The translations under genes were made by a program, and so were the position numbers. Shown piece after piece: positions 1-64,000 of a DNA stretch of 64,000 nt. The notes below the pieces were generated by a model that saw only the letters and a program-made list of their open reading frames with translations, did not search any database and had not been told where the DNA came from. Within the stretch, counting starts at the first letter, position 1. Every line of letters starts with the position of its first letter. The DNA is taken from positions 96,001 to 160,000 of the IMG/VR virus record IMGVR_UViG_3300032820_000001, one strand, 5' to 3'. The stretch comes from a virus.

Positions 1-7
1 TTTTCAT

Positions 8-805
8 TTACTTTCCTTTTTTCTTATAGTCGCCCTGTTTGGCGTTAATAGCAAAATTAAGTTGCTGGACGGTTTTTATTTCGGCTGCAGTTCTTTCGCC
101 CTTTTGCATCAGAGCGGCCTTCTTCCTCTCCAGCTCCTCTATTGTATAGTCAGTCCACTCGCCCGTAGATTTGATATCGCCCATCCAATCCTTATCTTTT
201 TTCTTCTTCTTTTTCTTCTTTGCTTCAAACTGTGGGACGTAATCTTTTTCCGTGGAGTCTGTTTCTGGATCGATAGCACCGCCGCGCTTTTCTTTCTCAT
301 CTTCATCGCCCTTTTTGTCACCACCTCTCATGGCGCGTTTGAGCTTATCGATGGCAGCGCCTGCTGAGGCGTCTTGATATTCAGACTCTTCCTGAACGCT
401 TGTTACTTCCTTTGAAAACTCCGGGTCTTTCATCATAATTCGGAAATTGTGAATCTGCTGCTCATATGCAGTGTTGCCCATGCTAGGTGCATTAAGTTGA
501 TCAGGGGGGACGACTTTTCCATTTAGGTCTCTCCAATTATTGGGGTCATCTGGAGAATTGTTGGGATCATATGTGGGATCGGCCCGGACTGTTTCTTCCA
601 GATCTGGGGCTCCCTCGGAGAAAGCTTTTGTTATTTCTTGAGCTACAAGTTCATCGAGGCTGATGGTTTCGTCATCTTGGGTGATATTGTCGCCATGCAT
701 TTGCGATGCGGGGCCATCGTTGATGTCCTCGTCTATGTTGATAAATTTTGCACTCTCAACTTCTTCTTTGATAATTTGTCTCAATCTAGATTTCTTGATT
801 TGCAT
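8..805 (-). CDS. Hypothetical virion/head-associated protein, 265 aa, acidic with a Lys7 tract
   Basis: Long ORF, ATG at 805 preceded by a GGAG RBS. N-terminus MQIKKSRLRQIIKEE. TAAATG junction: the next gene starts at ATG 7 and runs off the window edge. Confidence 0.8.
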   Translation of the reverse strand: MQIKKSRLRQIIKEEVESAKFINIDEDINDGPASQMHGDNITQDDETISLDELVAQEITKAFSEGAPDLEETVRADPTYDPNNSPDDPNNWRDLNGKVVPPDQLNAPSMGNTAYEQQIHNFRIMMKDPEFSKEVTSVQEESEYQDASAGAAIDKLKRAMRGGDKKGDEDEKEKRGGAIDPETDSTEKDYVPQFEAKKKKKKKKDKDWMGDIKSTGEWTDYTIEELERKKAALMQKGERTAAEIKTVQQLNFAINAKQGDYKKKGK

Positions 806-1049
806 TATTGTTCTCCTCTTTTTCTTTCGATAGTCGCATTAGGGTGTGGGCTTGGGCTTGTTTTACGATGCCGTTGATTATTTCGAGAAACAACAATTCC
901 TTGGTCAAATCTAAGTTGCCATCTTCGTCGGTGAAAAGTTGCTTATAGCCGCTAGTCACGGAATCAACAAGCTCCTCAGCGCCAGGAAGACTGTGGTCTA
1001 TCATCCCGATTTTATGGCGTGGATTGTGTATCTCAACTAGAATAGCCAT
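786..1049 (-). CDS. Hypothetical protein, 87 aa (MAILVEIH...)
   Basis: ATG at 1049 overlaps the TGA of the protease gene (ATGA coupling). The ORF-track start at 1064 lies inside the upstream gene. Confidence 0.7.
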   Translation of the reverse strand: MAILVEIHNPRHKIGMIDHSLPGAEELVDSVTSGYKQLFTDEDGNLDLTKELLFLEIINGIVKQAQAHTLMRLSKEKEENNNANQEI

Positions 1050-1666
1050 CACTTGTTCTCCCAAGGTTTCAGAATTTCGTTGAGAGCTCTATTAATCCGG
1101 TCGGCTTTAGTTACAATGTTATCGCTTCTCTCTTTTCCTTCCTTCATCATGAAGGCACCAGTCGTAGACGGTTCGGAAACAAAATCAAAACAAATTAATT
1201 GAAAGTCATCTTGAACAATCGTTTCGCCGCCAGAGGCTTCGGCTACGGAACCAAGGCCGCGAGAGGAGATTCCAAGCTTTACGCCGCCATCAACAAGGTT
1301 GCGGAGAATTTGGCCAGATGGGGTATTGAGAACCTGAACTTTTCCTTTCACGTCGTCGCCATCCCACCACACATCAGTAACGATGTGAGATGCATTTTTA
1401 AGATTAACCACGTCGGAGTCTGGGTGATCAAGTTCTCCCACCGCCCTTCGGTCTCTAACAATCTTCTTGTAATTTTCCACTTCTCGTTGAAGTGTTTTAC
1501 GGGGATACTTTCTGCCGTTGCCGTTTTTAGCCTCCGCTCTCTGCATCACGCCCGTAAGAAACGTGGCTCCTTCTTTCACCAATTGCTTTTCAGCTTCGGT
1601 AAGAAGATCTTCACATGTACCATTGGGGCACAATTCATAATATTCTGTGAGCAAAAACTTTGACAT
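1049..1666 (-). CDS. gp21: Prohead core protease, T4 gp21-like
   Basis: Motifs NGNGRKYP, GELDHP (catalytic His), LGISSRGLG (catalytic Ser) and DFVSEPST. GGAG RBS before ATG 1666. Sits in the head module near the portal. Confidence 0.93.
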   Translation of the reverse strand: MSKFLLTEYYELCPNGTCEDLLTEAEKQLVKEGATFLTGVMQRAEAKNGNGRKYPRKTLQREVENYKKIVRDRRAVGELDHPDSDVVNLKNASHIVTDVWWDGDDVKGKVQVLNTPSGQILRNLVDGGVKLGISSRGLGSVAEASGGETIVQDDFQLICFDFVSEPSTTGAFMMKEGKERSDNIVTKADRINRALNEILKPWENK

Positions 1667-1678
1667 CAAATTCTCCAT

Positions 1679-1768
1679 CTAAAAAGCGGGCACAACCCGC
1701 TCGAATATGTTACCCTTGCAACAGCGTCTTACTGGTTGCAACATCCACCTTTTGATTGTGTAATTCAT
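1679..1768 (-). CDS. Putative 29-aa overlapping small ORF MNYTIKRWMLQPVRRCCKGNIFERVVPAF
   Basis: ATG 1768 has GAGGGA about 7 nt upstream. It is in an alternative frame over the 3' end of the 1710..2051 gene. TAG at 1681-1679 directly precedes the protease RBS. Confidence 0.45.
   Translation of the reverse strand: MNYTIKRWMLQPVRRCCKGNIFERVVPAF
1681..1701 (-). terminator. Intrinsic terminator-like hairpin upstream of the protease gene
   Basis: The minus strand reads AGCGGG-TTGTG-CCCGCT followed by TTTT. Confidence 0.6.
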
Positions 1769-2051
1769 GTTTAATTCCCTCGTCGCCAAAACTCTGACAC
1801 AAAATATAACTTGTTCCAGAGGAAAGACAGCCCAACAAAAACCCTGTTAGGATGCTATTATCGAAGGTAAATAGTGCGGTGAAATCGTTTATTCCCCAAA
1901 GAAATAAGCCAACCCAAAATCCTACGCACATAGAGCAGGAAAAAAGTTGACAGAACCACCCGTCTGCGGGGCGGATTTTATCAAATATGGTTCCGTAAAC
2001 GATGATTTGTGTTAGGCCATAGGCACACAAAACAAACAACAAGAGGTTCAT
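1710..2051 (-). CDS. Membrane protein, DUF1360-like, 113 aa
   Basis: Three hydrophobic segments and a CSMCVGFW motif. ATG at 2051 overlaps the upstream TAA (TAATG). Confidence 0.7.
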   Translation of the reverse strand: MNLLLFVLCAYGLTQIIVYGTIFDKIRPADGWFCQLFSCSMCVGFWVGLFLWGINDFTALFTFDNSILTGFLLGCLSSGTSYILCQSFGDEGIKHELHNQKVDVATSKTLLQG

Positions 2052-2587
2052 TAAACGTTCCAGTATCCTCTCAATTTTCCAATGGAGCCCTTCTTGGGGG
2101 CTTGTGGCACTTCGCCAAGTTCGGTAGAATCTTCCGGAGTGGGGTCGACCCAATCATCAATCTCATTTTCTTTGTAAGCTTTCTCGTAAATAAAGTACGG
2201 GCGCTCTTCTTCCATAAATTTCCCCAAAGACAGCATAACAACTTTGGTGGCATCTAAGCCGCCAGTTGGGTTAGGAACTTGAGCCTCAATTGAACCATAG
2301 ACATTCCCGCCGCGTATTGACTCTGGAATAACTACGCCCTTTTTTGCAAGGTAATCAAACATTCTATTTTGTGCTGCGTAAACATTCTCGTTTTGAACTT
2401 CCTTGGCAAACGTAACAACTTTTTTGTTTGACGGCATGTACACAATGTCAATATCAATGTGATCAAAGATCATAATATTTCCGTCGAGGGAGCGACGAGC
2501 GTTCATCTCAAACGAAATAGGTCGGTTGTCTGAGCCTATCTCTTTTTCATTTTCGGTTGCCGAATCAACTTCTACTTCAATTGTCAT
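2051..2587 (-). CDS. Hypothetical protein, 178 aa
   Basis: Long ORF coupled to both neighbours by TAATG junctions. Confidence 0.8.
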   Translation of the reverse strand: MTIEVEVDSATENEKEIGSDNRPISFEMNARRSLDGNIMIFDHIDIDIVYMPSNKKVVTFAKEVQNENVYAAQNRMFDYLAKKGVVIPESIRGGNVYGSIEAQVPNPTGGLDATKVVMLSLGKFMEEERPYFIYEKAYKENEIDDWVDPTPEDSTELGEVPQAPKKGSIGKLRGYWNV

Positions 2588-3402
2588 TATGATTCAACCT
2601 CTCTAACAAAATTCTGAATGTTTAGCACTTGTCTCACTAACTCCTCGTCAATCGGCTTCTTCGGGGCATTTTCCAGAAGAGCATAAACATCGTTTGTGGA
2701 CTTCTTCATTTCTGAGTCTTTGGAAATTTCCTCACAGTCAAGAGACTTCATTACTTTTTCCTTGAGTCTGCCGATCTCTTCATTCATGTAGAGTTTAAAT
2801 TCTATACCATTATCCGCAAAAGAAGAAACATACTTTCCAAGAAGTTCCTTTTGTTCGCTGGGCAGTACAGAAGAGTATTCTTCATTAAATTTAGAAACAA
2901 AGGATTTATATACAATATTATCCACGGGTTTCATATCGCCATCAGGCGCGTCTTTGGTCATAGTGTCTAAAACAACGTTCTCCAAAAGAATTCTACTTTT
3001 AGCATCGGACTCCCTGGAAAATATTTGTGAAATGGTAGCTAGATATTTATAATTTCCGACAAAGTTAGAGAATACTGATTTTGATAGCTTTTTGTTAATG
3101 GTGTTGATCATTGATGTTTGTTCTTCGAACAACTTCTCTTTATTGATGTCTTCGTAATCTCTCTTTACTTCTTGCAAAATTCTATTGGCGGTCTCTTTAT
3201 CACACTCAACAGACTCACTCAAGCTTCTATAAAGATCCAACTCTTTCCTAAGTTCTGTTCCGCGTTGGAAATACGAACGAATAATGGAGGTTACTCCCTC
3301 TTTCTTTTTTTCGTCCTTCTCCACAATTGCTTTGGTGATCTCCCTACTCAGAGCCTCAAAAATAAAAGCAGTGTTTCTTTTTTTGTTGTGTTTAGCTTTC
3401 AT
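2587..3402 (-). CDS. Hypothetical helical protein downstream of the portal, 271 aa
   Basis: Long ORF (MKAKHNKKRNTAFIFEAL) overlapping the portal stop by 11 nt. Confidence 0.82.
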   Translation of the reverse strand: MKAKHNKKRNTAFIFEALSREITKAIVEKDEKKKEGVTSIIRSYFQRGTELRKELDLYRSLSESVECDKETANRILQEVKRDYEDINKEKLFEEQTSMINTINKKLSKSVFSNFVGNYKYLATISQIFSRESDAKSRILLENVVLDTMTKDAPDGDMKPVDNIVYKSFVSKFNEEYSSVLPSEQKELLGKYVSSFADNGIEFKLYMNEEIGRLKEKVMKSLDCEEISKDSEMKKSTNDVYALLENAPKKPIDEELVRQVLNIQNFVREVES

Positions 3403-5362
3403 CGTTATTCTCCGGGGCTTTCGAGTGGGCTAGAGATTCCGCAAACTTGTCCAACTCGTTCTTTGCTCTAAAGATTTTGTTTTCATCTTCTAGGTAATTA
3501 GTGTCTTTTGATTCAAATACCCCATTTGCAAGGCCGCTAAGATCTTTTAAGCCAGGATGAGTGTTGGTTTTTGTATTTCTTGCATATGAATCACCGCCGT
3601 GGGCTTTTGCGCTGTAACGGCGCGCAGCGGCCTTGTGGCCACCTTGGCCACGCTTTTCATAAGTCTTTCCTTTTGACCTTCGTGTTGTCGTTTTTTGACC
3701 AATTGAAACATTAGAATTTCTCCTGGCGGGGGGTGCGACCAATAGCGTCTCATCCTCGCCTGTGTCGGCAGTGTCTGCGCCAAGATCATCGCCGCCAAGA
3801 TCATCGCCGCCAAGATCATCGCCGCCAAGATCATCATCGCCAAGATCAAGATCATCGTCGCCGCCTAGATCATCGTCACCAAAGTCTCCGCCTCCGGAAT
3901 CTGTCGCTTCTGGTACTTCACCAGCAGCTTCCAACTGTGCGTTGAGTTTCCTATCAAAAAATTGCTCTCTCTGCATTCGAATAATCTCGTCATCAGTAAG
4001 ACCGAAGATCTTCTGAGCGATCCAACGCTGACTGAAAAATCCCTCGGTTGCTCCGCTGGCGACATCAAATTTAGTGCGCCAGTGTTCCAACTCCTGAAGT
4101 TCTGCAATTTTAGAAGGATTGTTAAGAGACAAAGTGAAGCTCACCAAGTCATCTCCACGGAAGCCAATAGTATACAAGTGAATGATTCCCATCTTTTCAA
4201 TCTCTGAAAGGATACTTCTCTGTAATCTTTGAATTGTACGAGCGAAGCGGATGTCTTTTTGGGCCAGTGTTGATTTGTCTTCGTCTGCTCCTTCGCCTCG
4301 TGAGAGGTAGGACTGAGGAACCTTAAGCGCAGAGAACAATTTATCTCTGAGATATTTAACATCGTCGATATCGCCAGTGAATGTTCCTCCGGCAAGATTC
4401 TCAATCTTTGAAGATGAGTCTCCGCGCACTGGAACAAAATAATCTTCTTCTACCGATAGGGGATTGTACCTTAAATCAACTCTTCCGGTTTGTGAATCAA
4501 CAATCTGGTTTCGTTTCATTTGAGTCATTACACGCTGCATATATTGTTCAACGTCTTGGGGGGCGATGTTTCCGACATCAATATAAAATACGCGGCGCTC
4601 AGGTGAGCGTACAATACGATAAGACATCATTGCATCTTCAAGGAGAGTTAATTGACGCCAGATCCTACGAGCTGGTTCTAAGACGGAGGTTCCATAAGGA
4701 GAATATTTATCATTCCCCAAAATTCTAAAATGAGCAACCTGCCAGTTTTCAAATGTCATTCCGCCGGAGTTCCACTGGAATTGGACGTAGTTTGGATTTG
4801 TGGGGTCTTCGCCTTCCATTCTCTCCACCTCTTGTGGCGGGAGACCAATTACATTTTTAATCCCCTCTTCCTCATCAATGTCGAGGTATAGGAAATAATC
4901 TCCGTACTTGCACATTGTGCGCGACCAGCCAAAAAGATTAAAATTGATGTTTAGAATGTTAGTATATAAGGATTCCAGAATCGTTTTTATTTCTTCGTTC
5001 TGACACTCGATGCTCAACATAGGTTGTAAGTGTGTATTGGTTGTCATCTCATCAGCATATATATCCATGGAAGATGCTATTTCTGGAGTGTACTCCATTT
5101 GATCAAAATCCATATATCTCTCTGCCCTGTTTTGGTTCGAGATTTGGTTGGTCTGCATGACGTCAAAAGGGTTGTAAGTTGACTTTTTAAATTGCAAGCC
5201 ACTTGTGGAATAGAATTGAGATCGGTATTTGTTAAGATCTTTGCGTCGCTGCTTGCGATACATTTGGACTCGACGATTTACAATCGGGCCCGAAAATAAT
5301 CTTGTTAGCTTTTTAAAAAGCTGGGACGTTGGGTTTCTGGGGTTAGTTCTTTGTTCAGCCAT
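3392..5362 (-). CDS. gp20: Portal vertex protein, T4 gp20-like, with a long disordered C-terminal tail
   Basis: Motifs WRQLTLLEDAMMSYRIVRSPERRVFYIDVGN, EEDYFVP, DVKYLRDKLFSALKVP and DIRFARTIQRLQ. Adjacent to the terminase. Confidence 0.96.
   Translation of the reverse strand: MAEQRTNPRNPTSQLFKKLTRLFSGPIVNRRVQMYRKQRRKDLNKYRSQFYSTSGLQFKKSTYNPFDVMQTNQISNQNRAERYMDFDQMEYTPEIASSMDIYADEMTTNTHLQPMLSIECQNEEIKTILESLYTNILNINFNLFGWSRTMCKYGDYFLYLDIDEEEGIKNVIGLPPQEVERMEGEDPTNPNYVQFQWNSGGMTFENWQVAHFRILGNDKYSPYGTSVLEPARRIWRQLTLLEDAMMSYRIVRSPERRVFYIDVGNIAPQDVEQYMQRVMTQMKRNQIVDSQTGRVDLRYNPLSVEEDYFVPVRGDSSSKIENLAGGTFTGDIDDVKYLRDKLFSALKVPQSYLSRGEGADEDKSTLAQKDIRFARTIQRLQRSILSEIEKMGIIHLYTIGFRGDDLVSFTLSLNNPSKIAELQELEHWRTKFDVASGATEGFFSQRWIAQKIFGLTDDEIIRMQREQFFDRKLNAQLEAAGEVPEATDSGGGDFGDDDLGGDDDLDLGDDDLGGDDLGGDDLGGDDLGADTADTGEDETLLVAPPARRNSNVSIGQKTTTRRSKGKTYEKRGQGGHKAAARRYSAKAHGGDSYARNTKTNTHPGLKDLSGLANGVFESKDTNYLEDENKIFRAKNELDKFAESLAHSKAPENNDES
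3779..3880. repeat. 15-bp tandem repeat (gccaagatcatcgcc, three perfect copies plus degenerate copies) encoding GGDDL repeats in the portal tail
   Basis: Read directly at 3779-3823 (perfect copies), degenerate to about 3880. Confidence 0.9.
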
Positions 5363-5365
5363 TTC

Positions 5366-6961
5366 TTATCCTTTATAGAGCCACATAAACTCTTGGTACT
5401 CCTTCAGGGTGTTGTCTGCCTCTGTACCTTTATCTGTATCTAGTATTCTATTATAACCCACTTGTCCATTTATTTTAGTATTTATTTTAGTATTTGCAAC
5501 AATCATTGAATCTAAACAAGCCTTACTGTATTCGACAGACCTACTGTTTGTCAGTATGGCCGTATCCCTTACCCAACACGCAATTGCAAGCGACATAACG
5601 AGATCATCGTTGTATCCTCGCATTGCCTGGGGGCGTCCATTGTTCCACACGAAAGTTCGCAATTCGCTGATAAAACGTATAGAACTCACTTTAAGTAGTT
5701 TATTTCTTATATATTCCTCCAATTTTGCAATGATTAGAGGTCTGGTCTTCATAGAAGTAGTAAACCCTGGGACCGTAGAGGACTTTGTTTCTGCAACGAG
5801 GGGGTCTACATACTCATGTGATCCCTTCTCAGAGTAATATAAATTGGGGTACTGCATAGCTATCAACTTTTCTAAGATGTTGAAGCCAATGTTGTTGTTT
5901 TCAACAACCAGCATGCACCCTCCAAACTCTCTTCCTGTTGTGCTGAGGAGGGCTGCAAACGAATCTAAGTTTGGCTTTCCTTGATATTCTGCGACCACTT
6001 CCATCGTTTCCAGCTTCACTATGTTAAACACTGAAAAATCTTTTCCGTCTCCCCGCGCAACGTCAGCAACCAATAAATATGTGTTTCCCGGCTGGTATTC
6101 TTCCCATATCCACAAATTTCTATCGAATGCGGTCTGGTACTTTGGTGCAGTTGCGGAAGCTTCCAATCTCCCAATATCGTCGGGGTGAATAACCGATTCG
6201 CCTGAAGCGAGGAATGAACACTCAAGTTCTTGCGCGATGTCGCGGCGAGACATGTTTCGTGTTTCTTTTTCAAACCAAGACTTATCTCTGTCGGGGTGCT
6301 CGTCCCATAGAAGAGTGGTGGCATGAAAATCATTTCTACTTTCCATTGAGTCCGAAAATGTTTTGTGAAACCAGTTGCCGACGCCATTTGGAGTTGATAG
6401 TGCGATGCATCGTCCACCAGTAGATAGGGTGGGGTAAAGACCCATCCACAATTCATCAAGACCTTCTACGTGGGCGGCCTCGTCAACAACCAATAAAGAC
6501 AAAGCCTCAGAACGACCAGCATCGCCAGTTGTCGAAGAAGCCTTTATTTGAGATCCGTTTGATAGCTCAAACGAGGATCGATTATCAATTGTAATAGTTG
6601 CCGTGGCCATCCACGGTGGCAGATTCTTAATGATTTGCTTAACCTTCTTAACAAGGTTAGATGCTGTACCAAACTTTGTCGCGACCACAAGAACATTCTT
6701 TTCTTTGTGGAACATCATAAGCCATGCAATATAGGCTCCGGAGATTGTCGAGATACCCAATTGCCGGGCTTTCAGAATAACGTTAAAGCGATAATCTGCG
6801 AAATCTTTCAGAAGCTGTGTCTGAAATGGGTATGTTTTAAATGGGATTTGCCCCTTGAGGGGGTGAGAAATTCGAGCGTATGTGTTAGTGAAATATACAG
6901 GATCCTTGCCACACTTGACAATCTCCTGTATAATTTGTTTCTTCGTTAGCTGGTAGGCCAT
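5366..6961 (-). CDS. gp17: Terminase large subunit, T4 gp17-like
   Basis: Walker A region LKARQLGIST, Walker B VVDEAA, coupling motif STPNG. Nuclease residues VADVARG and DDLVMSLAI. Confidence 0.96.
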   Translation of the reverse strand: MAYQLTKKQIIQEIVKCGKDPVYFTNTYARISHPLKGQIPFKTYPFQTQLLKDFADYRFNVILKARQLGISTISGAYIAWLMMFHKEKNVLVVATKFGTASNLVKKVKQIIKNLPPWMATATITIDNRSSFELSNGSQIKASSTTGDAGRSEALSLLVVDEAAHVEGLDELWMGLYPTLSTGGRCIALSTPNGVGNWFHKTFSDSMESRNDFHATTLLWDEHPDRDKSWFEKETRNMSRRDIAQELECSFLASGESVIHPDDIGRLEASATAPKYQTAFDRNLWIWEEYQPGNTYLLVADVARGDGKDFSVFNIVKLETMEVVAEYQGKPNLDSFAALLSTTGREFGGCMLVVENNNIGFNILEKLIAMQYPNLYYSEKGSHEYVDPLVAETKSSTVPGFTTSMKTRPLIIAKLEEYIRNKLLKVSSIRFISELRTFVWNNGRPQAMRGYNDDLVMSLAIACWVRDTAILTNSRSVEYSKACLDSMIVANTKINTKINGQVGYNRILDTDKGTEADNTLKEYQEFMWLYKG

Positions 6962-6969
6962 GCATCGCT

Positions 6970-7509
6970 CTACTTTTCATTTGCTTTTGGTGTTATAGAC
7001 ACATTCTCTGGCTTCTTTGCATTTTTACCTAACGCAAGAAAAGACTTGATTGTTGAATCAATATCATTCTTATCTTTCACGTCGTGCCCTTCAACTCCTT
7101 TAATTTCATAGTCACAGTGAGCTTGAACCCACGATCTGATCCTGGAAGTGGTCTGGACATTGCCCATTGTGAGGCTTCCTTTCTTCTTTAATTTCAGGGC
7201 CTCACCGGTGATTTTCTTATATTCCTTTTTCAAAAACTTGGTAACTTCTTCAATGGCGTGTTCGACTTCGCCCTTTAATTTGTTGGTTGTAACTTCTTTA
7301 GTTCCAACTTCGCGGTGGTAATTCACGCGCATCGTGGTGCCCAAGAGCTTCACGCCAAAACCATCGAGAACTCGACGGTCAGTGATTGGTGTTGGCTTGT
7401 CTCTCTCTAGTCCAATGTCAAGAGGCTCACCCTCATCATTGACGGCGCCGTCATGTGCGTTGGCCGCAGCTTGGTTAATTCCCTTAACAATATCTAATAT
7501 GTTTGACAT
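6970..7509 (-). CDS. Hypothetical protein directly upstream of the terminase, 179 aa
   Basis: Long ORF with a GGGGTG RBS-like sequence. No family recognised. Confidence 0.8.
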   Translation of the reverse strand: MSNILDIVKGINQAAANAHDGAVNDEGEPLDIGLERDKPTPITDRRVLDGFGVKLLGTTMRVNYHREVGTKEVTTNKLKGEVEHAIEEVTKFLKKEYKKITGEALKLKKKGSLTMGNVQTTSRIRSWVQAHCDYEIKGVEGHDVKDKNDIDSTIKSFLALGKNAKKPENVSITPKANEK

Positions 7510-7527
7510 TTTAAATCACCCCTTTTT

Positions 7528-7719
7528 CTATTTATTTTCTTTTCGGTCATTCCTGACCTCAATGATCTCTGCTCTCATGTCTTTAAGGAGTTTAATAACC
7601 TCCATCGCACGTTTGCGAATTCGCGTTCCAGCGGTCGCATTTCCACGATCAAACTTATCAGCATCCTTACATCCGTCACAAAGCATCTCAACAATATCTT
7701 CTAAATCATCTTTAATCAT
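7528..7719 (-). CDS. Histone H1-like Hc1-family N-terminal-domain protein, 63 aa
   Basis: DADKFDRGNATAGTRIRKRAMEVIKLLKDMR resembles the chlamydial Hc1 core (DLAKAEKGNKAAAQRVR). GGAG RBS before ATG 7719. Confidence 0.7.
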   Translation of the reverse strand: MIKDDLEDIVEMLCDGCKDADKFDRGNATAGTRIRKRAMEVIKLLKDMRAEIIEVRNDRKENK

Positions 7720-8107
7720 TTTTGTTCTCCACCACATTTGGTCGCCATCCTGACTCCCATCTCTCTTCTCTGCCTTCAACAAACTTAATGTAGCACTTTA
7801 AACAACATACAAAGCGATTCATATATAAATCATCTTTCTTATCAAAAGAGTAAGTGCCACAAACAGGGCAGGCCCTGTCGCTCGTCTTATTAATTAGTTT
7901 TTTGGATAACAAAAACCCGTTTAATTCGACTTTATCGCTAGCCTCAGAGACTTTCTGGTGTTTTTTTGTAGTTTTTTTGACCTGTTCAATATAATCTTTC
8001 TCTTTGTCTTCATCCCACAACGACTTTGGATTAACAATTGCCTCGTCACCATACTTCTTAGAAATGGCCTTTTCAATTGCTGCAATATCGTTTGTGTCTT
8101 TTTTCAT
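7712..8107 (-). CDS. Hypothetical protein with a zinc-finger-like motif, 131 aa
   Basis: CPVC ... CCLKC motif. ATGA coupling to the upstream gene. Confidence 0.75.
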   Translation of the reverse strand: MKKDTNDIAAIEKAISKKYGDEAIVNPKSLWDEDKEKDYIEQVKKTTKKHQKVSEASDKVELNGFLLSKKLINKTSDRACPVCGTYSFDKKDDLYMNRFVCCLKCYIKFVEGREERWESGWRPNVVENKND

Positions 8108-8544
8108 GCATCGCCTTGGGAGGTCTTAACGGCAGCATAGAAAATAGCAATCGAAGTTGCGATCCCCGCAACGACACCGCCAACAAACCACCACTCGCTA
8201 TAATCAGCAGACACATCCCTGAGAGCTCCCTGGAGTCTTGTAATTTCTGTGTCCTTAATCTTCGTGATGGCTGTATGTTTCTCGTGCAGGGATTGGAGTT
8301 TCGCCGCAAGAATATCCTTCTCCAGTTCACAATTTGCTTTCGCCTTCTTTGCATCGTGCTCTGATCTAATCTTGCACTTTTCAGTAGCATATTCGTGAGC
8401 CGAGATTACCTTGGCTGCAGAGGGGCCATCAAGAATGATCCCGCTGAACGGGGCTCGTTGGCCTTTCGTAATTGGCTCTGCCACAATCTCGTCGGCAAAG
8501 ACAGGGAAACTGAATAACAGTGATAATAGTATTAGTGTTCTCAT
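8104..8544 (-). CDS. Exported coiled-coil protein with a C-terminal membrane anchor (spanin-like candidate)
   Basis: Signal peptide MRTLILLSLLFSFPVFA, central coiled coil, C-terminal TM WWFVGGVVAGIATSIAIFYAAV. Confidence 0.6.
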   Translation of the reverse strand: MRTLILLSLLFSFPVFADEIVAEPITKGQRAPFSGIILDGPSAAKVISAHEYATEKCKIRSEHDAKKAKANCELEKDILAAKLQSLHEKHTAITKIKDTEITRLQGALRDVSADYSEWWFVGGVVAGIATSIAIFYAAVKTSQGDA

Positions 8545-8547
8545 AAT

Positions 8548-8919
8548 TTAATCTTTCTTGGAAAATGCCTTCTTCATTTCTTCGGCGAGCAATTCCATTT
8601 CGAGGTCTTTAAGATCTTTTTCTCTTTTCCTTTTATCTCCCTCGGCTTTTTCGAGGGCTGCAGATTCTTCGGAAACGATGTCCTGCAGATCTTTGGAGAA
8701 TTTCTTGGCGCTCTTTTCAATCTTTGCGTTCTCTTTTTCGTTGGCAGAATTGACGGCTGCAAGTTCATTCTTGTGACTCTCCATCGATCCGATCAGCAAG
8801 TCAACAAGTTGTTCGACTTTTCCTCGGTGGAAAACAAACGCAACAAGAATGGCAACAAACACCACCGGAAAATACCAATAATGTTTGAGCCAAAGGAAAA
8901 CCTTCTTTAAAGTTGTCAT
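8548..8919 (-). CDS. Inner-membrane-anchored coiled-coil protein (i-spanin-like)
   Basis: N-terminal TM YFPVVFVAILVAFVF followed by a charged coiled coil. Directly downstream of the holin-like gene. Confidence 0.55.
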   Translation of the reverse strand: MTTLKKVFLWLKHYWYFPVVFVAILVAFVFHRGKVEQLVDLLIGSMESHKNELAAVNSANEKENAKIEKSAKKFSKDLQDIVSEESAALEKAEGDKRKREKDLKDLEMELLAEEMKKAFSKKD

Positions 8920-9170
8920 TACTTGTTGTAACCTTTAATCCTTTCAAAGATATCGATGGCTGATTGGCCGCCAAGGTAAACGATACTAATCCAGACCCAA
9001 TGCTCCGATTCGAGAGCGGCCACAGACATGAGTGCCGTAGCTGTCATCCAAACCATTAATTTGCGAGAAGCCACCTTGCTAAACAGCCTGTCCAGTGCTC
9101 CAGACTTGGATGTCATTTGGTCAAGCTTCTCCTCAATTGTATCTAACTTAATTTTCTCATCAGTGCTCAT
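8919..9170 (-). CDS. Holin-like small membrane protein, 83 aa
   Basis: SRKL followed by two short TM segments and a basic C-terminus. GGAGGTG RBS before ATG 9170. Confidence 0.55.
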   Translation of the reverse strand: MSTDEKIKLDTIEEKLDQMTSKSGALDRLFSKVASRKLMVWMTATALMSVAALESEHWVWISIVYLGGQSAIDIFERIKGYNK

Positions 9171-9189
9171 AATCGTCACCTCCACCATA

Positions 9190-9196
9190 TAAATAG
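9190..9196 (-). promoter_or_regulatory. Putative late promoter CTATTTA upstream of the lysis cassette
   Basis: The same heptamer recurs in several intergenic gaps upstream of late-type genes. Confidence 0.5.
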
Positions 9197-9199
9197 TAG

Positions 9200-12100
9200 T
9201 TATTGATTAATATGAGCAAATCCGTCCTTCCTGTCGATATCAATTGTCATATCCGCAGCATCCTTCAAACTATCCAAATGAGAGATTAGGATAACTTTAT
9301 TGAATTGCATCTTAATCAAATCAACAATCCTGTTAAAGCCTTCCATATTATTCTCATCCAAAGAGGTGCCGGGCTCATCAAGAATGAACACATCGCCACG
9401 AGGCAACGTGCTGACGCTCAAGAGAGCCAGACGAATGGCAATTGCTGCCAATGTCTTTTCTGCTCCCGATCCCAACTCAATTGGTCGGGGATCAAACTTC
9501 GGGTGCTTAATCAAAACATCAAGTTTTCTTCCGTCGGTTTCAAGATAAATCTCAAAGTCGGCAACGTTAGAGAGAACCTTAGAAATCTCTGCGTTAATGA
9601 CTGGAAGTCTTCGTTTCGTGATGTCCGAAGAAATTCCGTGGGAATGCATGCACTGCAAAAAATAATCATAAGCGGCATATTCTTCCCTCTTTTGGTTAAG
9701 CATCTCTCTGTCGGCTTCTAAAGATGATAATTTCTCTTCTAAGGAGCCGTGAATCTTATATAATTTTAAGATTTCTTCCTCGCAGCTATCCAGAGATAGG
9801 GACAATTCAGAAACCCTTTTTTGTCTCTTTTCTCGCTCTTTTAGAAGAAGTTCCAAATTTTCAATTGCATCTTTGTTTTCTTCATAAACTTCAATATCTT
9901 TTTTAAGATCCTCGATGTGTCGTTCCTTTGAAAGAATTTCCAAAGCCAACTTTTCAGACATAAGGGAGGCTTCTGAAACTGCTCTCTCCTTCTCCAGCTT
10001 CTTTGTAATAAGCTGATCGTATTTGTCAATGTGAGAAGTTACCACCTCTGGGCCTAATAGCTGGAGGCTGTCTTGTTTTTGCGATTTTGACGAGGTTATC
10101 TCATATAATCTCTCCTCAAGATCTGGCAGTCTTCCTTCTGCGGCCGTTGCGTCTTTCAGCAACTTACAGTGTAAAAATTTATCACCACATGGCACCTCGC
10201 TCAACAAAGACGCCTTTCGCTTTGCAACAGAAACTTTTTCATTGAGGGTATTCCACTCTCCTGAAAGGATATCAATGTCCCTCTCAAGATCTACAATATT
10301 TGATTTTCTCTCCCTATACTCTTCAATGTCAAAGGAAGATATAAAATCATTTATCTTTTCAAGTGCCTCTGAATCTTTCACTCTCGTGTTTGCTATTGTT
10401 GTTTCTGTCTCCTGCAAATTCAGGACGTCTTCGGTAATCTGCAAAACGGTGGTCTTCGCATTCTCCGCATCGATGATTTCCGCAGGAATAGAATCAATTT
10501 GGGAAGTGATGGTTGAGATCTCTTCTTCGTTTTCTTCTATTTCTTCTTTAAACCCTTCACACTTCGCTGTATGATCGGCTACTGCATTTTCGTTTCTCAC
10601 AATGTCGGCAGCTCCAGAGGCAATCTCGTTAGCGTAGTCCCGGCCCTCAAGGGCCTTTACGAAGCCACGCAAGTCTGCTGCCTCCAACTTTGCAATACTA
10701 AATTTCTCTTCAAACAAAAGCAAATCAAGAAACTTTGCAAGAATTTCCTTTCTTCTCGTAGAGCCCTCTTTAATAAATGTAAGAGAGTCTGTCTGAGATG
10801 ACATGGATGTAAGTAAAAAGTCATCAATGTTTCCAAAGTATTTGGCTATGTTTCGATCTGTTTCTATGCGAGTCGTCCCATTGAGTTCCCTCATGTCGCC
10901 GGCAGAATCAGTAACAAAGAAGTCGACGTCTGTCTTTGCTTCATTCGTCACCTCTCCCTTTAGTCTTTTAATATACTTCTCCGATTTTCTCTCAACAATA
11001 TAATCCTGGCCGGCAATATCAATTACAGCCCTGGCTCTGCAATTTGGTTTGTTTTGGTTAATAATGTTATATGCTTTCCTAACATTTTTAGTCGTACTGT
11101 TGAAAAGGGCATAACATAAAGAATCAATGGTACTACTCTTTCCAGAATAGTTTTCACCAAAGATGCCCACCACTCCGGAGAGATTTTCAAAATCAACATG
11201 GTTGCCATCTCCATAATTAAAAAGGTTATCCCACTCTAAGCTTTTAAGCTTCCAATGGATGTTGCGGGATACCTCATCACTTTCGGAGGCGTAAGAATTC
11301 ATGCGGCGATTAATAGCAAGGACTTCTGATATCATGTCATCAGCCAATTCATAGTCGTTGAGGTATTCTTTAATCAATCTCTCTTGGACCTTTTCATCTC
11401 TCAAATCTTCTTCGAGAGCCTCTTTTATCGCATCCTCGACGCTGCCAACAACTCCGCTTACGTTGTTCTGTGTCGTTGTTGATTCTGGTTTGAATTTCGT
11501 TTGAACAACTCCTTGGGCCTTTCTCATCGCTCCAACAGAAATCTGATTCATTGAGCGAATGCGGATGCGGGCGTTTTCCGGTATCTCTAGCTTCTTCGGC
11601 ACCTTACCTTTGGGTGTAAGGATAATTGTGACAAAAGGGTTTGGATTCAGAATTCGATGATGGGAAACTGAGAAGTTGTCCTTATCTTCGATGTCCCAGA
11701 TCAAGAACCCCTTATCGTCAGTCTCTCCATGATTTTGTTGAATGGTTGATCCGCAATATCGCACACGACCTTCATGATCAAGGGATTGATCAGTCTTGTG
11801 AATATCGCCAAGCATAGCATAATCAAAACCACAAAGAACTGAAATATCGATTCCATGCTCTAGCATGAATCCCGTATCGGTTCTGCAGCCTGCGACGCTA
11901 CCATGATAAAGGGCAATGTTTATTTTCTTCTTCTTTGTGGGTTCAGTGATCCAATTGTTCTTATCAAACACGGAAAGGATATTGAGAACAAGGTTGTGCT
12001 TAAGCGTAACCTCTTTAGAATTCTTGTGCAAGAAAACTTTCGGGTTTTTCATCGCATCCACAATAGGGCTGATTGCATCCTGCCGACTGTCGTTTCTCAG

Positions 12101-12352
12101 GTTGCCATCATGGTTCCCAAGAATAACGTGTGTCGGTGCAATATCTGCCATGCTTCTCAGGAAGTCGGTTGTCATGTCGACCAATTCTGGGGATATGTCT
12201 GTCTTGCGGTGAGCAATGTCTCCGCAGTGAACAATATAGTCGGGCTTCAATTCACGAAGCTGTCGATACATATCATCGAAAGCAATTTTATATTGCTTGT
12301 GATACTTCAAATTTCGAATATGAGTATCACTAATGTGAGCAATTCTAACCAT
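9200..12352 (-). CDS. Mre11(SbcD/gp47)-Rad50(SbcC/gp46) fusion recombination nuclease-ATPase, about 1050 aa
   Basis: Phosphoesterase motifs SDTH, CGD, GNHD, YHG and GDIH. Walker A GENYSGKS, long coiled coil, signature GSGAE, Walker B ILDEPG, H-loop ISH. AGAGG RBS before ATG 12352. Confidence 0.93.
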   Translation of the reverse strand: MVRIAHISDTHIRNLKYHKQYKIAFDDMYRQLRELKPDYIVHCGDIAHRKTDISPELVDMTTDFLRSMADIAPTHVILGNHDGNLRNDSRQDAISPIVDAMKNPKVFLHKNSKEVTLKHNLVLNILSVFDKNNWITEPTKKKKINIALYHGSVAGCRTDTGFMLEHGIDISVLCGFDYAMLGDIHKTDQSLDHEGRVRYCGSTIQQNHGETDDKGFLIWDIEDKDNFSVSHHRILNPNPFVTIILTPKGKVPKKLEIPENARIRIRSMNQISVGAMRKAQGVVQTKFKPESTTTQNNVSGVVGSVEDAIKEALEEDLRDEKVQERLIKEYLNDYELADDMISEVLAINRRMNSYASESDEVSRNIHWKLKSLEWDNLFNYGDGNHVDFENLSGVVGIFGENYSGKSSTIDSLCYALFNSTTKNVRKAYNIINQNKPNCRARAVIDIAGQDYIVERKSEKYIKRLKGEVTNEAKTDVDFFVTDSAGDMRELNGTTRIETDRNIAKYFGNIDDFLLTSMSSQTDSLTFIKEGSTRRKEILAKFLDLLLFEEKFSIAKLEAADLRGFVKALEGRDYANEIASGAADIVRNENAVADHTAKCEGFKEEIEENEEEISTITSQIDSIPAEIIDAENAKTTVLQITEDVLNLQETETTIANTRVKDSEALEKINDFISSFDIEEYRERKSNIVDLERDIDILSGEWNTLNEKVSVAKRKASLLSEVPCGDKFLHCKLLKDATAAEGRLPDLEERLYEITSSKSQKQDSLQLLGPEVVTSHIDKYDQLITKKLEKERAVSEASLMSEKLALEILSKERHIEDLKKDIEVYEENKDAIENLELLLKEREKRQKRVSELSLSLDSCEEEILKLYKIHGSLEEKLSSLEADREMLNQKREEYAAYDYFLQCMHSHGISSDITKRRLPVINAEISKVLSNVADFEIYLETDGRKLDVLIKHPKFDPRPIELGSGAEKTLAAIAIRLALLSVSTLPRGDVFILDEPGTSLDENNMEGFNRIVDLIKMQFNKVILISHLDSLKDAADMTIDIDRKDGFAHINQ

Positions 12353-12368
12353 ATATTTTCCTCTATTG

Positions 12369-13328
12369 TTAAATGGCACTCAGTGCCTGATATAGAAAAG
12401 ATGAATCCAAATCCATTGGGACGGCTTCTTCTTTTCGTTTCGCAAAGACCTCTTTGGGCATTGTGCCCACATCGCTGTATCCCGAAACATCTACTTTGTA
12501 GACTTCGCAATCATGCTGAATGAGGTTCTTAACTAACCTCATGGCCTTCGACTCAGCATCGGGATCGAGGGCAACATACAACGGTGTGTCGTGATTTACA
12601 ATTTTCGAAAACAATACGCTATCTTCCCTAAGTGAAGACCCAAGAAGCGGAATCGCATTCTCAGCAACAATTGCATCGAAAACACCCTCGACAAGTGTTA
12701 AATCATTTTCCCAATCCACATATAGCTCGTTAAAGACAATATCTTTCTTTGCGGATGGGTTTTTATATTTTATCCACTCTTCCTCATAAGAACGAGCAAT
12801 GAAATAATTTACTCTCCCGTCCATGTTAAAGGAGGGAATAATTACTCTCCCAGCGTATTCGCCAGATCCACAATATCCTATCTTCCACTTTAAGATGTCT
12901 TCTCTCTTTATGTTGCGAGATTTCAAATAATGTGCGGCCTTAATTGAGGAGATGTGGTTTTTCTTTCCTGTTAAAGTTCTAAATTCTTCTGGGAGGTTGA
13001 TGATCTCTTCTGGCTCTAATTCTTCTTTTTTCCCGATATTCTTAATAAGGGCCAAGAGATCCATCGGTGCATTGGCCAGATCCATCCTTCCGGTCAACTC
13101 TTCCCACAATTTTCTATGAGTATAAGATCCGTACCGGCGGATAAGGCGATAGATGGAAGGAGACTTATAATCACAAATCCAGCACTTAAAGCTGTCTTTT
13201 TCTATGTTTATAGAGAGTTTTGGCTTGTGATGTCTACACTTCGGGCATGTAAAGAGACGTTCCTCCCCGACACGATAAAACCCGCCGAGGACGTCTTTTA
13301 ATACCTTTATTTTCTTTTCTGCTGACAA
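12369..13328 (-). CDS. dnaG: DNA primase (DnaG/T4 gp61-like)
   Basis: N-terminal zinc finger CPKC..H..CWIC. Toprim motifs VEGVFD and ALDPDA. TTG start. Confidence 0.88.
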   Translation of the reverse strand: MSAEKKIKVLKDVLGGFYRVGEERLFTCPKCRHHKPKLSINIEKDSFKCWICDYKSPSIYRLIRRYGSYTHRKLWEELTGRMDLANAPMDLLALIKNIGKKEELEPEEIINLPEEFRTLTGKKNHISSIKAAHYLKSRNIKREDILKWKIGYCGSGEYAGRVIIPSFNMDGRVNYFIARSYEEEWIKYKNPSAKKDIVFNELYVDWENDLTLVEGVFDAIVAENAIPLLGSSLREDSVLFSKIVNHDTPLYVALDPDAESKAMRLVKNLIQHDCEVYKVDVSGYSDVGTMPKEVFAKRKEEAVPMDLDSSFLYQALSAI

Positions 13329-13828
13329 ATATGTCCTGCCTTTGCTATAACAATACTGTCTGCTTTATCAAAGCATTCAGGTTTAAAATTACCAAACTTA
13401 GTATATTGTACCACGAATTGGGGTTCTTTGTCAAGTAAAAACTCTACGACTTTTTGTTTGGCGTTTTCGCCTCTTGGAATCTTGATGCCGCAAGCCTTTC
13501 TTGCGGAAGCCGCAGACAGGTATTGGGGGACGACTCCAGTGTGCTCGTATATCAACCATGAAACTACTCCATTAAATCTACTCAAAGTAGATAGTGTTTT
13601 GGCCGAAGAAAATCCGCTTCGAAATGACTGGAGTGATTGTTCAATATAGATTTCCTCGATGTCAAATTGCGTGGTAAGGAAGGTTATTTTACTCCTAATG
13701 GACTTGGCTTTCGAAAAAAAGTCTTTATACTTTCTCGTATCCCATGCTTCATTATGAACTATTTTTCCATTTTTGTCAAGTATTGTGACGCCAGTTATAC
13801 TGGTGCTGACATCTAAACCGCAGATCAT
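13307..13828 (-). CDS. ruvC: RuvC-like Holliday junction resolvase
   Basis: RNase H-fold acidic motifs CGLDVS, IYIEQ and DKADSIVIA. 173 aa. Confidence 0.8.
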   Translation of the reverse strand: MICGLDVSTSITGVTILDKNGKIVHNEAWDTRKYKDFFSKAKSIRSKITFLTTQFDIEEIYIEQSLQSFRSGFSSAKTLSTLSRFNGVVSWLIYEHTGVVPQYLSAASARKACGIKIPRGENAKQKVVEFLLDKEPQFVVQYTKFGNFKPECFDKADSIVIAKAGHICQQKRK

Positions 13829-13834
13829 GCAATT

Positions 13835-13843
13835 ATTATATCA
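13835..13843 (-). promoter_or_regulatory. Extended -10 sigma70-type promoter TGATATAAT, 6 nt before the ruvC-like ATG
   Basis: Perfect TGnTATAAT. The TGA is also the stop codon of the upstream gene. No SD sequence fits in the 6-nt gap. Confidence 0.6.
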
Positions 13844-14905
13844 CAGATCTAACTTAAGTTTAAATGTATAACTGTCTTTTTCTCGCTTGCGGATGGGGTT
13901 TGCTAGCTTTGCGGTGCCGAGCAGATTCATGTTGTCGTCGTAGATTCCGATGGATGATATGTAGGTTGTCTTTTCAAAAGAGCCCGTTTCCTGAAATGAT
14001 GAGGATACAATGTTTTTAATTTCCTGCAAATCATTTTCCAAATAAGTATAGGAATTGCTGCTATCAACTTTAGTCTGGCCGTATTCTACAAACGTTGGGT
14101 TATTGGAACTGTTTAAGTCTCCCCGGTTGGCGTGTGCAAACATCGTCATGGTGGGGGTGTAAGTTGTGCCGTTGAGACTAATATCAAAAGAAGAATCAGT
14201 TAGGGCGGCATCCTGTGTGCCAAAGTATTTCCACCTTGCAAAGTCAGATCCGCCAGGATAATTTTGGTTAGTGTCATTGAGGGCCCACGATCCCGTTAAA
14301 AGAATGAACCCCTCATTATATAATATCACTCCAGCGACCTTGCCATCATCCGTTCCGCCAGACTGCACGAGCTCGCCGCGCTTGGTGGAATCTGTCAATT
14401 GTCCAGCGACAGTTCCAGTTACATAAAATTTTAAATCAACGGTTCCCGCCTGCACAGCCGAGCCGTATAACAGTGACGGAAGGCTTATCAGCATTAGATC
14501 TTGTTCGGGCTTATTTCCGAGACTAGATGAGTAAGCGTAATGGGGGCTGAGTTTCTTATAATAATTTAGTGTATTCAGAAGGGAGTCTAATTTCAGATCT
14601 CCCGAACCTGCAGCCAAATAGTCCGAAGACACCACGACGCTGGAGCTTAGAAAATAATCTTTCTCGAAAGAGGCTGTGACCGAAGAGCCTGTGAAATCCG
14701 TTATCGTCACAAATGTTGGCCTTGCGGTGTATTGGTTTTTTCCTACTATCAATACACTGCCAGATACGTGAGGGATTGGTTTGTATCCAGATTCCGGTGA
14801 ACCATTAAAGTACGAAGCTGAATTTGCGATATAGATTTTGGTCTCAGGATAAGACCTTGCACTATTCAGGATGCTGTCGTTCTTATCAAATTTGTAAAAG
14901 GACAT
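13841..14905 (-). CDS. Baseplate/tail structural protein with a tail-collar-like C-terminal domain
   Basis: C-terminus YISSIGIYDDNMNLLGTAKLANPIRK; paralog of 14932..15942. Confidence 0.7.
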   Translation of the reverse strand: MSFYKFDKNDSILNSARSYPETKIYIANSASYFNGSPESGYKPIPHVSGSVLIVGKNQYTARPTFVTITDFTGSSVTASFEKDYFLSSSVVVSSDYLAAGSGDLKLDSLLNTLNYYKKLSPHYAYSSSLGNKPEQDLMLISLPSLLYGSAVQAGTVDLKFYVTGTVAGQLTDSTKRGELVQSGGTDDGKVAGVILYNEGFILLTGSWALNDTNQNYPGGSDFARWKYFGTQDAALTDSSFDISLNGTTYTPTMTMFAHANRGDLNSSNNPTFVEYGQTKVDSSNSYTYLENDLQEIKNIVSSSFQETGSFEKTTYISSIGIYDDNMNLLGTAKLANPIRKREKDSYTFKLKLDL

Positions 14906-14931
14906 CGGTTCCTCCTTGACGGAAAAGACGC

Positions 14932-15942
14932 CTAGTAATCAAGTCTCACTCGAAGAGTTAGAGTTGTGGATGGATCCTTCTTCAGAGGTTCCGACAGTTT
15001 CGCAGTTGCAAGCAATTCGTTGTCTGCAGAATAAAGACCAACAGAAGTGATATACGAGGACGGTGAGTCAATAGCTTTGTCTTTCACTCTGATTTTACTG
15101 TCATTTAAATAGGTTGGATTAGAGCTGTAATTGAACTCGCAATGATTTGCGGGGCAAAAGTAAATTGTAGAATTCAATTCAATAGTGTTATTAAACGTAA
15201 GGTTGTCAAGGCAGTGTCGAACAGCATTGGCGCTGGAGGAAATTGTACTTCCTGTCAGCATTTGAAGGGCAGTTGTAGTTGCAGAACCAAACTCTTCAGG
15301 AAAAACTGAAGATGTTAGTACGGCCACTCCTGCCTGATAATACAGCAAACCTACGCCCGTTCCGGCGACGGCGGCTGAACCTGTATATAAGATACCATAT
15401 TCGCCAGCTGGTGAGTTTGTTCGGTAATTACTAGAGGCCCCATAATCACTAATGGTTATGGGTGTGGTAAAGGGGGTTGCGTAAGTTCCCGATCCCAAGG
15501 TGAGGATGAAAGTTCCCTTTTTTACTTCGTCTTTTGTGAGCAACCGAGCCAAGTTGATAAAGTATGCTTCATTAATTTTGTCTCCTCCGGAAAGGTCGCC
15601 ATCGCGGTCGAAAGGTCTAATGCTTCCCGTTGCATCATTTCCAACAAGAACCTGAGCCATTTGAGAATAGATGTTTTGCTTTTTGTCGTTCTGGCCGGTG
15701 GTGGTGTCTACGAGGGTTCCTGACGCATATCCGCACGTAAGGTCAAACAAGTGATTGGCCGAAGAGCTTAGGTAAGGGTAGTCATATACTGACTGAAACA
15801 TTCCGTGGGAATAGTTTTTAATGTTCGAGTCGCTGTACGTGCTTCCCGAAACTATCGCTCCCGTCACTGGTACATTCTCATGCAACAAGGTTCTTGTTGA
15901 TGTGATGTTCTCGCTTGAAAGTGTTTTAAATATAGTTGCCAT
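14932..15942 (-). CDS. Baseplate/tail structural protein, paralog of 13841..14905
   Basis: C-terminus YITSVGLYSADNELLATAKLSEPLKK, plus a shared SSNPT motif. Confidence 0.7.
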   Translation of the reverse strand: MATIFKTLSSENITSTRTLLHENVPVTGAIVSGSTYSDSNIKNYSHGMFQSVYDYPYLSSSANHLFDLTCGYASGTLVDTTTGQNDKKQNIYSQMAQVLVGNDATGSIRPFDRDGDLSGGDKINEAYFINLARLLTKDEVKKGTFILTLGSGTYATPFTTPITISDYGASSNYRTNSPAGEYGILYTGSAAVAGTGVGLLYYQAGVAVLTSSVFPEEFGSATTTALQMLTGSTISSSANAVRHCLDNLTFNNTIELNSTIYFCPANHCEFNYSSNPTYLNDSKIRVKDKAIDSPSSYITSVGLYSADNELLATAKLSEPLKKDPSTTLTLRVRLDY

Positions 15943-15958
15943 TATTTATTCCTCTGTT

Positions 15959-16843
15959 CTATGACTTTACGAACCTGACTGGGAGATCAATTGATGCGCC
16001 AGTTGTAGCTCCTTGGATTCTTACGGTGGTGTCGATGTAGCTAACATCACCGACGCCGGTGACATTTCCAGTGCTGCCAAGTTCTGTAAAAAGATACGTG
16101 CTTGAATTGAGTTCAATTGAAGACTGTATCGCAAATTTTAAAATTGTTCCCCTTGGGCCGTCAATTACTTCCGTCGGTGCGGCAGTTGTAATTGTATTCT
16201 CCGACACATAGGATGGGTCAGTCCCAAGCGTCAAATAATAGCTTGCGATCATGTCATCGTCAATGTATGCGATGCGAGCAGCGGGCCCATCGGGAGAGAC
16301 AATCTTTCCTAACCTATTGTCAATTTCCACGATATACTGCGTCTCTAAAAGATCTGTCTCTATCGAAAAGCTTGGGGAAATTGCGTCATTGTCGATTCCC
16401 TGATCAACCCGGATGAACGAGGCTCGTCCTGCGGTGATGTTCTCCCCGAAAAGAATTGGCATCGTGCCCGTGGCATTGTTCTCGGTTGTCTTGTCGACAG
16501 CAACCACATACATATTTATAGAAGTATTCAAGGCAGCATCTGCCTCATCGTTAGCTAAAAGAACTGACATATATAAGATGTTATTTCTTGGGATGGTCAC
16601 AAGTTTGCTTTTCATGGAGGAAGCGTTGTTTGTGAAGGCTTCTAAAATTGGGGTTTGCATAATTTGCAAATCTTGATCGCCAGTTGAGGCGGTCAAATCA
16701 TAGAGAGCGTAATTGATCTCGTCGTCGCCCAAGGCAAATTTTGTAATTGCAAAAGAGCCATCACCCTTTGCCAATCTGTACCGTCCGGTATCGGTTAATA
16801 CCGCATCGATAATAATATCACCACTATTGTCTAAAAATGCCAT
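15959..16843 (-). CDS. Baseplate/tail structural protein (tail-collar-like N-terminus)
   Basis: N-terminus AVLTDTGRYRLAKG...ITKFALGDDEI. GGAGG RBS. Confidence 0.7.
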   Translation of the reverse strand: MAFLDNSGDIIIDAVLTDTGRYRLAKGDGSFAITKFALGDDEINYALYDLTASTGDQDLQIMQTPILEAFTNNASSMKSKLVTIPRNNILYMSVLLANDEADAALNTSINMYVVAVDKTTENNATGTMPILFGENITAGRASFIRVDQGIDNDAISPSFSIETDLLETQYIVEIDNRLGKIVSPDGPAARIAYIDDDMIASYYLTLGTDPSYVSENTITTAAPTEVIDGPRGTILKFAIQSSIELNSSTYLFTELGSTGNVTGVGDVSYIDTTVRIQGATTGASIDLPVRFVKS

Positions 16844-16862
16844 TTGTTATTCCTCCACGTCA

Positions 16863-16886
16863 TAATTAGTATTATACACTAAATAG
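16863..16886 (-). promoter_or_regulatory. Putative promoter cluster: CTATTTA (16880-16886), TATAAT (16871-16876), CTAATTA (16863-16869)
   Basis: Read directly in the gap upstream of ATG 16843. Confidence 0.5.
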
Positions 16887-16888
16887 GT

Positions 16889-16909
16889 GGGTTTTTTAAA
16901 TAAAAACCC
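16889..16909. terminator. Hairpin GGGTTTTT-TAAAT-AAAAACCC after the 16913 gene
   Basis: 8-bp inverted repeat 3 nt after the stop codon; no clear U-tract on the minus strand. Confidence 0.35.
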
Positions 16910-16912
16910 TCT

Positions 16913-19291
16913 TTATTCTTCTCTAGGCTTAAAGTTGTAACCATACTCAACATTAAAGTCTATTTTTTTGCCAGTTTCAATTGATGTCAATCTTATCTTA
17001 AACTTCTTATCCCAAATAGAGCCCTCAGTTGTAATCCCAAGCTGGATATCCCCATTGGTAACATCCCTAGAAGATCTTTTGTCTCTTAGCGGCTCGGATT
17101 TAACAAGAAGATTCTGCATTGTTGGTCGCAGGCGCAGAAACTTTTTCATCTTGCGCTCCTTCACTCTTTCGTCTGGTAGAGACTCTTCATAATTATATTC
17201 ATTGATAATGAGGTACGGGGAGAATCCACCAATTAATGTAACCTCAAATGTCTTCGATGGATTAGAAACATTTCCATGAGCGTCAATTGATCTAAACATA
17301 TAATAATATGTGGTATCTGCTGTAACATCATCTAGTATTTCCTTCTGTGTAACCCTCCGCCACATCTTTCCTCGAAGGGAGCGCGGGGTTTCAGGAGCAC
17401 TGGTAGTTCTATAAACCTCATATAATTTTGTTTCGTCGTCGTTTTTAAAGGTAATACATTGAGGACACCCTTCCACTTCGGAGGGGCCTTGGGCCTTCCT
17501 TATTTTTTGCATTCGGATTACTTCCTCCTGCGACATCTCGAAAGGAACCTGACTCACAGTCTCTGTTTGATCTTCAAAGATAATTTGGATCTTTCTTGCT
17601 TCACCGATGAAGCTTCGAAACTCAACGTTCGGATAGACCGGCGGGTGGCTTGAAACAAAAGATTCGCCAGAACCAACAACATTCTCCACAATCTTAATAG
17701 CAGCATTATTGTTGACGACGATGCCAGCCTCGTTGCCGGCTTCGTCGACTTGAACGCTAACGGCATCGGCTTCCCATTCGGGGTCGCCCGGCATAGCTGT
17801 AGAACTGCCAATGTGAAAATCATTATAAGTATACTCTGACCCCAAAACTATGGAATATGAAAAAACTCTATAAATGTATTCCTCTCCAACCTTCACCTGA
17901 GTATCCATAAATTTAAATAACTGCGCCTGTTCCGAGTTGAAAAAGAAGAAATTCTGAATTGGTTTTTGGGTTGAATTCTTTTTATATTTCGCAACACGGT
18001 ACATGAGGGTTTCTGAATAGGCGTAGTCTCCATCTATAATATCACTGTAAGATCTCCACTGCTGATTTATAATGTTATATATTCCTTCCAAAAATTCAAG
18101 GTGATCAATCACATCAGTGAAGCCTCGGTTCTCTTCTTGGAACGTGTTTTTGCGATCTTCTTCTGTGCCGAGAACAATTGTTTTATCGCTAAATCCTCCG
18201 ATACCTGTTTCGAGGACTGTTAGTAGATCCCAAACTTTTGGCTGGGCTTGGTAAATCTGGCCAGTGGACGTGCTTCTTATAAACTCTTCTCTCTCTTGGG
18301 CTATCTCCACGTTAAGAGTAGATGCCACATTCTTCATGAGGTAATTTGCTAAATTCGTGTTTTCAAACTCTTTACCCACTGGGCCGCTTTCGGACATGCC
18401 AATATCAAAACCAACATAATATGGGAAAGATTCTTTAGTGACGTCGACGGCTCGGTTGACATCCAAGATACTTTTATTTGGATAAAATACATTTTTATAT
18501 TTTTCTGATGGTACTTGGCTCCTTATATTTACAGCGTAGTTTCGGAAGAAATTCTTTATGTTGTTGTCGGGATATCCCATCTGATTGCGGGTGGGTTGGT
18601 ATCCAGTCGACAAAGGCTCCCCGGTTGAATCATATCTCATAACTTCAGGATTTAGTTGTGCGGGGAAAGCAATACCATCGTCATGATACATGTACCTGCT
18701 TTCATAGTTCGCATCCAACATTAAATAGGTTCCATAAGAATCAAGCAAATTAAGTTCGCTGAAGTAGAGACCTGATGTTGCGTCTTCATACTCTTTTATA
18801 TAAAAATTGTACTTAGAGGACATAGTTCCTACGCGGGTCTCCGGTAAGATGAATGACAAATCCATAACTGGTATCGTTGATAAATCTTTTGAAAGATTGG
18901 AAATTCTTAATTCATCTCCGCTTACCATAATATTTTCAATTGTTCCACCGAAGCCGGCTGGGTTGGGTGGCATATTGTGGGCTGTTCCAAACGCGGTGAG
19001 ATCGAGGGGGAAGTTCTGATTTTCTGGTAGGTCTTTTGACAAATCAATTGAAGCTCTTCCCACCTTCCAAGAAGATCCGAGATCATTTCGAAATCTATCT
19101 TCTGAAAAGAGCTGGGCGTTGACCCACGTTTCCGAGGTTGCGCCGCCGGCAGTCGTGGGCCGAGGGGGTGCGGGCGTTTTTCTATATCCTCCGTCCATGT
19201 AGTTTTGTACAAACTGAGGAAGCGAAGAGTCGTCAATATCTTTGACAATATTCTTTTCGGTGAATAAAGCATTTATCTTAGAAAATTTCAT
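16913..19291 (-). CDS. Putative structural protein, 792 aa, with an FN3-like C-terminal segment
   Basis: Long ORF in the baseplate block. YYYMFRSIDAHGNVSNPS resembles the end of an FN3 domain. Confidence 0.7.
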   Translation of the reverse strand: MKFSKINALFTEKNIVKDIDDSSLPQFVQNYMDGGYRKTPAPPRPTTAGGATSETWVNAQLFSEDRFRNDLGSSWKVGRASIDLSKDLPENQNFPLDLTAFGTAHNMPPNPAGFGGTIENIMVSGDELRISNLSKDLSTIPVMDLSFILPETRVGTMSSKYNFYIKEYEDATSGLYFSELNLLDSYGTYLMLDANYESRYMYHDDGIAFPAQLNPEVMRYDSTGEPLSTGYQPTRNQMGYPDNNIKNFFRNYAVNIRSQVPSEKYKNVFYPNKSILDVNRAVDVTKESFPYYVGFDIGMSESGPVGKEFENTNLANYLMKNVASTLNVEIAQEREEFIRSTSTGQIYQAQPKVWDLLTVLETGIGGFSDKTIVLGTEEDRKNTFQEENRGFTDVIDHLEFLEGIYNIINQQWRSYSDIIDGDYAYSETLMYRVAKYKKNSTQKPIQNFFFFNSEQAQLFKFMDTQVKVGEEYIYRVFSYSIVLGSEYTYNDFHIGSSTAMPGDPEWEADAVSVQVDEAGNEAGIVVNNNAAIKIVENVVGSGESFVSSHPPVYPNVEFRSFIGEARKIQIIFEDQTETVSQVPFEMSQEEVIRMQKIRKAQGPSEVEGCPQCITFKNDDETKLYEVYRTTSAPETPRSLRGKMWRRVTQKEILDDVTADTTYYYMFRSIDAHGNVSNPSKTFEVTLIGGFSPYLIINEYNYEESLPDERVKERKMKKFLRLRPTMQNLLVKSEPLRDKRSSRDVTNGDIQLGITTEGSIWDKKFKIRLTSIETGKKIDFNVEYGYNFKPREE

Positions 19292-19294
19292 ATA

Positions 19295-22200
19295 TTATCT
19301 CCCTCCCCCAAGAATATCTTCAACCGTCTTTTCGTCAGCAACAGCGGCACACGCAGGATCGCCGGTACCGCCAGTGCCCGTTGATCTCGGATCGAACCTA
19401 TCACCAGTATCAATCCCAAAAGAATCATATATCTCATTTATCTGATCAAGATTATCTGCTAAATTAAGTTGTATTTGTAGTCGCGATATGACATCATCTG
19501 GGGCAGCGGCATATGCCGGAACACTGATAACAAAATACTCATTATAAATTTGTGCTGTGTTGCTTCTCTTAAACCCGATCTGATCCGCTTCATATGGTTT
19601 TAGTCTGCACAGAATATTTTTGCCGGCGCTGAAATTGTAATAGTCGCGGGTGAGAGGCATAAAATTGGGGGAGCTTATGAGTGTGTCTCCGTCAATGTCC
19701 TTGTCGTATCCCGTCAGAACCTCTATCTCTGCCATAGAGCCTAAAATTAAATTATATCTATCATTGTTTCCCGCGTTGGCAGAGGAGATGATAGCACTAA
19801 ATGCAGTACCAAAATTAAAACCAGACGAGAATATAGCCTTTAAGTGGTTGGGTAAAAGGTCAAAGTTCTTTTTAGATATGGTTTTATTTTTCCCATCGAT
19901 GCCGATGATCTCCAAGCTTTCACCAGATTGGATAATTTTCGAAGAAAGTGATGATAAATCCTTATCCAAAGTAGTGGGTGGAACTTTGGTGTTCTGCAAA
20001 TTTGGAGAATTAATACTCGTAAATCTCGCCATTGGATTAATGTTTTCTAGTTTTCTGTTAATTTCTTCAAAAGCCCTCGACCCCTTTTGCACCCCCGATG
20101 AAAGAATAATATCAGAAATTTTAGCAGTATCAAAGGGGTTTGAATAGCCAAGCTCTCTCGTGTGAAAGGCTGCCTCAAATTTCTCAATAGATTCTTTTGC
20201 TGCGTTATTTTCGTTTAGTTGGGTCTGATCGTTTACCATGGTAAAATTTTCGTCGTTTGCGGGACGAATCTGCAGAAAGCTTGAAAAATTGTTCTGTAAA
20301 CGAGGCTTCGTGAGTTCTGCTAATACATTTCTATATTTCTTTTCTTCATCTCCCGAAGAAAGTGTTTCAACTTGAACATCTCCAGAAAACGAAGTAGTAT
20401 CGTCGCTATTCACCATGTAGGTTTTGTCACTCAACCGAATAGAAGTTGGGGTAAGAAACGAGAAAGAAGAGCCTCGGCCTTGTGATGTTATCGACTGACT
20501 TCCATATTTTACAGAGAAGGAGACATCTTCTGCGTTGAAAAACCTAATACTTTCATCTTGCATTCTTTTTTCGAAGTCGGGGCCGCTGATAGTTTTAAGT
20601 CCTTGAGCGGCATCGATTTCCAAAACCTCCGTCGAGGAAAGGAAAGCAATTCCTTTTTTATAGGTATCAGCGGCGTTAAAAACTTCAGGAAACGTATATC
20701 CTATGGAAAATTTTAATTTGCCGCGTGGGGTTCCAGCAGTTTGAGCCTCTGTTTTTGTTTTCCATACTGTTCCGGTGCCACGGTCGACGACGGTCATCAC
20801 CTTCCTCATGTTTTGTTGCATGGTGGCAAGAATACTAATTGCTTTATCTACACCAGCAATTGTTCCAGTTCGGGGAGATAAATTATATCTCAAAGTGTTG
20901 ATAAACTTTTTAATCGAGGGGTCGTCTAAGTTATCAGCCAAAAAAGTTATATTCTCTGATATTGATATAAGGGCCCGAATATATGGGAGGTTTTCAAAGG
21001 GCGTTCTTAATTTCATATTAGCAATAAATTCAGGATCATATGTATCTGTGCTTTTATCGTAATTATTATTTTCGTCGAGCGTATTTCTATAGCTCTCAAG
21101 CTGCGCTTTTGATTGAGCGAGATCTCTGCTTTGGAAATCCATAAATTTATAAATTCCGTCGACTACTTCGGCCTGAACTGTATATTGGTATTTTCCCATA
21201 TTGATGTTTTTGAAAGAGCGATCTGCGCCGGAAAAACTTCGAAGAAGGAGATCTCCATGCTGAAAACTAAATTCTTCTTCGCGGAGGGCGCCATATCTGG
21301 CATTTGATTCTCTGAAATTATCTCCGGTTTCCTCTCCTCCGATAACAAACAATTCATTTGGCTCCGAGCATATATCTCCCGTTGTTCCTGCCGAGTCTAC
21401 GCGGCGTCTTTTTAATTCCATGACCCTTATCGCAGAACTCAAAAGAACTCGATCTCTAAGTCTCGGTGGCATACGATCAAAAAGATTTCCATACTTAGAA
21501 GTGTTTAAGTAGGCGGACTCATAATCTAGTGTAAAAAAGAACCTTAGATTTCCGTCTAGGTCTCTGCAGGTGCGGAGCGGGGAAAAGTAATTTAAGGTGG
21601 TGCCGCTCAAGCAGTGAAGTATTTCTTTTTTCAGTGAACTGAACGGGGATGAAATTCGAGGAAGAACATCATATAAGTCCCTATAATCTGCGACTTTTAT
21701 ATTGGGAATGGTTCGAACTGTTAGAAACTCAGGAGTATCGGTAGCACTGGTTCCTGTTATCCATCGGCCATTTTCGAGTTGTACTTTGGGGCCGCGATAA
21801 AAGGCAGTGCCCAAGAAATACCCCACAGATTTTGTAAGGGCTTCTCCGTTCTCCATCGTCGGAACAACCGATGGCACACCCGATATTTCCTTCATATCAA
21901 CAACTCTAAACGTAATTCCCCTACTAATACTTAAATCTTGTTTTGTTATTTTTGTATTGGCAGAATAAGACAACTTAATTAAATTATCATAATTGAATTC
22001 CTTCAAAACAATTTTATAAGCGACTCGCTGGAATTTCTTTCTTTTATTCTTCCTTGTGATTCTTTCAACAGAGTGGATGTGATCGTTGGACGATATTGTT
22101 ATAGAGCGAGGCGTGGATCCAAGTGCCCCTCTTCTTTTAGAAGCCTCAGTGAGTTCTATTTTCAGCAGATTTTTATAATCATCGTTCGTAACCCAAGTCC

Positions 22201-22324
22201 CAACACCCGATGAATTTATATACTCATTAATGGATAGGTGGACAACTACACGATCCCTCTCCAGAAGAACTGCGTCTATCTCCACATTTGGTACAAGATC
22301 CCCAACAAGATCAATCGCTGCCAT
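19295..22324 (-). CDS. Putative structural protein, 1009 aa
   Basis: Long ORF in the baseplate block. No family recognised. Confidence 0.75.
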   Translation of the reverse strand: MAAIDLVGDLVPNVEIDAVLLERDRVVVHLSINEYINSSGVGTWVTNDDYKNLLKIELTEASKRRGALGSTPRSITISSNDHIHSVERITRKNKRKKFQRVAYKIVLKEFNYDNLIKLSYSANTKITKQDLSISRGITFRVVDMKEISGVPSVVPTMENGEALTKSVGYFLGTAFYRGPKVQLENGRWITGTSATDTPEFLTVRTIPNIKVADYRDLYDVLPRISSPFSSLKKEILHCLSGTTLNYFSPLRTCRDLDGNLRFFFTLDYESAYLNTSKYGNLFDRMPPRLRDRVLLSSAIRVMELKRRRVDSAGTTGDICSEPNELFVIGGEETGDNFRESNARYGALREEEFSFQHGDLLLRSFSGADRSFKNINMGKYQYTVQAEVVDGIYKFMDFQSRDLAQSKAQLESYRNTLDENNNYDKSTDTYDPEFIANMKLRTPFENLPYIRALISISENITFLADNLDDPSIKKFINTLRYNLSPRTGTIAGVDKAISILATMQQNMRKVMTVVDRGTGTVWKTKTEAQTAGTPRGKLKFSIGYTFPEVFNAADTYKKGIAFLSSTEVLEIDAAQGLKTISGPDFEKRMQDESIRFFNAEDVSFSVKYGSQSITSQGRGSSFSFLTPTSIRLSDKTYMVNSDDTTSFSGDVQVETLSSGDEEKKYRNVLAELTKPRLQNNFSSFLQIRPANDENFTMVNDQTQLNENNAAKESIEKFEAAFHTRELGYSNPFDTAKISDIILSSGVQKGSRAFEEINRKLENINPMARFTSINSPNLQNTKVPPTTLDKDLSSLSSKIIQSGESLEIIGIDGKNKTISKKNFDLLPNHLKAIFSSGFNFGTAFSAIISSANAGNNDRYNLILGSMAEIEVLTGYDKDIDGDTLISSPNFMPLTRDYYNFSAGKNILCRLKPYEADQIGFKRSNTAQIYNEYFVISVPAYAAAPDDVISRLQIQLNLADNLDQINEIYDSFGIDTGDRFDPRSTGTGGTGDPACAAVADEKTVEDILGGGR

Positions 22325-22337
22325 TTAGTCTACCTCC

Positions 22338-23468
22338 CTAATCATCACACGGTGGATCACTTTCGTTATTGCGAGTTGCATCATTATCATATAGCCCACC
22401 CTGATTCCCAGAAGAATTTTCCAAATCTTCCAATATCTCTGAATTCATATTTGCAATCTCGTCTAGGCTGAGGCCGTAGACATCGCTTCCTGCTCCACCA
22501 GTTCTTGAATTATCAATCGTCGGAAATCTAAAAGAACTAATCAAAGATTCCAAATCTCTAATGTCTGCAAATCTCCCACTGGCAAAGGCTCGCTGCAGAA
22601 TGGTTCTATCTATTTCACCATCCAACTCTAAATCAAAATAATACTCTACCATCCCAGGATCATACGAAGCATCAAAATCTGCATCAGAGGATGGATCATG
22701 ATCTAACATAATTCCGTCAACAATCCTATTAAACTGAGGTGTTTTCTTAAATTTGAGGGGATACAATATTTCTTCATTTGCCTCATCCTTCACTTCGTAA
22801 ACCTCGACATTAAAATTCTTGTCGTCGGAAGTGGAGTTTTTCTCTTGCAAGTAAAGTAAAAACTCTGCGTCTTCGGTTTCTTTGAGAGTGACACTGCTGC
22901 CATCTGGAAAGATATGGCCATAGACCGCTGAATTGTCGTCTGTTCCTCTTATTCCCTTCTCTGTAAAAATTCTTTTCTTGACCTCTATTTGCGGGATGTT
23001 AACGACAGAACCTGTCGTATCACCAAAATAAAAATAGGGAACTGCAGAATCAGTGGAGCCGAGGAGCATGTAAGATCTCCAGGCGGGGTAATATTTGCTA
23101 TCGTTGGACGAGTGGCCAATCGGGAGGAAGATATCTTTTCTCTTTTTCTCCTCCGCCAAAGTGGAGTCCAAATATCGAAGACCATAAGCCGATTCGTAAT
23201 TGTCCATGAAGTCGGTTGGTACGCCGTCGAAACTCACTTCGTTTCGGTTTCTTGCACCGTCCTTGTGAATTTGCAGCCTTGATCTTGGTGTTTCAAGGAT
23301 CCTTTGGTCGACGTTGCCGGAAGAACATCCATATTGGTCATCGTAAATTACATCATGATCAAAAAACGCATAATGAGAGGGATTAAGTCTCCCTCTCGAA
23401 TATAAAGTCTTTCCATAAGATGTCAATTTAATCTCGACTACTTCTTCTTTTTTATCAAAAAATGTCAT
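22338..23468 (-). CDS. Putative baseplate structural protein, 376 aa
   Basis: N-terminus (IKLTSYG..LYSRG..YAFFDHDVIYD) resembles that of 15959..16843. ATGA coupling. Confidence 0.7.
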   Translation of the reverse strand: MTFFDKKEEVVEIKLTSYGKTLYSRGRLNPSHYAFFDHDVIYDDQYGCSSGNVDQRILETPRSRLQIHKDGARNRNEVSFDGVPTDFMDNYESAYGLRYLDSTLAEEKKRKDIFLPIGHSSNDSKYYPAWRSYMLLGSTDSAVPYFYFGDTTGSVVNIPQIEVKKRIFTEKGIRGTDDNSAVYGHIFPDGSSVTLKETEDAEFLLYLQEKNSTSDDKNFNVEVYEVKDEANEEILYPLKFKKTPQFNRIVDGIMLDHDPSSDADFDASYDPGMVEYYFDLELDGEIDRTILQRAFASGRFADIRDLESLISSFRFPTIDNSRTGGAGSDVYGLSLDEIANMNSEILEDLENSSGNQGGLYDNDATRNNESDPPCDD

Positions 23469-26400
23469 CCTGTATCTTCATCATCCTTTTTAAATACAAC
23501 GCTCACGTCAACCTTTGCTCGCTCAACGAGGGAACAAAAATCATAAGGCCAATTGTAATTATACGACGGAATAACTTCTGTCTGCCCATCGCCTTGAAAA
23601 TTAAACTTAAATCTGTTATCATCTGAAGAATCTGTCGTTGTTTCATAGTAATTCCATTTGGCCATCTGTTTGACCTTGAACACCATGAATTTAATATCTG
23701 TCGGGAATTCTACATTGTGGAAAAAGTTATGCTGATCGAATCCGTGGGTGATTTCAATTTCATCTGTCTCTGGATTCGCGGCAATTGCAGGTGTGACCCC
23801 TTGCCAAATATCAATCAAGTCCCGCTGTGAAAGGACATGATCAAATTCCAGGAAGTAAGAAACAAACGTCTTAATGTCGTCATATTTAAGGAAATCATAT
23901 TGAGGGGGAACAACATATTTTTTCATCGCCTGTATGGTTTCTGAAATAGAAGTTTCTCTTATATCTTCACTAATCGCATACCCCTTGTCTTCCAAATTTT
24001 TCTTCTGCTTCTTCAATTCCGTCTTGCTAAATCGGATAAAATGTTTTCCCTTATCAATTTCCACCGTTTTATATGGGATGGCTTTATCAACATATGGAAT
24101 GACCATGATAGCCTCACTTATATCTTTCTTGTCAGCAACGGTTCCAACTTTCTTTGTTCCTGGCGTAAAACCGCAGACATCTATAAGTGAGCCAGTGGTG
24201 AGTGTGTTGACGCTTCGTTTTGCGAAGCTCTCTCTCAGCTCAAATTCATATCCCTTATCCGGCTGAACAGGTTGTCCGTAGCTCGTCCACACACTTCGAG
24301 GGGGCTTCCAACCGGCGGTGCCAGAAGTAAATTGAAACACTGGATCATCCTCAAGATCGGTTACGTGAGAGCTATAATTTGCCAAGTAAGCACTTGAAGA
24401 ATTATTAACAACGGGGCACTCATATTTTGTGGCAATTGCCCAACGAAGGTTTTCGGCGCTTCCTGCGGTTGCCCTATCCGCAATTGTACTGTCGCCGTCT
24501 TCAGATATAGAAAATTGAATATCTTTTTGAAGAATCTTGCCATACAGCTGAACCGAAGCTGAAACAGTTGTCTTCGTTGCTTCCTGGGTGTTTGTCATGA
24601 TGGCCGGCTCGCCGCCTTCTGTCCTTACTCTTGTTGGATCTAAAGTTAATATATTTTCTACTTTAACCGCCCTTAAAATTTCATCTAAACTTATTGGGCC
24701 ACCGACGGATGAACTATAAGATAGGCGAGCTATAGATTCTCCATAAAATCCGGGTGGTGTATATTGACAATAGGCAGGATCATAAAGACCGTCGATTGGC
24801 ATGCCATATAAACTTCCATGTATTCTATAATTTGTAGCGCGCTGGGCTCGGTATGTAAGTTGAACCATTCCGCCGGCGCTTACGACTTCGGGATCGGTGG
24901 GGGCGTAGTCATAACCAGAAGACCCAGCAGAAATATATACATCATTGATGTCCCCAGAAGAGCCGATGGCCATGTCAACACCTGAGCCATAATGCCCGCT
25001 GAACTGTTGGTAATCATTTCTAGCATATACGCGCTGTAAGATAGAACCGCTTAGGCCCTGTGAAAGCGATGGCCACGCGGCGACGTAGCCGGCCGCCATT
25101 GTTATTTCATAGAGCGTAATGCTACCTGCATTAGTAAGAGCATCCACATCGGTGCCAGTGGATCCTATCGCTAGATAAGAGTTGTGTTCTATATCGTCAT
25201 CTTCTTTTGTCTCTAATGATATATACTTTCCAAACTCAATATCATATTGCTCCGGTGATATTGTCATGGTACCTGGAGATGTGGCCCAAGCTCCATTTGA
25301 TGCCACTCTCACAAAACACACCTTGCCTTCGCCGGATGTTATATTTGCTCCGTAAGCGAGCAGCGTATCCGCGTCGAATGCCGTAAATGGGAGGCTGGCC
25401 GGAGTATAGAAGGGGGTTATGGACAAAGAGTTAATTACGGTAAGATCTGGTACAGAAGATGTATAATTGACTGATTCAAAAAAACTTGCACCGGTGTAAG
25501 TTAAAATTCGTATCGCTCCCTCCGGGTTTACTGCGGTACCATCAGTACCTTTAAATGCCACAACCGTTGCCTCAGAAGAAGAACAAGAAGTGAGGCAAAC
25601 GGCGCTGGCTTCGGCGGATGAAACGTCGACGACAGTGCAGGTGTCTAAGAGGGACGCCGTTAGGGGAGACGCGGTGTCGTAATTGTGTAAAAAAACAGTC
25701 GTGTCGGGGAGGGTGCTTATGCCGGACGAATCAGTAAAGCCCGATGAGGCGAAGATGACACCATCGGAGCCCGATGAGACAGACATAGTGGCGCCATAGC
25801 CCCGACTACCAGTAGGTTCGTACCTGGAAAGTAAAGAAATGGAAGTACCGTCGTACTTATAAAAGTAGGCTGCGCCGTACTCGCCGGGCGGATAACCGAT
25901 ATTTTCGCCGACTGCGCCGATGGCAAAGATCAAACCATCTGAACTAGATACCATAGCACAACTCTGGCCAAAGCCTGGAGAGTCACCGCCTGCTGCGGAC
26001 CCAGTTAGCATATCACCTGGATCCAAGTCAATAACATTTCCTGCTTCGTCCACGCTCAATAACATCGCTCGACCTACGAATGAGGATGTGGGGTGATATT
26101 TGCTGGTTGCCAGAACGTAAGCGCCGCCGGCGGGGTTCTCAATTACCGATGTGGCGAGCGACCACTGATCGAGTGTGGTAATATCTGCGTCCGGATCGGT
26201 AGCACTAACACTCATCCCTTCCGTCACGACCTCATTGACGGGGAAGAAGTCAGCCTCTCCATGATATTCAACGTTCTTACTCATGCCCACCTCGTCGCGT
26301 AAGACGATATCCATATAATATGTTTTATCTACCTCAACTTCAGAAAATTGTAATTCTGGGGCCGATGTAAAGGAGTTTAGTTCTCCCCCCTCTAAAAAGA

Positions 26401-29400
26401 AGTTCACACTTTCTGCGAGGAAATTATGAGAAGCTAATTCAAAATTTGGCTTCTTCTTGCCATCCCACTTGCTATAGTATTTAATACTAGCCGAAAAATG
26501 ATCTGGGTTGTCACTGCCAGGAATTGATGAAACGTTAAAAAAATCGGTGCTCTTTGGGAGGTTCTCATTAAAATTGTATAAGGTCTCAAACGGAAGGCGA
26601 ATGTTTGCTGCCGATGACAGGGGCACAATATAGAGTGGGTTTGCCACTGAGCCTGATGATCCGGAGAGGGGGTTCGATGTATAAATGGGATAATCCACGG
26701 CTAGCCCAGATTTAATAGAATTGTAAAGAATTCCAGGAGATGAAAAAGTTTTTAAGAAACTTTGCCAACCTTGGGCCGGGGCGAGCTCACGGACGGCCTC
26801 TGGTTTTGCGGCATCATATAAATACCCAGCCACATTATTGGACAAAGATTCGCTTAGTAAATTACCAAGCTGTACTGTTCTTGTATCTGGATAGAACCCG
26901 TTGTAAGGGAGTAATCTCTTAATTCCAGATGCCCTCAGCTTTATTTGTTTTGGATTTGCAAACTCCAAGTGATCGTCTCTGATTTTTTTCAAATGATCAA
27001 ATTCTTCTGACGAAAGATACGTATTTTCAAAATCAACATTAAAGGTCGTTGAAGTGGGGCTGTCTGCCGAAGAAGTGTAATTAGCTCCCAGGAGGGTTAA
27101 GAAATCTTTATTTTCGGCCCGGAAATTTCCCCCCTGTTCTGAAATATAATAGTCCATGTGTTCGGAGATTCTAAATTCCGGAAGGATTGAAGTTCCCTGT
27201 AGCAGACCCTTCATATTGTTATTATAATCTGAATATGTGTTATACCATCTTGTTTTCCCGGACATCTGCTCGATCAGTCGTTCCGAATAATCACTAAATG
27301 AGCCGTCAACTCCAATATTGTTTGTTTCCAGAAAAGCGAGTGCTGGTCTTGCTTCCGAGCCACCAGCTTGTGTCATTGACCGATCAGTGTCTGAATTAAG
27401 CTCTCCGACGTTCTTGGGTGCGGGGAGTACAGGGAGGGATGCATAACCATCAGATCTCATTGGATCGAAAGCTAGTGCATTAGATTGATTCTCTTCTCCC
27501 TCAATTTCATACCCCTGGGAATTTAGGGCGCCCGTTAAGCTCCTCATCTCCGTGGTTTTATATATTGTGTTTTGAGTTCCGTAAATTTTATCGTAGCCGC
27601 GTGGGCCGGTGCCAGCTACTTCAGAATAATTCCCACGGACACGAACCTTCTTCATAAAAGCGTTCTCATCTTTTGGCCATAAAGTCTGTCCATATGTTAA
27701 AGATATAAATCCCTTAACTGGATTATTGGGATCTTCACCTGACTCGTCGAGATATAGCTTTTTAAGTTCCGCATATTTTGTTTTCTTGTCGGAAACCCTA
27801 AAATTATAAAGCTGGTTAATCTCATCGTTGGAATACCGAGTTAGTTCATTTCCATAAGCGGTACTCAACAAAAATGGGGTTCCTGTCGTGTCAATTGCCA
27901 ATTCATGTTCCATTGGCATATGTTTTGCAACAACAGGGGGTTCGATATATTGAGTTGTCGGCGACTTCGTAATGGGAAGGATGTTGTGTTCCCGGTAATA
28001 TCTGGAGAGTCTTAGTTCGCCTCCTCGGATCTCTTTCCATGAATTATAAGTGTATGCAGCGCCAAAGAAATCAAAAGATTGTACAGCTGTGTCAGGATCG
28101 ATATAAACGTTGTTAAGGATGTGTGGGGAGGGTAAATTGATAATTACTGAAAAAACGTGTGCGTCGGTGCCGCCACCGCCGTCGGCCATATCCACAGTGA
28201 TGGTAGTATCTCCAACGTCGAGCAAAGTGGGAGATCCCGAAAAAGTTATGTTTTGACCTGCATAATCTATCACATACGACATCCAAGCTGGCTCATCGGT
28301 GACAAGAGCTGAAGTTACCGCAAATGGTGCATTAAAATACCACTTATATTCATAGGGCTCTTCAGCGATCCCATTCGGCAGAAGCGCCATCAGTGATGCT
28401 CTGCGCCAAGTAGTAAAATCAATAGTTCCAGAATAAAAAGCAATATCACTTCCGGTGGCGAATCCGGGAAACTCACTTTGTGTTGTTTCTGCTGAGGCTG
28501 TGATCCAGCTATACTGAAGGGTGCTTTGAGGAATGGCATGTGTTACATAACCATTATCATATACAAATTTATCAGTAACGACATCCGCATACCCACAATC
28601 CAAAGGGGGATAAAGGCAAGATCCGTCGTCAACCGTTGCATTAACTGTATAATTACACGCGTTGGCATCGGTACACCCTTCTGGAAAATCTGGGCCTCCA
28701 GGGAGGGCAGATGCCGAGGTATAGTCCCAACTGCTCGATATTACGTCAGATGACGACGTGAGAGTTTTATATAGTCGCGGGTTCCTATTTGTCGTATGAT
28801 ATTTTGTGGGTACACCTGGAGGAATATCCGTCGCCTTCGGCGTGTGTCTTGCCAAGTCTTCTGACAGCTCTCCTCGAACGTTCAAGTTCCGAAAAGGAAT
28901 TGCATTGTAAGCAGACATTTCTTCGCCGATTGGGTTTAAGAATCCACGCGACATTGTATACCGGCTTCCGGGAGCTGAGAACTTGTTTACGAAAATGAAA
29001 TTGTTGTATGAGCCAGTATTGTCTGGCATTGTATAGTCTGGCAATGTTCCAGTTGCAGGTTGCCCTGCAGCGTTGAGGGTATTTAAAACCCTTCCTTCCG
29101 TCCCCAAATGAAGGGGGTAATCAGTTGTGTATTGGCCGGGGAATTCGGCGAAGTGGCGAGGGTTTAATGTTCGTCCCGCTAATTGAACAACCTCATATTC
29201 CTGGCTGTAATTTCCAGGACTGTTAGTTTTTATGTTCCTGATATTTAGTGGTCGCTTTGCATAGGCATCGCGGAAGAACACGGGGCGCCCAGTTGACGAA
29301 ACAGATAGTGTTCCCGTCTGTGCTGCAACTACAAAGCCCTCTTGGCGGTCGGTGGTACTGCCAATTTCTTGATGTCTAAACGGCTCGCCTCCAACCATAT

Positions 29401-29584
29401 CATCAGCAAATGGGCCTTGCATTGGCGGGTTTCGGAAATCGCCATAAGTGTCCGTATGCATGTTGTTAAGTTCAACACTTGCAGTGAAATTTGTATGCAA
29501 ATCCGACAAGTATCCATCCTTTGCGGAGGAACTGAACATTGTAAATGGGACTCTTCTTGTTGATTTATTTCCGTCGTTGCTCAT
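23465..29584 (-). CDS. Giant baseplate/tail protein, 2039 aa, with an FG-GAP-like propeller insert and one GCTDxxACNY motif
   Basis: Uninterrupted ORF. Repeats GFGQSCAM, YGAAYFY, GYGATMSV, FGKYISL and HYGSGVDM. GCTDANACNY...DDGSC. Confidence 0.75.
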   Translation of the reverse strand: MSNDGNKSTRRVPFTMFSSSAKDGYLSDLHTNFTASVELNNMHTDTYGDFRNPPMQGPFADDMVGGEPFRHQEIGSTTDRQEGFVVAAQTGTLSVSSTGRPVFFRDAYAKRPLNIRNIKTNSPGNYSQEYEVVQLAGRTLNPRHFAEFPGQYTTDYPLHLGTEGRVLNTLNAAGQPATGTLPDYTMPDNTGSYNNFIFVNKFSAPGSRYTMSRGFLNPIGEEMSAYNAIPFRNLNVRGELSEDLARHTPKATDIPPGVPTKYHTTNRNPRLYKTLTSSSDVISSSWDYTSASALPGGPDFPEGCTDANACNYTVNATVDDGSCLYPPLDCGYADVVTDKFVYDNGYVTHAIPQSTLQYSWITASAETTQSEFPGFATGSDIAFYSGTIDFTTWRRASLMALLPNGIAEEPYEYKWYFNAPFAVTSALVTDEPAWMSYVIDYAGQNITFSGSPTLLDVGDTTITVDMADGGGGTDAHVFSVIINLPSPHILNNVYIDPDTAVQSFDFFGAAYTYNSWKEIRGGELRLSRYYREHNILPITKSPTTQYIEPPVVAKHMPMEHELAIDTTGTPFLLSTAYGNELTRYSNDEINQLYNFRVSDKKTKYAELKKLYLDESGEDPNNPVKGFISLTYGQTLWPKDENAFMKKVRVRGNYSEVAGTGPRGYDKIYGTQNTIYKTTEMRSLTGALNSQGYEIEGEENQSNALAFDPMRSDGYASLPVLPAPKNVGELNSDTDRSMTQAGGSEARPALAFLETNNIGVDGSFSDYSERLIEQMSGKTRWYNTYSDYNNNMKGLLQGTSILPEFRISEHMDYYISEQGGNFRAENKDFLTLLGANYTSSADSPTSTTFNVDFENTYLSSEEFDHLKKIRDDHLEFANPKQIKLRASGIKRLLPYNGFYPDTRTVQLGNLLSESLSNNVAGYLYDAAKPEAVRELAPAQGWQSFLKTFSSPGILYNSIKSGLAVDYPIYTSNPLSGSSGSVANPLYIVPLSSAANIRLPFETLYNFNENLPKSTDFFNVSSIPGSDNPDHFSASIKYYSKWDGKKKPNFELASHNFLAESVNFFLEGGELNSFTSAPELQFSEVEVDKTYYMDIVLRDEVGMSKNVEYHGEADFFPVNEVVTEGMSVSATDPDADITTLDQWSLATSVIENPAGGAYVLATSKYHPTSSFVGRAMLLSVDEAGNVIDLDPGDMLTGSAAGGDSPGFGQSCAMVSSSDGLIFAIGAVGENIGYPPGEYGAAYFYKYDGTSISLLSRYEPTGSRGYGATMSVSSGSDGVIFASSGFTDSSGISTLPDTTVFLHNYDTASPLTASLLDTCTVVDVSSAEASAVCLTSCSSSEATVVAFKGTDGTAVNPEGAIRILTYTGASFFESVNYTSSVPDLTVINSLSITPFYTPASLPFTAFDADTLLAYGANITSGEGKVCFVRVASNGAWATSPGTMTISPEQYDIEFGKYISLETKEDDDIEHNSYLAIGSTGTDVDALTNAGSITLYEITMAAGYVAAWPSLSQGLSGSILQRVYARNDYQQFSGHYGSGVDMAIGSSGDINDVYISAGSSGYDYAPTDPEVVSAGGMVQLTYRAQRATNYRIHGSLYGMPIDGLYDPAYCQYTPPGFYGESIARLSYSSSVGGPISLDEILRAVKVENILTLDPTRVRTEGGEPAIMTNTQEATKTTVSASVQLYGKILQKDIQFSISEDGDSTIADRATAGSAENLRWAIATKYECPVVNNSSSAYLANYSSHVTDLEDDPVFQFTSGTAGWKPPRSVWTSYGQPVQPDKGYEFELRESFAKRSVNTLTTGSLIDVCGFTPGTKKVGTVADKKDISEAIMVIPYVDKAIPYKTVEIDKGKHFIRFSKTELKKQKKNLEDKGYAISEDIRETSISETIQAMKKYVVPPQYDFLKYDDIKTFVSYFLEFDHVLSQRDLIDIWQGVTPAIAANPETDEIEITHGFDQHNFFHNVEFPTDIKFMVFKVKQMAKWNYYETTTDSSDDNRFKFNFQGDGQTEVIPSYNYNWPYDFCSLVERAKVDVSVVFKKDDEDTG

Positions 29585-29629
29585 CTATGTTTTACCTTTA
29601 CTGTTCTAACTAGGCTCTTTTTGAGGGTT

Positions 29630-32600
29630 TTATCCAGTTTTGACGACCCTTCCGGTGATTTTAATTTTATTGTTTCCGGCGGGAGTTTCCGCAAGGTCGG
29701 AAGAATTAATATTGAGCTGACCAGTTTCGGGAACGTTTGTGTTTGTATCTCTCTTTTCCAGGGCGCTTGTATCTTCACTGGTTTCGAACTGGGAAACAGT
29801 TCGTGGCTGGCCATGGACAACGTTTAATAGGTTTAACCTGCCGCCGTCGACGATGGGGTTGCCAGAGAGTATGGAGTCGGGGAGCTCCAAAAATGGGCGG
29901 TTATTCCAGAATGGGTCACTATAATTAGCTGCATCGGTTACTCCATTTCCAGAATTATTTGTTGAAACATTCTGAATGGGGGCGACTACTGTTGATTCCT
30001 GCTCCACAACGTAAGATGGCACCTTATGTTCAAATTTATTTCTTTCGAGAACGTGACCTTCGATTATATTTATCGAACCATCAATAACTTCTGCGCCGGC
30101 TGGCAAAATTTGCCTAAGCATCCCAACAACTGCATCATCGATCCACTTAAAGTATTCGTAAAATTTATTGACATCTGGGGAATTTTCCATCCTGTCAAAG
30201 AAGTTTCTTCGCATAACTTCTAGTTCTGCTCTTTTATTTCTATATTTGTCTGCCGGAGAATTGTAAAGAGATGCAAAATCTTGTATAGTTGAAAAATATC
30301 TAATCATTTCATCAGAAATGGTTTGGTACAAACTCTTCTCAATCGAGAAGATTAAATTCGTCGGCTTAGAAAGCTCTTCTCTTATCTGCTCCCCTGCACT
30401 TAAAACACTAACCATATCGGAGCCGTTTGATACATCGGGAGTAATTCTAGTTAATGTGTTAACATATTCTAGGTCTACGACCTTTGCGGAGTTTGCCGGG
30501 AATCCGTAGCCTTTGCCGTCGTGAACGTTAGTAAAATCTCCATAATACTTCTCTTCAAGTCTTTTGTCGGCATAATCTAGGATCGCAAATTCTCCACCGC
30601 TAGAAGAGGTAGTTACAAGCTCAAAATTCCAATGTAATTTTAGTGTGTCAATGGACGCCATTTCATCGGTAGCGCCAAAAAGGGGCCTATTCGGGTCTTT
30701 TAAGCCAAAGTTTTTGGCATCTTTAGCATGGCTCGTGATCTCGGCGTCACTGACGTGTTTTCCCCAATATCTGATAGCGGAAACGAGGACATCTGACTTA
30801 TTGACCGTTGATCCAGTAAAATTTGTTTTATATGCGCCGGCGAAGATTCTTTTTGGTGCGTCCAAAAGTGAGAGAGCATCTGCGTTTGGCAAACTGGCGG
30901 AAAGAGAAAATGAATTTTGAATTGTTTCGCCGTCTGAGTTGACTCCTTGAAAATCTAAGAAATAATCTTCATCAGTATCGATGGCCGGGTTTCTAACTTT
31001 AGCGGCCAGAACCCAACGCTCATTCTCATACACGTCTGGGAAAATGCTTGATGTAAGATCTATGCCGAGTTCGGATGATGTTAATTGAAAGTATGCGTTT
31101 GCGCTGTTTGTCTCTTCTCTCACCACATAAACTTGCAGATCTGCTTTGTCCGGCGCCACCCAGTCGTAATCTACTTTGTTGGTTTCTTTCATTCCAAACA
31201 GGGAGCTTTTTGTAAAGGGGATATCAAAATAATATTGAGAAGCGACGTCCTTCTGTTTTGGAAAAAGAATATCTCCCTCCAAGCATATACCATTAAGACG
31301 AGCCAACTCACCGCTTGAAGAAATAAAGCCAAGTGCTGGCAACACGGTGCTTTGAGTTTGAAACATTGTTGCTTCAAATCTGCTGGGGTCGTTAAACGAA
31401 ATTGTTGGCTTTTTAATTACTGATGCGGCGTATCGATCCTCAAGGTCATACCTCTCACCATTACTATAGATATTCAGCTTCACGAGCTCATCATCTACGC
31501 CAAAACATCTTACGAGATTTCTAAAGGATTTTTCAGTGCCTTTTGAGGTCATTATATATGTGAGATTATTATAGATGTTCTGATAGATTAGGTCTTTTAT
31601 TTCGCTCAGTTTAAATTCAAGATTGCCGCGAGTGTTTTGATCCATAAATCTTTCGAGCAATGTTGCATCGATAAAAAAGTCCTCAGACTCAAAACCAAGG
31701 TTTCTCAAGTTTCTGTTAATAAAATTATACGGACGTTGTGATCCGCTTGGGTATCCTACATCTTTAATTTTATTTATGTCGGTCAATTGATTCTGAAGCG
31801 TGTCCAAATATGATGACATAATTTGTGTTAGCTTCAATATATTTTGTTCTCCGACATCATCTTCTCTAATCCACGAAGGTATTGAATTATATAACGATGC
31901 GTTGTTCTGCTGATCGTATACAAGCCCCTTAACGCGGTTTGTCTCTTTCAACGCAGCGACGTCGGGATGAGTAGAATAAATTATAGGATCTTTAAATTCG
32001 GTGAGGGACGCAGAAGATTCTATCATTGCCGAGCCAGTGCTTCGGGCTCCTGCAGAATATCCTGTCCACGTTCCGTTGGAAATTCTCCCTGAAAAATCTA
32101 AGACTGTGGAGTCAACTGACGTTCCGACGATGCCTTCGTTAAATTTGTAATATACTCCCAAGTCAGTATTGGAGGTGTCTGTGTTTGTGCCACCATAAAC
32201 TTGGGTTGTCCAGTTGAGACCAATCTGCTCGCCAGTTCTGGTAGTCTTCCAGAAACGAAATTCGTCGAGAGATCCTGAAAATTTGCACCAGCCTGGAGTA
32301 TTAACGGGGAAGGAGGTTGCACTGTCTGCAGCAGAAGCACTCATATATGCGCCGATGTTGGCGATGAATGGGCCTTCGATCTCCTGAGTTGTTGCCCCTA
32401 CGACGGTTCCACTGGAGAGGGTGCCGTCTACATGTAAAGAAGCTGTACCATTCGATGAGACTGTGACCGCATAGTGGTGCCAATCTGCATTGGGAATAGA
32501 GTTGGTAGCAAACAATCCAGATATTTCATCTGAATTTGCTTTATATTGTAGCCCGACGCTATCTGTGGCTTCATCCAAATAAATGCAAAATCTGCCAGAA

Positions 32601-33214
32601 TCTGTGCTTCCGGTTGTGACCATATCGAAGACTACTTCATGCGGCTTTGCAAAAGCTGGGACTCTCATCCAAAACTCAACCGTGTTGCCCGCTCCGAGAG
32701 TAAGATTTGCTTCTCTGTCATCGTCATCGCTAATTATGTTTGCTTTTCCACCATCTGACGGGAAAAGGGAAGCGAGATTATAGGCCGAGGCATCTGTGTT
32801 GGGGCCGCCATGTAAAGTTATATATTCTTTGTTCACTGGCAGACGGTAATTTCCCGTGGCCGATGCCTGGGCTCCCCACCCGTCGTGAGAGATGGAAACA
32901 TATCCATGAGTTCGTGGGTATTCATTTTCAAAAAGTTGATTATCTAATCCAGATCCAGAAATGTGCCACTGGAGCTTTTCGTATTTGGATCCATCATAGG
33001 GATAGAAATTATATATATTTTTTATTGCTGAAGTATAATACTCTTCTGCAGAGCCGTATGTAGCAAACGTGGAGGGATCGGCATAATCCATCCTTGGTTC
33101 TATCGTGCTTTCAAGTTCTGCTGAAGCATCAATAATCTTATAGGATTCTAGGTTTTCCTGCTGAAGTTCTTGCTGTGTCTTTGCTGCCGCTGATCTTTTA
33201 TTAGTATTGCTCAT
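29630..33214 (-). CDS. Structural protein with a LamG/concanavalin-like domain, 1194 aa
   Basis: TVEFWM, WHHYAVT, LHVDG and FSGSLDEFRFW (LamG_3 signature), about 32100-32700. Confidence 0.8.
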   Translation of the reverse strand: MSNTNKRSAAAKTQQELQQENLESYKIIDASAELESTIEPRMDYADPSTFATYGSAEEYYTSAIKNIYNFYPYDGSKYEKLQWHISGSGLDNQLFENEYPRTHGYVSISHDGWGAQASATGNYRLPVNKEYITLHGGPNTDASAYNLASLFPSDGGKANIISDDDDREANLTLGAGNTVEFWMRVPAFAKPHEVVFDMVTTGSTDSGRFCIYLDEATDSVGLQYKANSDEISGLFATNSIPNADWHHYAVTVSSNGTASLHVDGTLSSGTVVGATTQEIEGPFIANIGAYMSASAADSATSFPVNTPGWCKFSGSLDEFRFWKTTRTGEQIGLNWTTQVYGGTNTDTSNTDLGVYYKFNEGIVGTSVDSTVLDFSGRISNGTWTGYSAGARSTGSAMIESSASLTEFKDPIIYSTHPDVAALKETNRVKGLVYDQQNNASLYNSIPSWIREDDVGEQNILKLTQIMSSYLDTLQNQLTDINKIKDVGYPSGSQRPYNFINRNLRNLGFESEDFFIDATLLERFMDQNTRGNLEFKLSEIKDLIYQNIYNNLTYIMTSKGTEKSFRNLVRCFGVDDELVKLNIYSNGERYDLEDRYAASVIKKPTISFNDPSRFEATMFQTQSTVLPALGFISSSGELARLNGICLEGDILFPKQKDVASQYYFDIPFTKSSLFGMKETNKVDYDWVAPDKADLQVYVVREETNSANAYFQLTSSELGIDLTSSIFPDVYENERWVLAAKVRNPAIDTDEDYFLDFQGVNSDGETIQNSFSLSASLPNADALSLLDAPKRIFAGAYKTNFTGSTVNKSDVLVSAIRYWGKHVSDAEITSHAKDAKNFGLKDPNRPLFGATDEMASIDTLKLHWNFELVTTSSSGGEFAILDYADKRLEEKYYGDFTNVHDGKGYGFPANSAKVVDLEYVNTLTRITPDVSNGSDMVSVLSAGEQIREELSKPTNLIFSIEKSLYQTISDEMIRYFSTIQDFASLYNSPADKYRNKRAELEVMRRNFFDRMENSPDVNKFYEYFKWIDDAVVGMLRQILPAGAEVIDGSINIIEGHVLERNKFEHKVPSYVVEQESTVVAPIQNVSTNNSGNGVTDAANYSDPFWNNRPFLELPDSILSGNPIVDGGRLNLLNVVHGQPRTVSQFETSEDTSALEKRDTNTNVPETGQLNINSSDLAETPAGNNKIKITGRVVKTG

Positions 33215-34974
33215 TATTCAACCCTAAATTTAAAAAGTTCCGGCTGCTCCTCATATCGATCATTAACTTTGTATGCCACCTTAATGCCGTAGGCATAATC
33301 TGATTCAAGCATAGATATATCGACATCGAAATAATTTCCGTCCTTATCGTAAGACATTCGCGTGTGATTGAGGCTTCCCGTACCATATGGAATAACGTCA
33401 AAGCCGTCTGCGACGCGGAAGACTTTAAAATAAGCATTTTCAATCACTTTTGTTTCAATGTTGGTTGTTGCTACCGTGTAAATTGTTGGATTCCAATCCT
33501 TATCTCTAACGAACATTCTCATTCGAGGGCTCTCAGTTTGAATATACTTTTGTTTTAAATTTGTTATGGTAGATACATACTCTCCCGTATCGACAGCTGT
33601 ATCCGTCACAAAGCTGCGGACTGATATTCTGCTTCCCGTGACATATTCGACTGACGCCGAGTGCCACACATCGTAGAGATAAGAGGCGGTGGTGTCGATA
33701 CACATCTGTGCAGAGTATATTCCGGTGGATACCCAAGAGCCAGTAGCGTTTGTGGTGCCGCTCACGCATAGGGACATTTTAGAACCAGTTGGTTCTGTCG
33801 ATCCAGAATATAAACTCACAAGAATACTTCCAGTTCCGACAGCAGGAATATTCTGTAGCTGTCCTCGAACCCGATTATATATGTATAGTGTATTTAAATT
33901 GTCGTCGGCAGGAACCAAAGAACTGGAAGCGTAGAAGGAATTTCTTCTGTCTTTCTTTGAAGAATCCCATCTGGCCTCGATTTGGGGGCGTAAATAAAAA
34001 TGTTCAGAGCCGCGAGCAAAGAATTTCTTGATATAAAAAGAACGATCCATGTCGGCAAAACTTGAAGAAACAAAAATGCCGACACCATTGCTGGGCTTTG
34101 TGCCATCGAGCCACTGCTCAACGAGGGCAGTAATATTTACATCGATATCTTGTGGGCCAGTGGTGATGGAGGCGGTATATGCGGGAGTGCTATAATAATC
34201 TCCGCCTTCAGAAACCCACCCAGCAGTTGCAGAAGCCGAGATCCAATTTGAGACCCCTTCATCCGTATATCCCTCCATGTCGAGGCCATAGCCTTCGTCC
34301 CAAGCACCAGAGACAGGGACAACTGTTAGGTCATAATCCCTGGGTAGGGTTTGGCCATGGGGAGCGTTGTGGACGCGGAGATAGAAATCAACGCTTCCAG
34401 AGGCTGGGATGCTCTCTGCGGTTCGGTCTGCATCGATGTCCGATATGGGGAAATTTATTAATATCTTAGATTCTTCTCTTCCTCCCGTACCCCCAGCAAA
34501 GTTAGTTTCTGTATCTGGAGTTGTATTGTTTAAGCTTGAAGACAGGGTATTCGAATTTCCAGCTGTTCCAAGTACAATGGATTCGATCTGAACCGAGTAG
34601 TTAAATACAGATGCAGTAAAATCTGCGGAGGCTGAAGTGTTGATTATGGACGAAATGTTTGTTAGGACATCATCCCTGTCGCCGGAAGCATCAAACTCAT
34701 TGGCCGCAACGGTTGAGCCAGTGGCGACGAATATATATGTTTGAGTGCCGGTTAATGTAAAATTTTCAGTACCATCAGTCAAAATTGCGGGGCTCTCTTC
34801 ATTGACATAAAGCCAATTTTTAGCATTAACTGCTGGTACTTGATTATATATCGTAAAGGTTTCAATAATATCCGACTCGCCCATATTGGAGTCAGTCCCA
34901 CGAGTTTGCAAATTTGCTTCGAACGCATTAGTGATGGTGTTATCTGCGTCTGCTGTATATCGTTTAAGTGCCAT
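33214..34974 (-). CDS. Structural protein with a DNRLRE/CBM96-like domain, 586 aa
   Basis: ESKILINF, VVPVSGAWDEG, SNW, W..EGGD and VEQWLDG..SNGV pattern. TAATG coupling on both sides. Confidence 0.65.
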   Translation of the reverse strand: MALKRYTADADNTITNAFEANLQTRGTDSNMGESDIIETFTIYNQVPAVNAKNWLYVNEESPAILTDGTENFTLTGTQTYIFVATGSTVAANEFDASGDRDDVLTNISSIINTSASADFTASVFNYSVQIESIVLGTAGNSNTLSSSLNNTTPDTETNFAGGTGGREESKILINFPISDIDADRTAESIPASGSVDFYLRVHNAPHGQTLPRDYDLTVVPVSGAWDEGYGLDMEGYTDEGVSNWISASATAGWVSEGGDYYSTPAYTASITTGPQDIDVNITALVEQWLDGTKPSNGVGIFVSSSFADMDRSFYIKKFFARGSEHFYLRPQIEARWDSSKKDRRNSFYASSSLVPADDNLNTLYIYNRVRGQLQNIPAVGTGSILVSLYSGSTEPTGSKMSLCVSGTTNATGSWVSTGIYSAQMCIDTTASYLYDVWHSASVEYVTGSRISVRSFVTDTAVDTGEYVSTITNLKQKYIQTESPRMRMFVRDKDWNPTIYTVATTNIETKVIENAYFKVFRVADGFDVIPYGTGSLNHTRMSYDKDGNYFDVDISMLESDYAYGIKVAYKVNDRYEEQPELFKFRVE

Positions 34975-36770
34975 TATCTAACCGCTCCCTTGATGTCTAA
35001 AGTGGGGTATTTAATTTCATAAACCGCATTGCGAGGAATGATGATAGACCTTCCATCGTCAGACAGGTTTTCTGTCATGTCAAAAGAAATGCCACTATAG
35101 CCGGAGCCGTACTTTGTAGATATATTAACATCAACGACGTCGATGACGCCATCAACATCTTTAAGAACTTTATAGGCATCCGTTATATAAAATGCTTCTC
35201 CAATTTCTGCTTTATTATTATTGTAGAGCTGAGAAAGGGCGCCTATACATCCTTGGAGGGTGATGTTTTTATCTTTGTCTAAGTCCCCAACGACTGTGAA
35301 ATTAACTCCTAAATTAATAATTTTGGCATCGGTAATCTCGATTACGTCGCTCACCATTCGGCCTTTGTCTAGCCAAGTTTTTAAATTATCTTTTAGAACG
35401 GTGCTTGATTCTATAAAATAACCACTTTTATCTTCAGATATAATAGCTATATTTAAATTTCCTCGACGTGGATTGGGATTCTTTATTGCCTTCGCTCTCT
35501 TAATCGCGCCGAACCTTGCTGGCATCGAGTAAGTCATTGTTTCATAATCCTTAAGCGTTACCGCTCTGCGTTGGTTTGAAAAAGAATTCATAACTCTCCG
35601 TCGGAGTTCTTCGACATCGGAACTTGAAACAGAACCAACAATTGGGTTTCCATTTGTTACTTCAACAGAATCTCGAACAGTGGCCACCTCTGATGGAGAT
35701 AGAGATGCGATATCTTGAAATTCAATTGTGGGGTTTGAAATGTTTACCAGAGTGTTCGTACTGATATTTACATCCTTCTTTGTGTTTCTCAAATAAGTGA
35801 TAGTTAGTTGCGTGTTCGCTGGTGATACCCCAAGCGTGTCCGAAGAAAGCAATTTGCTAGGATCCATTTCAACATCTGTAATGTAGGCTTTTGCGTACAT
35901 TTTCATTGCAACGGAAGAGGGATCTAAAACTCTCTCGTTAGAATCACTCTCCTCTAGTCCTGAGCCGAATTGAATCTTTGCGCCGGCGGCTGTTTGGTCC
36001 GAGGTAAATCTACGTGGAACCACCATTGGTTTTAAAAGCTCTGGTGTCAACTCTCTGGTGTTGGCGTCTCTGTTCGCGGTGGCGCGAAATATAATATTTT
36101 GAGTTAGGTAATCAACCTCATAATATTCGTGGCCGTCGGCATCGACGATAGAAATGATTTCTGTTAAGTTGGAGTCCTCAACCAATTCCTCTCTGTATTT
36201 TTCAAAGTCGCCGACTGAAATGGTAGTAGAAGCAACATCCCCAGAAGAAACTGCTCCATAGTTTTTGATGGCAAAGTACGTCGCTGCGCCGGTGGTGGGA
36301 TTTGTTCTGGCAACTACAGTGTCACCAGCGGTGAAGTTCACGTCCTCGTTGAGAACAAAACGTGCGCCGGAATTGCTCGACATGGTTGTTCCCTTTTTTA
36401 TAATGGGGATATATCTCGCATCAGGGGCGACTGCAGTAGAGTCTGCGGGAACCATTACAAAAAACGTAGCAATTCCTTGAGAAGACGGGTTTCTTTTCAG
36501 TTTAAATCCCGTTTGTTTTCCGAGACTCACAAGGTTGTTAAATTCAGATGCCGTATCCACAAAGCTTTCACTTGCTTGATAGTCGGCATAAAAGGAAATG
36601 ATATCTCCAATATAAGCTACAGTGTCCAACATTAAAGAACCAAAGCCAGCTTCGTTGAAGTCTTGAAATGTGTCTGGGTAATATCTCTTTGCGTGGTCCA
36701 CCAAATCTTGCTTAATAGTCTCGAAATCTCGACTGGTATAATTTATGGGAACATTCTTGAGTTTTGTCAT
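34974..36770 (-). CDS. gp6: Baseplate wedge subunit, T4 gp6/baseplate J-like
   Basis: N-terminus NYTSRDFETIKQDL, DFNEAGFGSLMLD and RAVTLKDYE. Next to gp25. Confidence 0.88.
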   Translation of the reverse strand: MTKLKNVPINYTSRDFETIKQDLVDHAKRYYPDTFQDFNEAGFGSLMLDTVAYIGDIISFYADYQASESFVDTASEFNNLVSLGKQTGFKLKRNPSSQGIATFFVMVPADSTAVAPDARYIPIIKKGTTMSSNSGARFVLNEDVNFTAGDTVVARTNPTTGAATYFAIKNYGAVSSGDVASTTISVGDFEKYREELVEDSNLTEIISIVDADGHEYYEVDYLTQNIIFRATANRDANTRELTPELLKPMVVPRRFTSDQTAAGAKIQFGSGLEESDSNERVLDPSSVAMKMYAKAYITDVEMDPSKLLSSDTLGVSPANTQLTITYLRNTKKDVNISTNTLVNISNPTIEFQDIASLSPSEVATVRDSVEVTNGNPIVGSVSSSDVEELRRRVMNSFSNQRRAVTLKDYETMTYSMPARFGAIKRAKAIKNPNPRRGNLNIAIISEDKSGYFIESSTVLKDNLKTWLDKGRMVSDVIEITDAKIINLGVNFTVVGDLDKDKNITLQGCIGALSQLYNNNKAEIGEAFYITDAYKVLKDVDGVIDVVDVNISTKYGSGYSGISFDMTENLSDDGRSIIIPRNAVYEIKYPTLDIKGAVR

Positions 36771-36792
36771 TTAGCGGTTCTCCTGCCTATTT

Positions 36793-36799
36793 TAAATAG
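36793..36799 (-). promoter_or_regulatory. Putative late promoter CTATTTA upstream of gp6
   Basis: Recurrent heptamer, 22 nt before ATG 36770. Confidence 0.5.
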
Positions 36800-36823
36800 T
36801 TGAAAACTAAAAGTTTCACATCA

Positions 36824-37225
36824 TTAACTTATCATATAGCCATTGGCATCAAAAGATAGGTTAATAAATTCATCAATAGCCAGTGATGGTACGGTGTAAA
36901 ACATCCTCACAGTAAGGCTGTTCGAATCCTCTCCAGGTTCAACCAGAATATTATTCAACTTAATAAAGGGCATATATTTATTGAGCTGTCGGGCGGTGGC
37001 CTCTTTAATCTCCGGGGCGCTGGAAACTGCGTTTTCGAACAAGAACCTCTGAATACCTACACCAAAAGAAGTATCCATCATCCGTTCGCCGGGGATTGTC
37101 AAAATAAGATTCTTAAAGTTTTGACGAATAAGGTCAGCATAATTATCTATATGTTTGTATTCTAATTCCCCGCTCTCGCTCAGTGGGAGTGCCGGGGTTA
37201 AAATTTTTGTCGCGTCATTTGCCAT
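36824..37225 (-). CDS. gp25: Baseplate wedge subunit, gp25/GPW-like
   Basis: QNFKNLILTIPGERMMDTSFGVG motif. AGAGG RBS before ATG 37225. Confidence 0.9.
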   Translation of the reverse strand: MANDATKILTPALPLSESGELEYKHIDNYADLIRQNFKNLILTIPGERMMDTSFGVGIQRFLFENAVSSAPEIKEATARQLNKYMPFIKLNNILVEPGEDSNSLTVRMFYTVPSLAIDEFINLSFDANGYMIS

Positions 37226-37243
37226 ATTCAATACCTCTATTAA

Positions 37244-37250
37244 TAAATAC
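37244..37250 (-). promoter_or_regulatory. Putative late promoter GTATTTA upstream of gp25
   Basis: Variant of the recurrent heptamer. Confidence 0.45.
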
Positions 37251-40200
37251 TAACACTCTGAAGAAGATACATCAATAATCGTATCGTTAAACGTTTTTGG
37301 TACGGGGCATTTGCTGCCGTCTTGACCATCAACGGGATCTGAACTTTCCTGTGAACCTTCATCGGTGTCGTCGCACGTCAGCTCTCCGTTGGCGTTAAGG
37401 CCAATACTCTGCAAAAGCATTTGCCCATTAGGATCTTCTAACAATAAATCTAGTAAGCGCGGTAGATCCCTTATCAGCCAAATGAGTGGCATTACAAGCA
37501 GGTAATACCAAAAGCCAAATGGTGTGGGCGGAAAAGGAGGAGAGCCAAATGCACATGGGGCAAAAGTTACCAGAGTGGCAACGCCGCCTTCAACCGTTAT
37601 CCCATTAAGAACAAAGTGAGTTCCTATTGGGTTTTCCGGTGAATTTGGCAATGTCAGATCATCAATAAGTCTAGTTCCTGGCCATGTTGGTACTTCTATA
37701 CACTTTAATTCAAAATCATTAAGTGGATCGGGAACGTTTTCCCATCTCCATATCGGATTGATTGGCATATTCATCACATCCATTATGCTTGTAGTTATAA
37801 AAACGTGAGGATCGAATGTTTTTGTCCAACCACGGAACGTTAAGAGGGGGGCGAGAATGAACATCAATAGGGCCTGCGGGTTGTTCATAAAATTGCCTAA
37901 ATCTGGTAGAAGGGCTCCAAAGTCTGGGGATTTACTTGAGGTCACATCGGTATTACACGGATCTGCACTTGGGCCGTCCTTCCAAAGCCACACAAACATA
38001 TCAAGAATTGCCTTTTTTGTACCGTTGAAGGCTCTGGACATTAATTGATTTTCGGCAACGAGGAGTGTGTATATGAGAACCAGAGAAGATACGTCCCGAA
38101 GATCAAAACAATAATCAAACATTATCTTAAAATTATCATCGGCAACAAGTGCCTTTTCCATGTGTCCTTGTATTTGAAATTTAATTGTGGCGCCTGAGAC
38201 GTCGCTTTTGTCGGGGTTTTTAGCTAGCGCGTGGACGTGCTTCACATTTTCGTCTGGGCCTGTAAGTGGGACGACAGTATAATTAAAGATCCCATGAGTG
38301 TGTGGTGGCCCGGAGCCTTGGGTAGATGTGGTTCTGCCATTTCCGTTCTCGTCAATTTCATACTGGTGATAGTGGCCATCGCCCTCGGTGGTGACACCAC
38401 TGCTTGGATAAAGTGCCCTGTCCTCGCATGCGGTGCCGTCAAGATTTATATCAAGGTTTTCCTTAACACTCTCCCAATCTTCTTCGATGAGGGAGAGGAT
38501 AACCTCTTGATCATTATATGAATAAGATAAAGAAATCCCAATTCGGTCGATGTCATCTTCGTTATTTTTGTTAATAAAGTAATTTTCAATCTTTTCGCCA
38601 TTAGGGAATCGCTTGGTGGGCTTCGTAACCATGTAATTTTTTACATTAAGGTTCGCAGATTCAACCTTGGCATATCTGATGATATCATCATACATATTTT
38701 TATTCACGCCGTCAGCGGAAGAGTCCTGCTTGTCAATACATTTTCCATGCACAACCTCTTTTATTCTGTTCGCAACAAAATCAAATTCATCCTCTAAGAA
38801 ATATCCCATTGCATCTTCCCAATTAGATCGGAAAGATTCTTCATCCAGAGAAGACTCATCAATGTGCCCAGTGTCTGCAAGATAATTAAATTGCTGCACA
38901 ATCTTTGCTTTTACGCCGTTGGGGTTGTCTCCGGTTAAGAAAAGGCCCATATCCCGCTTAAGATTCTTGATAATAAATTCTTTTATGACCGCATCTTTCT
39001 TACTAAAGAACAGCTGGGAAAATGGAATGATTCCTCTTAAAATTAAATCTACAAGATAAATTCGTGCCAGAATTCTCGGAACAGAAGTTTTTAAAGCTTT
39101 GTATAGGGGCGCCTCGTCTAGTTTGTCGGGGCATGATAAAAGGGTAGAGTAATCTTCGGACACCTGCTCTGAGAACGACTCCATATCGATAAGGCGTGGG
39201 GTGGTGTTGATTTTTATAAAGTTTAGTCCAACTAATTCTCCGCCATGGCCATCGTTAGTGCCTGGAACCGTTTTCAGAAGGGGAGAGTCGGAAACCTTAA
39301 ATAGCATTGCCGTAAGTGCTTCTCGATAGATATTATCATATACCGTGGTTTTAAGATCTTCTGGACTTAACTGTAAGTTAGGTGATGTTTGATTGACCAC
39401 AAATTCAAATACATTTTCTTGAGGAGTATATTTTAAATTATCGGGGAGATCATCATCGCACTCGGCGTTGGCGCCCTCGTCATACCCAGCATCAGCTATC
39501 TTCTTTCGGAGATCCGCAGATAGGGAAAAGTCAATGGAAGCATCAAAAGAGAAGGGATCTGCTCCCTTTTTCTCAAATTTTACTGATTTCTTTCCGTCGA
39601 GGGCCGAGCCATATCTTGTTCCGTGGGTTATTGTAGAGTAACTATCCTCAAGAAGAGTTGCGATGCCCTGCAGGTGTGTGGGGGCGCTGAGTAAGCTAGT
39701 TTTAGATTTGGAAAGGATGTTTTTATACCCGCGATTGGAGGTCGTGTTTGTCCTGTCGGCAAAATAAGCTGCGGAATCACCAGAGAGATCATCAGACATA
39801 GAAAAATTTAAATTTGCTTTTTCTAGAGCCTTAGTAGATTCGCCGCCGAGCTTAACAACTGGTTCTGCCACAGTCGCATATTCTTCAGTATAATCAGTAT
39901 AAGGGCCAAGAGCTTTGCCTGGGCCAAGATTTCTAACATCTTCATCTTCTTGAACCGATCTTGGTGGGCGCTTCTCTGGCCAACCCCAGGCAAACCAGTC
40001 AGTTTCTACGACACCGCCTGCCTTGGTGCCGTCGATTTGGCCAAGAAAATTTGTTGGCACAAAACCTTGATCAACGACAGTGCGAAACTCAGGGTTGATC
40101 TGAGTCTCTTCTATCTCTATAACTTTCGAAACCATTTTGTTGCTGGCGTTATCATACACGTCTCTGTGGATTTTCTCCTCTTTCCAAAATACCTTTTTGA

Positions 40201-43200
40201 TTTGGCGAGTTTTTTCATCTACGGAGGTTAATCCCAAGCGGTAAAGAAGAAGATCACTATCATAAGCTAACAGAACTGAAGAAAAAACATCTGAAATTGT
40301 TTTACTTAGTGCTCTCTTTTCAAAATCCGAGAGAGGTGTTGGGGTGGGACAGGCATTGGGAGAGGTGGAATTTTCCGAAAAATCAAAAATCCTCTGAGCG
40401 AGGGCTTTTGCTTTTGCGGCGGCCATGGGAGATAACCCTTGGCCATACACATCTCTAAAGTTTTTGCCCGGTGGGCAGGGATCATCAGATACCGGAAAGT
40501 TTGCAGAAAGAATGTCTGCCATCTGTGTCAATTGATTTATGGCTGCTCTTGCGCCCAGAGCCTCACCAAAAGAGCCAAAAATAGTGGGAATGGTATTAAT
40601 GTTCACGGTGGATGAAGATTTAGTAAAATTGTCTCTAACAATATCTTTAACCTTTCCTATGACTGCATCAGAAGCGGTGCCACCTAAAAGCTGTAGGGAT
40701 TCGTCAGGCTCAAGTGTATCTGTTGTTTTCCTAATAATTTCTATAGTAGTGTTTCGATCCAAGAGCGAGGTGCTTGTGTCCTGTATCGATAATTGTAAAT
40801 CTGGCTCTCCTGGGCCGCCGGGGTAGGCATAAGTTTCTTCAGCAGCGAATGCTTCTTCGGACCACACGACGTCGCCAAGGTTAAGTGTTACGGGGGTTCC
40901 GGGGGCTCCCGCAACACCGCCGGCGCCTGTCACCTTTACTGACGATTTGACGAACTCCATGGACTCTTCTGTGAAGTTATAAAGATCCTTCATTAAGTCA
41001 TCCCCTGCTTCGCCACGCAGGAGCTTCAGGAGAGAATTATCACCCATTGCATCACCAAACGCATCGTTCCATGCAGCGCCCACATCGCCGCCTGCAAGGG
41101 CGCCCTTTGTGAGACCTTGCAATAGTTGCTTCCAGTTTTGGCAATTTAATATATACTCCTCCAGCATATCTAAAAGAAAGTCAGAGAGGGTTTTTATCAA
41201 ATTCGTTATAACGGTTTTCTCAATAAACATGCCAACATTCAGATATGGGTCTTTGGCAAACTTTGGCATCTTAAACATATTTTTAATGTCTTCAATAGTG
41301 GCTTCTGGGTCCATACCAAATTCAACAAGGTCGTTGATAAACTTTACAATCATCGCGCAGAGCTTTGCCAAGTCGACATTTCTATTAAGTATGTCAATGA
41401 ATTTGTCTTCGTCAGCGAGCTTAAAAAGCCGGGCAACAATAATAAATTGATCGCTATTCTTCATGGCCGCAACGGATTTTGCCGGTGAGGGCTCAGAGCT
41501 ACTGGTGAAGGTCGATGGGTTATTTGAGGTGACACTAAGTGGTGTTAAATCAATTGAAGATATTCTATCTATGATTTGGCCCTCGACATCATCAATTGCT
41601 CCAGTAGAAAGACGGTCTCCTACGGAATCGCCCATGCGCCACCAAGCAGACGCCTTTACAGAAAGGCCGTAGGAATTTAAATTCTTATCACTTTCAATTT
41701 TAGCCAACGTTCTCCAGTCTTCGTTTGGTAGAACATAGGGGAAAATACAAATTTCGTCGATTTGTCCGGCGAAGCCCTTCGAGCTTTTGGTGGCCTTCTC
41801 AGATGCAACAATAATTTTAGATCCCGGATCTTTTACAGCAAGTGGGCCTCGTATTCTGGATCCTCTTATTAGTTTTGTTTTAACTTCGCGGCCGTCGATG
41901 ATCAATACAAGTTCGCCAATTGATCCAACCCAAGAAAAGCCAATCTGGTGGAACTTTCCATCAAATATGTCGGCTTCGCCAGAGGAAGAATACTCGGCGG
42001 TTTTGCCATCTGCGGATTTCAAAACTACACTAATATTTCCTTTACTTGTTTTCTTTATTGCGAAAGTGTCTTCATGGGAGAAAATGAATTTTGTGTATCC
42101 TGCGTTGACTTCTCGCTGGTTTGGTATCCCATTGGCTATGTTTGCCATCGTGGTTGTTCTAACGAGGAGAGAAACAGAAAATTTATCTGGGCCGTTGGTG
42201 TATAAATCCTTGGGGTCGAAATCTCCCGATTTTAAAAGGCCGTCGCCATTAAAGGAAACAGCCTTAAAATTATAGCCCTCTGATACGGCTTCGTCCCACT
42301 GCTCTAGGGCCGCCATGATTCCATTCCTATCATCGAACACATCTAGGTTGGCAAAGTTCTCAACCATATCTCTAGTTCGCCAAAGGCCAATCCACTTAAT
42401 TATCTCTTTGCAGTCTGAGGGCATCAGACATTCTATAATTCTTTTGGGAAGGGTGTTGGGACAAACCTTTGAAATAAATGGATCTAACAGGGCCTCTTTC
42501 CAGATCTTCCCGTAATCCATTTCGCCAACGCCTTTGAACATTCCGCTTCCGACATCTAACATTCCACCAAAGGAACTCCCTAAGCCAGCTTTTGGAACCT
42601 TAATTACTTTACCCTCCAACAAAGTCAGTGCATTCCCATATTTATCATAACTCTCTTTAAACGTAGCCTCTAGGCCCTTGTTTAAACCAAGTAATCCTTC
42701 GCCTGTAAATGAATAGTCTCTTGACAGAATCGCCAAAGGTGAGTCCTTGCGGTTTTCTTCTCGTTCCGCGAAGCCGGGTGATATCTTCTCCCTCTCCTTG
42801 AGACTCCTTTCCGACAATTGAGGTGTGCCATGGCCTCCGGCAATTATCCACTCCGCCTCTTTAGGTTTGCCAAGGCCGAGATATTCCTTTTCTCCGGCGT
42901 CATCAATGGATAGATATTTTATCATTGAATCCTTTGGGCTTACGATATAATCATTCGCCATAAAATCTATCGCTGTCTCTTGGGCTGCGTCCACAGTGCC
43001 TTTAACAACTTTGCTGAATGCGGATACATCTGTCTTTGTTTCGTTGGCTCGTTTTTCTTTTTTCTCGATTTCCGTTCCTGGGGCGTTCATTATGTTCGGG
43101 CGCTGGAACTGTTTTGAGAATTTAATATAATCAGTATAGGAATTGGAGGTTAGGGCTGCCAATCCAGCTGGGAGGTTTGCCATCCAAGAGTTTGGATTTA

Positions 43201-44938
43201 GACATTCACTATATTCCTCTTTCCCGAAAAATGCTTTGGAGGCTGATTGGGCGCCCATTAAGTTGGCACTCACATTGAAACTCTCTTTTGCAGCCATTTC
43301 CAGAACCGAAAACTTATTTAAATATCTTAAACAGTTCCCGGTCTTGAGTGGGGAATCGTCGCTGAAAAGTTCTGGTTTAAGAAAGAGGTTTGCTATGAAT
43401 TGGGGGCTAGCCTTGCCTGTTTTTTTTGAAATCCCGCCGTCATAACTGAATATAATTACTCCCTTAAAATTAAATTGTTTATCAGTTACAATTGTTGCTT
43501 GATACTTTGATTCAAATCTGGATTCAATAATATCAGACACGTCAGAATTATTTTCTTGAAGTGCCTTAAGAATTTGATCTGGGACTTCTTTCAGTTGGCG
43601 TAAATCTCTTTTAAAATCATTTCCAAACGTATATACCTGCTTACCTCTTTCCATATCCCCTTTTAGGCTTTGATCCAAATAAAGAAACAACTTCTCAATG
43701 CTTTGCATTTTAGAAGAGTAGTATTCCGCGAATGGTTTTATCAACTCAAAACCCAGAGCGTCATCTTCCAATCTGCTTAATTTAAAATTCTTATCCAAAA
43801 GAGAAACTTTGTCTTGCAAGAGGTCTTCAGATAGAAGAGAATTTAAATTTATGAAATTAAAATCGAATACCGATGCGCCGGGGATGAGGAGACTTATCTC
43901 ACGGGCTTGTTTAGTGGATTCGTGGATGGCGATAACTCTTTTTTCATGTGCGGCCTCTTCCTCGTCTTCAATCCTTTGAGCTTCCTTTTCTACTTGTTCT
44001 GCGGTTAGTCTACGAATGGTAGCAAGGCCGGCTTGTTCTTCATCTGAGAGGAGTGTTTCGGGCTCAACATATGCGGTGCCATATAGGTCCTCAATTGCTT
44101 GTTGTATGCTGCCAGTATCTTGAAGATCAAGATCAAGTCCATATCGCGGGTCTGTAAGTGAGAAAATCGTCTCTGCGTCGGCGTTGGCATATTCCCTTTC
44201 AAGATTATCGGCCAAGTTAAGATCACTGCTCATGGCTGAAATATTGCTGGCCATTCGATACTCTCTCTGGTGGTAGCGTGGTGATTTTAACCTTGCCACC
44301 TGAGCCATTCTCTCTATTGATTGATTACTTCCTTGGAGAGTTGCTATTCTTTGGCTTTCACTTTCCGGAGTGATTACTTGCCGCGACCCGGATGGTTTTA
44401 AGAAGTGTTTTGCTAATTCTTCGTCGACCCAAAACTCCGCTTCATACCAATCCAATGCACTGGAAAGGCCCTCGGCCATATCTTTATCAATTTTCGCTGC
44501 AGCTTCGGAATTTAGATTTTTTATTCTTTCAAGCCGGGCTTTTTCTTCGTCGGCCAATTGCGCCAAGGTAAGTGGTGTTACGGGCCCTTTGCGGGCGACT
44601 CCCTTGTTGAGACTTGTTACAAGGTCCACCTGCTGTAAAATATCTGACCACTTCTGATCAAATTTCATTTGGGAAAGTCTTCGTAAAATTTCTTCCCGCT
44701 TTTCTATCGCATCTTTTTCGACCAAAAAAGCCAACTCTGTCCAAAACTTTTGGTTGTAAGCTCTCTCATCATCTTCGCGTTTCGCGGTGCGTTGCATCGC
44801 TATTTTCTTTTCGACTACCTCTACTGCAGCAACAGCTTCACTGCTAGACAAACCAAAAAGATGCATTGCTGCACCAGCAAGGTGGGCATTTAAATTTTCT
44901 AAACGTTCTTCGTTTTCGTTTTCTGCGTCGGAGGCCAT
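37250..44938 (-). CDS. Giant tail/baseplate protein, 2562 aa: helical N-terminus, central LamG domain, His-rich segment
   Basis: LamG-like AVSFNG...FHQIGFSW...LIIDG...FAGQIDEI...WWRMGD (about 41540-42270). GHYH/PHTH/HVH motifs (about 38225-38380). Confidence 0.75.
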   Translation of the reverse strand: MASDAENENEERLENLNAHLAGAAMHLFGLSSSEAVAAVEVVEKKIAMQRTAKREDDERAYNQKFWTELAFLVEKDAIEKREEILRRLSQMKFDQKWSDILQQVDLVTSLNKGVARKGPVTPLTLAQLADEEKARLERIKNLNSEAAAKIDKDMAEGLSSALDWYEAEFWVDEELAKHFLKPSGSRQVITPESESQRIATLQGSNQSIERMAQVARLKSPRYHQREYRMASNISAMSSDLNLADNLEREYANADAETIFSLTDPRYGLDLDLQDTGSIQQAIEDLYGTAYVEPETLLSDEEQAGLATIRRLTAEQVEKEAQRIEDEEEAAHEKRVIAIHESTKQAREISLLIPGASVFDFNFINLNSLLSEDLLQDKVSLLDKNFKLSRLEDDALGFELIKPFAEYYSSKMQSIEKLFLYLDQSLKGDMERGKQVYTFGNDFKRDLRQLKEVPDQILKALQENNSDVSDIIESRFESKYQATIVTDKQFNFKGVIIFSYDGGISKKTGKASPQFIANLFLKPELFSDDSPLKTGNCLRYLNKFSVLEMAAKESFNVSANLMGAQSASKAFFGKEEYSECLNPNSWMANLPAGLAALTSNSYTDYIKFSKQFQRPNIMNAPGTEIEKKEKRANETKTDVSAFSKVVKGTVDAAQETAIDFMANDYIVSPKDSMIKYLSIDDAGEKEYLGLGKPKEAEWIIAGGHGTPQLSERSLKEREKISPGFAEREENRKDSPLAILSRDYSFTGEGLLGLNKGLEATFKESYDKYGNALTLLEGKVIKVPKAGLGSSFGGMLDVGSGMFKGVGEMDYGKIWKEALLDPFISKVCPNTLPKRIIECLMPSDCKEIIKWIGLWRTRDMVENFANLDVFDDRNGIMAALEQWDEAVSEGYNFKAVSFNGDGLLKSGDFDPKDLYTNGPDKFSVSLLVRTTTMANIANGIPNQREVNAGYTKFIFSHEDTFAIKKTSKGNISVVLKSADGKTAEYSSSGEADIFDGKFHQIGFSWVGSIGELVLIIDGREVKTKLIRGSRIRGPLAVKDPGSKIIVASEKATKSSKGFAGQIDEICIFPYVLPNEDWRTLAKIESDKNLNSYGLSVKASAWWRMGDSVGDRLSTGAIDDVEGQIIDRISSIDLTPLSVTSNNPSTFTSSSEPSPAKSVAAMKNSDQFIIVARLFKLADEDKFIDILNRNVDLAKLCAMIVKFINDLVEFGMDPEATIEDIKNMFKMPKFAKDPYLNVGMFIEKTVITNLIKTLSDFLLDMLEEYILNCQNWKQLLQGLTKGALAGGDVGAAWNDAFGDAMGDNSLLKLLRGEAGDDLMKDLYNFTEESMEFVKSSVKVTGAGGVAGAPGTPVTLNLGDVVWSEEAFAAEETYAYPGGPGEPDLQLSIQDTSTSLLDRNTTIEIIRKTTDTLEPDESLQLLGGTASDAVIGKVKDIVRDNFTKSSSTVNINTIPTIFGSFGEALGARAAINQLTQMADILSANFPVSDDPCPPGKNFRDVYGQGLSPMAAAKAKALAQRIFDFSENSTSPNACPTPTPLSDFEKRALSKTISDVFSSVLLAYDSDLLLYRLGLTSVDEKTRQIKKVFWKEEKIHRDVYDNASNKMVSKVIEIEETQINPEFRTVVDQGFVPTNFLGQIDGTKAGGVVETDWFAWGWPEKRPPRSVQEDEDVRNLGPGKALGPYTDYTEEYATVAEPVVKLGGESTKALEKANLNFSMSDDLSGDSAAYFADRTNTTSNRGYKNILSKSKTSLLSAPTHLQGIATLLEDSYSTITHGTRYGSALDGKKSVKFEKKGADPFSFDASIDFSLSADLRKKIADAGYDEGANAECDDDLPDNLKYTPQENVFEFVVNQTSPNLQLSPEDLKTTVYDNIYREALTAMLFKVSDSPLLKTVPGTNDGHGGELVGLNFIKINTTPRLIDMESFSEQVSEDYSTLLSCPDKLDEAPLYKALKTSVPRILARIYLVDLILRGIIPFSQLFFSKKDAVIKEFIIKNLKRDMGLFLTGDNPNGVKAKIVQQFNYLADTGHIDESSLDEESFRSNWEDAMGYFLEDEFDFVANRIKEVVHGKCIDKQDSSADGVNKNMYDDIIRYAKVESANLNVKNYMVTKPTKRFPNGEKIENYFINKNNEDDIDRIGISLSYSYNDQEVILSLIEEDWESVKENLDINLDGTACEDRALYPSSGVTTEGDGHYHQYEIDENGNGRTTSTQGSGPPHTHGIFNYTVVPLTGPDENVKHVHALAKNPDKSDVSGATIKFQIQGHMEKALVADDNFKIMFDYCFDLRDVSSLVLIYTLLVAENQLMSRAFNGTKKAILDMFVWLWKDGPSADPCNTDVTSSKSPDFGALLPDLGNFMNNPQALLMFILAPLLTFRGWTKTFDPHVFITTSIMDVMNMPINPIWRWENVPDPLNDFELKCIEVPTWPGTRLIDDLTLPNSPENPIGTHFVLNGITVEGGVATLVTFAPCAFGSPPFPPTPFGFWYYLLVMPLIWLIRDLPRLLDLLLEDPNGQMLLQSIGLNANGELTCDDTDEGSQESSDPVDGQDGSKCPVPKTFNDTIIDVSSSEC

Positions 44939-44943
44939 ACTAA

Positions 44944-44950
44944 TAAATAC
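44944..44950 (-). promoter_or_regulatory. Putative late promoter GTATTTA upstream of the 2562-aa gene
   Basis: Recurrent heptamer, 5 nt before ATG 44938. Confidence 0.4.
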
Positions 44951-44953
44951 TCT

Positions 44954-45997
44954 CTAGTCTAGTTTGTGGTGGGTGCTGGCAAACTTTGGAAGTCTTATTT
45001 GTTTGTCGGAAGGGCGTTTGCGGCCTTGTAATTGATCTAAAACTCCCTGGCCGGCTTCTGAGTTCATTGCTCCCAATTCCGCCAGAGACCACGATTTCAT
45101 TTCGGCCTGAAGGAATCTTCCCTCTTCCATGATTTCAGTCCAACCTTCCAGAGAACACTTACCAAGAGCTTGGGGGTTTCCGGGGTCTGGTACATCTGGT
45201 GTACCGTAAAAGGGAGACATGTGAGTTTCCATTGCCACCTTAGTATTAAAGTGGCCCTGAGCAGTCTGCAAGTTCACAACCATGTTTTCTATTCTCGTCA
45301 TAAACTCAAGCATTTTTAATAAAGTGTCAGATAGTGCATTTGCTTTGACCATTGGTTCCAATCGGCCTCCGGCTACCAATTGAACACCTATCTTTCCGGA
45401 TGCATCACCATTAAAAGAGTTTCTCTGGTTGGGGTCTTGGTGAACCATTAATTTTATTCCGCCTGCTGCGTCGCGGGAGATAATTCTTACTGAATCGGCT
45501 TTTATTCCAACTGCGGAACGTTCAGAATAGCCGTCAGGGCTGGGGAGATCAAAAAGAGAATCGATGTCTGTTCGTTGACTCATATAAATCCTGGCTGCGT
45601 CGTTTGATGAAATTCCATAGGAATATTCTTCTTCTACGGGGGCTGCTCCAAAAAACTCTGCAACGGCTTCGATGGACCACTCTCCATCGCCTTGTGGTTT
45701 GAGATTAGCGTTCGGTGTTCGGCCGACAGCGAGGTCAATCATTCCTACTCCAGTATCGACTGTTGGTTTGCCATACTCGCGACCAAGAACAATGCTTGAA
45801 TTATTTTGGGTTTCAAATACTTTCTCCCAAGATTTCTTTACGGGAGTTACTAGCGGGCAAATTTCATTTGCCAGGGAATTGATATATTTTAACTTCCTGT
45901 CTTGCTCTGTGTTGCCAGTATTTGCAAAGGGTTGTTCTTTTGCCTTGTTCGTTGTTGGACTTGTTTGTACTGGTGTAACTGGTTCGTTTTTTGGCAT
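44954..45997 (-). CDS. Baseplate hub/spike-like protein, 347 aa
   Basis: Short beta-repeat-like segments (SIVLGRE, IDLAVGR, ARIYMSQ, VGIKADSVRIISR) and a late HxS motif. Located upstream of gp25 and gp6. Confidence 0.5.
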   Translation of the reverse strand: MPKNEPVTPVQTSPTTNKAKEQPFANTGNTEQDRKLKYINSLANEICPLVTPVKKSWEKVFETQNNSSIVLGREYGKPTVDTGVGMIDLAVGRTPNANLKPQGDGEWSIEAVAEFFGAAPVEEEYSYGISSNDAARIYMSQRTDIDSLFDLPSPDGYSERSAVGIKADSVRIISRDAAGGIKLMVHQDPNQRNSFNGDASGKIGVQLVAGGRLEPMVKANALSDTLLKMLEFMTRIENMVVNLQTAQGHFNTKVAMETHMSPFYGTPDVPDPGNPQALGKCSLEGWTEIMEEGRFLQAEMKSWSLAELGAMNSEAGQGVLDQLQGRKRPSDKQIRLPKFASTHHKLD

Positions 45998-46000
45998 TTA

Positions 46001-47212
46001 TTAATCTCCTTCGTAAGCGGCGGGGCCTTCTCTTTCTTGGGTGCGTTTTTGTTCTTCCTTGTGTTTTGTGATTCGGATTCCCTCTGAGGGGTCTGCGCCG
46101 CCTTCGTCCGAACAGTAAGGGACACCAGCGGCGTTGTTGCCGTACTGGGCCTGTGCTGTTTCAAATCCCTGGAATTTCAGGGCCACATGATATAACGACC
46201 TCTTCTTTAAAACAAAGGGCTTTGGGTTTAATTTTTTTAATTCTGCGCCGATGTTGCTCCACTGCTCCTCCGAATAGGGGCTGCGAGGTATATCAAAAGC
46301 AAGCCCTCTAAGGTGGTAAGAGCCCAGCGTTTTGCCTTCTTCTGGTTCGATACCGCCGACCCTTGTGTTTTCTGACGCCGTTCGGAAGCCAGAAGAAATT
46401 CTTATATTTAGCCCTGTTTTGTTTGCCAACTGCTCTATTATCCCCTTCGTCTCCGGGGTTAAGCATGCCCAATTAACTTTCTTCGAATAAAGAGAAATAC
46501 TCCCCTTTCCGACCTTCTTATTTGTTTTTACGGGGGAACCATTCTTGTCGGTGAAGAAATCGGCGTTGCCCTCTAATGAAGAATAATCAGGGGGAATGTT
46601 ATTTCCGCCTGTTGGGTTTCCAATTGTTGCAGATGGGTCGAGTGGTTTAATTAAAAATCGGCCCTCTATGTTATCGTGATAGGCATAAACGTAATCATTG
46701 ACGGCGGGGGGTTGTTCATTGTCAACAATCTTATATATCCCCTCCGGTAAAAGGCCAAGCAAAATATTTCTCTTTTTTGCTTGAGGTGATTCTTTTTCTT
46801 TTTCTTTCTTAAATTCTTCGCCGCCGACGCCGGCCATTGACATTTTCAACTCATCCGACTCGCTTCCCACAGAGTGGCCCTCGTAACCTGTTCCGCCTTC
46901 TGCGAGAACGCGGGTTTGCGAGCCGTCAATATCTGGAAGAATTTGTCCTCCGAACACTTGGCCATCGAGCTTCTCTAGGATTTTTATTCTATAAAGTTGA
47001 CATTTAACGCCCTTTTCTTTCGATAAAACATAAAGAGGTATTTCTAGATCGGCCTGATCATAACAAAGGCTTTTAACTTGTGCAATATACTGCTTACTAT
47101 AGTCTACGGCGCTGGCATCTTGGCCAACTTCAATTTGACTATCGTTTACAATCTTTCTTAGGGCACGAGCCTTACTTGGTGGCTGCCTTGTCTTAACGGT
47201 AGAGGCGACCAC
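46001..47212 (-). CDS. Tail-associated protein with a C-terminal peptidase M15A-like Zn domain
   Basis: ISSGFR...N..VGG, SYHLRGLAFDI (HxxxxxxD) and YHV third ligand. GTG start. Confidence 0.8.
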   Translation of the reverse strand: MVASTVKTRQPPSKARALRKIVNDSQIEVGQDASAVDYSKQYIAQVKSLCYDQADLEIPLYVLSKEKGVKCQLYRIKILEKLDGQVFGGQILPDIDGSQTRVLAEGGTGYEGHSVGSESDELKMSMAGVGGEEFKKEKEKESPQAKKRNILLGLLPEGIYKIVDNEQPPAVNDYVYAYHDNIEGRFLIKPLDPSATIGNPTGGNNIPPDYSSLEGNADFFTDKNGSPVKTNKKVGKGSISLYSKKVNWACLTPETKGIIEQLANKTGLNIRISSGFRTASENTRVGGIEPEEGKTLGSYHLRGLAFDIPRSPYSEEQWSNIGAELKKLNPKPFVLKKRSLYHVALKFQGFETAQAQYGNNAAGVPYCSDEGGADPSEGIRITKHKEEQKRTQEREGPAAYEGD

Positions 47213-47506
47213 TTATTCGACCCCCTGAATTAACTCGAATAGATCTTCCTTCTCCTCTCTCGATAATCCTTCGGGGCCGGCGTGGGCATTTGCTCGTTGA
47301 ATAATTCCGGCGATTTTGACAATTTGCTCATTTGATCGCTGAAGAGTTTCAACATACTTGGCTGCAATTGTACCTGCCTCTACGTGTCGGTCATTAGACA
47401 CGGAAATATAATCAATAAGATCATTAAGGAGGCGCTTGGTGACGTCGCGGTCTTCCGTGACATTCTCCAACGCTTGTTCAATTTGTTCTTCTAAATTTCT
47501 TGACAT
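47213..47506 (-). CDS. Hypothetical helical protein, 97 aa
   Basis: ORF abutting both neighbours (TAGATG junction upstream). Confidence 0.75.
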   Translation of the reverse strand: MSRNLEEQIEQALENVTEDRDVTKRLLNDLIDYISVSNDRHVEAGTIAAKYVETLQRSNEQIVKIAGIIQRANAHAGPEGLSREEKEDLFELIQGVE

Positions 47507-48226
47507 CTATATTTTTCCCTCGTCCCATTTGGCCTTAAAATTTTTATATCTGGTTCTCACCTTGTTAAGACTGCTAACGACTTGTTTTGTATTGAGACCT
47601 GTTATTTCTCTTATATAGAAGTAAATAGCTTTCTTATTGAAAATTTCAATTGCGTCTGGTTCGGAAAGAAGGATTCTAATTGCATCAATTACTTTCTTCT
47701 CGTTTGCCTTCGAAGCTAACTTATCCCACTCATCAATTTCTCCCCACAAAGATTGCCAAAACTCGTGGCCTTCCCTGATTTCAAAATACATATTTGTGGT
47801 GGAGAGGTGCAGCTGCTCCATGTCTTTCGGCATGTCGTCATAGTAGACCTCACGGCGATTTTGGAGTGCTGTTCGCTTGACTTTGTGGATGAACCAATTT
47901 TTTGTGATAACGGAAAAATAGGAAAACGCTTTTGATCCTTTTGACGGATCAAACTTATCTAAAATTGTTGTGAGCCAAACTTTACATTCGGCCTTTAAAT
48001 CATCAATATTTGGGAGGTTTGTGAATTTATATGTATAAACAATTTTGTCAACCATCTCGTTGAAAGCGGGGTTGATAAGGTCTACATACAGTTTTGTCTT
48101 TACTTCCCGCGAATCGGAAAGGGCATATTGTACAATTGCGTCTTCGTGATCTTTGGTAAAATAGGCTTTACCGCCGCCCCTGCTCATTCTCCGGCGCTTG
48201 ACCTTCTTCTTCGTTGTTTTCGACAT
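47507..48226 (-). CDS. gp55: Phage sigma factor, sigma70 region 2 / T4 gp55-like (probable late sigma)
   Basis: LDKFDPSKGSKAFSYFSVITKNWF matches sigma region 2.3-2.4. The start codon is uncertain (48226 chosen). Confidence 0.75.
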   Translation of the reverse strand: MSKTTKKKVKRRRMSRGGGKAYFTKDHEDAIVQYALSDSREVKTKLYVDLINPAFNEMVDKIVYTYKFTNLPNIDDLKAECKVWLTTILDKFDPSKGSKAFSYFSVITKNWFIHKVKRTALQNRREVYYDDMPKDMEQLHLSTTNMYFEIREGHEFWQSLWGEIDEWDKLASKANEKKVIDAIRILLSEPDAIEIFNKKAIYFYIREITGLNTKQVVSSLNKVRTRYKNFKAKWDEGKI

Positions 48227-48506
48227 ATTCTTCAAACTCTCTTTCAGTTAGTGCGTATGCATTCTCACACTCTGTCAAGAAAGTTGATAAATGTCTTGTA
48301 TGATCCAGAAGAACATGCAAGGTCTCGTCGCCATAAAATGTATCTAATTCGTAGACATTGCTTAAATGTTCCTTATATCTTTCAACTTCTGACAGAATGT
48401 CTGATGTATTATCGGAAGCGAATAATATCTTCCTTAGAAGAAGATATCCGTACCATCCAAGAAAGATATTTAATAAAATAGACAAAACTAAAATTAACTC
48501 AATCAT
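48168..48506 (-). CDS. Membrane-anchored hypothetical protein, 112 aa
   Basis: N-terminal TM (LILVLSILLNIFLGWYGYLLL) and an acidic tail overlapping the start of the sigma gene. Confidence 0.7.
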   Translation of the reverse strand: MIELILVLSILLNIFLGWYGYLLLRKILFASDNTSDILSEVERYKEHLSNVYELDTFYGDETLHVLLDHTRHLSTFLTECENAYALTEREFEEYVENNEEEGQAPENEQGRR

Positions 48507-48759
48507 TGTTGTACTCCCGATTCACAAGATCTTTTCTTTCTTGTTTCAATTCCTCGCGAGCATCTTCGATAAATTCTTTTACTCTCCCGCCGGTGGTGCT
48601 GTCGTCAGCAATATCCATTCGGAGAAAATTAAACGAAGGTATCCTCATGAGTGAGTTTATTGTATCACACTCAGAACAATCTTTAAGCTTTTCTTTCATG
48701 GAATGGATTATTTCTTTAACAAATCCGCACTCTTTGCATTCGTAAACGTATTTAGGCAC
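48499..48759 (-). CDS. FmdB-family zinc-ribbon protein
   Basis: MPKYVYECKECG...CSEC. GTG start. Confidence 0.85.
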   Translation of the reverse strand: MPKYVYECKECGFVKEIIHSMKEKLKDCSECDTINSLMRIPSFNFLRMDIADDSTTGGRVKEFIEDAREELKQERKDLVNREYNND

Positions 48760-48949
48760 TCGTTTCCACCAATTTATCTTCTATTTTGTCTTCATCAACA
48801 TGAATTGTTGGTGGGTTTGTTACGGAAAGCTCATCTCCGTCAACTACAAAATCCAGCTCCTTAAGCAGTGGTACAATATCACTTTGTTCCATCAAGCACT
48901 TCTGCAGAACCATCATTAGCGTTCCAATTGATTGATTTGATAATTTCAT
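48752..48949 (-). CDS. Hypothetical protein, 65 aa
   Basis: GGAG RBS; fills the gap between its neighbours. Confidence 0.7.
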   Translation of the reverse strand: MKLSNQSIGTLMMVLQKCLMEQSDIVPLLKELDFVVDGDELSVTNPPTIHVDEDKIEDKLVETSA

Positions 48950-48958
48950 AATATCTCC

Positions 48959-49546
48959 TTATGATTTATTGAATTGTTCTGCTAATTTTTTAACAGACCA
49001 TTTAGAATTTCGTGAAAGCTTGGCATAGGTATCCAGTTCCTCTTTAAAGGTCAAAGGTCGATTTCTCACCCTAGTCATGAACTGATCTTCTTGGCCCATC
49101 TTCAAATCGCCAACCATGTGCCTATCCCCGTAGGGGGGAAAGTCGTTGGTTTCGCTCGTGCCAAAAAGGTAGGCACCTTCGGTGCCGACGGGAATAAAAA
49201 GAAAAGAATCCTGTCCGTACTCTTCAGATAAAGTAAACATCATCGTTTCGAACCCTGGATCGTCTGGGAGGTTTACGACAAAGAAACTCTCTTCTGATAC
49301 CTCCATGGCTGCGGGTTTTGTAAAGTTTTCTATATATGAGCCCTTCACAGCCGTTACTCCATATCCTCTTTCCAGAAGGCGAGCTTTCAGAATCCGATTG
49401 GTCTCATAATTTTCTTTTGTTTCCCTGTCTCCTCGGAAACTTGTAATTATGGCCGTATCGTGTTCGAGCATGTGTGAGTATACCCTCGAAAGTGAGGACA
49501 TCTCATTTAAGAATTTTTTCCAATTGTCGTGTATTTTGTTTGTCAT
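48959..49546 (-). CDS. Hypothetical protein (DUF3293-like), 195 aa, with a WKKFLNE leader
   Basis: AIITSFRG...N..LKARL...GY...EESF...YGQDSFL pattern. GGAG RBS. Confidence 0.6.
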   Translation of the reverse strand: MTNKIHDNWKKFLNEMSSLSRVYSHMLEHDTAIITSFRGDRETKENYETNRILKARLLERGYGVTAVKGSYIENFTKPAAMEVSEESFFVVNLPDDPGFETMMFTLSEEYGQDSFLFIPVGTEGAYLFGTSETNDFPPYGDRHMVGDLKMGQEDQFMTRVRNRPLTFKEELDTYAKLSRNSKWSVKKLAEQFNKS

Positions 49547-49555
49547 ATCGTTCTC

Positions 49556-50557
49556 CTACTTGAGAGTAGTTTTTAAAATTCTCCAACAAACCAAATATGG
49601 ATCGCAATTGGAGGCAGGGCGTCTATCTTCTAAATAGCCCTTCCCGTCTCTATTTACCTGCCATGGAATCCTAATTGATGCACCTCGATCTGAGACTCCT
49701 GCTCTGAAGGTATCAATGTCGCACGTTTCGTGGTCGCCTGTCAATCGTTTTTCGTTTCCGTTACCATACATAAAAATATGTTCCTTATGCATCTTCTCTA
49801 ATTTGTCAATTGCTTCATGAATAAATTTAATTCCATTCTCTTCTCGCATGGCTTTGGTGGAGAAATTTGTGTGGCAACCTGCGCCGTTCCAGTCGCCTTC
49901 GACGGGCTTAGGGTCGAGTGATACGGTCAATCCCTTTTTGGCACAAATCTTTTCCATAAGCCACCGGGCCACCCACAAATCATCAGATACACGAAGAGGG
50001 TCTGCAGCTCCGATTTGGTATTCCCATTGGCCAAGCATTACCTCAGAATTGATACCGCCTATTTTGATACCACACTCAATGCACATGTCCAGATGGTAAT
50101 GAGCAATTCCGTCGCCAATGTTTCTTCCGCAATAATAATCACCTTGAGGGGGAGGCTCGCCATTGTGCCACCCAAGAGGCTGGCTACCTTTATAGAGAGT
50201 ATATTCTTGTTCAATGCCAAACCAAGGATCGCTGGTATCGGATGCCGTAAAGGATTCTAAGACCTGTCGAGTGTTTGTTTTGTGGGGGTTGTCATCGACA
50301 TTCCAGACCTCACATAAAACTAAATAACCAGAATGATCCAGGGGGTTTTCATATACCCTAACTGGCTTTAAAACACAATCTGAGTCATTGCCTGCTGCCT
50401 GATTTGTTGAGGAACCATCGAAGCCCCAAATCGGGCAATCCTCCACCAAGGGGAAGTCTTCGAAGGTGCCGAAACTATCTTCAACAATTTTTGTTTTACT
50501 CCTCAGTGTCGGGGTTGGTTGTGTACCATCTGTCCATATATATTCTAATTTGGTCAT
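49556..50557 (-). CDS. glnII: Glutamine synthetase type II (eukaryote-like/GlnII), 333 aa
   Basis: LEYIW, WGFDGSST, GIEQEY, INSEVMLGQWEYQ, DWNGAGCHTNFS, RLTG.HET, RGASIRIP and YLEDRRP. Confidence 0.95.
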   Translation of the reverse strand: MTKLEYIWTDGTQPTPTLRSKTKIVEDSFGTFEDFPLVEDCPIWGFDGSSTNQAAGNDSDCVLKPVRVYENPLDHSGYLVLCEVWNVDDNPHKTNTRQVLESFTASDTSDPWFGIEQEYTLYKGSQPLGWHNGEPPPQGDYYCGRNIGDGIAHYHLDMCIECGIKIGGINSEVMLGQWEYQIGAADPLRVSDDLWVARWLMEKICAKKGLTVSLDPKPVEGDWNGAGCHTNFSTKAMREENGIKFIHEAIDKLEKMHKEHIFMYGNGNEKRLTGDHETCDIDTFRAGVSDRGASIRIPWQVNRDGKGYLEDRRPASNCDPYLVCWRILKTTLK

Positions 50558-50871
50558 TTGCTATCTCCTGTAGGTTTGCCAAAAAAATCTTCTGTGTTCA
50601 TATTTTTATCATCTATAAAGAGGTCATATTGAGGTTTCCCAAATTTCAATTCGTGGTATTGGACGCCCCAATCGTCGAATTGTCTTTCTGTTACTTTTCT
50701 CCAGTTTATTCCAGTTCCAGTTCCTCTTGCCGTCCAATAAATTATCGTATCTCCATTATCATACATTTTGTTTATTTTGTTAATGTTTTTCTTTATGGGA
50801 ATGGCCTTTGAATAATCTCTGCTTTCCGGAGAAACACAAATTGTTTCATCGATGTCAACGTAGATAATCAC
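50554..50871 (-). CDS. Small HAD-family phosphatase (capsule-biosynthesis phosphatase-like), 105 aa
   Basis: YVDIDETI, WTARG, GKP and FIDDK (HAD motifs I-IV). GTG start. Confidence 0.85.
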   Translation of the reverse strand: MIIYVDIDETICVSPESRDYSKAIPIKKNINKINKMYDNGDTIIYWTARGTGTGINWRKVTERQFDDWGVQYHELKFGKPQYDLFIDDKNMNTEDFFGKPTGDSK

Positions 50872-50874
50872 ATG

Positions 50875-51570
50875 TTACTCCGGATCATAACTGGATACAA
50901 GAACAATTCTTACTTTGTCCTTCTCCTGATTCAAGCCACGGTGGGCGCCAGCTACGGCAGCAATAACTAAATCGCCCTTTTCGATCCCCGTATAAACTTC
51001 ATAATTATCCCTCTCTTCGCCGCTGAGGGGTTCGTAAATATCATATCTTCTGTGGTATTTCTTGCCTCCCTCAAGGTGAGTGCCCTTTATATAACTAAAC
51101 GGTCCATAGGTCTCGTCTGGAACGTCAGTCAGAAAACAAAAAGATTTTACCCTTGATGGGAAAATATCGGAATCTGCATGAATCCCTCTGGTTCGGACGC
51201 CACGATTTACATAGAGGTTGTGGGTAAAAAATTTATATTTTGTTTCGAAAGATCGTTCAATAACGTTGAGTGAGTGTGTTTTTATCTTTTCTAAAATATT
51301 TTGGCTTTCCGGTGAAAAATAGCGATCAATATTCCAAACATCGATCAGGCCATCGTCTCCATCGCGAGTTGGTACTCGGCGGTTTATCACATACTCCTTA
51401 CTCTCCCTAAGTGATTCATAAGTGTTAGCTAAGTCAGGCTGAACGTTGTAAATATCCTTCTCGTGAACAAGAGTGTCCACCTCAGACAAAATTAAAGATA
51501 ATTCATTATCGGAAAGAAAACTTTCCCTCTTTAGGACGCCCTCTTCTCTAAGAACTTTCTCTTCTTTCAT
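50875..51570 (-). CDS. 2OG-Fe(II) dioxygenase, PhyH-like
   Basis: IHADSD (HxD), GPFSYIKGTH and AHRG (distal His). Confidence 0.82.
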   Translation of the reverse strand: MKEEKVLREEGVLKRESFLSDNELSLILSEVDTLVHEKDIYNVQPDLANTYESLRESKEYVINRRVPTRDGDDGLIDVWNIDRYFSPESQNILEKIKTHSLNVIERSFETKYKFFTHNLYVNRGVRTRGIHADSDIFPSRVKSFCFLTDVPDETYGPFSYIKGTHLEGGKKYHRRYDIYEPLSGEERDNYEVYTGIEKGDLVIAAVAGAHRGLNQEKDKVRIVLVSSYDPE

Positions 51571-52178
51571 ATAATCTCCTTCTCACATAGCATCATTTCA
51601 AAATATTTTTGTGTTTTATTTTCTAGAATAATGTTTTTATTATTTAATAAAAAACTCTTATAATACAGAAGATCCTTCTCGATGCTGTGGCACCTTTCCT
51701 CTTCTCGTAAGTCCTCTAAATCATAATATCCACTAATATAATTCATCTTTGATGAAAATCCATTATAATAAAAATCAAAACCTGCCACAAAGACCTCTGC
51801 ACAAATTGAGGATAAGTAATCAACAATGGCTGTTCCATAGTAAGGGACGTGCGGTGCAAACTTTTGTCTGAGCTTGTTCCATGTGCTTTCTATATCATAA
51901 ATTTTCGCTCTCTCTTCTAAGACGCCGGATAGCAGTGTTATATCTTTTTTTTCCTTTACGAATATTGTTTTTCCTGTGAGACTTTTTGCCCTTTCCGGGG
52001 AACTATAAAATTTCACACAACTCGTATTTAAAAATATAACATCAAAATCAACCTTCCTCGATAATTCAGATTCCATCACCTTGTTTGTTCCGACAACGTT
52101 GTCATAATTTTTGCATTCTGACAAGTCAAAGCCCTCAAGTGCCTGCAGTGATGGTCCAACTAATATGACTTTTTTCAT
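51567..52178 (-). CDS. Sialyltransferase-like glycosyltransferase (GT29-like), 203 aa
   Basis: L-motif-like VILVGPS...YDNVVGTN, S-motif-like PYYG...CAEVFVAGFDFY, VS-like HSIEKD. Confidence 0.62.
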   Translation of the reverse strand: MKKVILVGPSLQALEGFDLSECKNYDNVVGTNKVMESELSRKVDFDVIFLNTSCVKFYSSPERAKSLTGKTIFVKEKKDITLLSGVLEERAKIYDIESTWNKLRQKFAPHVPYYGTAIVDYLSSICAEVFVAGFDFYYNGFSSKMNYISGYYDLEDLREEERCHSIEKDLLYYKSFLLNNKNIILENKTQKYFEMMLCEKEII

Positions 52179-52885
52179 TTGTTTTTCACCGCGAACAGCT
52201 GCAGCTGTCCTGTTTTTGCTGTGAAGGTTGTGACATCAAAACCTTCTTCTCTGATGTTCTGGACAATGTGTTGAGACATTGCTTTTGAGTTTGCGATGTT
52301 CCAATGAAATTCAACCGAAATAAATCTGAGCTCTTTGATTTTCTCTTGCATCATCTCTGAAAGGAAGAGTTCGTATTCTCCTCCCTCAATGTCGCAAATG
52401 AGTGCATCAAAAACCAGACCGTTCTCTTGCTCAATCTCTCGAACAGTCTTTGTTTCTATGTCCAGTGTTTCGTGAATTCTGCTTTTCTGCATAGCAGTAG
52501 ACGAGCCGAGGATGCTGCGCTTGTCAACATAGAACTCGACAGAGCCTTCTTTGCTGCTCACAATGCAGTTTTTCACTTTAAACTTTGAGTCGTTCAGGTT
52601 TTTGTTGTTCTTTATCGTTTCGATTAAGTTTGAGTTTGCCTCGACGACGACATGGTTTTCCTTGTTCTCCAAGAGACGATTCGTGGCACAAGAGATAAAA
52701 CCGATGCAGCCACCGAGTTCCAAGACTGTGCAGTCTGAAGGCATAGTGTTCAGCATTTCGAACTCTTCGGCTTCCCATTCTCCAGTCTTCAGTCTCTCAA
52801 CAAGTTTGGAACCAAACAAATCGCCAGAAGGAGATAGTATCTCCTCCTCGACAAAAATCTTGATGTTATCAATATTGTAAAGCAC
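52175..52885 (-). CDS. FkbM-family SAM methyltransferase
   Basis: VLELGGCIG, VVEAN, LICDIEGGE and ISVEFH. GTG start. Confidence 0.88.
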   Translation of the reverse strand: MLYNIDNIKIFVEEEILSPSGDLFGSKLVERLKTGEWEAEEFEMLNTMPSDCTVLELGGCIGFISCATNRLLENKENHVVVEANSNLIETIKNNKNLNDSKFKVKNCIVSSKEGSVEFYVDKRSILGSSTAMQKSRIHETLDIETKTVREIEQENGLVFDALICDIEGGEYELFLSEMMQEKIKELRFISVEFHWNIANSKAMSQHIVQNIREEGFDVTTFTAKTGQLQLFAVKNK

Positions 52886-53535
52886 TATCTCTTCCTCAAA
52901 ACATAGGTTCCAATACGCTTATTCCCAGTGTATCTCAGTTCACCAATTTTTTCCACCAAAGACTCATCAACGTCATCGACAAACTGAATTACACCCTTCA
53001 TGTGTTCTGCATAATCATCTAGTAATATATACCCACCCTGTTTTACTAGAGGAAGGTATTCTGTGAAGTCTTTTTTTACAGAGTCATAGTCGTGATCCGC
53101 ATCAATAAAGAGAATGTCTACTTCTTCAGAAAAAAAGTCTCTAACTTGATTTGGAACAGAGGGATCTCTTAAATTTCCTGCGATGAGGGTAAAATCATTA
53201 TCAAAAGGATTATTGGATTCAATATTACTTCTTGTTCTTTCAATGTTTATTTTGTCATGGTTTTTGTGTTTGGGATCATGAGTGTCTTCAAAGAGATCGA
53301 CCCCGCAACACTTTACACCACTGGTGGATGAGATAACGGTGCAAAAAGATGCACCATTGTGAACCCCCAGTTCTAAATAATTTATCCCTTTTCGGTTTTC
53401 TGCAAGAATTTTCGTCAATATAGAGGCAGAAATGATCTCATCATGAATGAACCTGCCATTGAAATTCTTCTTTATTTCCTTCAATCTATCAAGCTCTTCT
53501 TGAACTCGTTTCTCTTCTTGTAAAAGCTTCAACAT
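52885..53535 (-). CDS. Class I SAM methyltransferase (Methyltransf_24-like)
   Basis: YLELGVHNGAS, ILFIDADHDY and GGYILLDDY. Confidence 0.88.
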   Translation of the reverse strand: MLKLLQEEKRVQEELDRLKEIKKNFNGRFIHDEIISASILTKILAENRKGINYLELGVHNGASFCTVISSTSGVKCCGVDLFEDTHDPKHKNHDKINIERTRSNIESNNPFDNDFTLIAGNLRDPSVPNQVRDFFSEEVDILFIDADHDYDSVKKDFTEYLPLVKQGGYILLDDYAEHMKGVIQFVDDVDESLVEKIGELRYTGNKRIGTYVLRKR

Positions 53536-53538
53536 TTT

Positions 53539-54357
53539 TTATCCCCTCAAACTCTTTCGCTTATCAAGTTCCCCTCCGAGGCAAACTCGTGCAGCTTTAA
53601 TTCCCATTGCAGAGTCTATATCTCGGATTCCCTTTGTTAATTTCATAAACCCTTGTGGCTCAACGGAAGCAACCTGATCGCTGCCCCACATGGTGCGGTC
53701 GAGGGTGAGGTGTCTTTCTACCCAAGTACACCCCATTGCGACGGCCGCAAAGGTCGTCACCAAGCCATATTCGTGGCCACTGTAGCCAATTTCGGCGGGG
53801 TACTTGTCTTGAAGCCACTTTATATAATTTAAATTAAGCTCTGAGACAGGTGACGGATACGTAGAGTTGGTGTGCATTATAACATCGGGGTTACATGCCG
53901 CCACACACTTCTCTATTTCTTCCTCCGTACTCATTCCTGTAGAGATTATAAGAGTTTCAAAATTATTCCTAGCGTAGCGGCACAAATCCAAGTCTGTGAT
54001 TAGGGCAGATGGAATTTTAGATATATTCCCATATTTTTTCATAAAATCTACAGACGGAAGATCCCAAACAGAAGCGAAGCATTCAACCCCCTTCTCTTTT
54101 GCGTATGAAAAAATTTGATCAAACTCTTTCTCCTCGAATTCGATCCTCTTTTTATAATCAATGTATTTTATCTCTCCCCAGGGAGTTTGTCGCAATTTGT
54201 TTTTCTGGTCGTCGGGGACGCACAGATCCGGAGTTCTCTTTTGGAATTTAACATAATCGCATCCCGCGATGGAAGCCACGTCGATAAGCTTTGTTGCTAT
54301 ATCGACAGAGCCATTGTGATTGATTCCTATTTCTGCAATAACTTTTGTCATAACCAT
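53539..54357 (-). CDS. neuB: N-acetylneuraminate/nonulosonate synthase, short form lacking the C-terminal SAF/AFP-like domain
   Basis: IAEIGINHNG, VKFQKR, KIPSA, IISTGMS, YPSP, GYSGHE, VERHLTLD and GSDQ. 272 aa. Confidence 0.95.
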   Translation of the reverse strand: MVMTKVIAEIGINHNGSVDIATKLIDVASIAGCDYVKFQKRTPDLCVPDDQKNKLRQTPWGEIKYIDYKKRIEFEEKEFDQIFSYAKEKGVECFASVWDLPSVDFMKKYGNISKIPSALITDLDLCRYARNNFETLIISTGMSTEEEIEKCVAACNPDVIMHTNSTYPSPVSELNLNYIKWLQDKYPAEIGYSGHEYGLVTTFAAVAMGCTWVERHLTLDRTMWGSDQVASVEPQGFMKLTKGIRDIDSAMGIKAARVCLGGELDKRKSLRG

Positions 54358-54971
54358 AGTGATACCTTCTTCAGTTCTTCTTCATAGTCAACATCAACGA
54401 CGTCTCCTATTTTATAAAAATATGTATTTTTATTATACATGTTGTTGTTTAAATTTTTAAGTTCCGAAATATTAAAAATGCATATATAGTGACTCAATTC
54501 AAAGCACTCTGGATAATCCTGGCGGCGGTGAAGATTATGAGGTATAATTTGCTTTCCAGCGGTGGGAGATGATTCGATCATACATAAGTAAGGGTGAGAC
54601 TTAACAGGTTGGCGGCACAATAAGGAGCTGGCGCCGGCGTGGAGATAGCACTGATAAGCATCTATAACGTGTTGCCAACGACGCTCTGGGTAAGTTAAGT
54701 AGAGCATAATTATATCCTCGTCCTCTTCCGACCCCTTCACAACCTCTGACACGACTGACCAAATTGAAGAAGTGTCTTCCGAAACATCGGAACTTCTTTG
54801 ATGGATTTCCACACCTTTTGGTAGCACCTTTTTAATCTCCTCGTCGTCTGTAGATACCACAACATTCGCAAGATAGTCCGCTGGTATTGTATCCAAAGTA
54901 TATCGCAGCAATTTCCGATTTTTATAAGGAAAGCCCTTAGAGCCCGCCCTCGCTGGTATTAAAATCTTCAT
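54348..54971 (-). CDS. neuA: CMP-nonulosonate (acylneuraminate) cytidylyltransferase
   Basis: ILIPARAGSKGFPYKN, VVSTDD, RRQD and VDVD. Confidence 0.93.
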   Translation of the reverse strand: MKILIPARAGSKGFPYKNRKLLRYTLDTIPADYLANVVVSTDDEEIKKVLPKGVEIHQRSSDVSEDTSSIWSVVSEVVKGSEEDEDIIMLYLTYPERRWQHVIDAYQCYLHAGASSLLCRQPVKSHPYLCMIESSPTAGKQIIPHNLHRRQDYPECFELSHYICIFNISELKNLNNNMYNKNTYFYKIGDVVDVDYEEELKKVSLWL

Positions 54972-55702
54972 TTTATATTTATCCGTGGTATTTCTGAAGA
55001 TAGTTCTGATACTTCCGAAATTAAAAAGATCTCCACCCCAATGGATTTACAAAAAGAATATAACTCAGAAGTAGAAGATATCAATTCATCCTTTTCGCCA
55101 GGGAATAACTGTCCTATCTTCGCTCCTGGGTTTTTTAACACCTTCTTCGCTTTCTTTTCGTCATAAAAGTGTTTGAGAGTTCCGTCATCGGCAGTAGTAT
55201 AGTCCCATCCATTTATATATAATTTAGAAAAACCCATATGAAGCAGTGTGGGAAGTACCGTTTCATACATAATGCCAGGACCCCACCTTCTTATTGGCCC
55301 GAAGGAAAAATCATCAAAATTACAATCCGACGCGGTGGTGTCGCGGTGGGTATCTATCCCACAAAACAAATCCGGGGTATAATTAAAAAAGGTTTTATAT
55401 TGTTCCGCAGAGAGGGCGCCAGAAGAAGCAAACTTTAAAGTATTCGGGTGGTATACATATTCTAAAAAATTATTATCATTAATAAAATGAAAATCTGTTA
55501 TTTCTTTAAGTTTTATTTGAGATTGTTTTATGCATGCTACTTTTTTATTCTCACAGAATTTCTCTATATCTCTCAACTCTAAAGACTTAAATGACGGCCC
55601 GCACGAAAATATTACACACTCTTGTCCCGCAAATGAGCCTTTCATGAAATCAGATTTTTGTTTAAAAGATTGCAGCTCCCTGAGCGACTTACATGAAAAC
55701 AT
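54968..55702 (-). CDS. Maf/DUF115-like putative nonulosonate transferase, 244 aa
   Basis: CVIFSCGPS...HMGFSKLYINGWDY (GxGPS ... GxD, Maf/GT29/GT42-type fold). GAGG RBS before ATG 55702. Confidence 0.65.
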   Translation of the reverse strand: MFSCKSLRELQSFKQKSDFMKGSFAGQECVIFSCGPSFKSLELRDIEKFCENKKVACIKQSQIKLKEITDFHFINDNNFLEYVYHPNTLKFASSGALSAEQYKTFFNYTPDLFCGIDTHRDTTASDCNFDDFSFGPIRRWGPGIMYETVLPTLLHMGFSKLYINGWDYTTADDGTLKHFYDEKKAKKVLKNPGAKIGQLFPGEKDELISSTSELYSFCKSIGVEIFLISEVSELSSEIPRINIK

Positions 55703-56957
55703 TTCTCGCCTCTGCTTCGAGCTCCTCGCGGTGTGTGCAGTGATCCAAAACAATTGAAGAAAATTTATTATACATTTTTTCTGCCTCAAACTCTTCTTCA
55801 ACAAATTTCTTCAACTTCTTTGCCTTGTTGGAGGCCAACTGATAGTCCTTGTAAACATCTCTCATTTTGCTTTTTGCAGAGTTGTCCTTGGGATACGCCC
55901 ACATAGAATCTGGAGTTATAACCCCTTCCCAGACAGACTCCTTTTGAACTTTATGTAAGTCATAAGAAACTTTCCCAAAAAGACCTTTTCTTTTTGTCTT
56001 TCCTTTTTTATCCTTCTGGGGGGCGTAGAGAAAGTCCATATGGCCACTCCAATCTGTGGCGATAATTGGTAAGTCATTGTAGGTCGCTTCAAAGAGGGGG
56101 AGGCCGAAGCCTTCTCCGTGAGCCAACGATACCATACACTTAATTTTGTCATGACGATAGAGTGTAGTCATCTCTTCGTCTGAGAGTCTCCCGTGTAAAA
56201 GATAGATCTTACATTTTCTATCTGGATATTTCTTAACTAGGTTTTTTAATAGACTTTCGGTACCGAGCTTATCGTATGTTGATCCGCCCCTAATTGCGGT
56301 TTTTAAAACAAGACCTACATCCTCCTCATCCTTGAATTCCTCAACAAAGTTCAAAATTGTCTTTTCAAGATTCTTTCTCTGACCCCATAAAGCGACAGAT
56401 AAAAAATTAAAAGAAGTTTCAAATTCAAAATTGACCTTAGCAGGTTTATATTTTTTAACCGGATACCCAACAACTGATATTGGGGTTTCACAAACTAAGT
56501 CAGATACATGTTCACCACTGTTATTCGTTAGGGGATATTTGGTGTTTTCAAATCCGCGTTTTGCGTGTTCTGAAACTACAATTATCTTGTCCATTTCGTT
56601 GGCCTTTTGGAGCCAAATTGGGGCGATCTTGGTTGTTTCGATCCCTGCCGTTACACCGATATTTACTTTGGCCATCTTCTCAAATTCATTTGGAATTGTC
56701 ACCTGCAACGATATGTCAAAATCTAAGTTCTCTTTATTTTGGCTGATATAGTTGGCAGTTTTCCCGATAAGACCATCGATCCACTCTCGCTCTTCGGAAT
56801 CTTCAAATATCCATCCCGTTTTGCCCCAATTAAGGTTGTGAAAATATATATCAAAAATATCCTCTCTGGTGCGGAGAGCTCTCAAAACGAAACGTGCATG
56901 CTCTCCATACCCAGACGCGGTGAGGGCTGGGCCTTTTACAATTACTTTCTTTTTCAT
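55689..56957 (-). CDS. Glycosyltransferase family 4 (GT-B), 422 aa
   Basis: SGYG..AR, RKNL and EGFGLPLFEA. Confidence 0.9.
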   Translation of the reverse strand: MKKKVIVKGPALTASGYGEHARFVLRALRTREDIFDIYFHNLNWGKTGWIFEDSEEREWIDGLIGKTANYISQNKENLDFDISLQVTIPNEFEKMAKVNIGVTAGIETTKIAPIWLQKANEMDKIIVVSEHAKRGFENTKYPLTNNSGEHVSDLVCETPISVVGYPVKKYKPAKVNFEFETSFNFLSVALWGQRKNLEKTILNFVEEFKDEEDVGLVLKTAIRGGSTYDKLGTESLLKNLVKKYPDRKCKIYLLHGRLSDEEMTTLYRHDKIKCMVSLAHGEGFGLPLFEATYNDLPIIATDWSGHMDFLYAPQKDKKGKTKRKGLFGKVSYDLHKVQKESVWEGVITPDSMWAYPKDNSAKSKMRDVYKDYQLASNKAKKLKKFVEEEFEAEKMYNKFSSIVLDHCTHREELEAEARNVFM

Positions 56958-58216
56958 ACAATCTCCTTCAGCGTCCAGTTATTATATTTTTTTCTTTCTG
57001 CCCAGGAGCCATAATCTACCATCGCCTTTTCAATCAGGTCAGCCCATGTCTTTTGGAAGTTCTCAAAATTATAATTCTTATCAACGTGTTCCTTGCCAAG
57101 TTGTCCAAGTTTCTTTCTCTCATCTTCTGACATTTCGAACATCTTTTGCATGGCATCCGTAACATCTTTTCCGTTGAGGCGATCTTCGAAGATCCAGGGA
57201 ATCTCCTGTGAGCCTATGATTGCTTTGGATGATGGTTCGATGCCGAAGCCGAAGAAGTTCTCGCCGTCCGTGACCTGCTCTTGGAGACCACCTGTCATCG
57301 TAGCAATGATTGGGGTTTCACATGCCAGTGATTCAAGAGTCGCCAAACCAAATCCTTCGGCATCGGAGACGTTTATCGTGCAATCGGCCATGTTATATAA
57401 GTGTGCCAAGTCTTGTGGTGGCAACTTTGCAGTCGAAAACATAACTTGCCCATTGGCCATGCCAAGTTCTTTTATAATAACCTCTAAGTCCTGACCATGT
57501 GGATCTTTGACGTCAGTGTGCATAATTAGGCATGTTTTGTCATCGCCAATGCGGTCTAACAAATCCTTATACCAATAGATGAGGGAGCCGCTTTGTTTTC
57601 TTCGAGCATTTCTATTGTTCCAAAAGAAGATAAACTTATCTTCTCCTTTGATTTTTTCCATTACTCTGTTTTTATATTTTATTATTTCATCGCCCGGAAG
57701 AGGCTTGAAGATCTCCTGGTTCACCGCGTGGGGAACGTAGTGGCATTCTACTTCGGGTGCCACCGTTCGAACTATATCGTCCGTGACCTTGGAGATTGTA
57801 GCAATTACATCATTAGATAAATAATGTTTTCTATTGAATGTCGGGTAAGGGTAATTATCCCAAACGTGATAATAAACCAAGGGGCACAGCGCACGAATCT
57901 CGTCATCTATTTCCCACAACCAACCCCAGAAGCGGGGATCGGTCATTATCCACACCATGTCTATCTTTTCAGTTCTTAAAAACGAACGAATTAGATCTGG
58001 TGTTCCGTAGCCGTCGACGGGATGAGTAATCCAATCTTCTCCATACTCTTCGGTTTTGGTGGGATTATAATTGCCGTGTTTAACGGCGCCTCCCAGAGAA
58101 ATAACTTTGTATTTTCCCGTTTTCATCAAAGCATCAATAACATACTTTGTCTGTGTTCCGACACCACTTGGTGAAAATGGGTGATCGGAAATTGTTAAAA
58201 TCTTTTTCTTTGTCAT
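56954..58216 (-). CDS. Glycosyltransferase family 4 (GT-B), about 420 aa
   Basis: SGVG, NRNARRKQ and EGFGLATLES. ATG 58216 follows AGGGG. Confidence 0.9.
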   Translation of the reverse strand: MTKKKILTISDHPFSPSGVGTQTKYVIDALMKTGKYKVISLGGAVKHGNYNPTKTEEYGEDWITHPVDGYGTPDLIRSFLRTEKIDMVWIMTDPRFWGWLWEIDDEIRALCPLVYYHVWDNYPYPTFNRKHYLSNDVIATISKVTDDIVRTVAPEVECHYVPHAVNQEIFKPLPGDEIIKYKNRVMEKIKGEDKFIFFWNNRNARRKQSGSLIYWYKDLLDRIGDDKTCLIMHTDVKDPHGQDLEVIIKELGMANGQVMFSTAKLPPQDLAHLYNMADCTINVSDAEGFGLATLESLACETPIIATMTGGLQEQVTDGENFFGFGIEPSSKAIIGSQEIPWIFEDRLNGKDVTDAMQKMFEMSEDERKKLGQLGKEHVDKNYNFENFQKTWADLIEKAMVDYGSWAERKKYNNWTLKEIV

Positions 58217-58224
58217 AGTTTCCC

Positions 58225-59007
58225 CTACGGGCAATGTGTCGTCCCCCTAAACTCACATCGATTACAGGACAGACGATTCTTAACATAGTTTTGCCTATCA
58301 ATATTATAAACCGATTGTTCCAAAAGTTTAAGGGCATTATTTGTCTTTTTTTCTCCCGATGTAACACGGAAGAATTCAACCCTATCTTTTTTGCCTGTTC
58401 TCTTGAGGAGAGCAAAATAAGTTTCAATATTTTCTTTTGGAATTCCTCGTTTTTCTGAAATGAAATGCTTGTAATAAGTCAGTTGATATGTCACCATTGG
58501 ATCTGTGCGTTTCCGCATGTCCCAACCCCAGCTGCAGGATTTCCAGTCAATGACATGATACTTTCCATCTGGGGTTTTGATGATACAATCCACATATCCC
58601 TTGAAGGAATACTGGTCATCTGTATCTAATCTTAATTTTTCATTTATCTCTTCCTCTGAAGAGACAAGATCAAACTCTCCAAAGTATTCTTTGAGGGCTG
58701 GTAATATGTGAGGGATTATTTCCCTCCCTTGCTCTAGGAACACTTTGGCATCATCCATCGATGGTGCAACATCGGGAGGAAGAATTTTCAACTCTTCGAC
58801 GAGCTGTTTTTTGAAATATTCCTCTGGTTCAAAGGATTTCTTAATTTGGTTGCTAATAAGCATAGCTTCACAAGTGTCGTGAATAGCTTTTCCAAAGGCG
58901 GTATAAACGTTTCCTTGGAAAACTTTTAATTTATCTATTCTCGTTAGCTTATGGTAAAAGGCACAAAATTTCCAGTCTTTAATAGCGGAAAATGATACGT
59001 GTGGCAA
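58225..59007 (-). CDS. PD-(D/E)XK RecB/Cas4-like nuclease with an Fe-S-type Cys staple
   Basis: GYVD, IDWK and YQLTYY motifs. One N-terminal Cys plus C-terminal CNRC...HCP. TTG start. Confidence 0.85.
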   Translation of the reverse strand: MPHVSFSAIKDWKFCAFYHKLTRIDKLKVFQGNVYTAFGKAIHDTCEAMLISNQIKKSFEPEEYFKKQLVEELKILPPDVAPSMDDAKVFLEQGREIIPHILPALKEYFGEFDLVSSEEEINEKLRLDTDDQYSFKGYVDCIIKTPDGKYHVIDWKSCSWGWDMRKRTDPMVTYQLTYYKHFISEKRGIPKENIETYFALLKRTGKKDRVEFFRVTSGEKKTNNALKLLEQSVYNIDRQNYVKNRLSCNRCEFRGTTHCP

Positions 59008-59009
59008 AA

Positions 59010-59363
59010 TTAGCTCTCTTTCTTTTTATATGTCCTCTTTTTTGTCTTTGCCTTCTTTTGGGGGGCAACACTTGGAGGAGCATCAATATTTTCTTTTTTC
59101 TTATTATTCAAGGCCAATTTCTGTGTTTTTTCCACAAATAATGAAAAAATCCACGTTCCATCGTGCCTTGAATTATTATCATGATTATCTATTGTATCAT
59201 GTGAAATACATTTGTCAAGCTTAAAATCATCGTTTTCAAGCATTGTTTGCACCATTTTCGTAGTAATGGTCATACGAGGATCTCTTGCCATAATCCTCTT
59301 TTTAAGTGATAAACAAATCGTCACTTCATTATTATCTTTATTTACAACGATCTCTTTCTTCAT
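59010..59363 (-). CDS. Hypothetical protein with a Lys-rich C-terminus, 117 aa
   Basis: ORF with ATGA coupling to the upstream gene. Confidence 0.7.
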   Translation of the reverse strand: MKKEIVVNKDNNEVTICLSLKKRIMARDPRMTITTKMVQTMLENDDFKLDKCISHDTIDNHDNNSRHDGTWIFSLFVEKTQKLALNNKKKENIDAPPSVAPQKKAKTKKRTYKKKES

Positions 59364-60013
59364 ACAAATTTCTCTCCCAAGTTATCTAACAACTCTTCAA
59401 TCTTAAAATAAACAGCTGGACTAAACAACTTTACGTGCTTTGCTTCCCTCATGAAATACTCCTCAAACGCAATTGCAAAATATTCTCTTACTGACGTGGC
59501 CGCATAGGGCGACAGGAAAAGACCAGAAGCAAAGTTTCTTAATAGTGGATATCCAATATCTAAATAGAGGAAATCATCAAACTTTTCCGAATATTCTGCA
59601 TTAAAGAAGTCTAAACCGCTTAAATCATATCCATGTGATGACAGAATTTCATAGAGTTTTTTTCTTTTTCCCAAAAATTCTGTTTCAATTGTCTCGTCCT
59701 CATAAATTTGTGGGAGTAATTCTTCAATTGAATGGGCCACCTCGTGAACCACGCTCAAGAGGGCAGTTTCGTCATCTTCTATATTTGAGGACATATAAAT
59801 GATGCCATCTTGATATACTGAATCTACTTCTCGATCTCTGAGGTAATCGGAATTGCTTATAAGTATATAATCCAAATCTTGTGTCAGCGGCTGTGGGAGC
59901 TTTTTCTGCACAGCTTTCAGAACTGCCTGTACATTGAAGGACGCCTTATCCTGAATGATGACTGGAATTCTGTTATACAATAACAATTCTTTTTGTTCTC
60001 TATTAACTATCAT
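59360..60013 (-). CDS. HExxH zinc-metallopeptidase-like protein, 217 aa
   Basis: VVHEVAH with downstream REYFAIAFE (zincin third-ligand Glu). Confidence 0.65.
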   Translation of the reverse strand: MIVNREQKELLLYNRIPVIIQDKASFNVQAVLKAVQKKLPQPLTQDLDYILISNSDYLRDREVDSVYQDGIIYMSSNIEDDETALLSVVHEVAHSIEELLPQIYEDETIETEFLGKRKKLYEILSSHGYDLSGLDFFNAEYSEKFDDFLYLDIGYPLLRNFASGLFLSPYAATSVREYFAIAFEEYFMREAKHVKLFSPAVYFKIEELLDNLGEKFV

Positions 60014-61320
60014 AAAATTTTAGCCGCAAGTGTTGCCACTTCGCTTCGCTCACCTTTTTTAAACGACACATGGCCGCCTAAGCTATATTCTTTAAATTTC
60101 TCCACCGCGTGGGTGAGACCATTAGAGGTCTCATCAACATAAGCATTATCTATTTGTTCTATATCTCCCGTCAATACCAATTTAGAATCTTCTCCCACTC
60201 TTGTTATTATAGTCTTTAATTCGTGTCTTGTTAAATTTTGAGCTTCATCAATGACAATAAAAGCCTTTGAAATAGATCTTCCACGAATATAAGTGATAGC
60301 TTCCATCTCTATTGTACCACGATCTAAGTATTCTTGCAACATTAATTTATCATTTCCCATGAGGAATTGAAGATTATCTTGGATTGGGGTAAGCCACGGG
60401 GCCATTTTCTCTTCCATTGTGCCGGGTAGAAAACCAATGTCCTTTCCAAGTGGTTGTATTGGCCTCGAAACAATTAAGCGAGTGTAATCTCCGGAAGCCA
60501 TGACTTGCTCAAGGCCGGCAGATAAGGCACATAATGTTTTGCCAGTCCCAGCAGATCCAAGCAGACTGACTACAGGAATCCTTCTATCAAAAAGGATATC
60601 CATAGCAAACTGTTGTTCTTTGTTACGGGGAGAAATTCCATAGGTAGTCTTTTTGTTAAAAATCTTACGGAGTGGTTTGCCGGGCTCTATAAATCTCGCA
60701 AGGGCCGTCTTATTCTTGTCTGACTGTGATTTCAGCAGAAGAAACTGATTGGGGTTGAGATCATCGCACTTTAACTTAAAATTCTTTCCAGCATAAAACT
60801 TGTCTATTTTCTCATCGGATATTGTCCTCTCTGTAAATCCAGTATATACTTCGTCTCCAGACTCAAGAACTTGATCTGGATTATAATCTTGAGTTGGGAG
60901 GCCCAGGGCATCACATATTACTCTCATATTAACATCGCGAGATACAAGGATAACATTAACTTTGGGTCGGTTTTTTCTCTCCTGCATTGCTGTTGCAATT
61001 ATCTTGTGGTCGGGGATTTCTGGGGAGAGGTCATCTGGGAGGTATTTATGTACGTCTACATCACTTGGTCTTACTCTTAGAATTCCTTTTCCCTTTTGAA
61101 TTCGGACTCCTTTATATAAAGATCCTATCTCTCGCATATCATCGAATATGCGGATAATAGTTCGAGCGTTCGATCCCACTGAGTCTTGTCTCTTCTTATG
61201 CTTGTCGATCTCTTCTAGCACCTTCATTGGGACAATAATATCGTTTGTTCCATATGCATAAACAGAATTGGCATTTGTCAGAAAAACGCTCGTATCGAGA
61301 ACGTAGGTACATTTTTTCAT
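60010..61320 (-). CDS. phoH: PIN-domain PhoH-family ATPase
   Basis: PIN residues VLDTSVF, EEID, PDHKI and SRD. Walker A GSAGTGKT, RGRS, Walker B IDEAQN, GDIEQID. Confidence 0.94.
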   Translation of the reverse strand: MKKCTYVLDTSVFLTNANSVYAYGTNDIIVPMKVLEEIDKHKKRQDSVGSNARTIIRIFDDMREIGSLYKGVRIQKGKGILRVRPSDVDVHKYLPDDLSPEIPDHKIIATAMQERKNRPKVNVILVSRDVNMRVICDALGLPTQDYNPDQVLESGDEVYTGFTERTISDEKIDKFYAGKNFKLKCDDLNPNQFLLLKSQSDKNKTALARFIEPGKPLRKIFNKKTTYGISPRNKEQQFAMDILFDRRIPVVSLLGSAGTGKTLCALSAGLEQVMASGDYTRLIVSRPIQPLGKDIGFLPGTMEEKMAPWLTPIQDNLQFLMGNDKLMLQEYLDRGTIEMEAITYIRGRSISKAFIVIDEAQNLTRHELKTIITRVGEDSKLVLTGDIEQIDNAYVDETSNGLTHAVEKFKEYSLGGHVSFKKGERSEVATLAAKIL

Positions 61321-61359
61321 AAACTCTTTCTTTCGATATCTCTTTTAAACCTTCTATTC

Positions 61360-61382
61360 TAAATAGTTTTCCATAACTATTT
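61360..61382. promoter_or_regulatory. Inverted repeat AAATAGTT-N6-AACTATTT in the divergent phoH/protease gap
   Basis: Read directly; each arm is a copy of the AACTATTT motif pointing outward. Confidence 0.55.
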
Positions 61383-61427
61383 CTGAATAAGTTTTGCTTT
61401 TTGTGTGGATTAATGGTAATTACTAAT

Positions 61428-62120
61428 ATGAAAAAACTATTCCTTATTCCACTGTTAAGTATTCTTTTCTTAGTCTCCAGCTGTGCCTTCACAAACCTTT
61501 TCACGAAAAACCTGCTAGATCAAAGAAGGAAGTCCTTTGTGGGTCTTACAAAATTTGTTTTCAACGCCGAAAAACAGATGGTTGGAATGTCCTCGGCATC
61601 GGGAGCAATTATAGGCCATCACAATAAAAAGACTTATATTTTAACTGCAAGACACTTCTGCGATGAAGAGAAAGACGGGCTTCTCGATGTAATTAACGCG
61701 CATACTCAAAGGGCCATAACGGTGGAAACCAAGGTAATCAAAAAAAGTAATGATATTGATGCATGCATCTTGGAATCAGATAAGCTACCAGAAAGGGCTA
61801 TCAGTATAGCTTTATCAAAACCAGAAATTGGTGAAAAGGTTTATAACCTCGCTGCACCGCAAGGTGTCTTTGGTGAAGATCTCATAATGCTCTTTGAGGG
61901 ATTTTACTCCGGCGTTTTGAAGGGGGATGGTTTTCATAATCCCGATGCTGATATATATTCTCTCCCGGCGAATCCAGGCAGCTCTGGATCTCCCATTATA
62001 AATTCAAGAGGTAAACTCGTGGGAATGGTTTGGGCAATCCATTCAAGATTCCACCACATCACTCTATCAGTCCCTTATGATAAGATGAAAAAATTTGTAA
62101 ATTCTGTTTTGCCCAAATAA
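61428..62120 (+). CDS. Trypsin-like serine protease (S1), predicted lipoprotein, 230 aa
   Basis: Signal MKKLFLIPLLSILFLVSSC (lipobox-like). Catalytic triad TARHFC / DIDAC / PGSSGSP. Confidence 0.85.
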   Translation: MKKLFLIPLLSILFLVSSCAFTNLFTKNLLDQRRKSFVGLTKFVFNAEKQMVGMSSASGAIIGHHNKKTYILTARHFCDEEKDGLLDVINAHTQRAITVETKVIKKSNDIDACILESDKLPERAISIALSKPEIGEKVYNLAAPQGVFGEDLIMLFEGFYSGVLKGDGFHNPDADIYSLPANPGSSGSPIINSRGKLVGMVWAIHSRFHHITLSVPYDKMKKFVNSVLPK

Positions 62121-62135
62121 CATCCGGGGTTTGAA

Positions 62136-62810
62136 ATGGTACGCAAAGCGAAGATGCCTTTATCTAAGAAAAGAGAAGAGGCAAAAATAAAAAAAATAAG
62201 ACTAAGCTTCCAATTCAAAAAAGCGGAATTTCTGGAAGCTGAAATAATTTTAGAGGATGCAATCGAGGGCTTTAACAATCGATTTGAAACCGGGCGGAAA
62301 CCGAAGAAGATAATTGAACCAACGGCGCAGTGTGATTCAACAGAAATGATGAAAGGTCAAGAACGAGGACATCGAGCAGAAGAGGAAATTCCAAAAATAG
62401 AAAAAGAAATTTGGGATAACGAAGAAGAAATTTTCGGAAGAGATAAAGATCTCAGGGAATTATTTAAAAAAATAGCTATTAAGACACACCCTGATAAATT
62501 AAAAGATGTAGATGATAACGAGAGAGAATATAAAATAAATTTATATAAGGAAGCTGCGAATGCAGTTAAGAACGGGGATGGAGCCTCACTTCTGGAGATT
62601 GCCTATGAATTGTCTGTTCAATTCAAAGTGGATAAGGACAAGGAAATAAGTTGGCTAAACCAGAAAAACAAAGAACTTGATCAATCTATTTTAAATATAA
62701 AACAAACCGCCGAGTGGATTTGGTTCCACTCAAACGGCTTTAATAGAGAGATTGTTGAAAAGAGAATAACCGATCAGTTGGGGTTTAAATTGAAGGAAGA
62801 TTTACTTTAG
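62136..62810 (+). CDS. J-domain (DnaJ-like co-chaperone) protein, 224 aa
   Basis: LRELFKKIAIKTHPDK (helix II plus HPD) in the middle of the protein, flanked by coiled coils. Confidence 0.8.
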   Translation: MVRKAKMPLSKKREEAKIKKIRLSFQFKKAEFLEAEIILEDAIEGFNNRFETGRKPKKIIEPTAQCDSTEMMKGQERGHRAEEEIPKIEKEIWDNEEEIFGRDKDLRELFKKIAIKTHPDKLKDVDDNEREYKINLYKEAANAVKNGDGASLLEIAYELSVQFKVDKDKEISWLNQKNKELDQSILNIKQTAEWIWFHSNGFNREIVEKRITDQLGFKLKEDLL

Positions 62811-63068
62811 GCGGCATGTACTATAAGTAATACACCATTCGCCTTCACAAACCATCTCAGTTTCAAACTCCGTACAAATTTTCGGATGGCCGCAGAGCTC
62901 TTCGTATTTGCCGGCATCCATATCCTCTCTCACAGAGGCGTCGAGGTTTTCGCAAACTGCAGCGCGGGGGATTATAATTTCCTGCGCTGCGAACGATTCT
63001 GTTTGTACGTGAGTGTCTGTACCGCAAGCAAACATTGCGGGTAAACTAAATAAAAGTAGTTTTTTCAT
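62802..63068 (-). CDS. Cys-rich putative lipoprotein, 88 aa
   Basis: MKKLLLFSLPAMFAC lipobox and six further Cys. AAGGA RBS before ATG 63068. Confidence 0.7.
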   Translation of the reverse strand: MKKLLLFSLPAMFACGTDTHVQTESFAAQEIIIPRAAVCENLDASVREDMDAGKYEELCGHPKICTEFETEMVCEGEWCITYSTCRLK

Positions 63069-63070
63069 TT

Positions 63071-63244
63071 TTAATCCTTGTAACATCCGTAATCCCATTT
63101 TTCGTCTTCCGTGAGAAGTTGTTTATCTCCTCTCTTACCCTCATTTGATAAAAGCATAACTTTAACCATTTGTCCCTCTTTGAGTTTCGATATATAAATC
63201 AAAGCTTCTTCTTTTGTCATTTTTAGAACAGGAATTTCGAACAT
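63071..63244 (-). CDS. Small hypothetical protein, 57 aa (MFEIPVLKMTKEEAL...DYGCYKD), absent from the ORF track
   Basis: AAAGGAG RBS, ATG 63244, TAA at 63073-63071; fills the gap exactly. Confidence 0.7.
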   Translation of the reverse strand: MFEIPVLKMTKEEALIYISKLKEGQMVKVMLLSNEGKRGDKQLLTEDEKWDYGCYKD

Positions 63245-63276
63245 AATAAATTCTCCTTTATTGAGTGATTTGTGAA

Positions 63277-63314
63277 TTCGTCATATTAAGTAATGACGAA
63301 CATACATTTTAACA
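63277..63314 (-). promoter_or_regulatory. Extended -10 promoter TGTTAAAAT (63306-63314) with an 8-bp inverted repeat TTCGTCAT-N8-ATGACGAA (63277-63300) at the presumed +1
   Basis: Read directly from the intergenic sequence. Confidence 0.55.
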
Positions 63315-63345
63315 CAAAAATAAAGAAAAATAAAGCTCTTTTAAC

Positions 63346-63374
63346 AAAAAAAGGCCCCGAATTGGGGCCTTTTT
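63346..63374. terminator. Bidirectional intrinsic terminator
   Basis: A7-GGCCCC-GAATT-GGGGCC-T5, downstream of the beta-barrel gene. Confidence 0.9.
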
Positions 63375-63398
63375 AATATTCATTATTATTATTTAAAT

Positions 63399-64000
63399 TT
63401 AGAATGTCAGCGCAGCTGAAACTGCCACAACATTCGCGTCATCATTGCCAGGGGTTTGTTGGCGGAAGTATTCTACACCAGCCGAAAGGCCAGGGCAAAC
63501 TTCTTTGGATACGGCGGCGGAAATTCGGTTTTCCACCAACCCACCTTCATTAGCGTGGATTTCATCACCAACACTCAAGTCGAGGCTCACGAAAGGTAAC
63601 GCAATAGTTTTACTAAGAGTTACTTTTTCGCGAAGAATCAAAGAGTCAGTGGTGACTGCAGTAATATCATCCCCAGCTTCCATCTGCAAGCGCAAACGGT
63701 TTGAGAGGTTGATACCCATAGGAAGACCAACACCAGCATTCAAATCCAAGTGAAGTCGGTTGCTTGATGTTCCTTCGGTGTTGGTGTTGCGAACACCAAG
63801 ACTTAGACCGATATTCTCAGTCACAGAACGAGAAACGGCGAACTCAGTATGCTCATAGCCTGCTGGTTTCGTCACCATGTCTCCACTAATGCTTAGATCA
63901 TGGCGGGTTTGTTCTGCCACAGACAGAGTATTATCGCCAAGCTTCGCTGATGCGCCAGCTTCCAAACGTAATTCGTCTGCATAACCAACGGTACTTACCA
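63399..64000 (-). CDS. Outer-membrane beta-barrel protein (DUF2490-like), 5'-truncated by the window edge
   Basis: The frame stays open to the edge (VSTVGYA|DELRLEAG, signal-peptide end). Alternating amphipathic strands. Ends VSAALTF (C-terminal Phe beta-signal). Confidence 0.75.
   Translation of the reverse strand, partial: VSTVGYADELRLEAGASAKLGDNTLSVAEQTRHDLSISGDMVTKPAGYEHTEFAVSRSVTENIGLSLGVRNTNTEGTSSNRLHLDLNAGVGLPMGINLSNRLRLQMEAGDDITAVTTDSLILREKVTLSKTIALPFVSLDLSVGDEIHANEGGLVENRISAAVSKEVCPGLSAGVEYFRQQTPGNDDANVVAVSAALTF

Follow-up and report, generated by a model that had tools for sequence, protein, structure and literature searches.

A marine, uncultured T4-like phage carries a ten-gene island whose products very probably build a sialic-acid-like nine-carbon sugar (a nonulosonate), activate and modify it, and transfer it to an acceptor. 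As an earlier note on this DNA had described, ten open reading frames (g1 to g10) were found back to back on the minus strand at positions 50554-58216 of the window, i.e., the whole 64,000-nucleotide stretch that was analyzed, with 1-11 base overlaps or 3-base gaps at their junctions. The family assigned to each of the ten genes was likewise supported. Pfam or NCBIfam thresholds were passed by both GT4 glycosyltransferases, NeuB, the NeuA-like cytidylyltransferase and both methyltransferases; the dioxygenase (g9) and HAD phosphatase (g10) calls come from sub-threshold matches, and the Maf/DUF115-like (g3) and GT29-like (g8) calls from predicted fold and profile comparison only.

The gene content agrees with the earlier suggestion of a sugar that is synthesized, CMP-activated, transferred and tailored. 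We propose that the ten genes form a single operon with which this lytic, marine T4-like phage builds a glycan in the cytoplasm, a scheme that, taken as a whole, we consider about equally likely to be right or wrong. In this scheme, g5 would join PEP to a host sugar, most likely a 6-phosphate such as mannose-6-phosphate, giving a nine-carbon 2-keto-3-deoxy acid of the KDN-9-phosphate type; g10 would take off the terminal phosphate, and g4 would form the CMP-sugar. Transfer would be performed by g3 and g8, two sialyltransferase-fold enzymes; the GT4 enzymes g1 and g2 would add underlying hexoses, and g6, g7 and g9 would methylate and hydroxylate the product. We infer every substrate, product and acceptor in this pathway; the gene content, gene order, family and fold assignments, conservation and cassette variability described below are observed.

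The synthesis and activation core

The synthase gene (g5, 53539..54357, minus strand) encodes a short NeuB-family PEP-sugar condensing enzyme of 272 aa without a SAF domain (PF03102, 4.5e-65). When aligned with N. meningitidis NeuB, it keeps the catalytic and metal positions (Glu, Lys, Asn/Tyr, two His, Asp), and PDB matches were obtained to PseI (8h2c), a short NeuB (6ncs) and NmNeuB. Since the protein scored below the respective cut-offs of the NeuB and PseI equivalogs of NCBIfam (TIGR03569, 209 bits; TIGR03586, 166 bits), and its top match among solved structures is C. jejuni PseI, which makes pseudaminic acid, the identity of the sugar cannot be named from the NeuB sequence. The adjoining gene (g4, 54348..54971, minus strand) encodes a NeuA-like CMP-nonulosonate synthetase (CTP_transf_3, PF02348, 1.3e-8) that matched the NCBIfam PseF model under its cut-off (TIGR03584, 1e-10), its best solved relatives being CMP-Neu5Ac synthetases (6ifd, 9e-13; 1eyr).

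The third component (g10, 50554..50871, minus strand) is a minimal 105-aa HAD sugar-phosphate phosphatase (phrog_1238, 1.3e-24), with a TIGR01689 match under cut-off (2e-5) and a match to PDB 9iqw (8e-10) in which the DxDxT motif aligned. It belongs to the EcbF/BcbF, AfhF-like subfamily and not to the KdsC/BT1713 type of KDN-9-P phosphatase. Homologues of g10 are found as the phosphatase gene in cyanophage sugar clusters and in phage clusters for DNA arabinosylation, and its relatives work in the pathways of other sugars (heptose, arabinose). In T4-like coliphages, its homologues occupy the site of a phosphatase reported to strip the terminal phosphate from arabinose-1,5-bisphosphate (PMC13326640). 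Nonulosonate synthesis and CMP activation are predicted with high confidence.

The pathway had been called apparently complete, which is overstated. Within the window we found no NeuC or NanE/NanK, nor any Pse/Leg dehydratase, aminotransferase or acetyltransferase; with no gene for the hexose or hexosamine precursor, completeness depends on the unproven use of a host sugar phosphate. The NeuB lacks a SAF domain, and NeuC and Pse/Leg precursor genes are absent; a 9-phosphate (KDN-type) route is our best guess, as yet unproven and evenly balanced. In routes via phosphorylated intermediates the required enzymes are precisely a synthase, a phosphatase and a CMP-synthetase, as in Bacteroides thetaiotaomicron, Prymnesium and humans, and the usual bacterial nonulosonate routes need no phosphatase (PMC6200933). 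The same trio serves CMP-KDN synthesis in B. thetaiotaomicron (KDN-9-P synthase BT1714, KDN-9-P phosphatase, CMP-KDN synthetase) and Prymnesium parvum, with the same phosphorylated-intermediate logic and likewise no epimerase or amino-sugar genes (PMC6200933). The phage system differs from these in its 105-aa minimal phosphatase of another subfamily, in its SAF-less synthase with predicted substrates, and in that its genes are viral, with transferases and tailoring enzymes attached.

NeuB proteins 58-73% identical to g5 were found in at least 108 IMG/VR contigs. A survey of related genomes, which the earlier note had suggested, showed that NeuA, NeuB and the 105-aa HAD phosphatase are kept together in 67 of 80 related viral loci while the surrounding genes vary. 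The phosphatase was present in 70 of these loci and adjoined NeuB directly in 37 of the 70. The trio is a conserved core with variable tailoring genes around it, a finding that is new here.

A different chemistry, which bears on the product and not on the target, would have NeuB condense a non-phosphorylated host-made precursor (ManNAc or 2,4-diacetamido-2,4,6-trideoxyhexose) to give Neu5Ac, legionaminic or pseudaminic acid, with the HAD phosphatase used in another step. The relationship of g5 to C. jejuni PseI, the NCBIfam matches to both NeuB and PseI models and the non-nonulosonate pathways served by g10 relatives are consistent with this, as are the SDR dehydratases, DegT aminotransferases and 2-epimerases in many related loci. 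Indeed, 48 of the 80 loci carry SDR and/or DegT genes such as characterize Pse/Leg-type routes, so that the core may serve diamino sugars there. The present phage, however, has none of the precursor genes, and such a route would need a host that already produces the sugar. Moreover, no gene accompanies NeuB across loci more constantly than the phosphatase, which often abuts it, and a phosphatase plays no part in the usual bacterial routes (PMC6200933). We regard this chemistry as possible but rather unlikely.

Transferases and tailoring enzymes

Two proteins are predicted to adopt a sialyltransferase fold. The first (g3, 54968..55699, minus strand) is a minimal MptE/DUF115 (Maf-like) protein of 244 aa. 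Alone it had no Pfam match; in its family of 29 proteins, 19 of 27 members matched PF01973 (MptE/DUF115) below cut-off. Its AF2 model (pLDDT 88) retrieved MptE (8sd5), Cst-I (2p2v), Maf (5mu5) and Cst-II in Foldseek with a probability of 0.99-1.0 each, and hhalign against a viral MptE-like family gave 97%. As modeled, g3 is as close to the kinase MptE as to Maf. The second (g8, 51567..52178, minus strand) is a minimal, soluble GT29/GT42-like protein of 203 aa that had no Pfam match and just four near-length relatives among 5.8 billion proteins. Its AF2 model (pLDDT 84) matched Cst-II, ST6GALNAC2, ST3Gal-I and ST8SiaIII in Foldseek (probability 1.0, TM 0.5-0.6), its atlas neighbours were viral GT29 clusters, and hhalign against a viral GT29-like family, whose representative matches PF00777, gave 97% probability (E 3.5e-11). 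One sialyltransferase-fold gene was found in 50 of the 80 related loci. It is reasonably likely that g3 and g8 are the predicted transferases.

Both proteins recall known bacterial systems. The Campylobacter jejuni LOS sialylation module (NeuB1, NeuC1, NeuA1, Cst-II) similarly combines a synthase, a CMP-synthetase and a small soluble GT42/GT29-fold sialyltransferase, and Cst-II and Cst-I rank among the structures that g8 and g3 match best; the phage, in contrast, has no NeuC, sequence identity to Cst-II is 14-18%, and the lipooligosaccharide acceptor is that of C. jejuni. In Campylobacter, Helicobacter and Aeromonas, the islands for flagellin O-glycosylation (Pse/Leg genes plus Maf transferases) share cytoplasmic CMP-nonulosonate synthesis, hypervariable tailoring genes including methyltransferases and, as predicted for the phage, DUF115-fold enzymes that pass the sugar directly to a soluble structural protein. 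Unlike Maf, g3 is the core domain only, without flanking Maf domains and below the Pfam cut-off, and the phage involves neither flagellin nor Pse/Leg precursor genes.

The GT4 pair opens the island. For g1 (56954..58216, minus strand; PF00534, 1.4e-15, PF13692 and PF20706; phrog_2170, 8e-33), the longest reading frame starts from a TTG at 58234, with an ATG at 58216. The second GT4 enzyme (g2, 55689..56957, minus strand) is more divergent (PF00534, 3.1e-8; phrog_2170, 3.5e-20), and an E-x7-E motif was seen in both translations. The predicted tailoring enzymes comprise a CmcI/TylF-like class I SAM methyltransferase (g6, 52885..53535, minus strand; Methyltransf_24 PF13578, 6.4e-16; PF04989, 4.6e-8; PF05711, 5.7e-6), which is a probable sugar O-methyltransferase, and an FkbM-family methyltransferase (g7, 52175..52885, minus strand; PF05050, 1.2e-10; TIGR01444, 5.1e-16, over cut-off). 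They are joined by a PhyH-like Fe(II)/2-oxoglutarate dioxygenase (g9, 50875..51570, minus strand; PF05721, 8.8e-4, 20 bits against a 22-bit cut-off), with an HxD...H pattern in its translation, viral PhyH clusters as atlas neighbours (score 0.96) and a structural TM of 0.85 to PhyH.

Candidate acceptors

The earlier note had put forward virion proteins, the host surface and DNA as targets; the three are not equally likely, and we rank a virion protein first, the host envelope second and DNA last. No membrane protein is encoded in the island, indicating cytoplasmic assembly, and among 1,808 ORFs of related loci no polytopic membrane protein was found bar one, on a contig labelled as giant virus. 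Given that all products are soluble, that the GT4 pair is kept across phages of different hosts and that the distal genes vary, a phage-encoded protein is the most likely acceptor, probably on the virion, although as a specific assignment this is tentative. Virus-encoded glycosylation of the virion is known from the capsid and tail of mycobacteriophages and the fibril glycans of giant viruses, which supply their own glycosyltransferases and sugar pathways to decorate the particle. To our knowledge, no phage particle has been shown to carry a nonulosonate, and we infer virion targeting here from the lack of membrane genes and the retention of the GT4 pair, both of them indirect signs.

Alternatively, the CMP-sugar and transferases might serve to remodel the LPS, capsule or surface glycoproteins of the infected host by means of its own lipid carrier, flippase and ligase, e.g., to block superinfection or grazing. 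This is the standard literature reading of LPS-like clusters in marine T4-like phages (PMC7029224), and a lake viral neuA/B/C cluster was read likewise (bioRxiv 10.1101/655167). Furthermore, lipid-linked or LOS acceptors at the inner membrane face are common substrates of GT4 and GT29/GT42-type enzymes, which are not themselves membrane proteins, and the trio of short NeuB, cytidylyltransferase and HAD also occurs in cellular (bacterial) polysaccharide loci. Nevertheless, neither the island nor the 80 related ones contain a priming phosphoglycosyltransferase, flippase, polymerase, ligase or transporter, and the fact that phages infecting hosts as unrelated as Flavobacterium, Rhodothermus and Microcystis retain the GT4 pair is more in line with a phage-encoded acceptor than with host-specific envelopes. 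A lytic T4-like phage would also have little time for surface turnover. We consider a host-surface target rather unlikely.

Hypermodification of DNA, in which the GT4 pair and sialyltransferase-fold enzymes would decorate a hydroxylated base as in the glucosyl-5hmC or arabinosyl-5hoC of T4-like phages, is far less probable still. T4-like phage sugar clusters (cyanophage heptose/LPS-like; arabinosyl-5hoC of RB69, DLP3 and HY126) also make their own activated sugars, and share GT-B transferases and the small HAD phosphatase family with its reported removal of a terminal sugar phosphate. In keeping with a DNA target, the island lies among DNA-metabolism genes, g1 resembles the T4-like DNA arabinosyltransferases in being a GT-B enzyme like BshA, MshA and sucrose-phosphate synthase, and coliphage homologues of g10 sit in a DNA arabinosylation cluster. 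Those clusters, however, make NDP-heptose or UDP-arabinose, and the coliphage ones target DNA via a ThyA homologue, whereas this phage has NeuB and NeuA instead; a search of its complete genome found no thymidylate-synthase (ThyA)-family gene, the source of 5hmC, 5hmU and 5hoC. In addition, a comparison of g1 with the DNA glycosyltransferases of coliphage and Acinetobacter phage detected no similarity at E 1e-5, and nonulosonic or sialic acids are not mentioned in a survey of phage DNA glycans. A Tet_JBP search gave no match, which carries little weight since its controls were silent too.

Genomic setting and precedent

That the island is host DNA mis-assembled or mis-binned in a viral contig is a negligible prospect: although bacterial polysaccharide loci typically contain NeuB, GT4 and methyltransferase genes, the 191,133-base record, a complete genome, has direct terminal repeats, phage genes flank the island on the same strand, its G+C equals that of the remainder of the phage, and the slot with its flanks recurs in dozens of independent viral contigs as well as in a cultured phage, where the nonulosonate genes are missing. 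The phage origin supposed by the earlier note thus stands. The slot lies between a PD-(D/E)XK nuclease and a gp55-like sigma factor. Other genes near the island include PIN-PhoH and a SAM lyase, which with the nuclease belong to DNA metabolism.

Contrary to what had been supposed, phage nonulosonate genes have precedents, although no phage nonulosonate itself has been characterized. Counts of neuB and neuA in viromes were published in 2013 (Roux; PMC3877843), and a neuA/neuB/neuC cluster was reported in 2019 in the Lake Biwa viral genome LBVG_26 (bioRxiv 10.1101/655167), in both cases in uncultured tailed viruses with other polysaccharide genes, and read as auxiliary metabolic genes. Those reports list the genes only and, as far as we read them, do not describe the conserved trio with the phosphatase, the SAF-less synthase, the two transferase families or the cassette variability.

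The placement of g1 beside the nuclease gene is kept in relatives and in the cultured Flavobacterium phage immuto, which shares with this phage the order nuclease-GT4-GT4 followed by a variable glycan cassette. In relatives g2 is always paired with g1, and phages of Rhodothermus and Microcystis carry GT4 homologues as well. Finally, in the closest relative the flanks are 80-84% identical and the island has diverged or been replaced, i.e., the cassette was swapped.

A ten-gene island in a T4-like phage genome

The source record comprises 191,133 bases with direct terminal repeats. Its phage, a distantly T4-like myovirus, encodes a gp23-type capsid protein and has Flavobacterium phage immuto (42% identity), Microcystis phage Mel-JY01 and Rhodothermus phage RM378 as its nearest cultured relatives. 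Ten minus-strand open reading frames (ORFs; 58216-50554, g1 to g10 in transcription order) follow one another with overlaps of 1-11 bases or gaps of 3 bases. All ten family assignments proposed for these genes in an earlier note were borne out, with a strength that varied from gene to gene. Curated thresholds were exceeded by g1 and g2 (GT4 glycosyltransferases), g4 (NeuA-like CMP-synthetase), g5 (NeuB-family synthase), g6 (CmcI/TylF-like methyltransferase) and g7 (FkbM); g3 (MptE/DUF115-like, i.e., Maf-like) and g8 (GT29/GT42-like) were identified through predicted fold and profile comparison only, and g9 (PhyH-like) and g10 (HAD phosphatase) through sub-threshold matches.

The possibility that the segment is mis-assembled host DNA, raised in the earlier note, is ruled against by the recurrence of the same slot in related contigs, by a G+C content that is uniform between the island and the remainder of the phage, and by flanks in which phage genes share the island's strand. 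On the upstream side are genes for a PD-(D/E)XK nuclease (minus strand) and a PIN-PhoH fusion (PIN_4 plus PhoH; 60010-61320, minus strand), the latter 91% conserved in the closest relative. The first downstream gene shares 4 bases with g10 and encodes a glutamine synthetase-like protein of 333 aa (49556-50557, minus strand; Gln-synt_N plus Gln-synt_C, with a type II N-terminus); next comes a SAM lyase gene (PF23780; 48959-49546, minus strand), and the downstream flank also holds a gp55-like sigma factor gene (minus strand). The glutamine synthetase-like and SAM lyase genes, which lie in the conserved flank, show 81-88% conservation towards the closest relative and probably fall outside the glycan island. 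A role of the former as a tailoring amidoligase was rejected, given its type II glutamine synthetase look and its conserved-flank position beside the SAM lyase gene. A motif scan found no enrichment of the T4 late-promoter motif TATAAATA and no copy of it near the island. Amongst GenBank phages, megablast with the island gave zero matches, and tblastn with NeuB gave three weak records only.

A conserved trio with a swappable cassette

A survey of cluster conservation in related genomes, which the earlier note had suggested, was carried out and showed that the trio of NeuA-like, short NeuB and small HAD genes (g4, g5 and g10 in the window) recurs, whereas the tailoring genes around it vary. Scanning of IMG/VR with confirmation by tblastn yielded at least 108 contigs in which NeuB identity is 58-73%, many of them with the same slot and flanks as the window; 80 were taken for comparison, and their 1,808 ORFs were clustered. 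NeuB was present in all 80 loci, a NeuA-like gene in 74, the small HAD gene in 70 (adjoining NeuB in 37 of these) and all three in 67. All other genes were variable, i.e., SDR epimerase/dehydratases (39 loci), DegT aminotransferases (35), UDP-GlcNAc 2-epimerase (10), UDP-sugar dehydrogenase, GT2s, pyruvyl transferase, WbqC, C-methyltransferases and PhyH. A single sialyltransferase-fold gene was found in 50 of the 80 loci (MptE-like in 31, GT29-like in 18, a direct g3 homologue in one). The MptE/Maf-like and GT29-like families co-occurred in none of the 80 loci (L002-L081); unlike these, the window holds a distant relative of both.

When window positions 55773-50870 were compared with the closest relative (L002:6764-18405), the flanks were 80-84% identical and identity fell to 66-78% across NeuA and NeuB, while the 2.7 kb carrying g6-g9, between the NeuB and HAD genes, gave way to 7.6 kb of other genes in L002. 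This cassette region is clearly a recombination hot-spot. The constancy of the trio, the variability of the remainder and the cassette swap in L002 together define an island built of a conserved core plus an exchangeable tailoring cassette. In cultured phage immuto the order nuclease-GT4-GT4 is kept, and the glycan cassette after it is a different one that lacks nonulosonate genes; the trio is also found in larger phages without the GT4 pair and in bacterial polysaccharide loci.

The closest 'cellular' NeuB matches (L084-L094; 58-71% identity) bear the taxon names SAR202, Planctomycetota, Woesearchaeota, Saprospiraceae, Flavobacteriales and Thermoplasmatales. Because these taxon labels are incompatible, the matches are probably phage contigs binned into MAGs, and they were set aside as a pointer to host or donor. 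In five loci (L011, L020, L063, L064 and L072) the short NeuB is accompanied by another, distant NeuB paralogue (24-26% identity), a pairing which suggests two different keto-acid sugars per phage.

According to the earlier note, such a pathway was known from no characterised tailed phage. We likewise know of no characterised phage nonulosonate, and to that extent the claim holds. The gene set itself was, however, already in the literature, neuB and neuA having been tallied in viromes in 2013 (PMC3877843) and a neuA/B/C cluster described in a lake viral genome in 2019 (bioRxiv 10.1101/655167). To this the present analysis contributes the recurring trio, a connection between the small HAD and a family of phage phosphatases in which one member is characterised, the two mutually exclusive families of miniature sialyltransferase-fold proteins, the cassette swap and the complete absence of membrane machinery.

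The trio enzymes and their candidate product

The g5 synthase matched PF03102 at 4.5e-65 (219.9 bits; Pfam cut-off 22.1) over profile positions 1-238 of 241. Aligned to N. meningitidis NeuB, it kept the positions for catalysis and metal binding (Glu, Lys, Lys, Asn/Tyr, two His, Asp), whose roles we take to be those known from work on the meningococcal enzyme. Amongst 13 aligned viral sequences, E9, K37/Q39, K114, Y167, H195, H216 and D227 were invariant, and N164 was conserved in at least 90%. The C-terminal SAF/antifreeze-like domain present in the NeuB, PseI and LegI equivalogs is absent from g5, which ends at residue 272, right past the linker, the same point at which the solved short form 6ncs stops. 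Both equivalog cut-offs were missed (TIGR03569, 209 vs. 399.65 bits; TIGR03586, 166 vs. 340.25 bits). The g4 protein scored 35.4 bits against PF02348 (CTP_transf_3; cut-off 22.6) and fell under the PseF equivalog cut-off; its best solved relatives are CMP-Neu5Ac synthetases, matched over the full length (PDB 6ifd, 9e-13; 1eyr, 8e-9).

The g10 protein is a HAD of 105 aa in which the DxDxT, Thr/Ser, Lys and DD motifs are visible and align to PDB 9iqw. It matched phrog_1238 at 1.3e-24 and TIGR01689 (EcbF-BcbF) at 24.5 bits, against a cut-off of 162 bits, and none of the NCBIfam KdsC/KDN-9-P phosphatase models. Homologues with 33-55% identity occur in 367 phage records. Those of cyanophages lie in sugar-nucleotide clusters, and those of RB69-like, Acinetobacter and Serratia T4-like phages lie in the DNA-arabinosylation cluster, where the corresponding enzyme is reported to strip the terminal phosphate from arabinose-1,5-bisphosphate (PMC13326640). 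Annotations of this small HAD family conflict, with 'phosphoheptose isomerase', 'capsule biosynthesis protein' and 'polynucleotide kinase' all in use (e.g., in Synechococcus phage Bellamy, L164, and Serratia phage CBH8, L167); the 'isomerase' label looks wrong because the sequence carries HAD phosphatase motifs.

Across the 80 loci the phosphatase was the most constant partner of NeuB. The usual bacterial nonulosonate routes need no phosphatase, and those of B. thetaiotaomicron, Prymnesium and human run via a 9-phosphate (PMC6200933). From this constant partnership, the 9-phosphate routes and the terminal-phosphate role of its homologues, it is reasonable to propose that g10 would act as a terminal sugar-phosphate phosphatase on nonulosonate-9-phosphate.

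With regard to the sugar itself, no epimerase, dehydratase, aminotransferase or acetyltransferase genes (NeuC, Pse/Leg precursor genes) were found amongst the ten genes and the scanned neighbours. What is present is a KDN-type gene set, i.e., synthase (g5), phosphatase (g10) and CMP-synthetase (g4) with the precursor genes absent, and the simplest product that we infer is KDN made from host mannose-6-phosphate. A Pse/Leg-type sugar is an alternative, to which the best solved relative of g5, a pseudaminic acid synthase, and the Pse/Leg-like genes of many sister loci both point. The trio of SAF-less NeuB, minimal HAD and NeuA is widespread in viruses, found in bacteria too, and uncharacterised; one set of enzyme assays on it would name the sugar for hundreds of loci.

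Soluble candidate transferases and the putative acceptor

The GT4 pair scored 57.7 (g1) and 33.8 bits (g2) against PF00534 (cut-off 26.4), and an E-x7-E motif was seen in both translations. For g8 (203 aa; predicted structure with pLDDT 84), the best 25 Foldseek matches were GT42/GT29 sialyltransferases (Cst-II, Cst-I, ST6GALNAC2, ST3Gal-I and ST8SiaIII) at probability 1.0 and TM 0.5-0.6 (GT-A variant 2 fold). It did not match PF00777 (GT29), a model that spans the sialylmotifs, and had zero Pfam matches at E 0.01; by hhalign it was linked (97%) with a viral family, the representative of which reaches 24 bits on PF00777 (cut-off 23), and its Atlas neighbours agree with a GT29-like assignment. 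A conserved H164 aligns to the invariant His of this family and would be the catalytic base. The predicted structure of g3 (244 aa; pLDDT 88) matched MptE (8sd5), Cst-I, Maf (5mu5) and Cst-II at TM 0.45-0.5. The threshold of PF01973 (MptE-like, DUF115) was not reached (14.9 vs. 34.6 bits), and 19 of 27 g3 relatives matched this model below the cut-off (best E 1.4e-6). At 244 aa, as against 632 for Maf, g3 is without the flanking Maf domains, which bind flagellin. For g9, a score of 20.0 bits against PF05721 (PhyH) fell under the 22-bit cut-off; an HxD...H triad was picked out by eye, 88-91% of Atlas neighbours were PhyH (score 0.96), and structural TM was 0.85. PDB sequence searches with g3, g8 and g9 gave zero matches. 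Miniature soluble sialyltransferase-fold proteins of this kind (~200-245 aa) could serve glyco-engineering.

No membrane segments were predicted in the ten island proteins, and amongst the 80 loci there was one polytopic ORF only, on a giant-virus-labelled contig. Neither the island nor the 80 loci contained a priming transferase, flippase, polymerase or transporter, and on these grounds glycan assembly is predicted to be cytoplasmic. DUF115-fold enzymes glycosylate a soluble filament protein directly. This precedent, the predicted cytoplasmic assembly and the spread of the GT4 pair favour a virion protein as the candidate acceptor. Remodelling of the host surface is a strong rival and the usual reading in the literature (PMC7029224; bioRxiv 10.1101/655167); however, the GT4 pair lies within the conserved flank, and its homologues are spread over phages that infect Flavobacterium, Rhodothermus and Microcystis, a range of hosts easier to reconcile with an acceptor encoded by the phage than with host-specific envelopes. 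Least likely is modification of DNA: the complete genome lacks a gene of the thymidylate synthase family and gave no match in a Tet_JBP search in which the controls were silent too, g1 matched none of the DNA glycosyltransferases known from T4-like phages, and nonulosonates go unmentioned in a survey of phage DNA glycans.

We advance a tentative reading which, taken as a whole, we consider rather unlikely: that marine T4-like phages, whose hosts are probably Bacteroidota, cover their particles in a methylated, hydroxylated KDN-like acidic sugar, which would be made from host mannose-6-phosphate by the virus-specific minimal trio and attached by the miniature soluble sialyltransferases, with cassette swaps making particle 'serotypes' differ between related phages. 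If true, it would be the first case of a phage virion glycosylated with a nonulosonate, and would add a new axis to the surface variation of phages in the ocean. Nonulosonic acids are key sugars in cell recognition and shielding. Should abundant marine phages make and attach them, there could be effects on the charge of particles, on how they stick to mucus and marine gels, and on grazing and decay, and host-range or exclusion phenotypes could change in ways that current models miss.

A scan for Ser/Thr-richness revealed no obvious serine-rich acceptor, such stretches being found only in the insertion region of the capsid protein and in one fibre. The gp23-type major capsid protein (G000:C1:77672-79363 of the source record, minus strand, outside the window) has a large variable insertion with a Ser/Thr/Ala/Gly-rich stretch at about residue 175 of the ORF, and the fibre (2562 aa; window 37250-44938) has a Ser/Thr-rich stretch. 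Both are possible candidate O-glycosylation sites, and as a pointer to the acceptor the capsid stretch is only a lead. The capsid insertion region is variable in phage immuto too.
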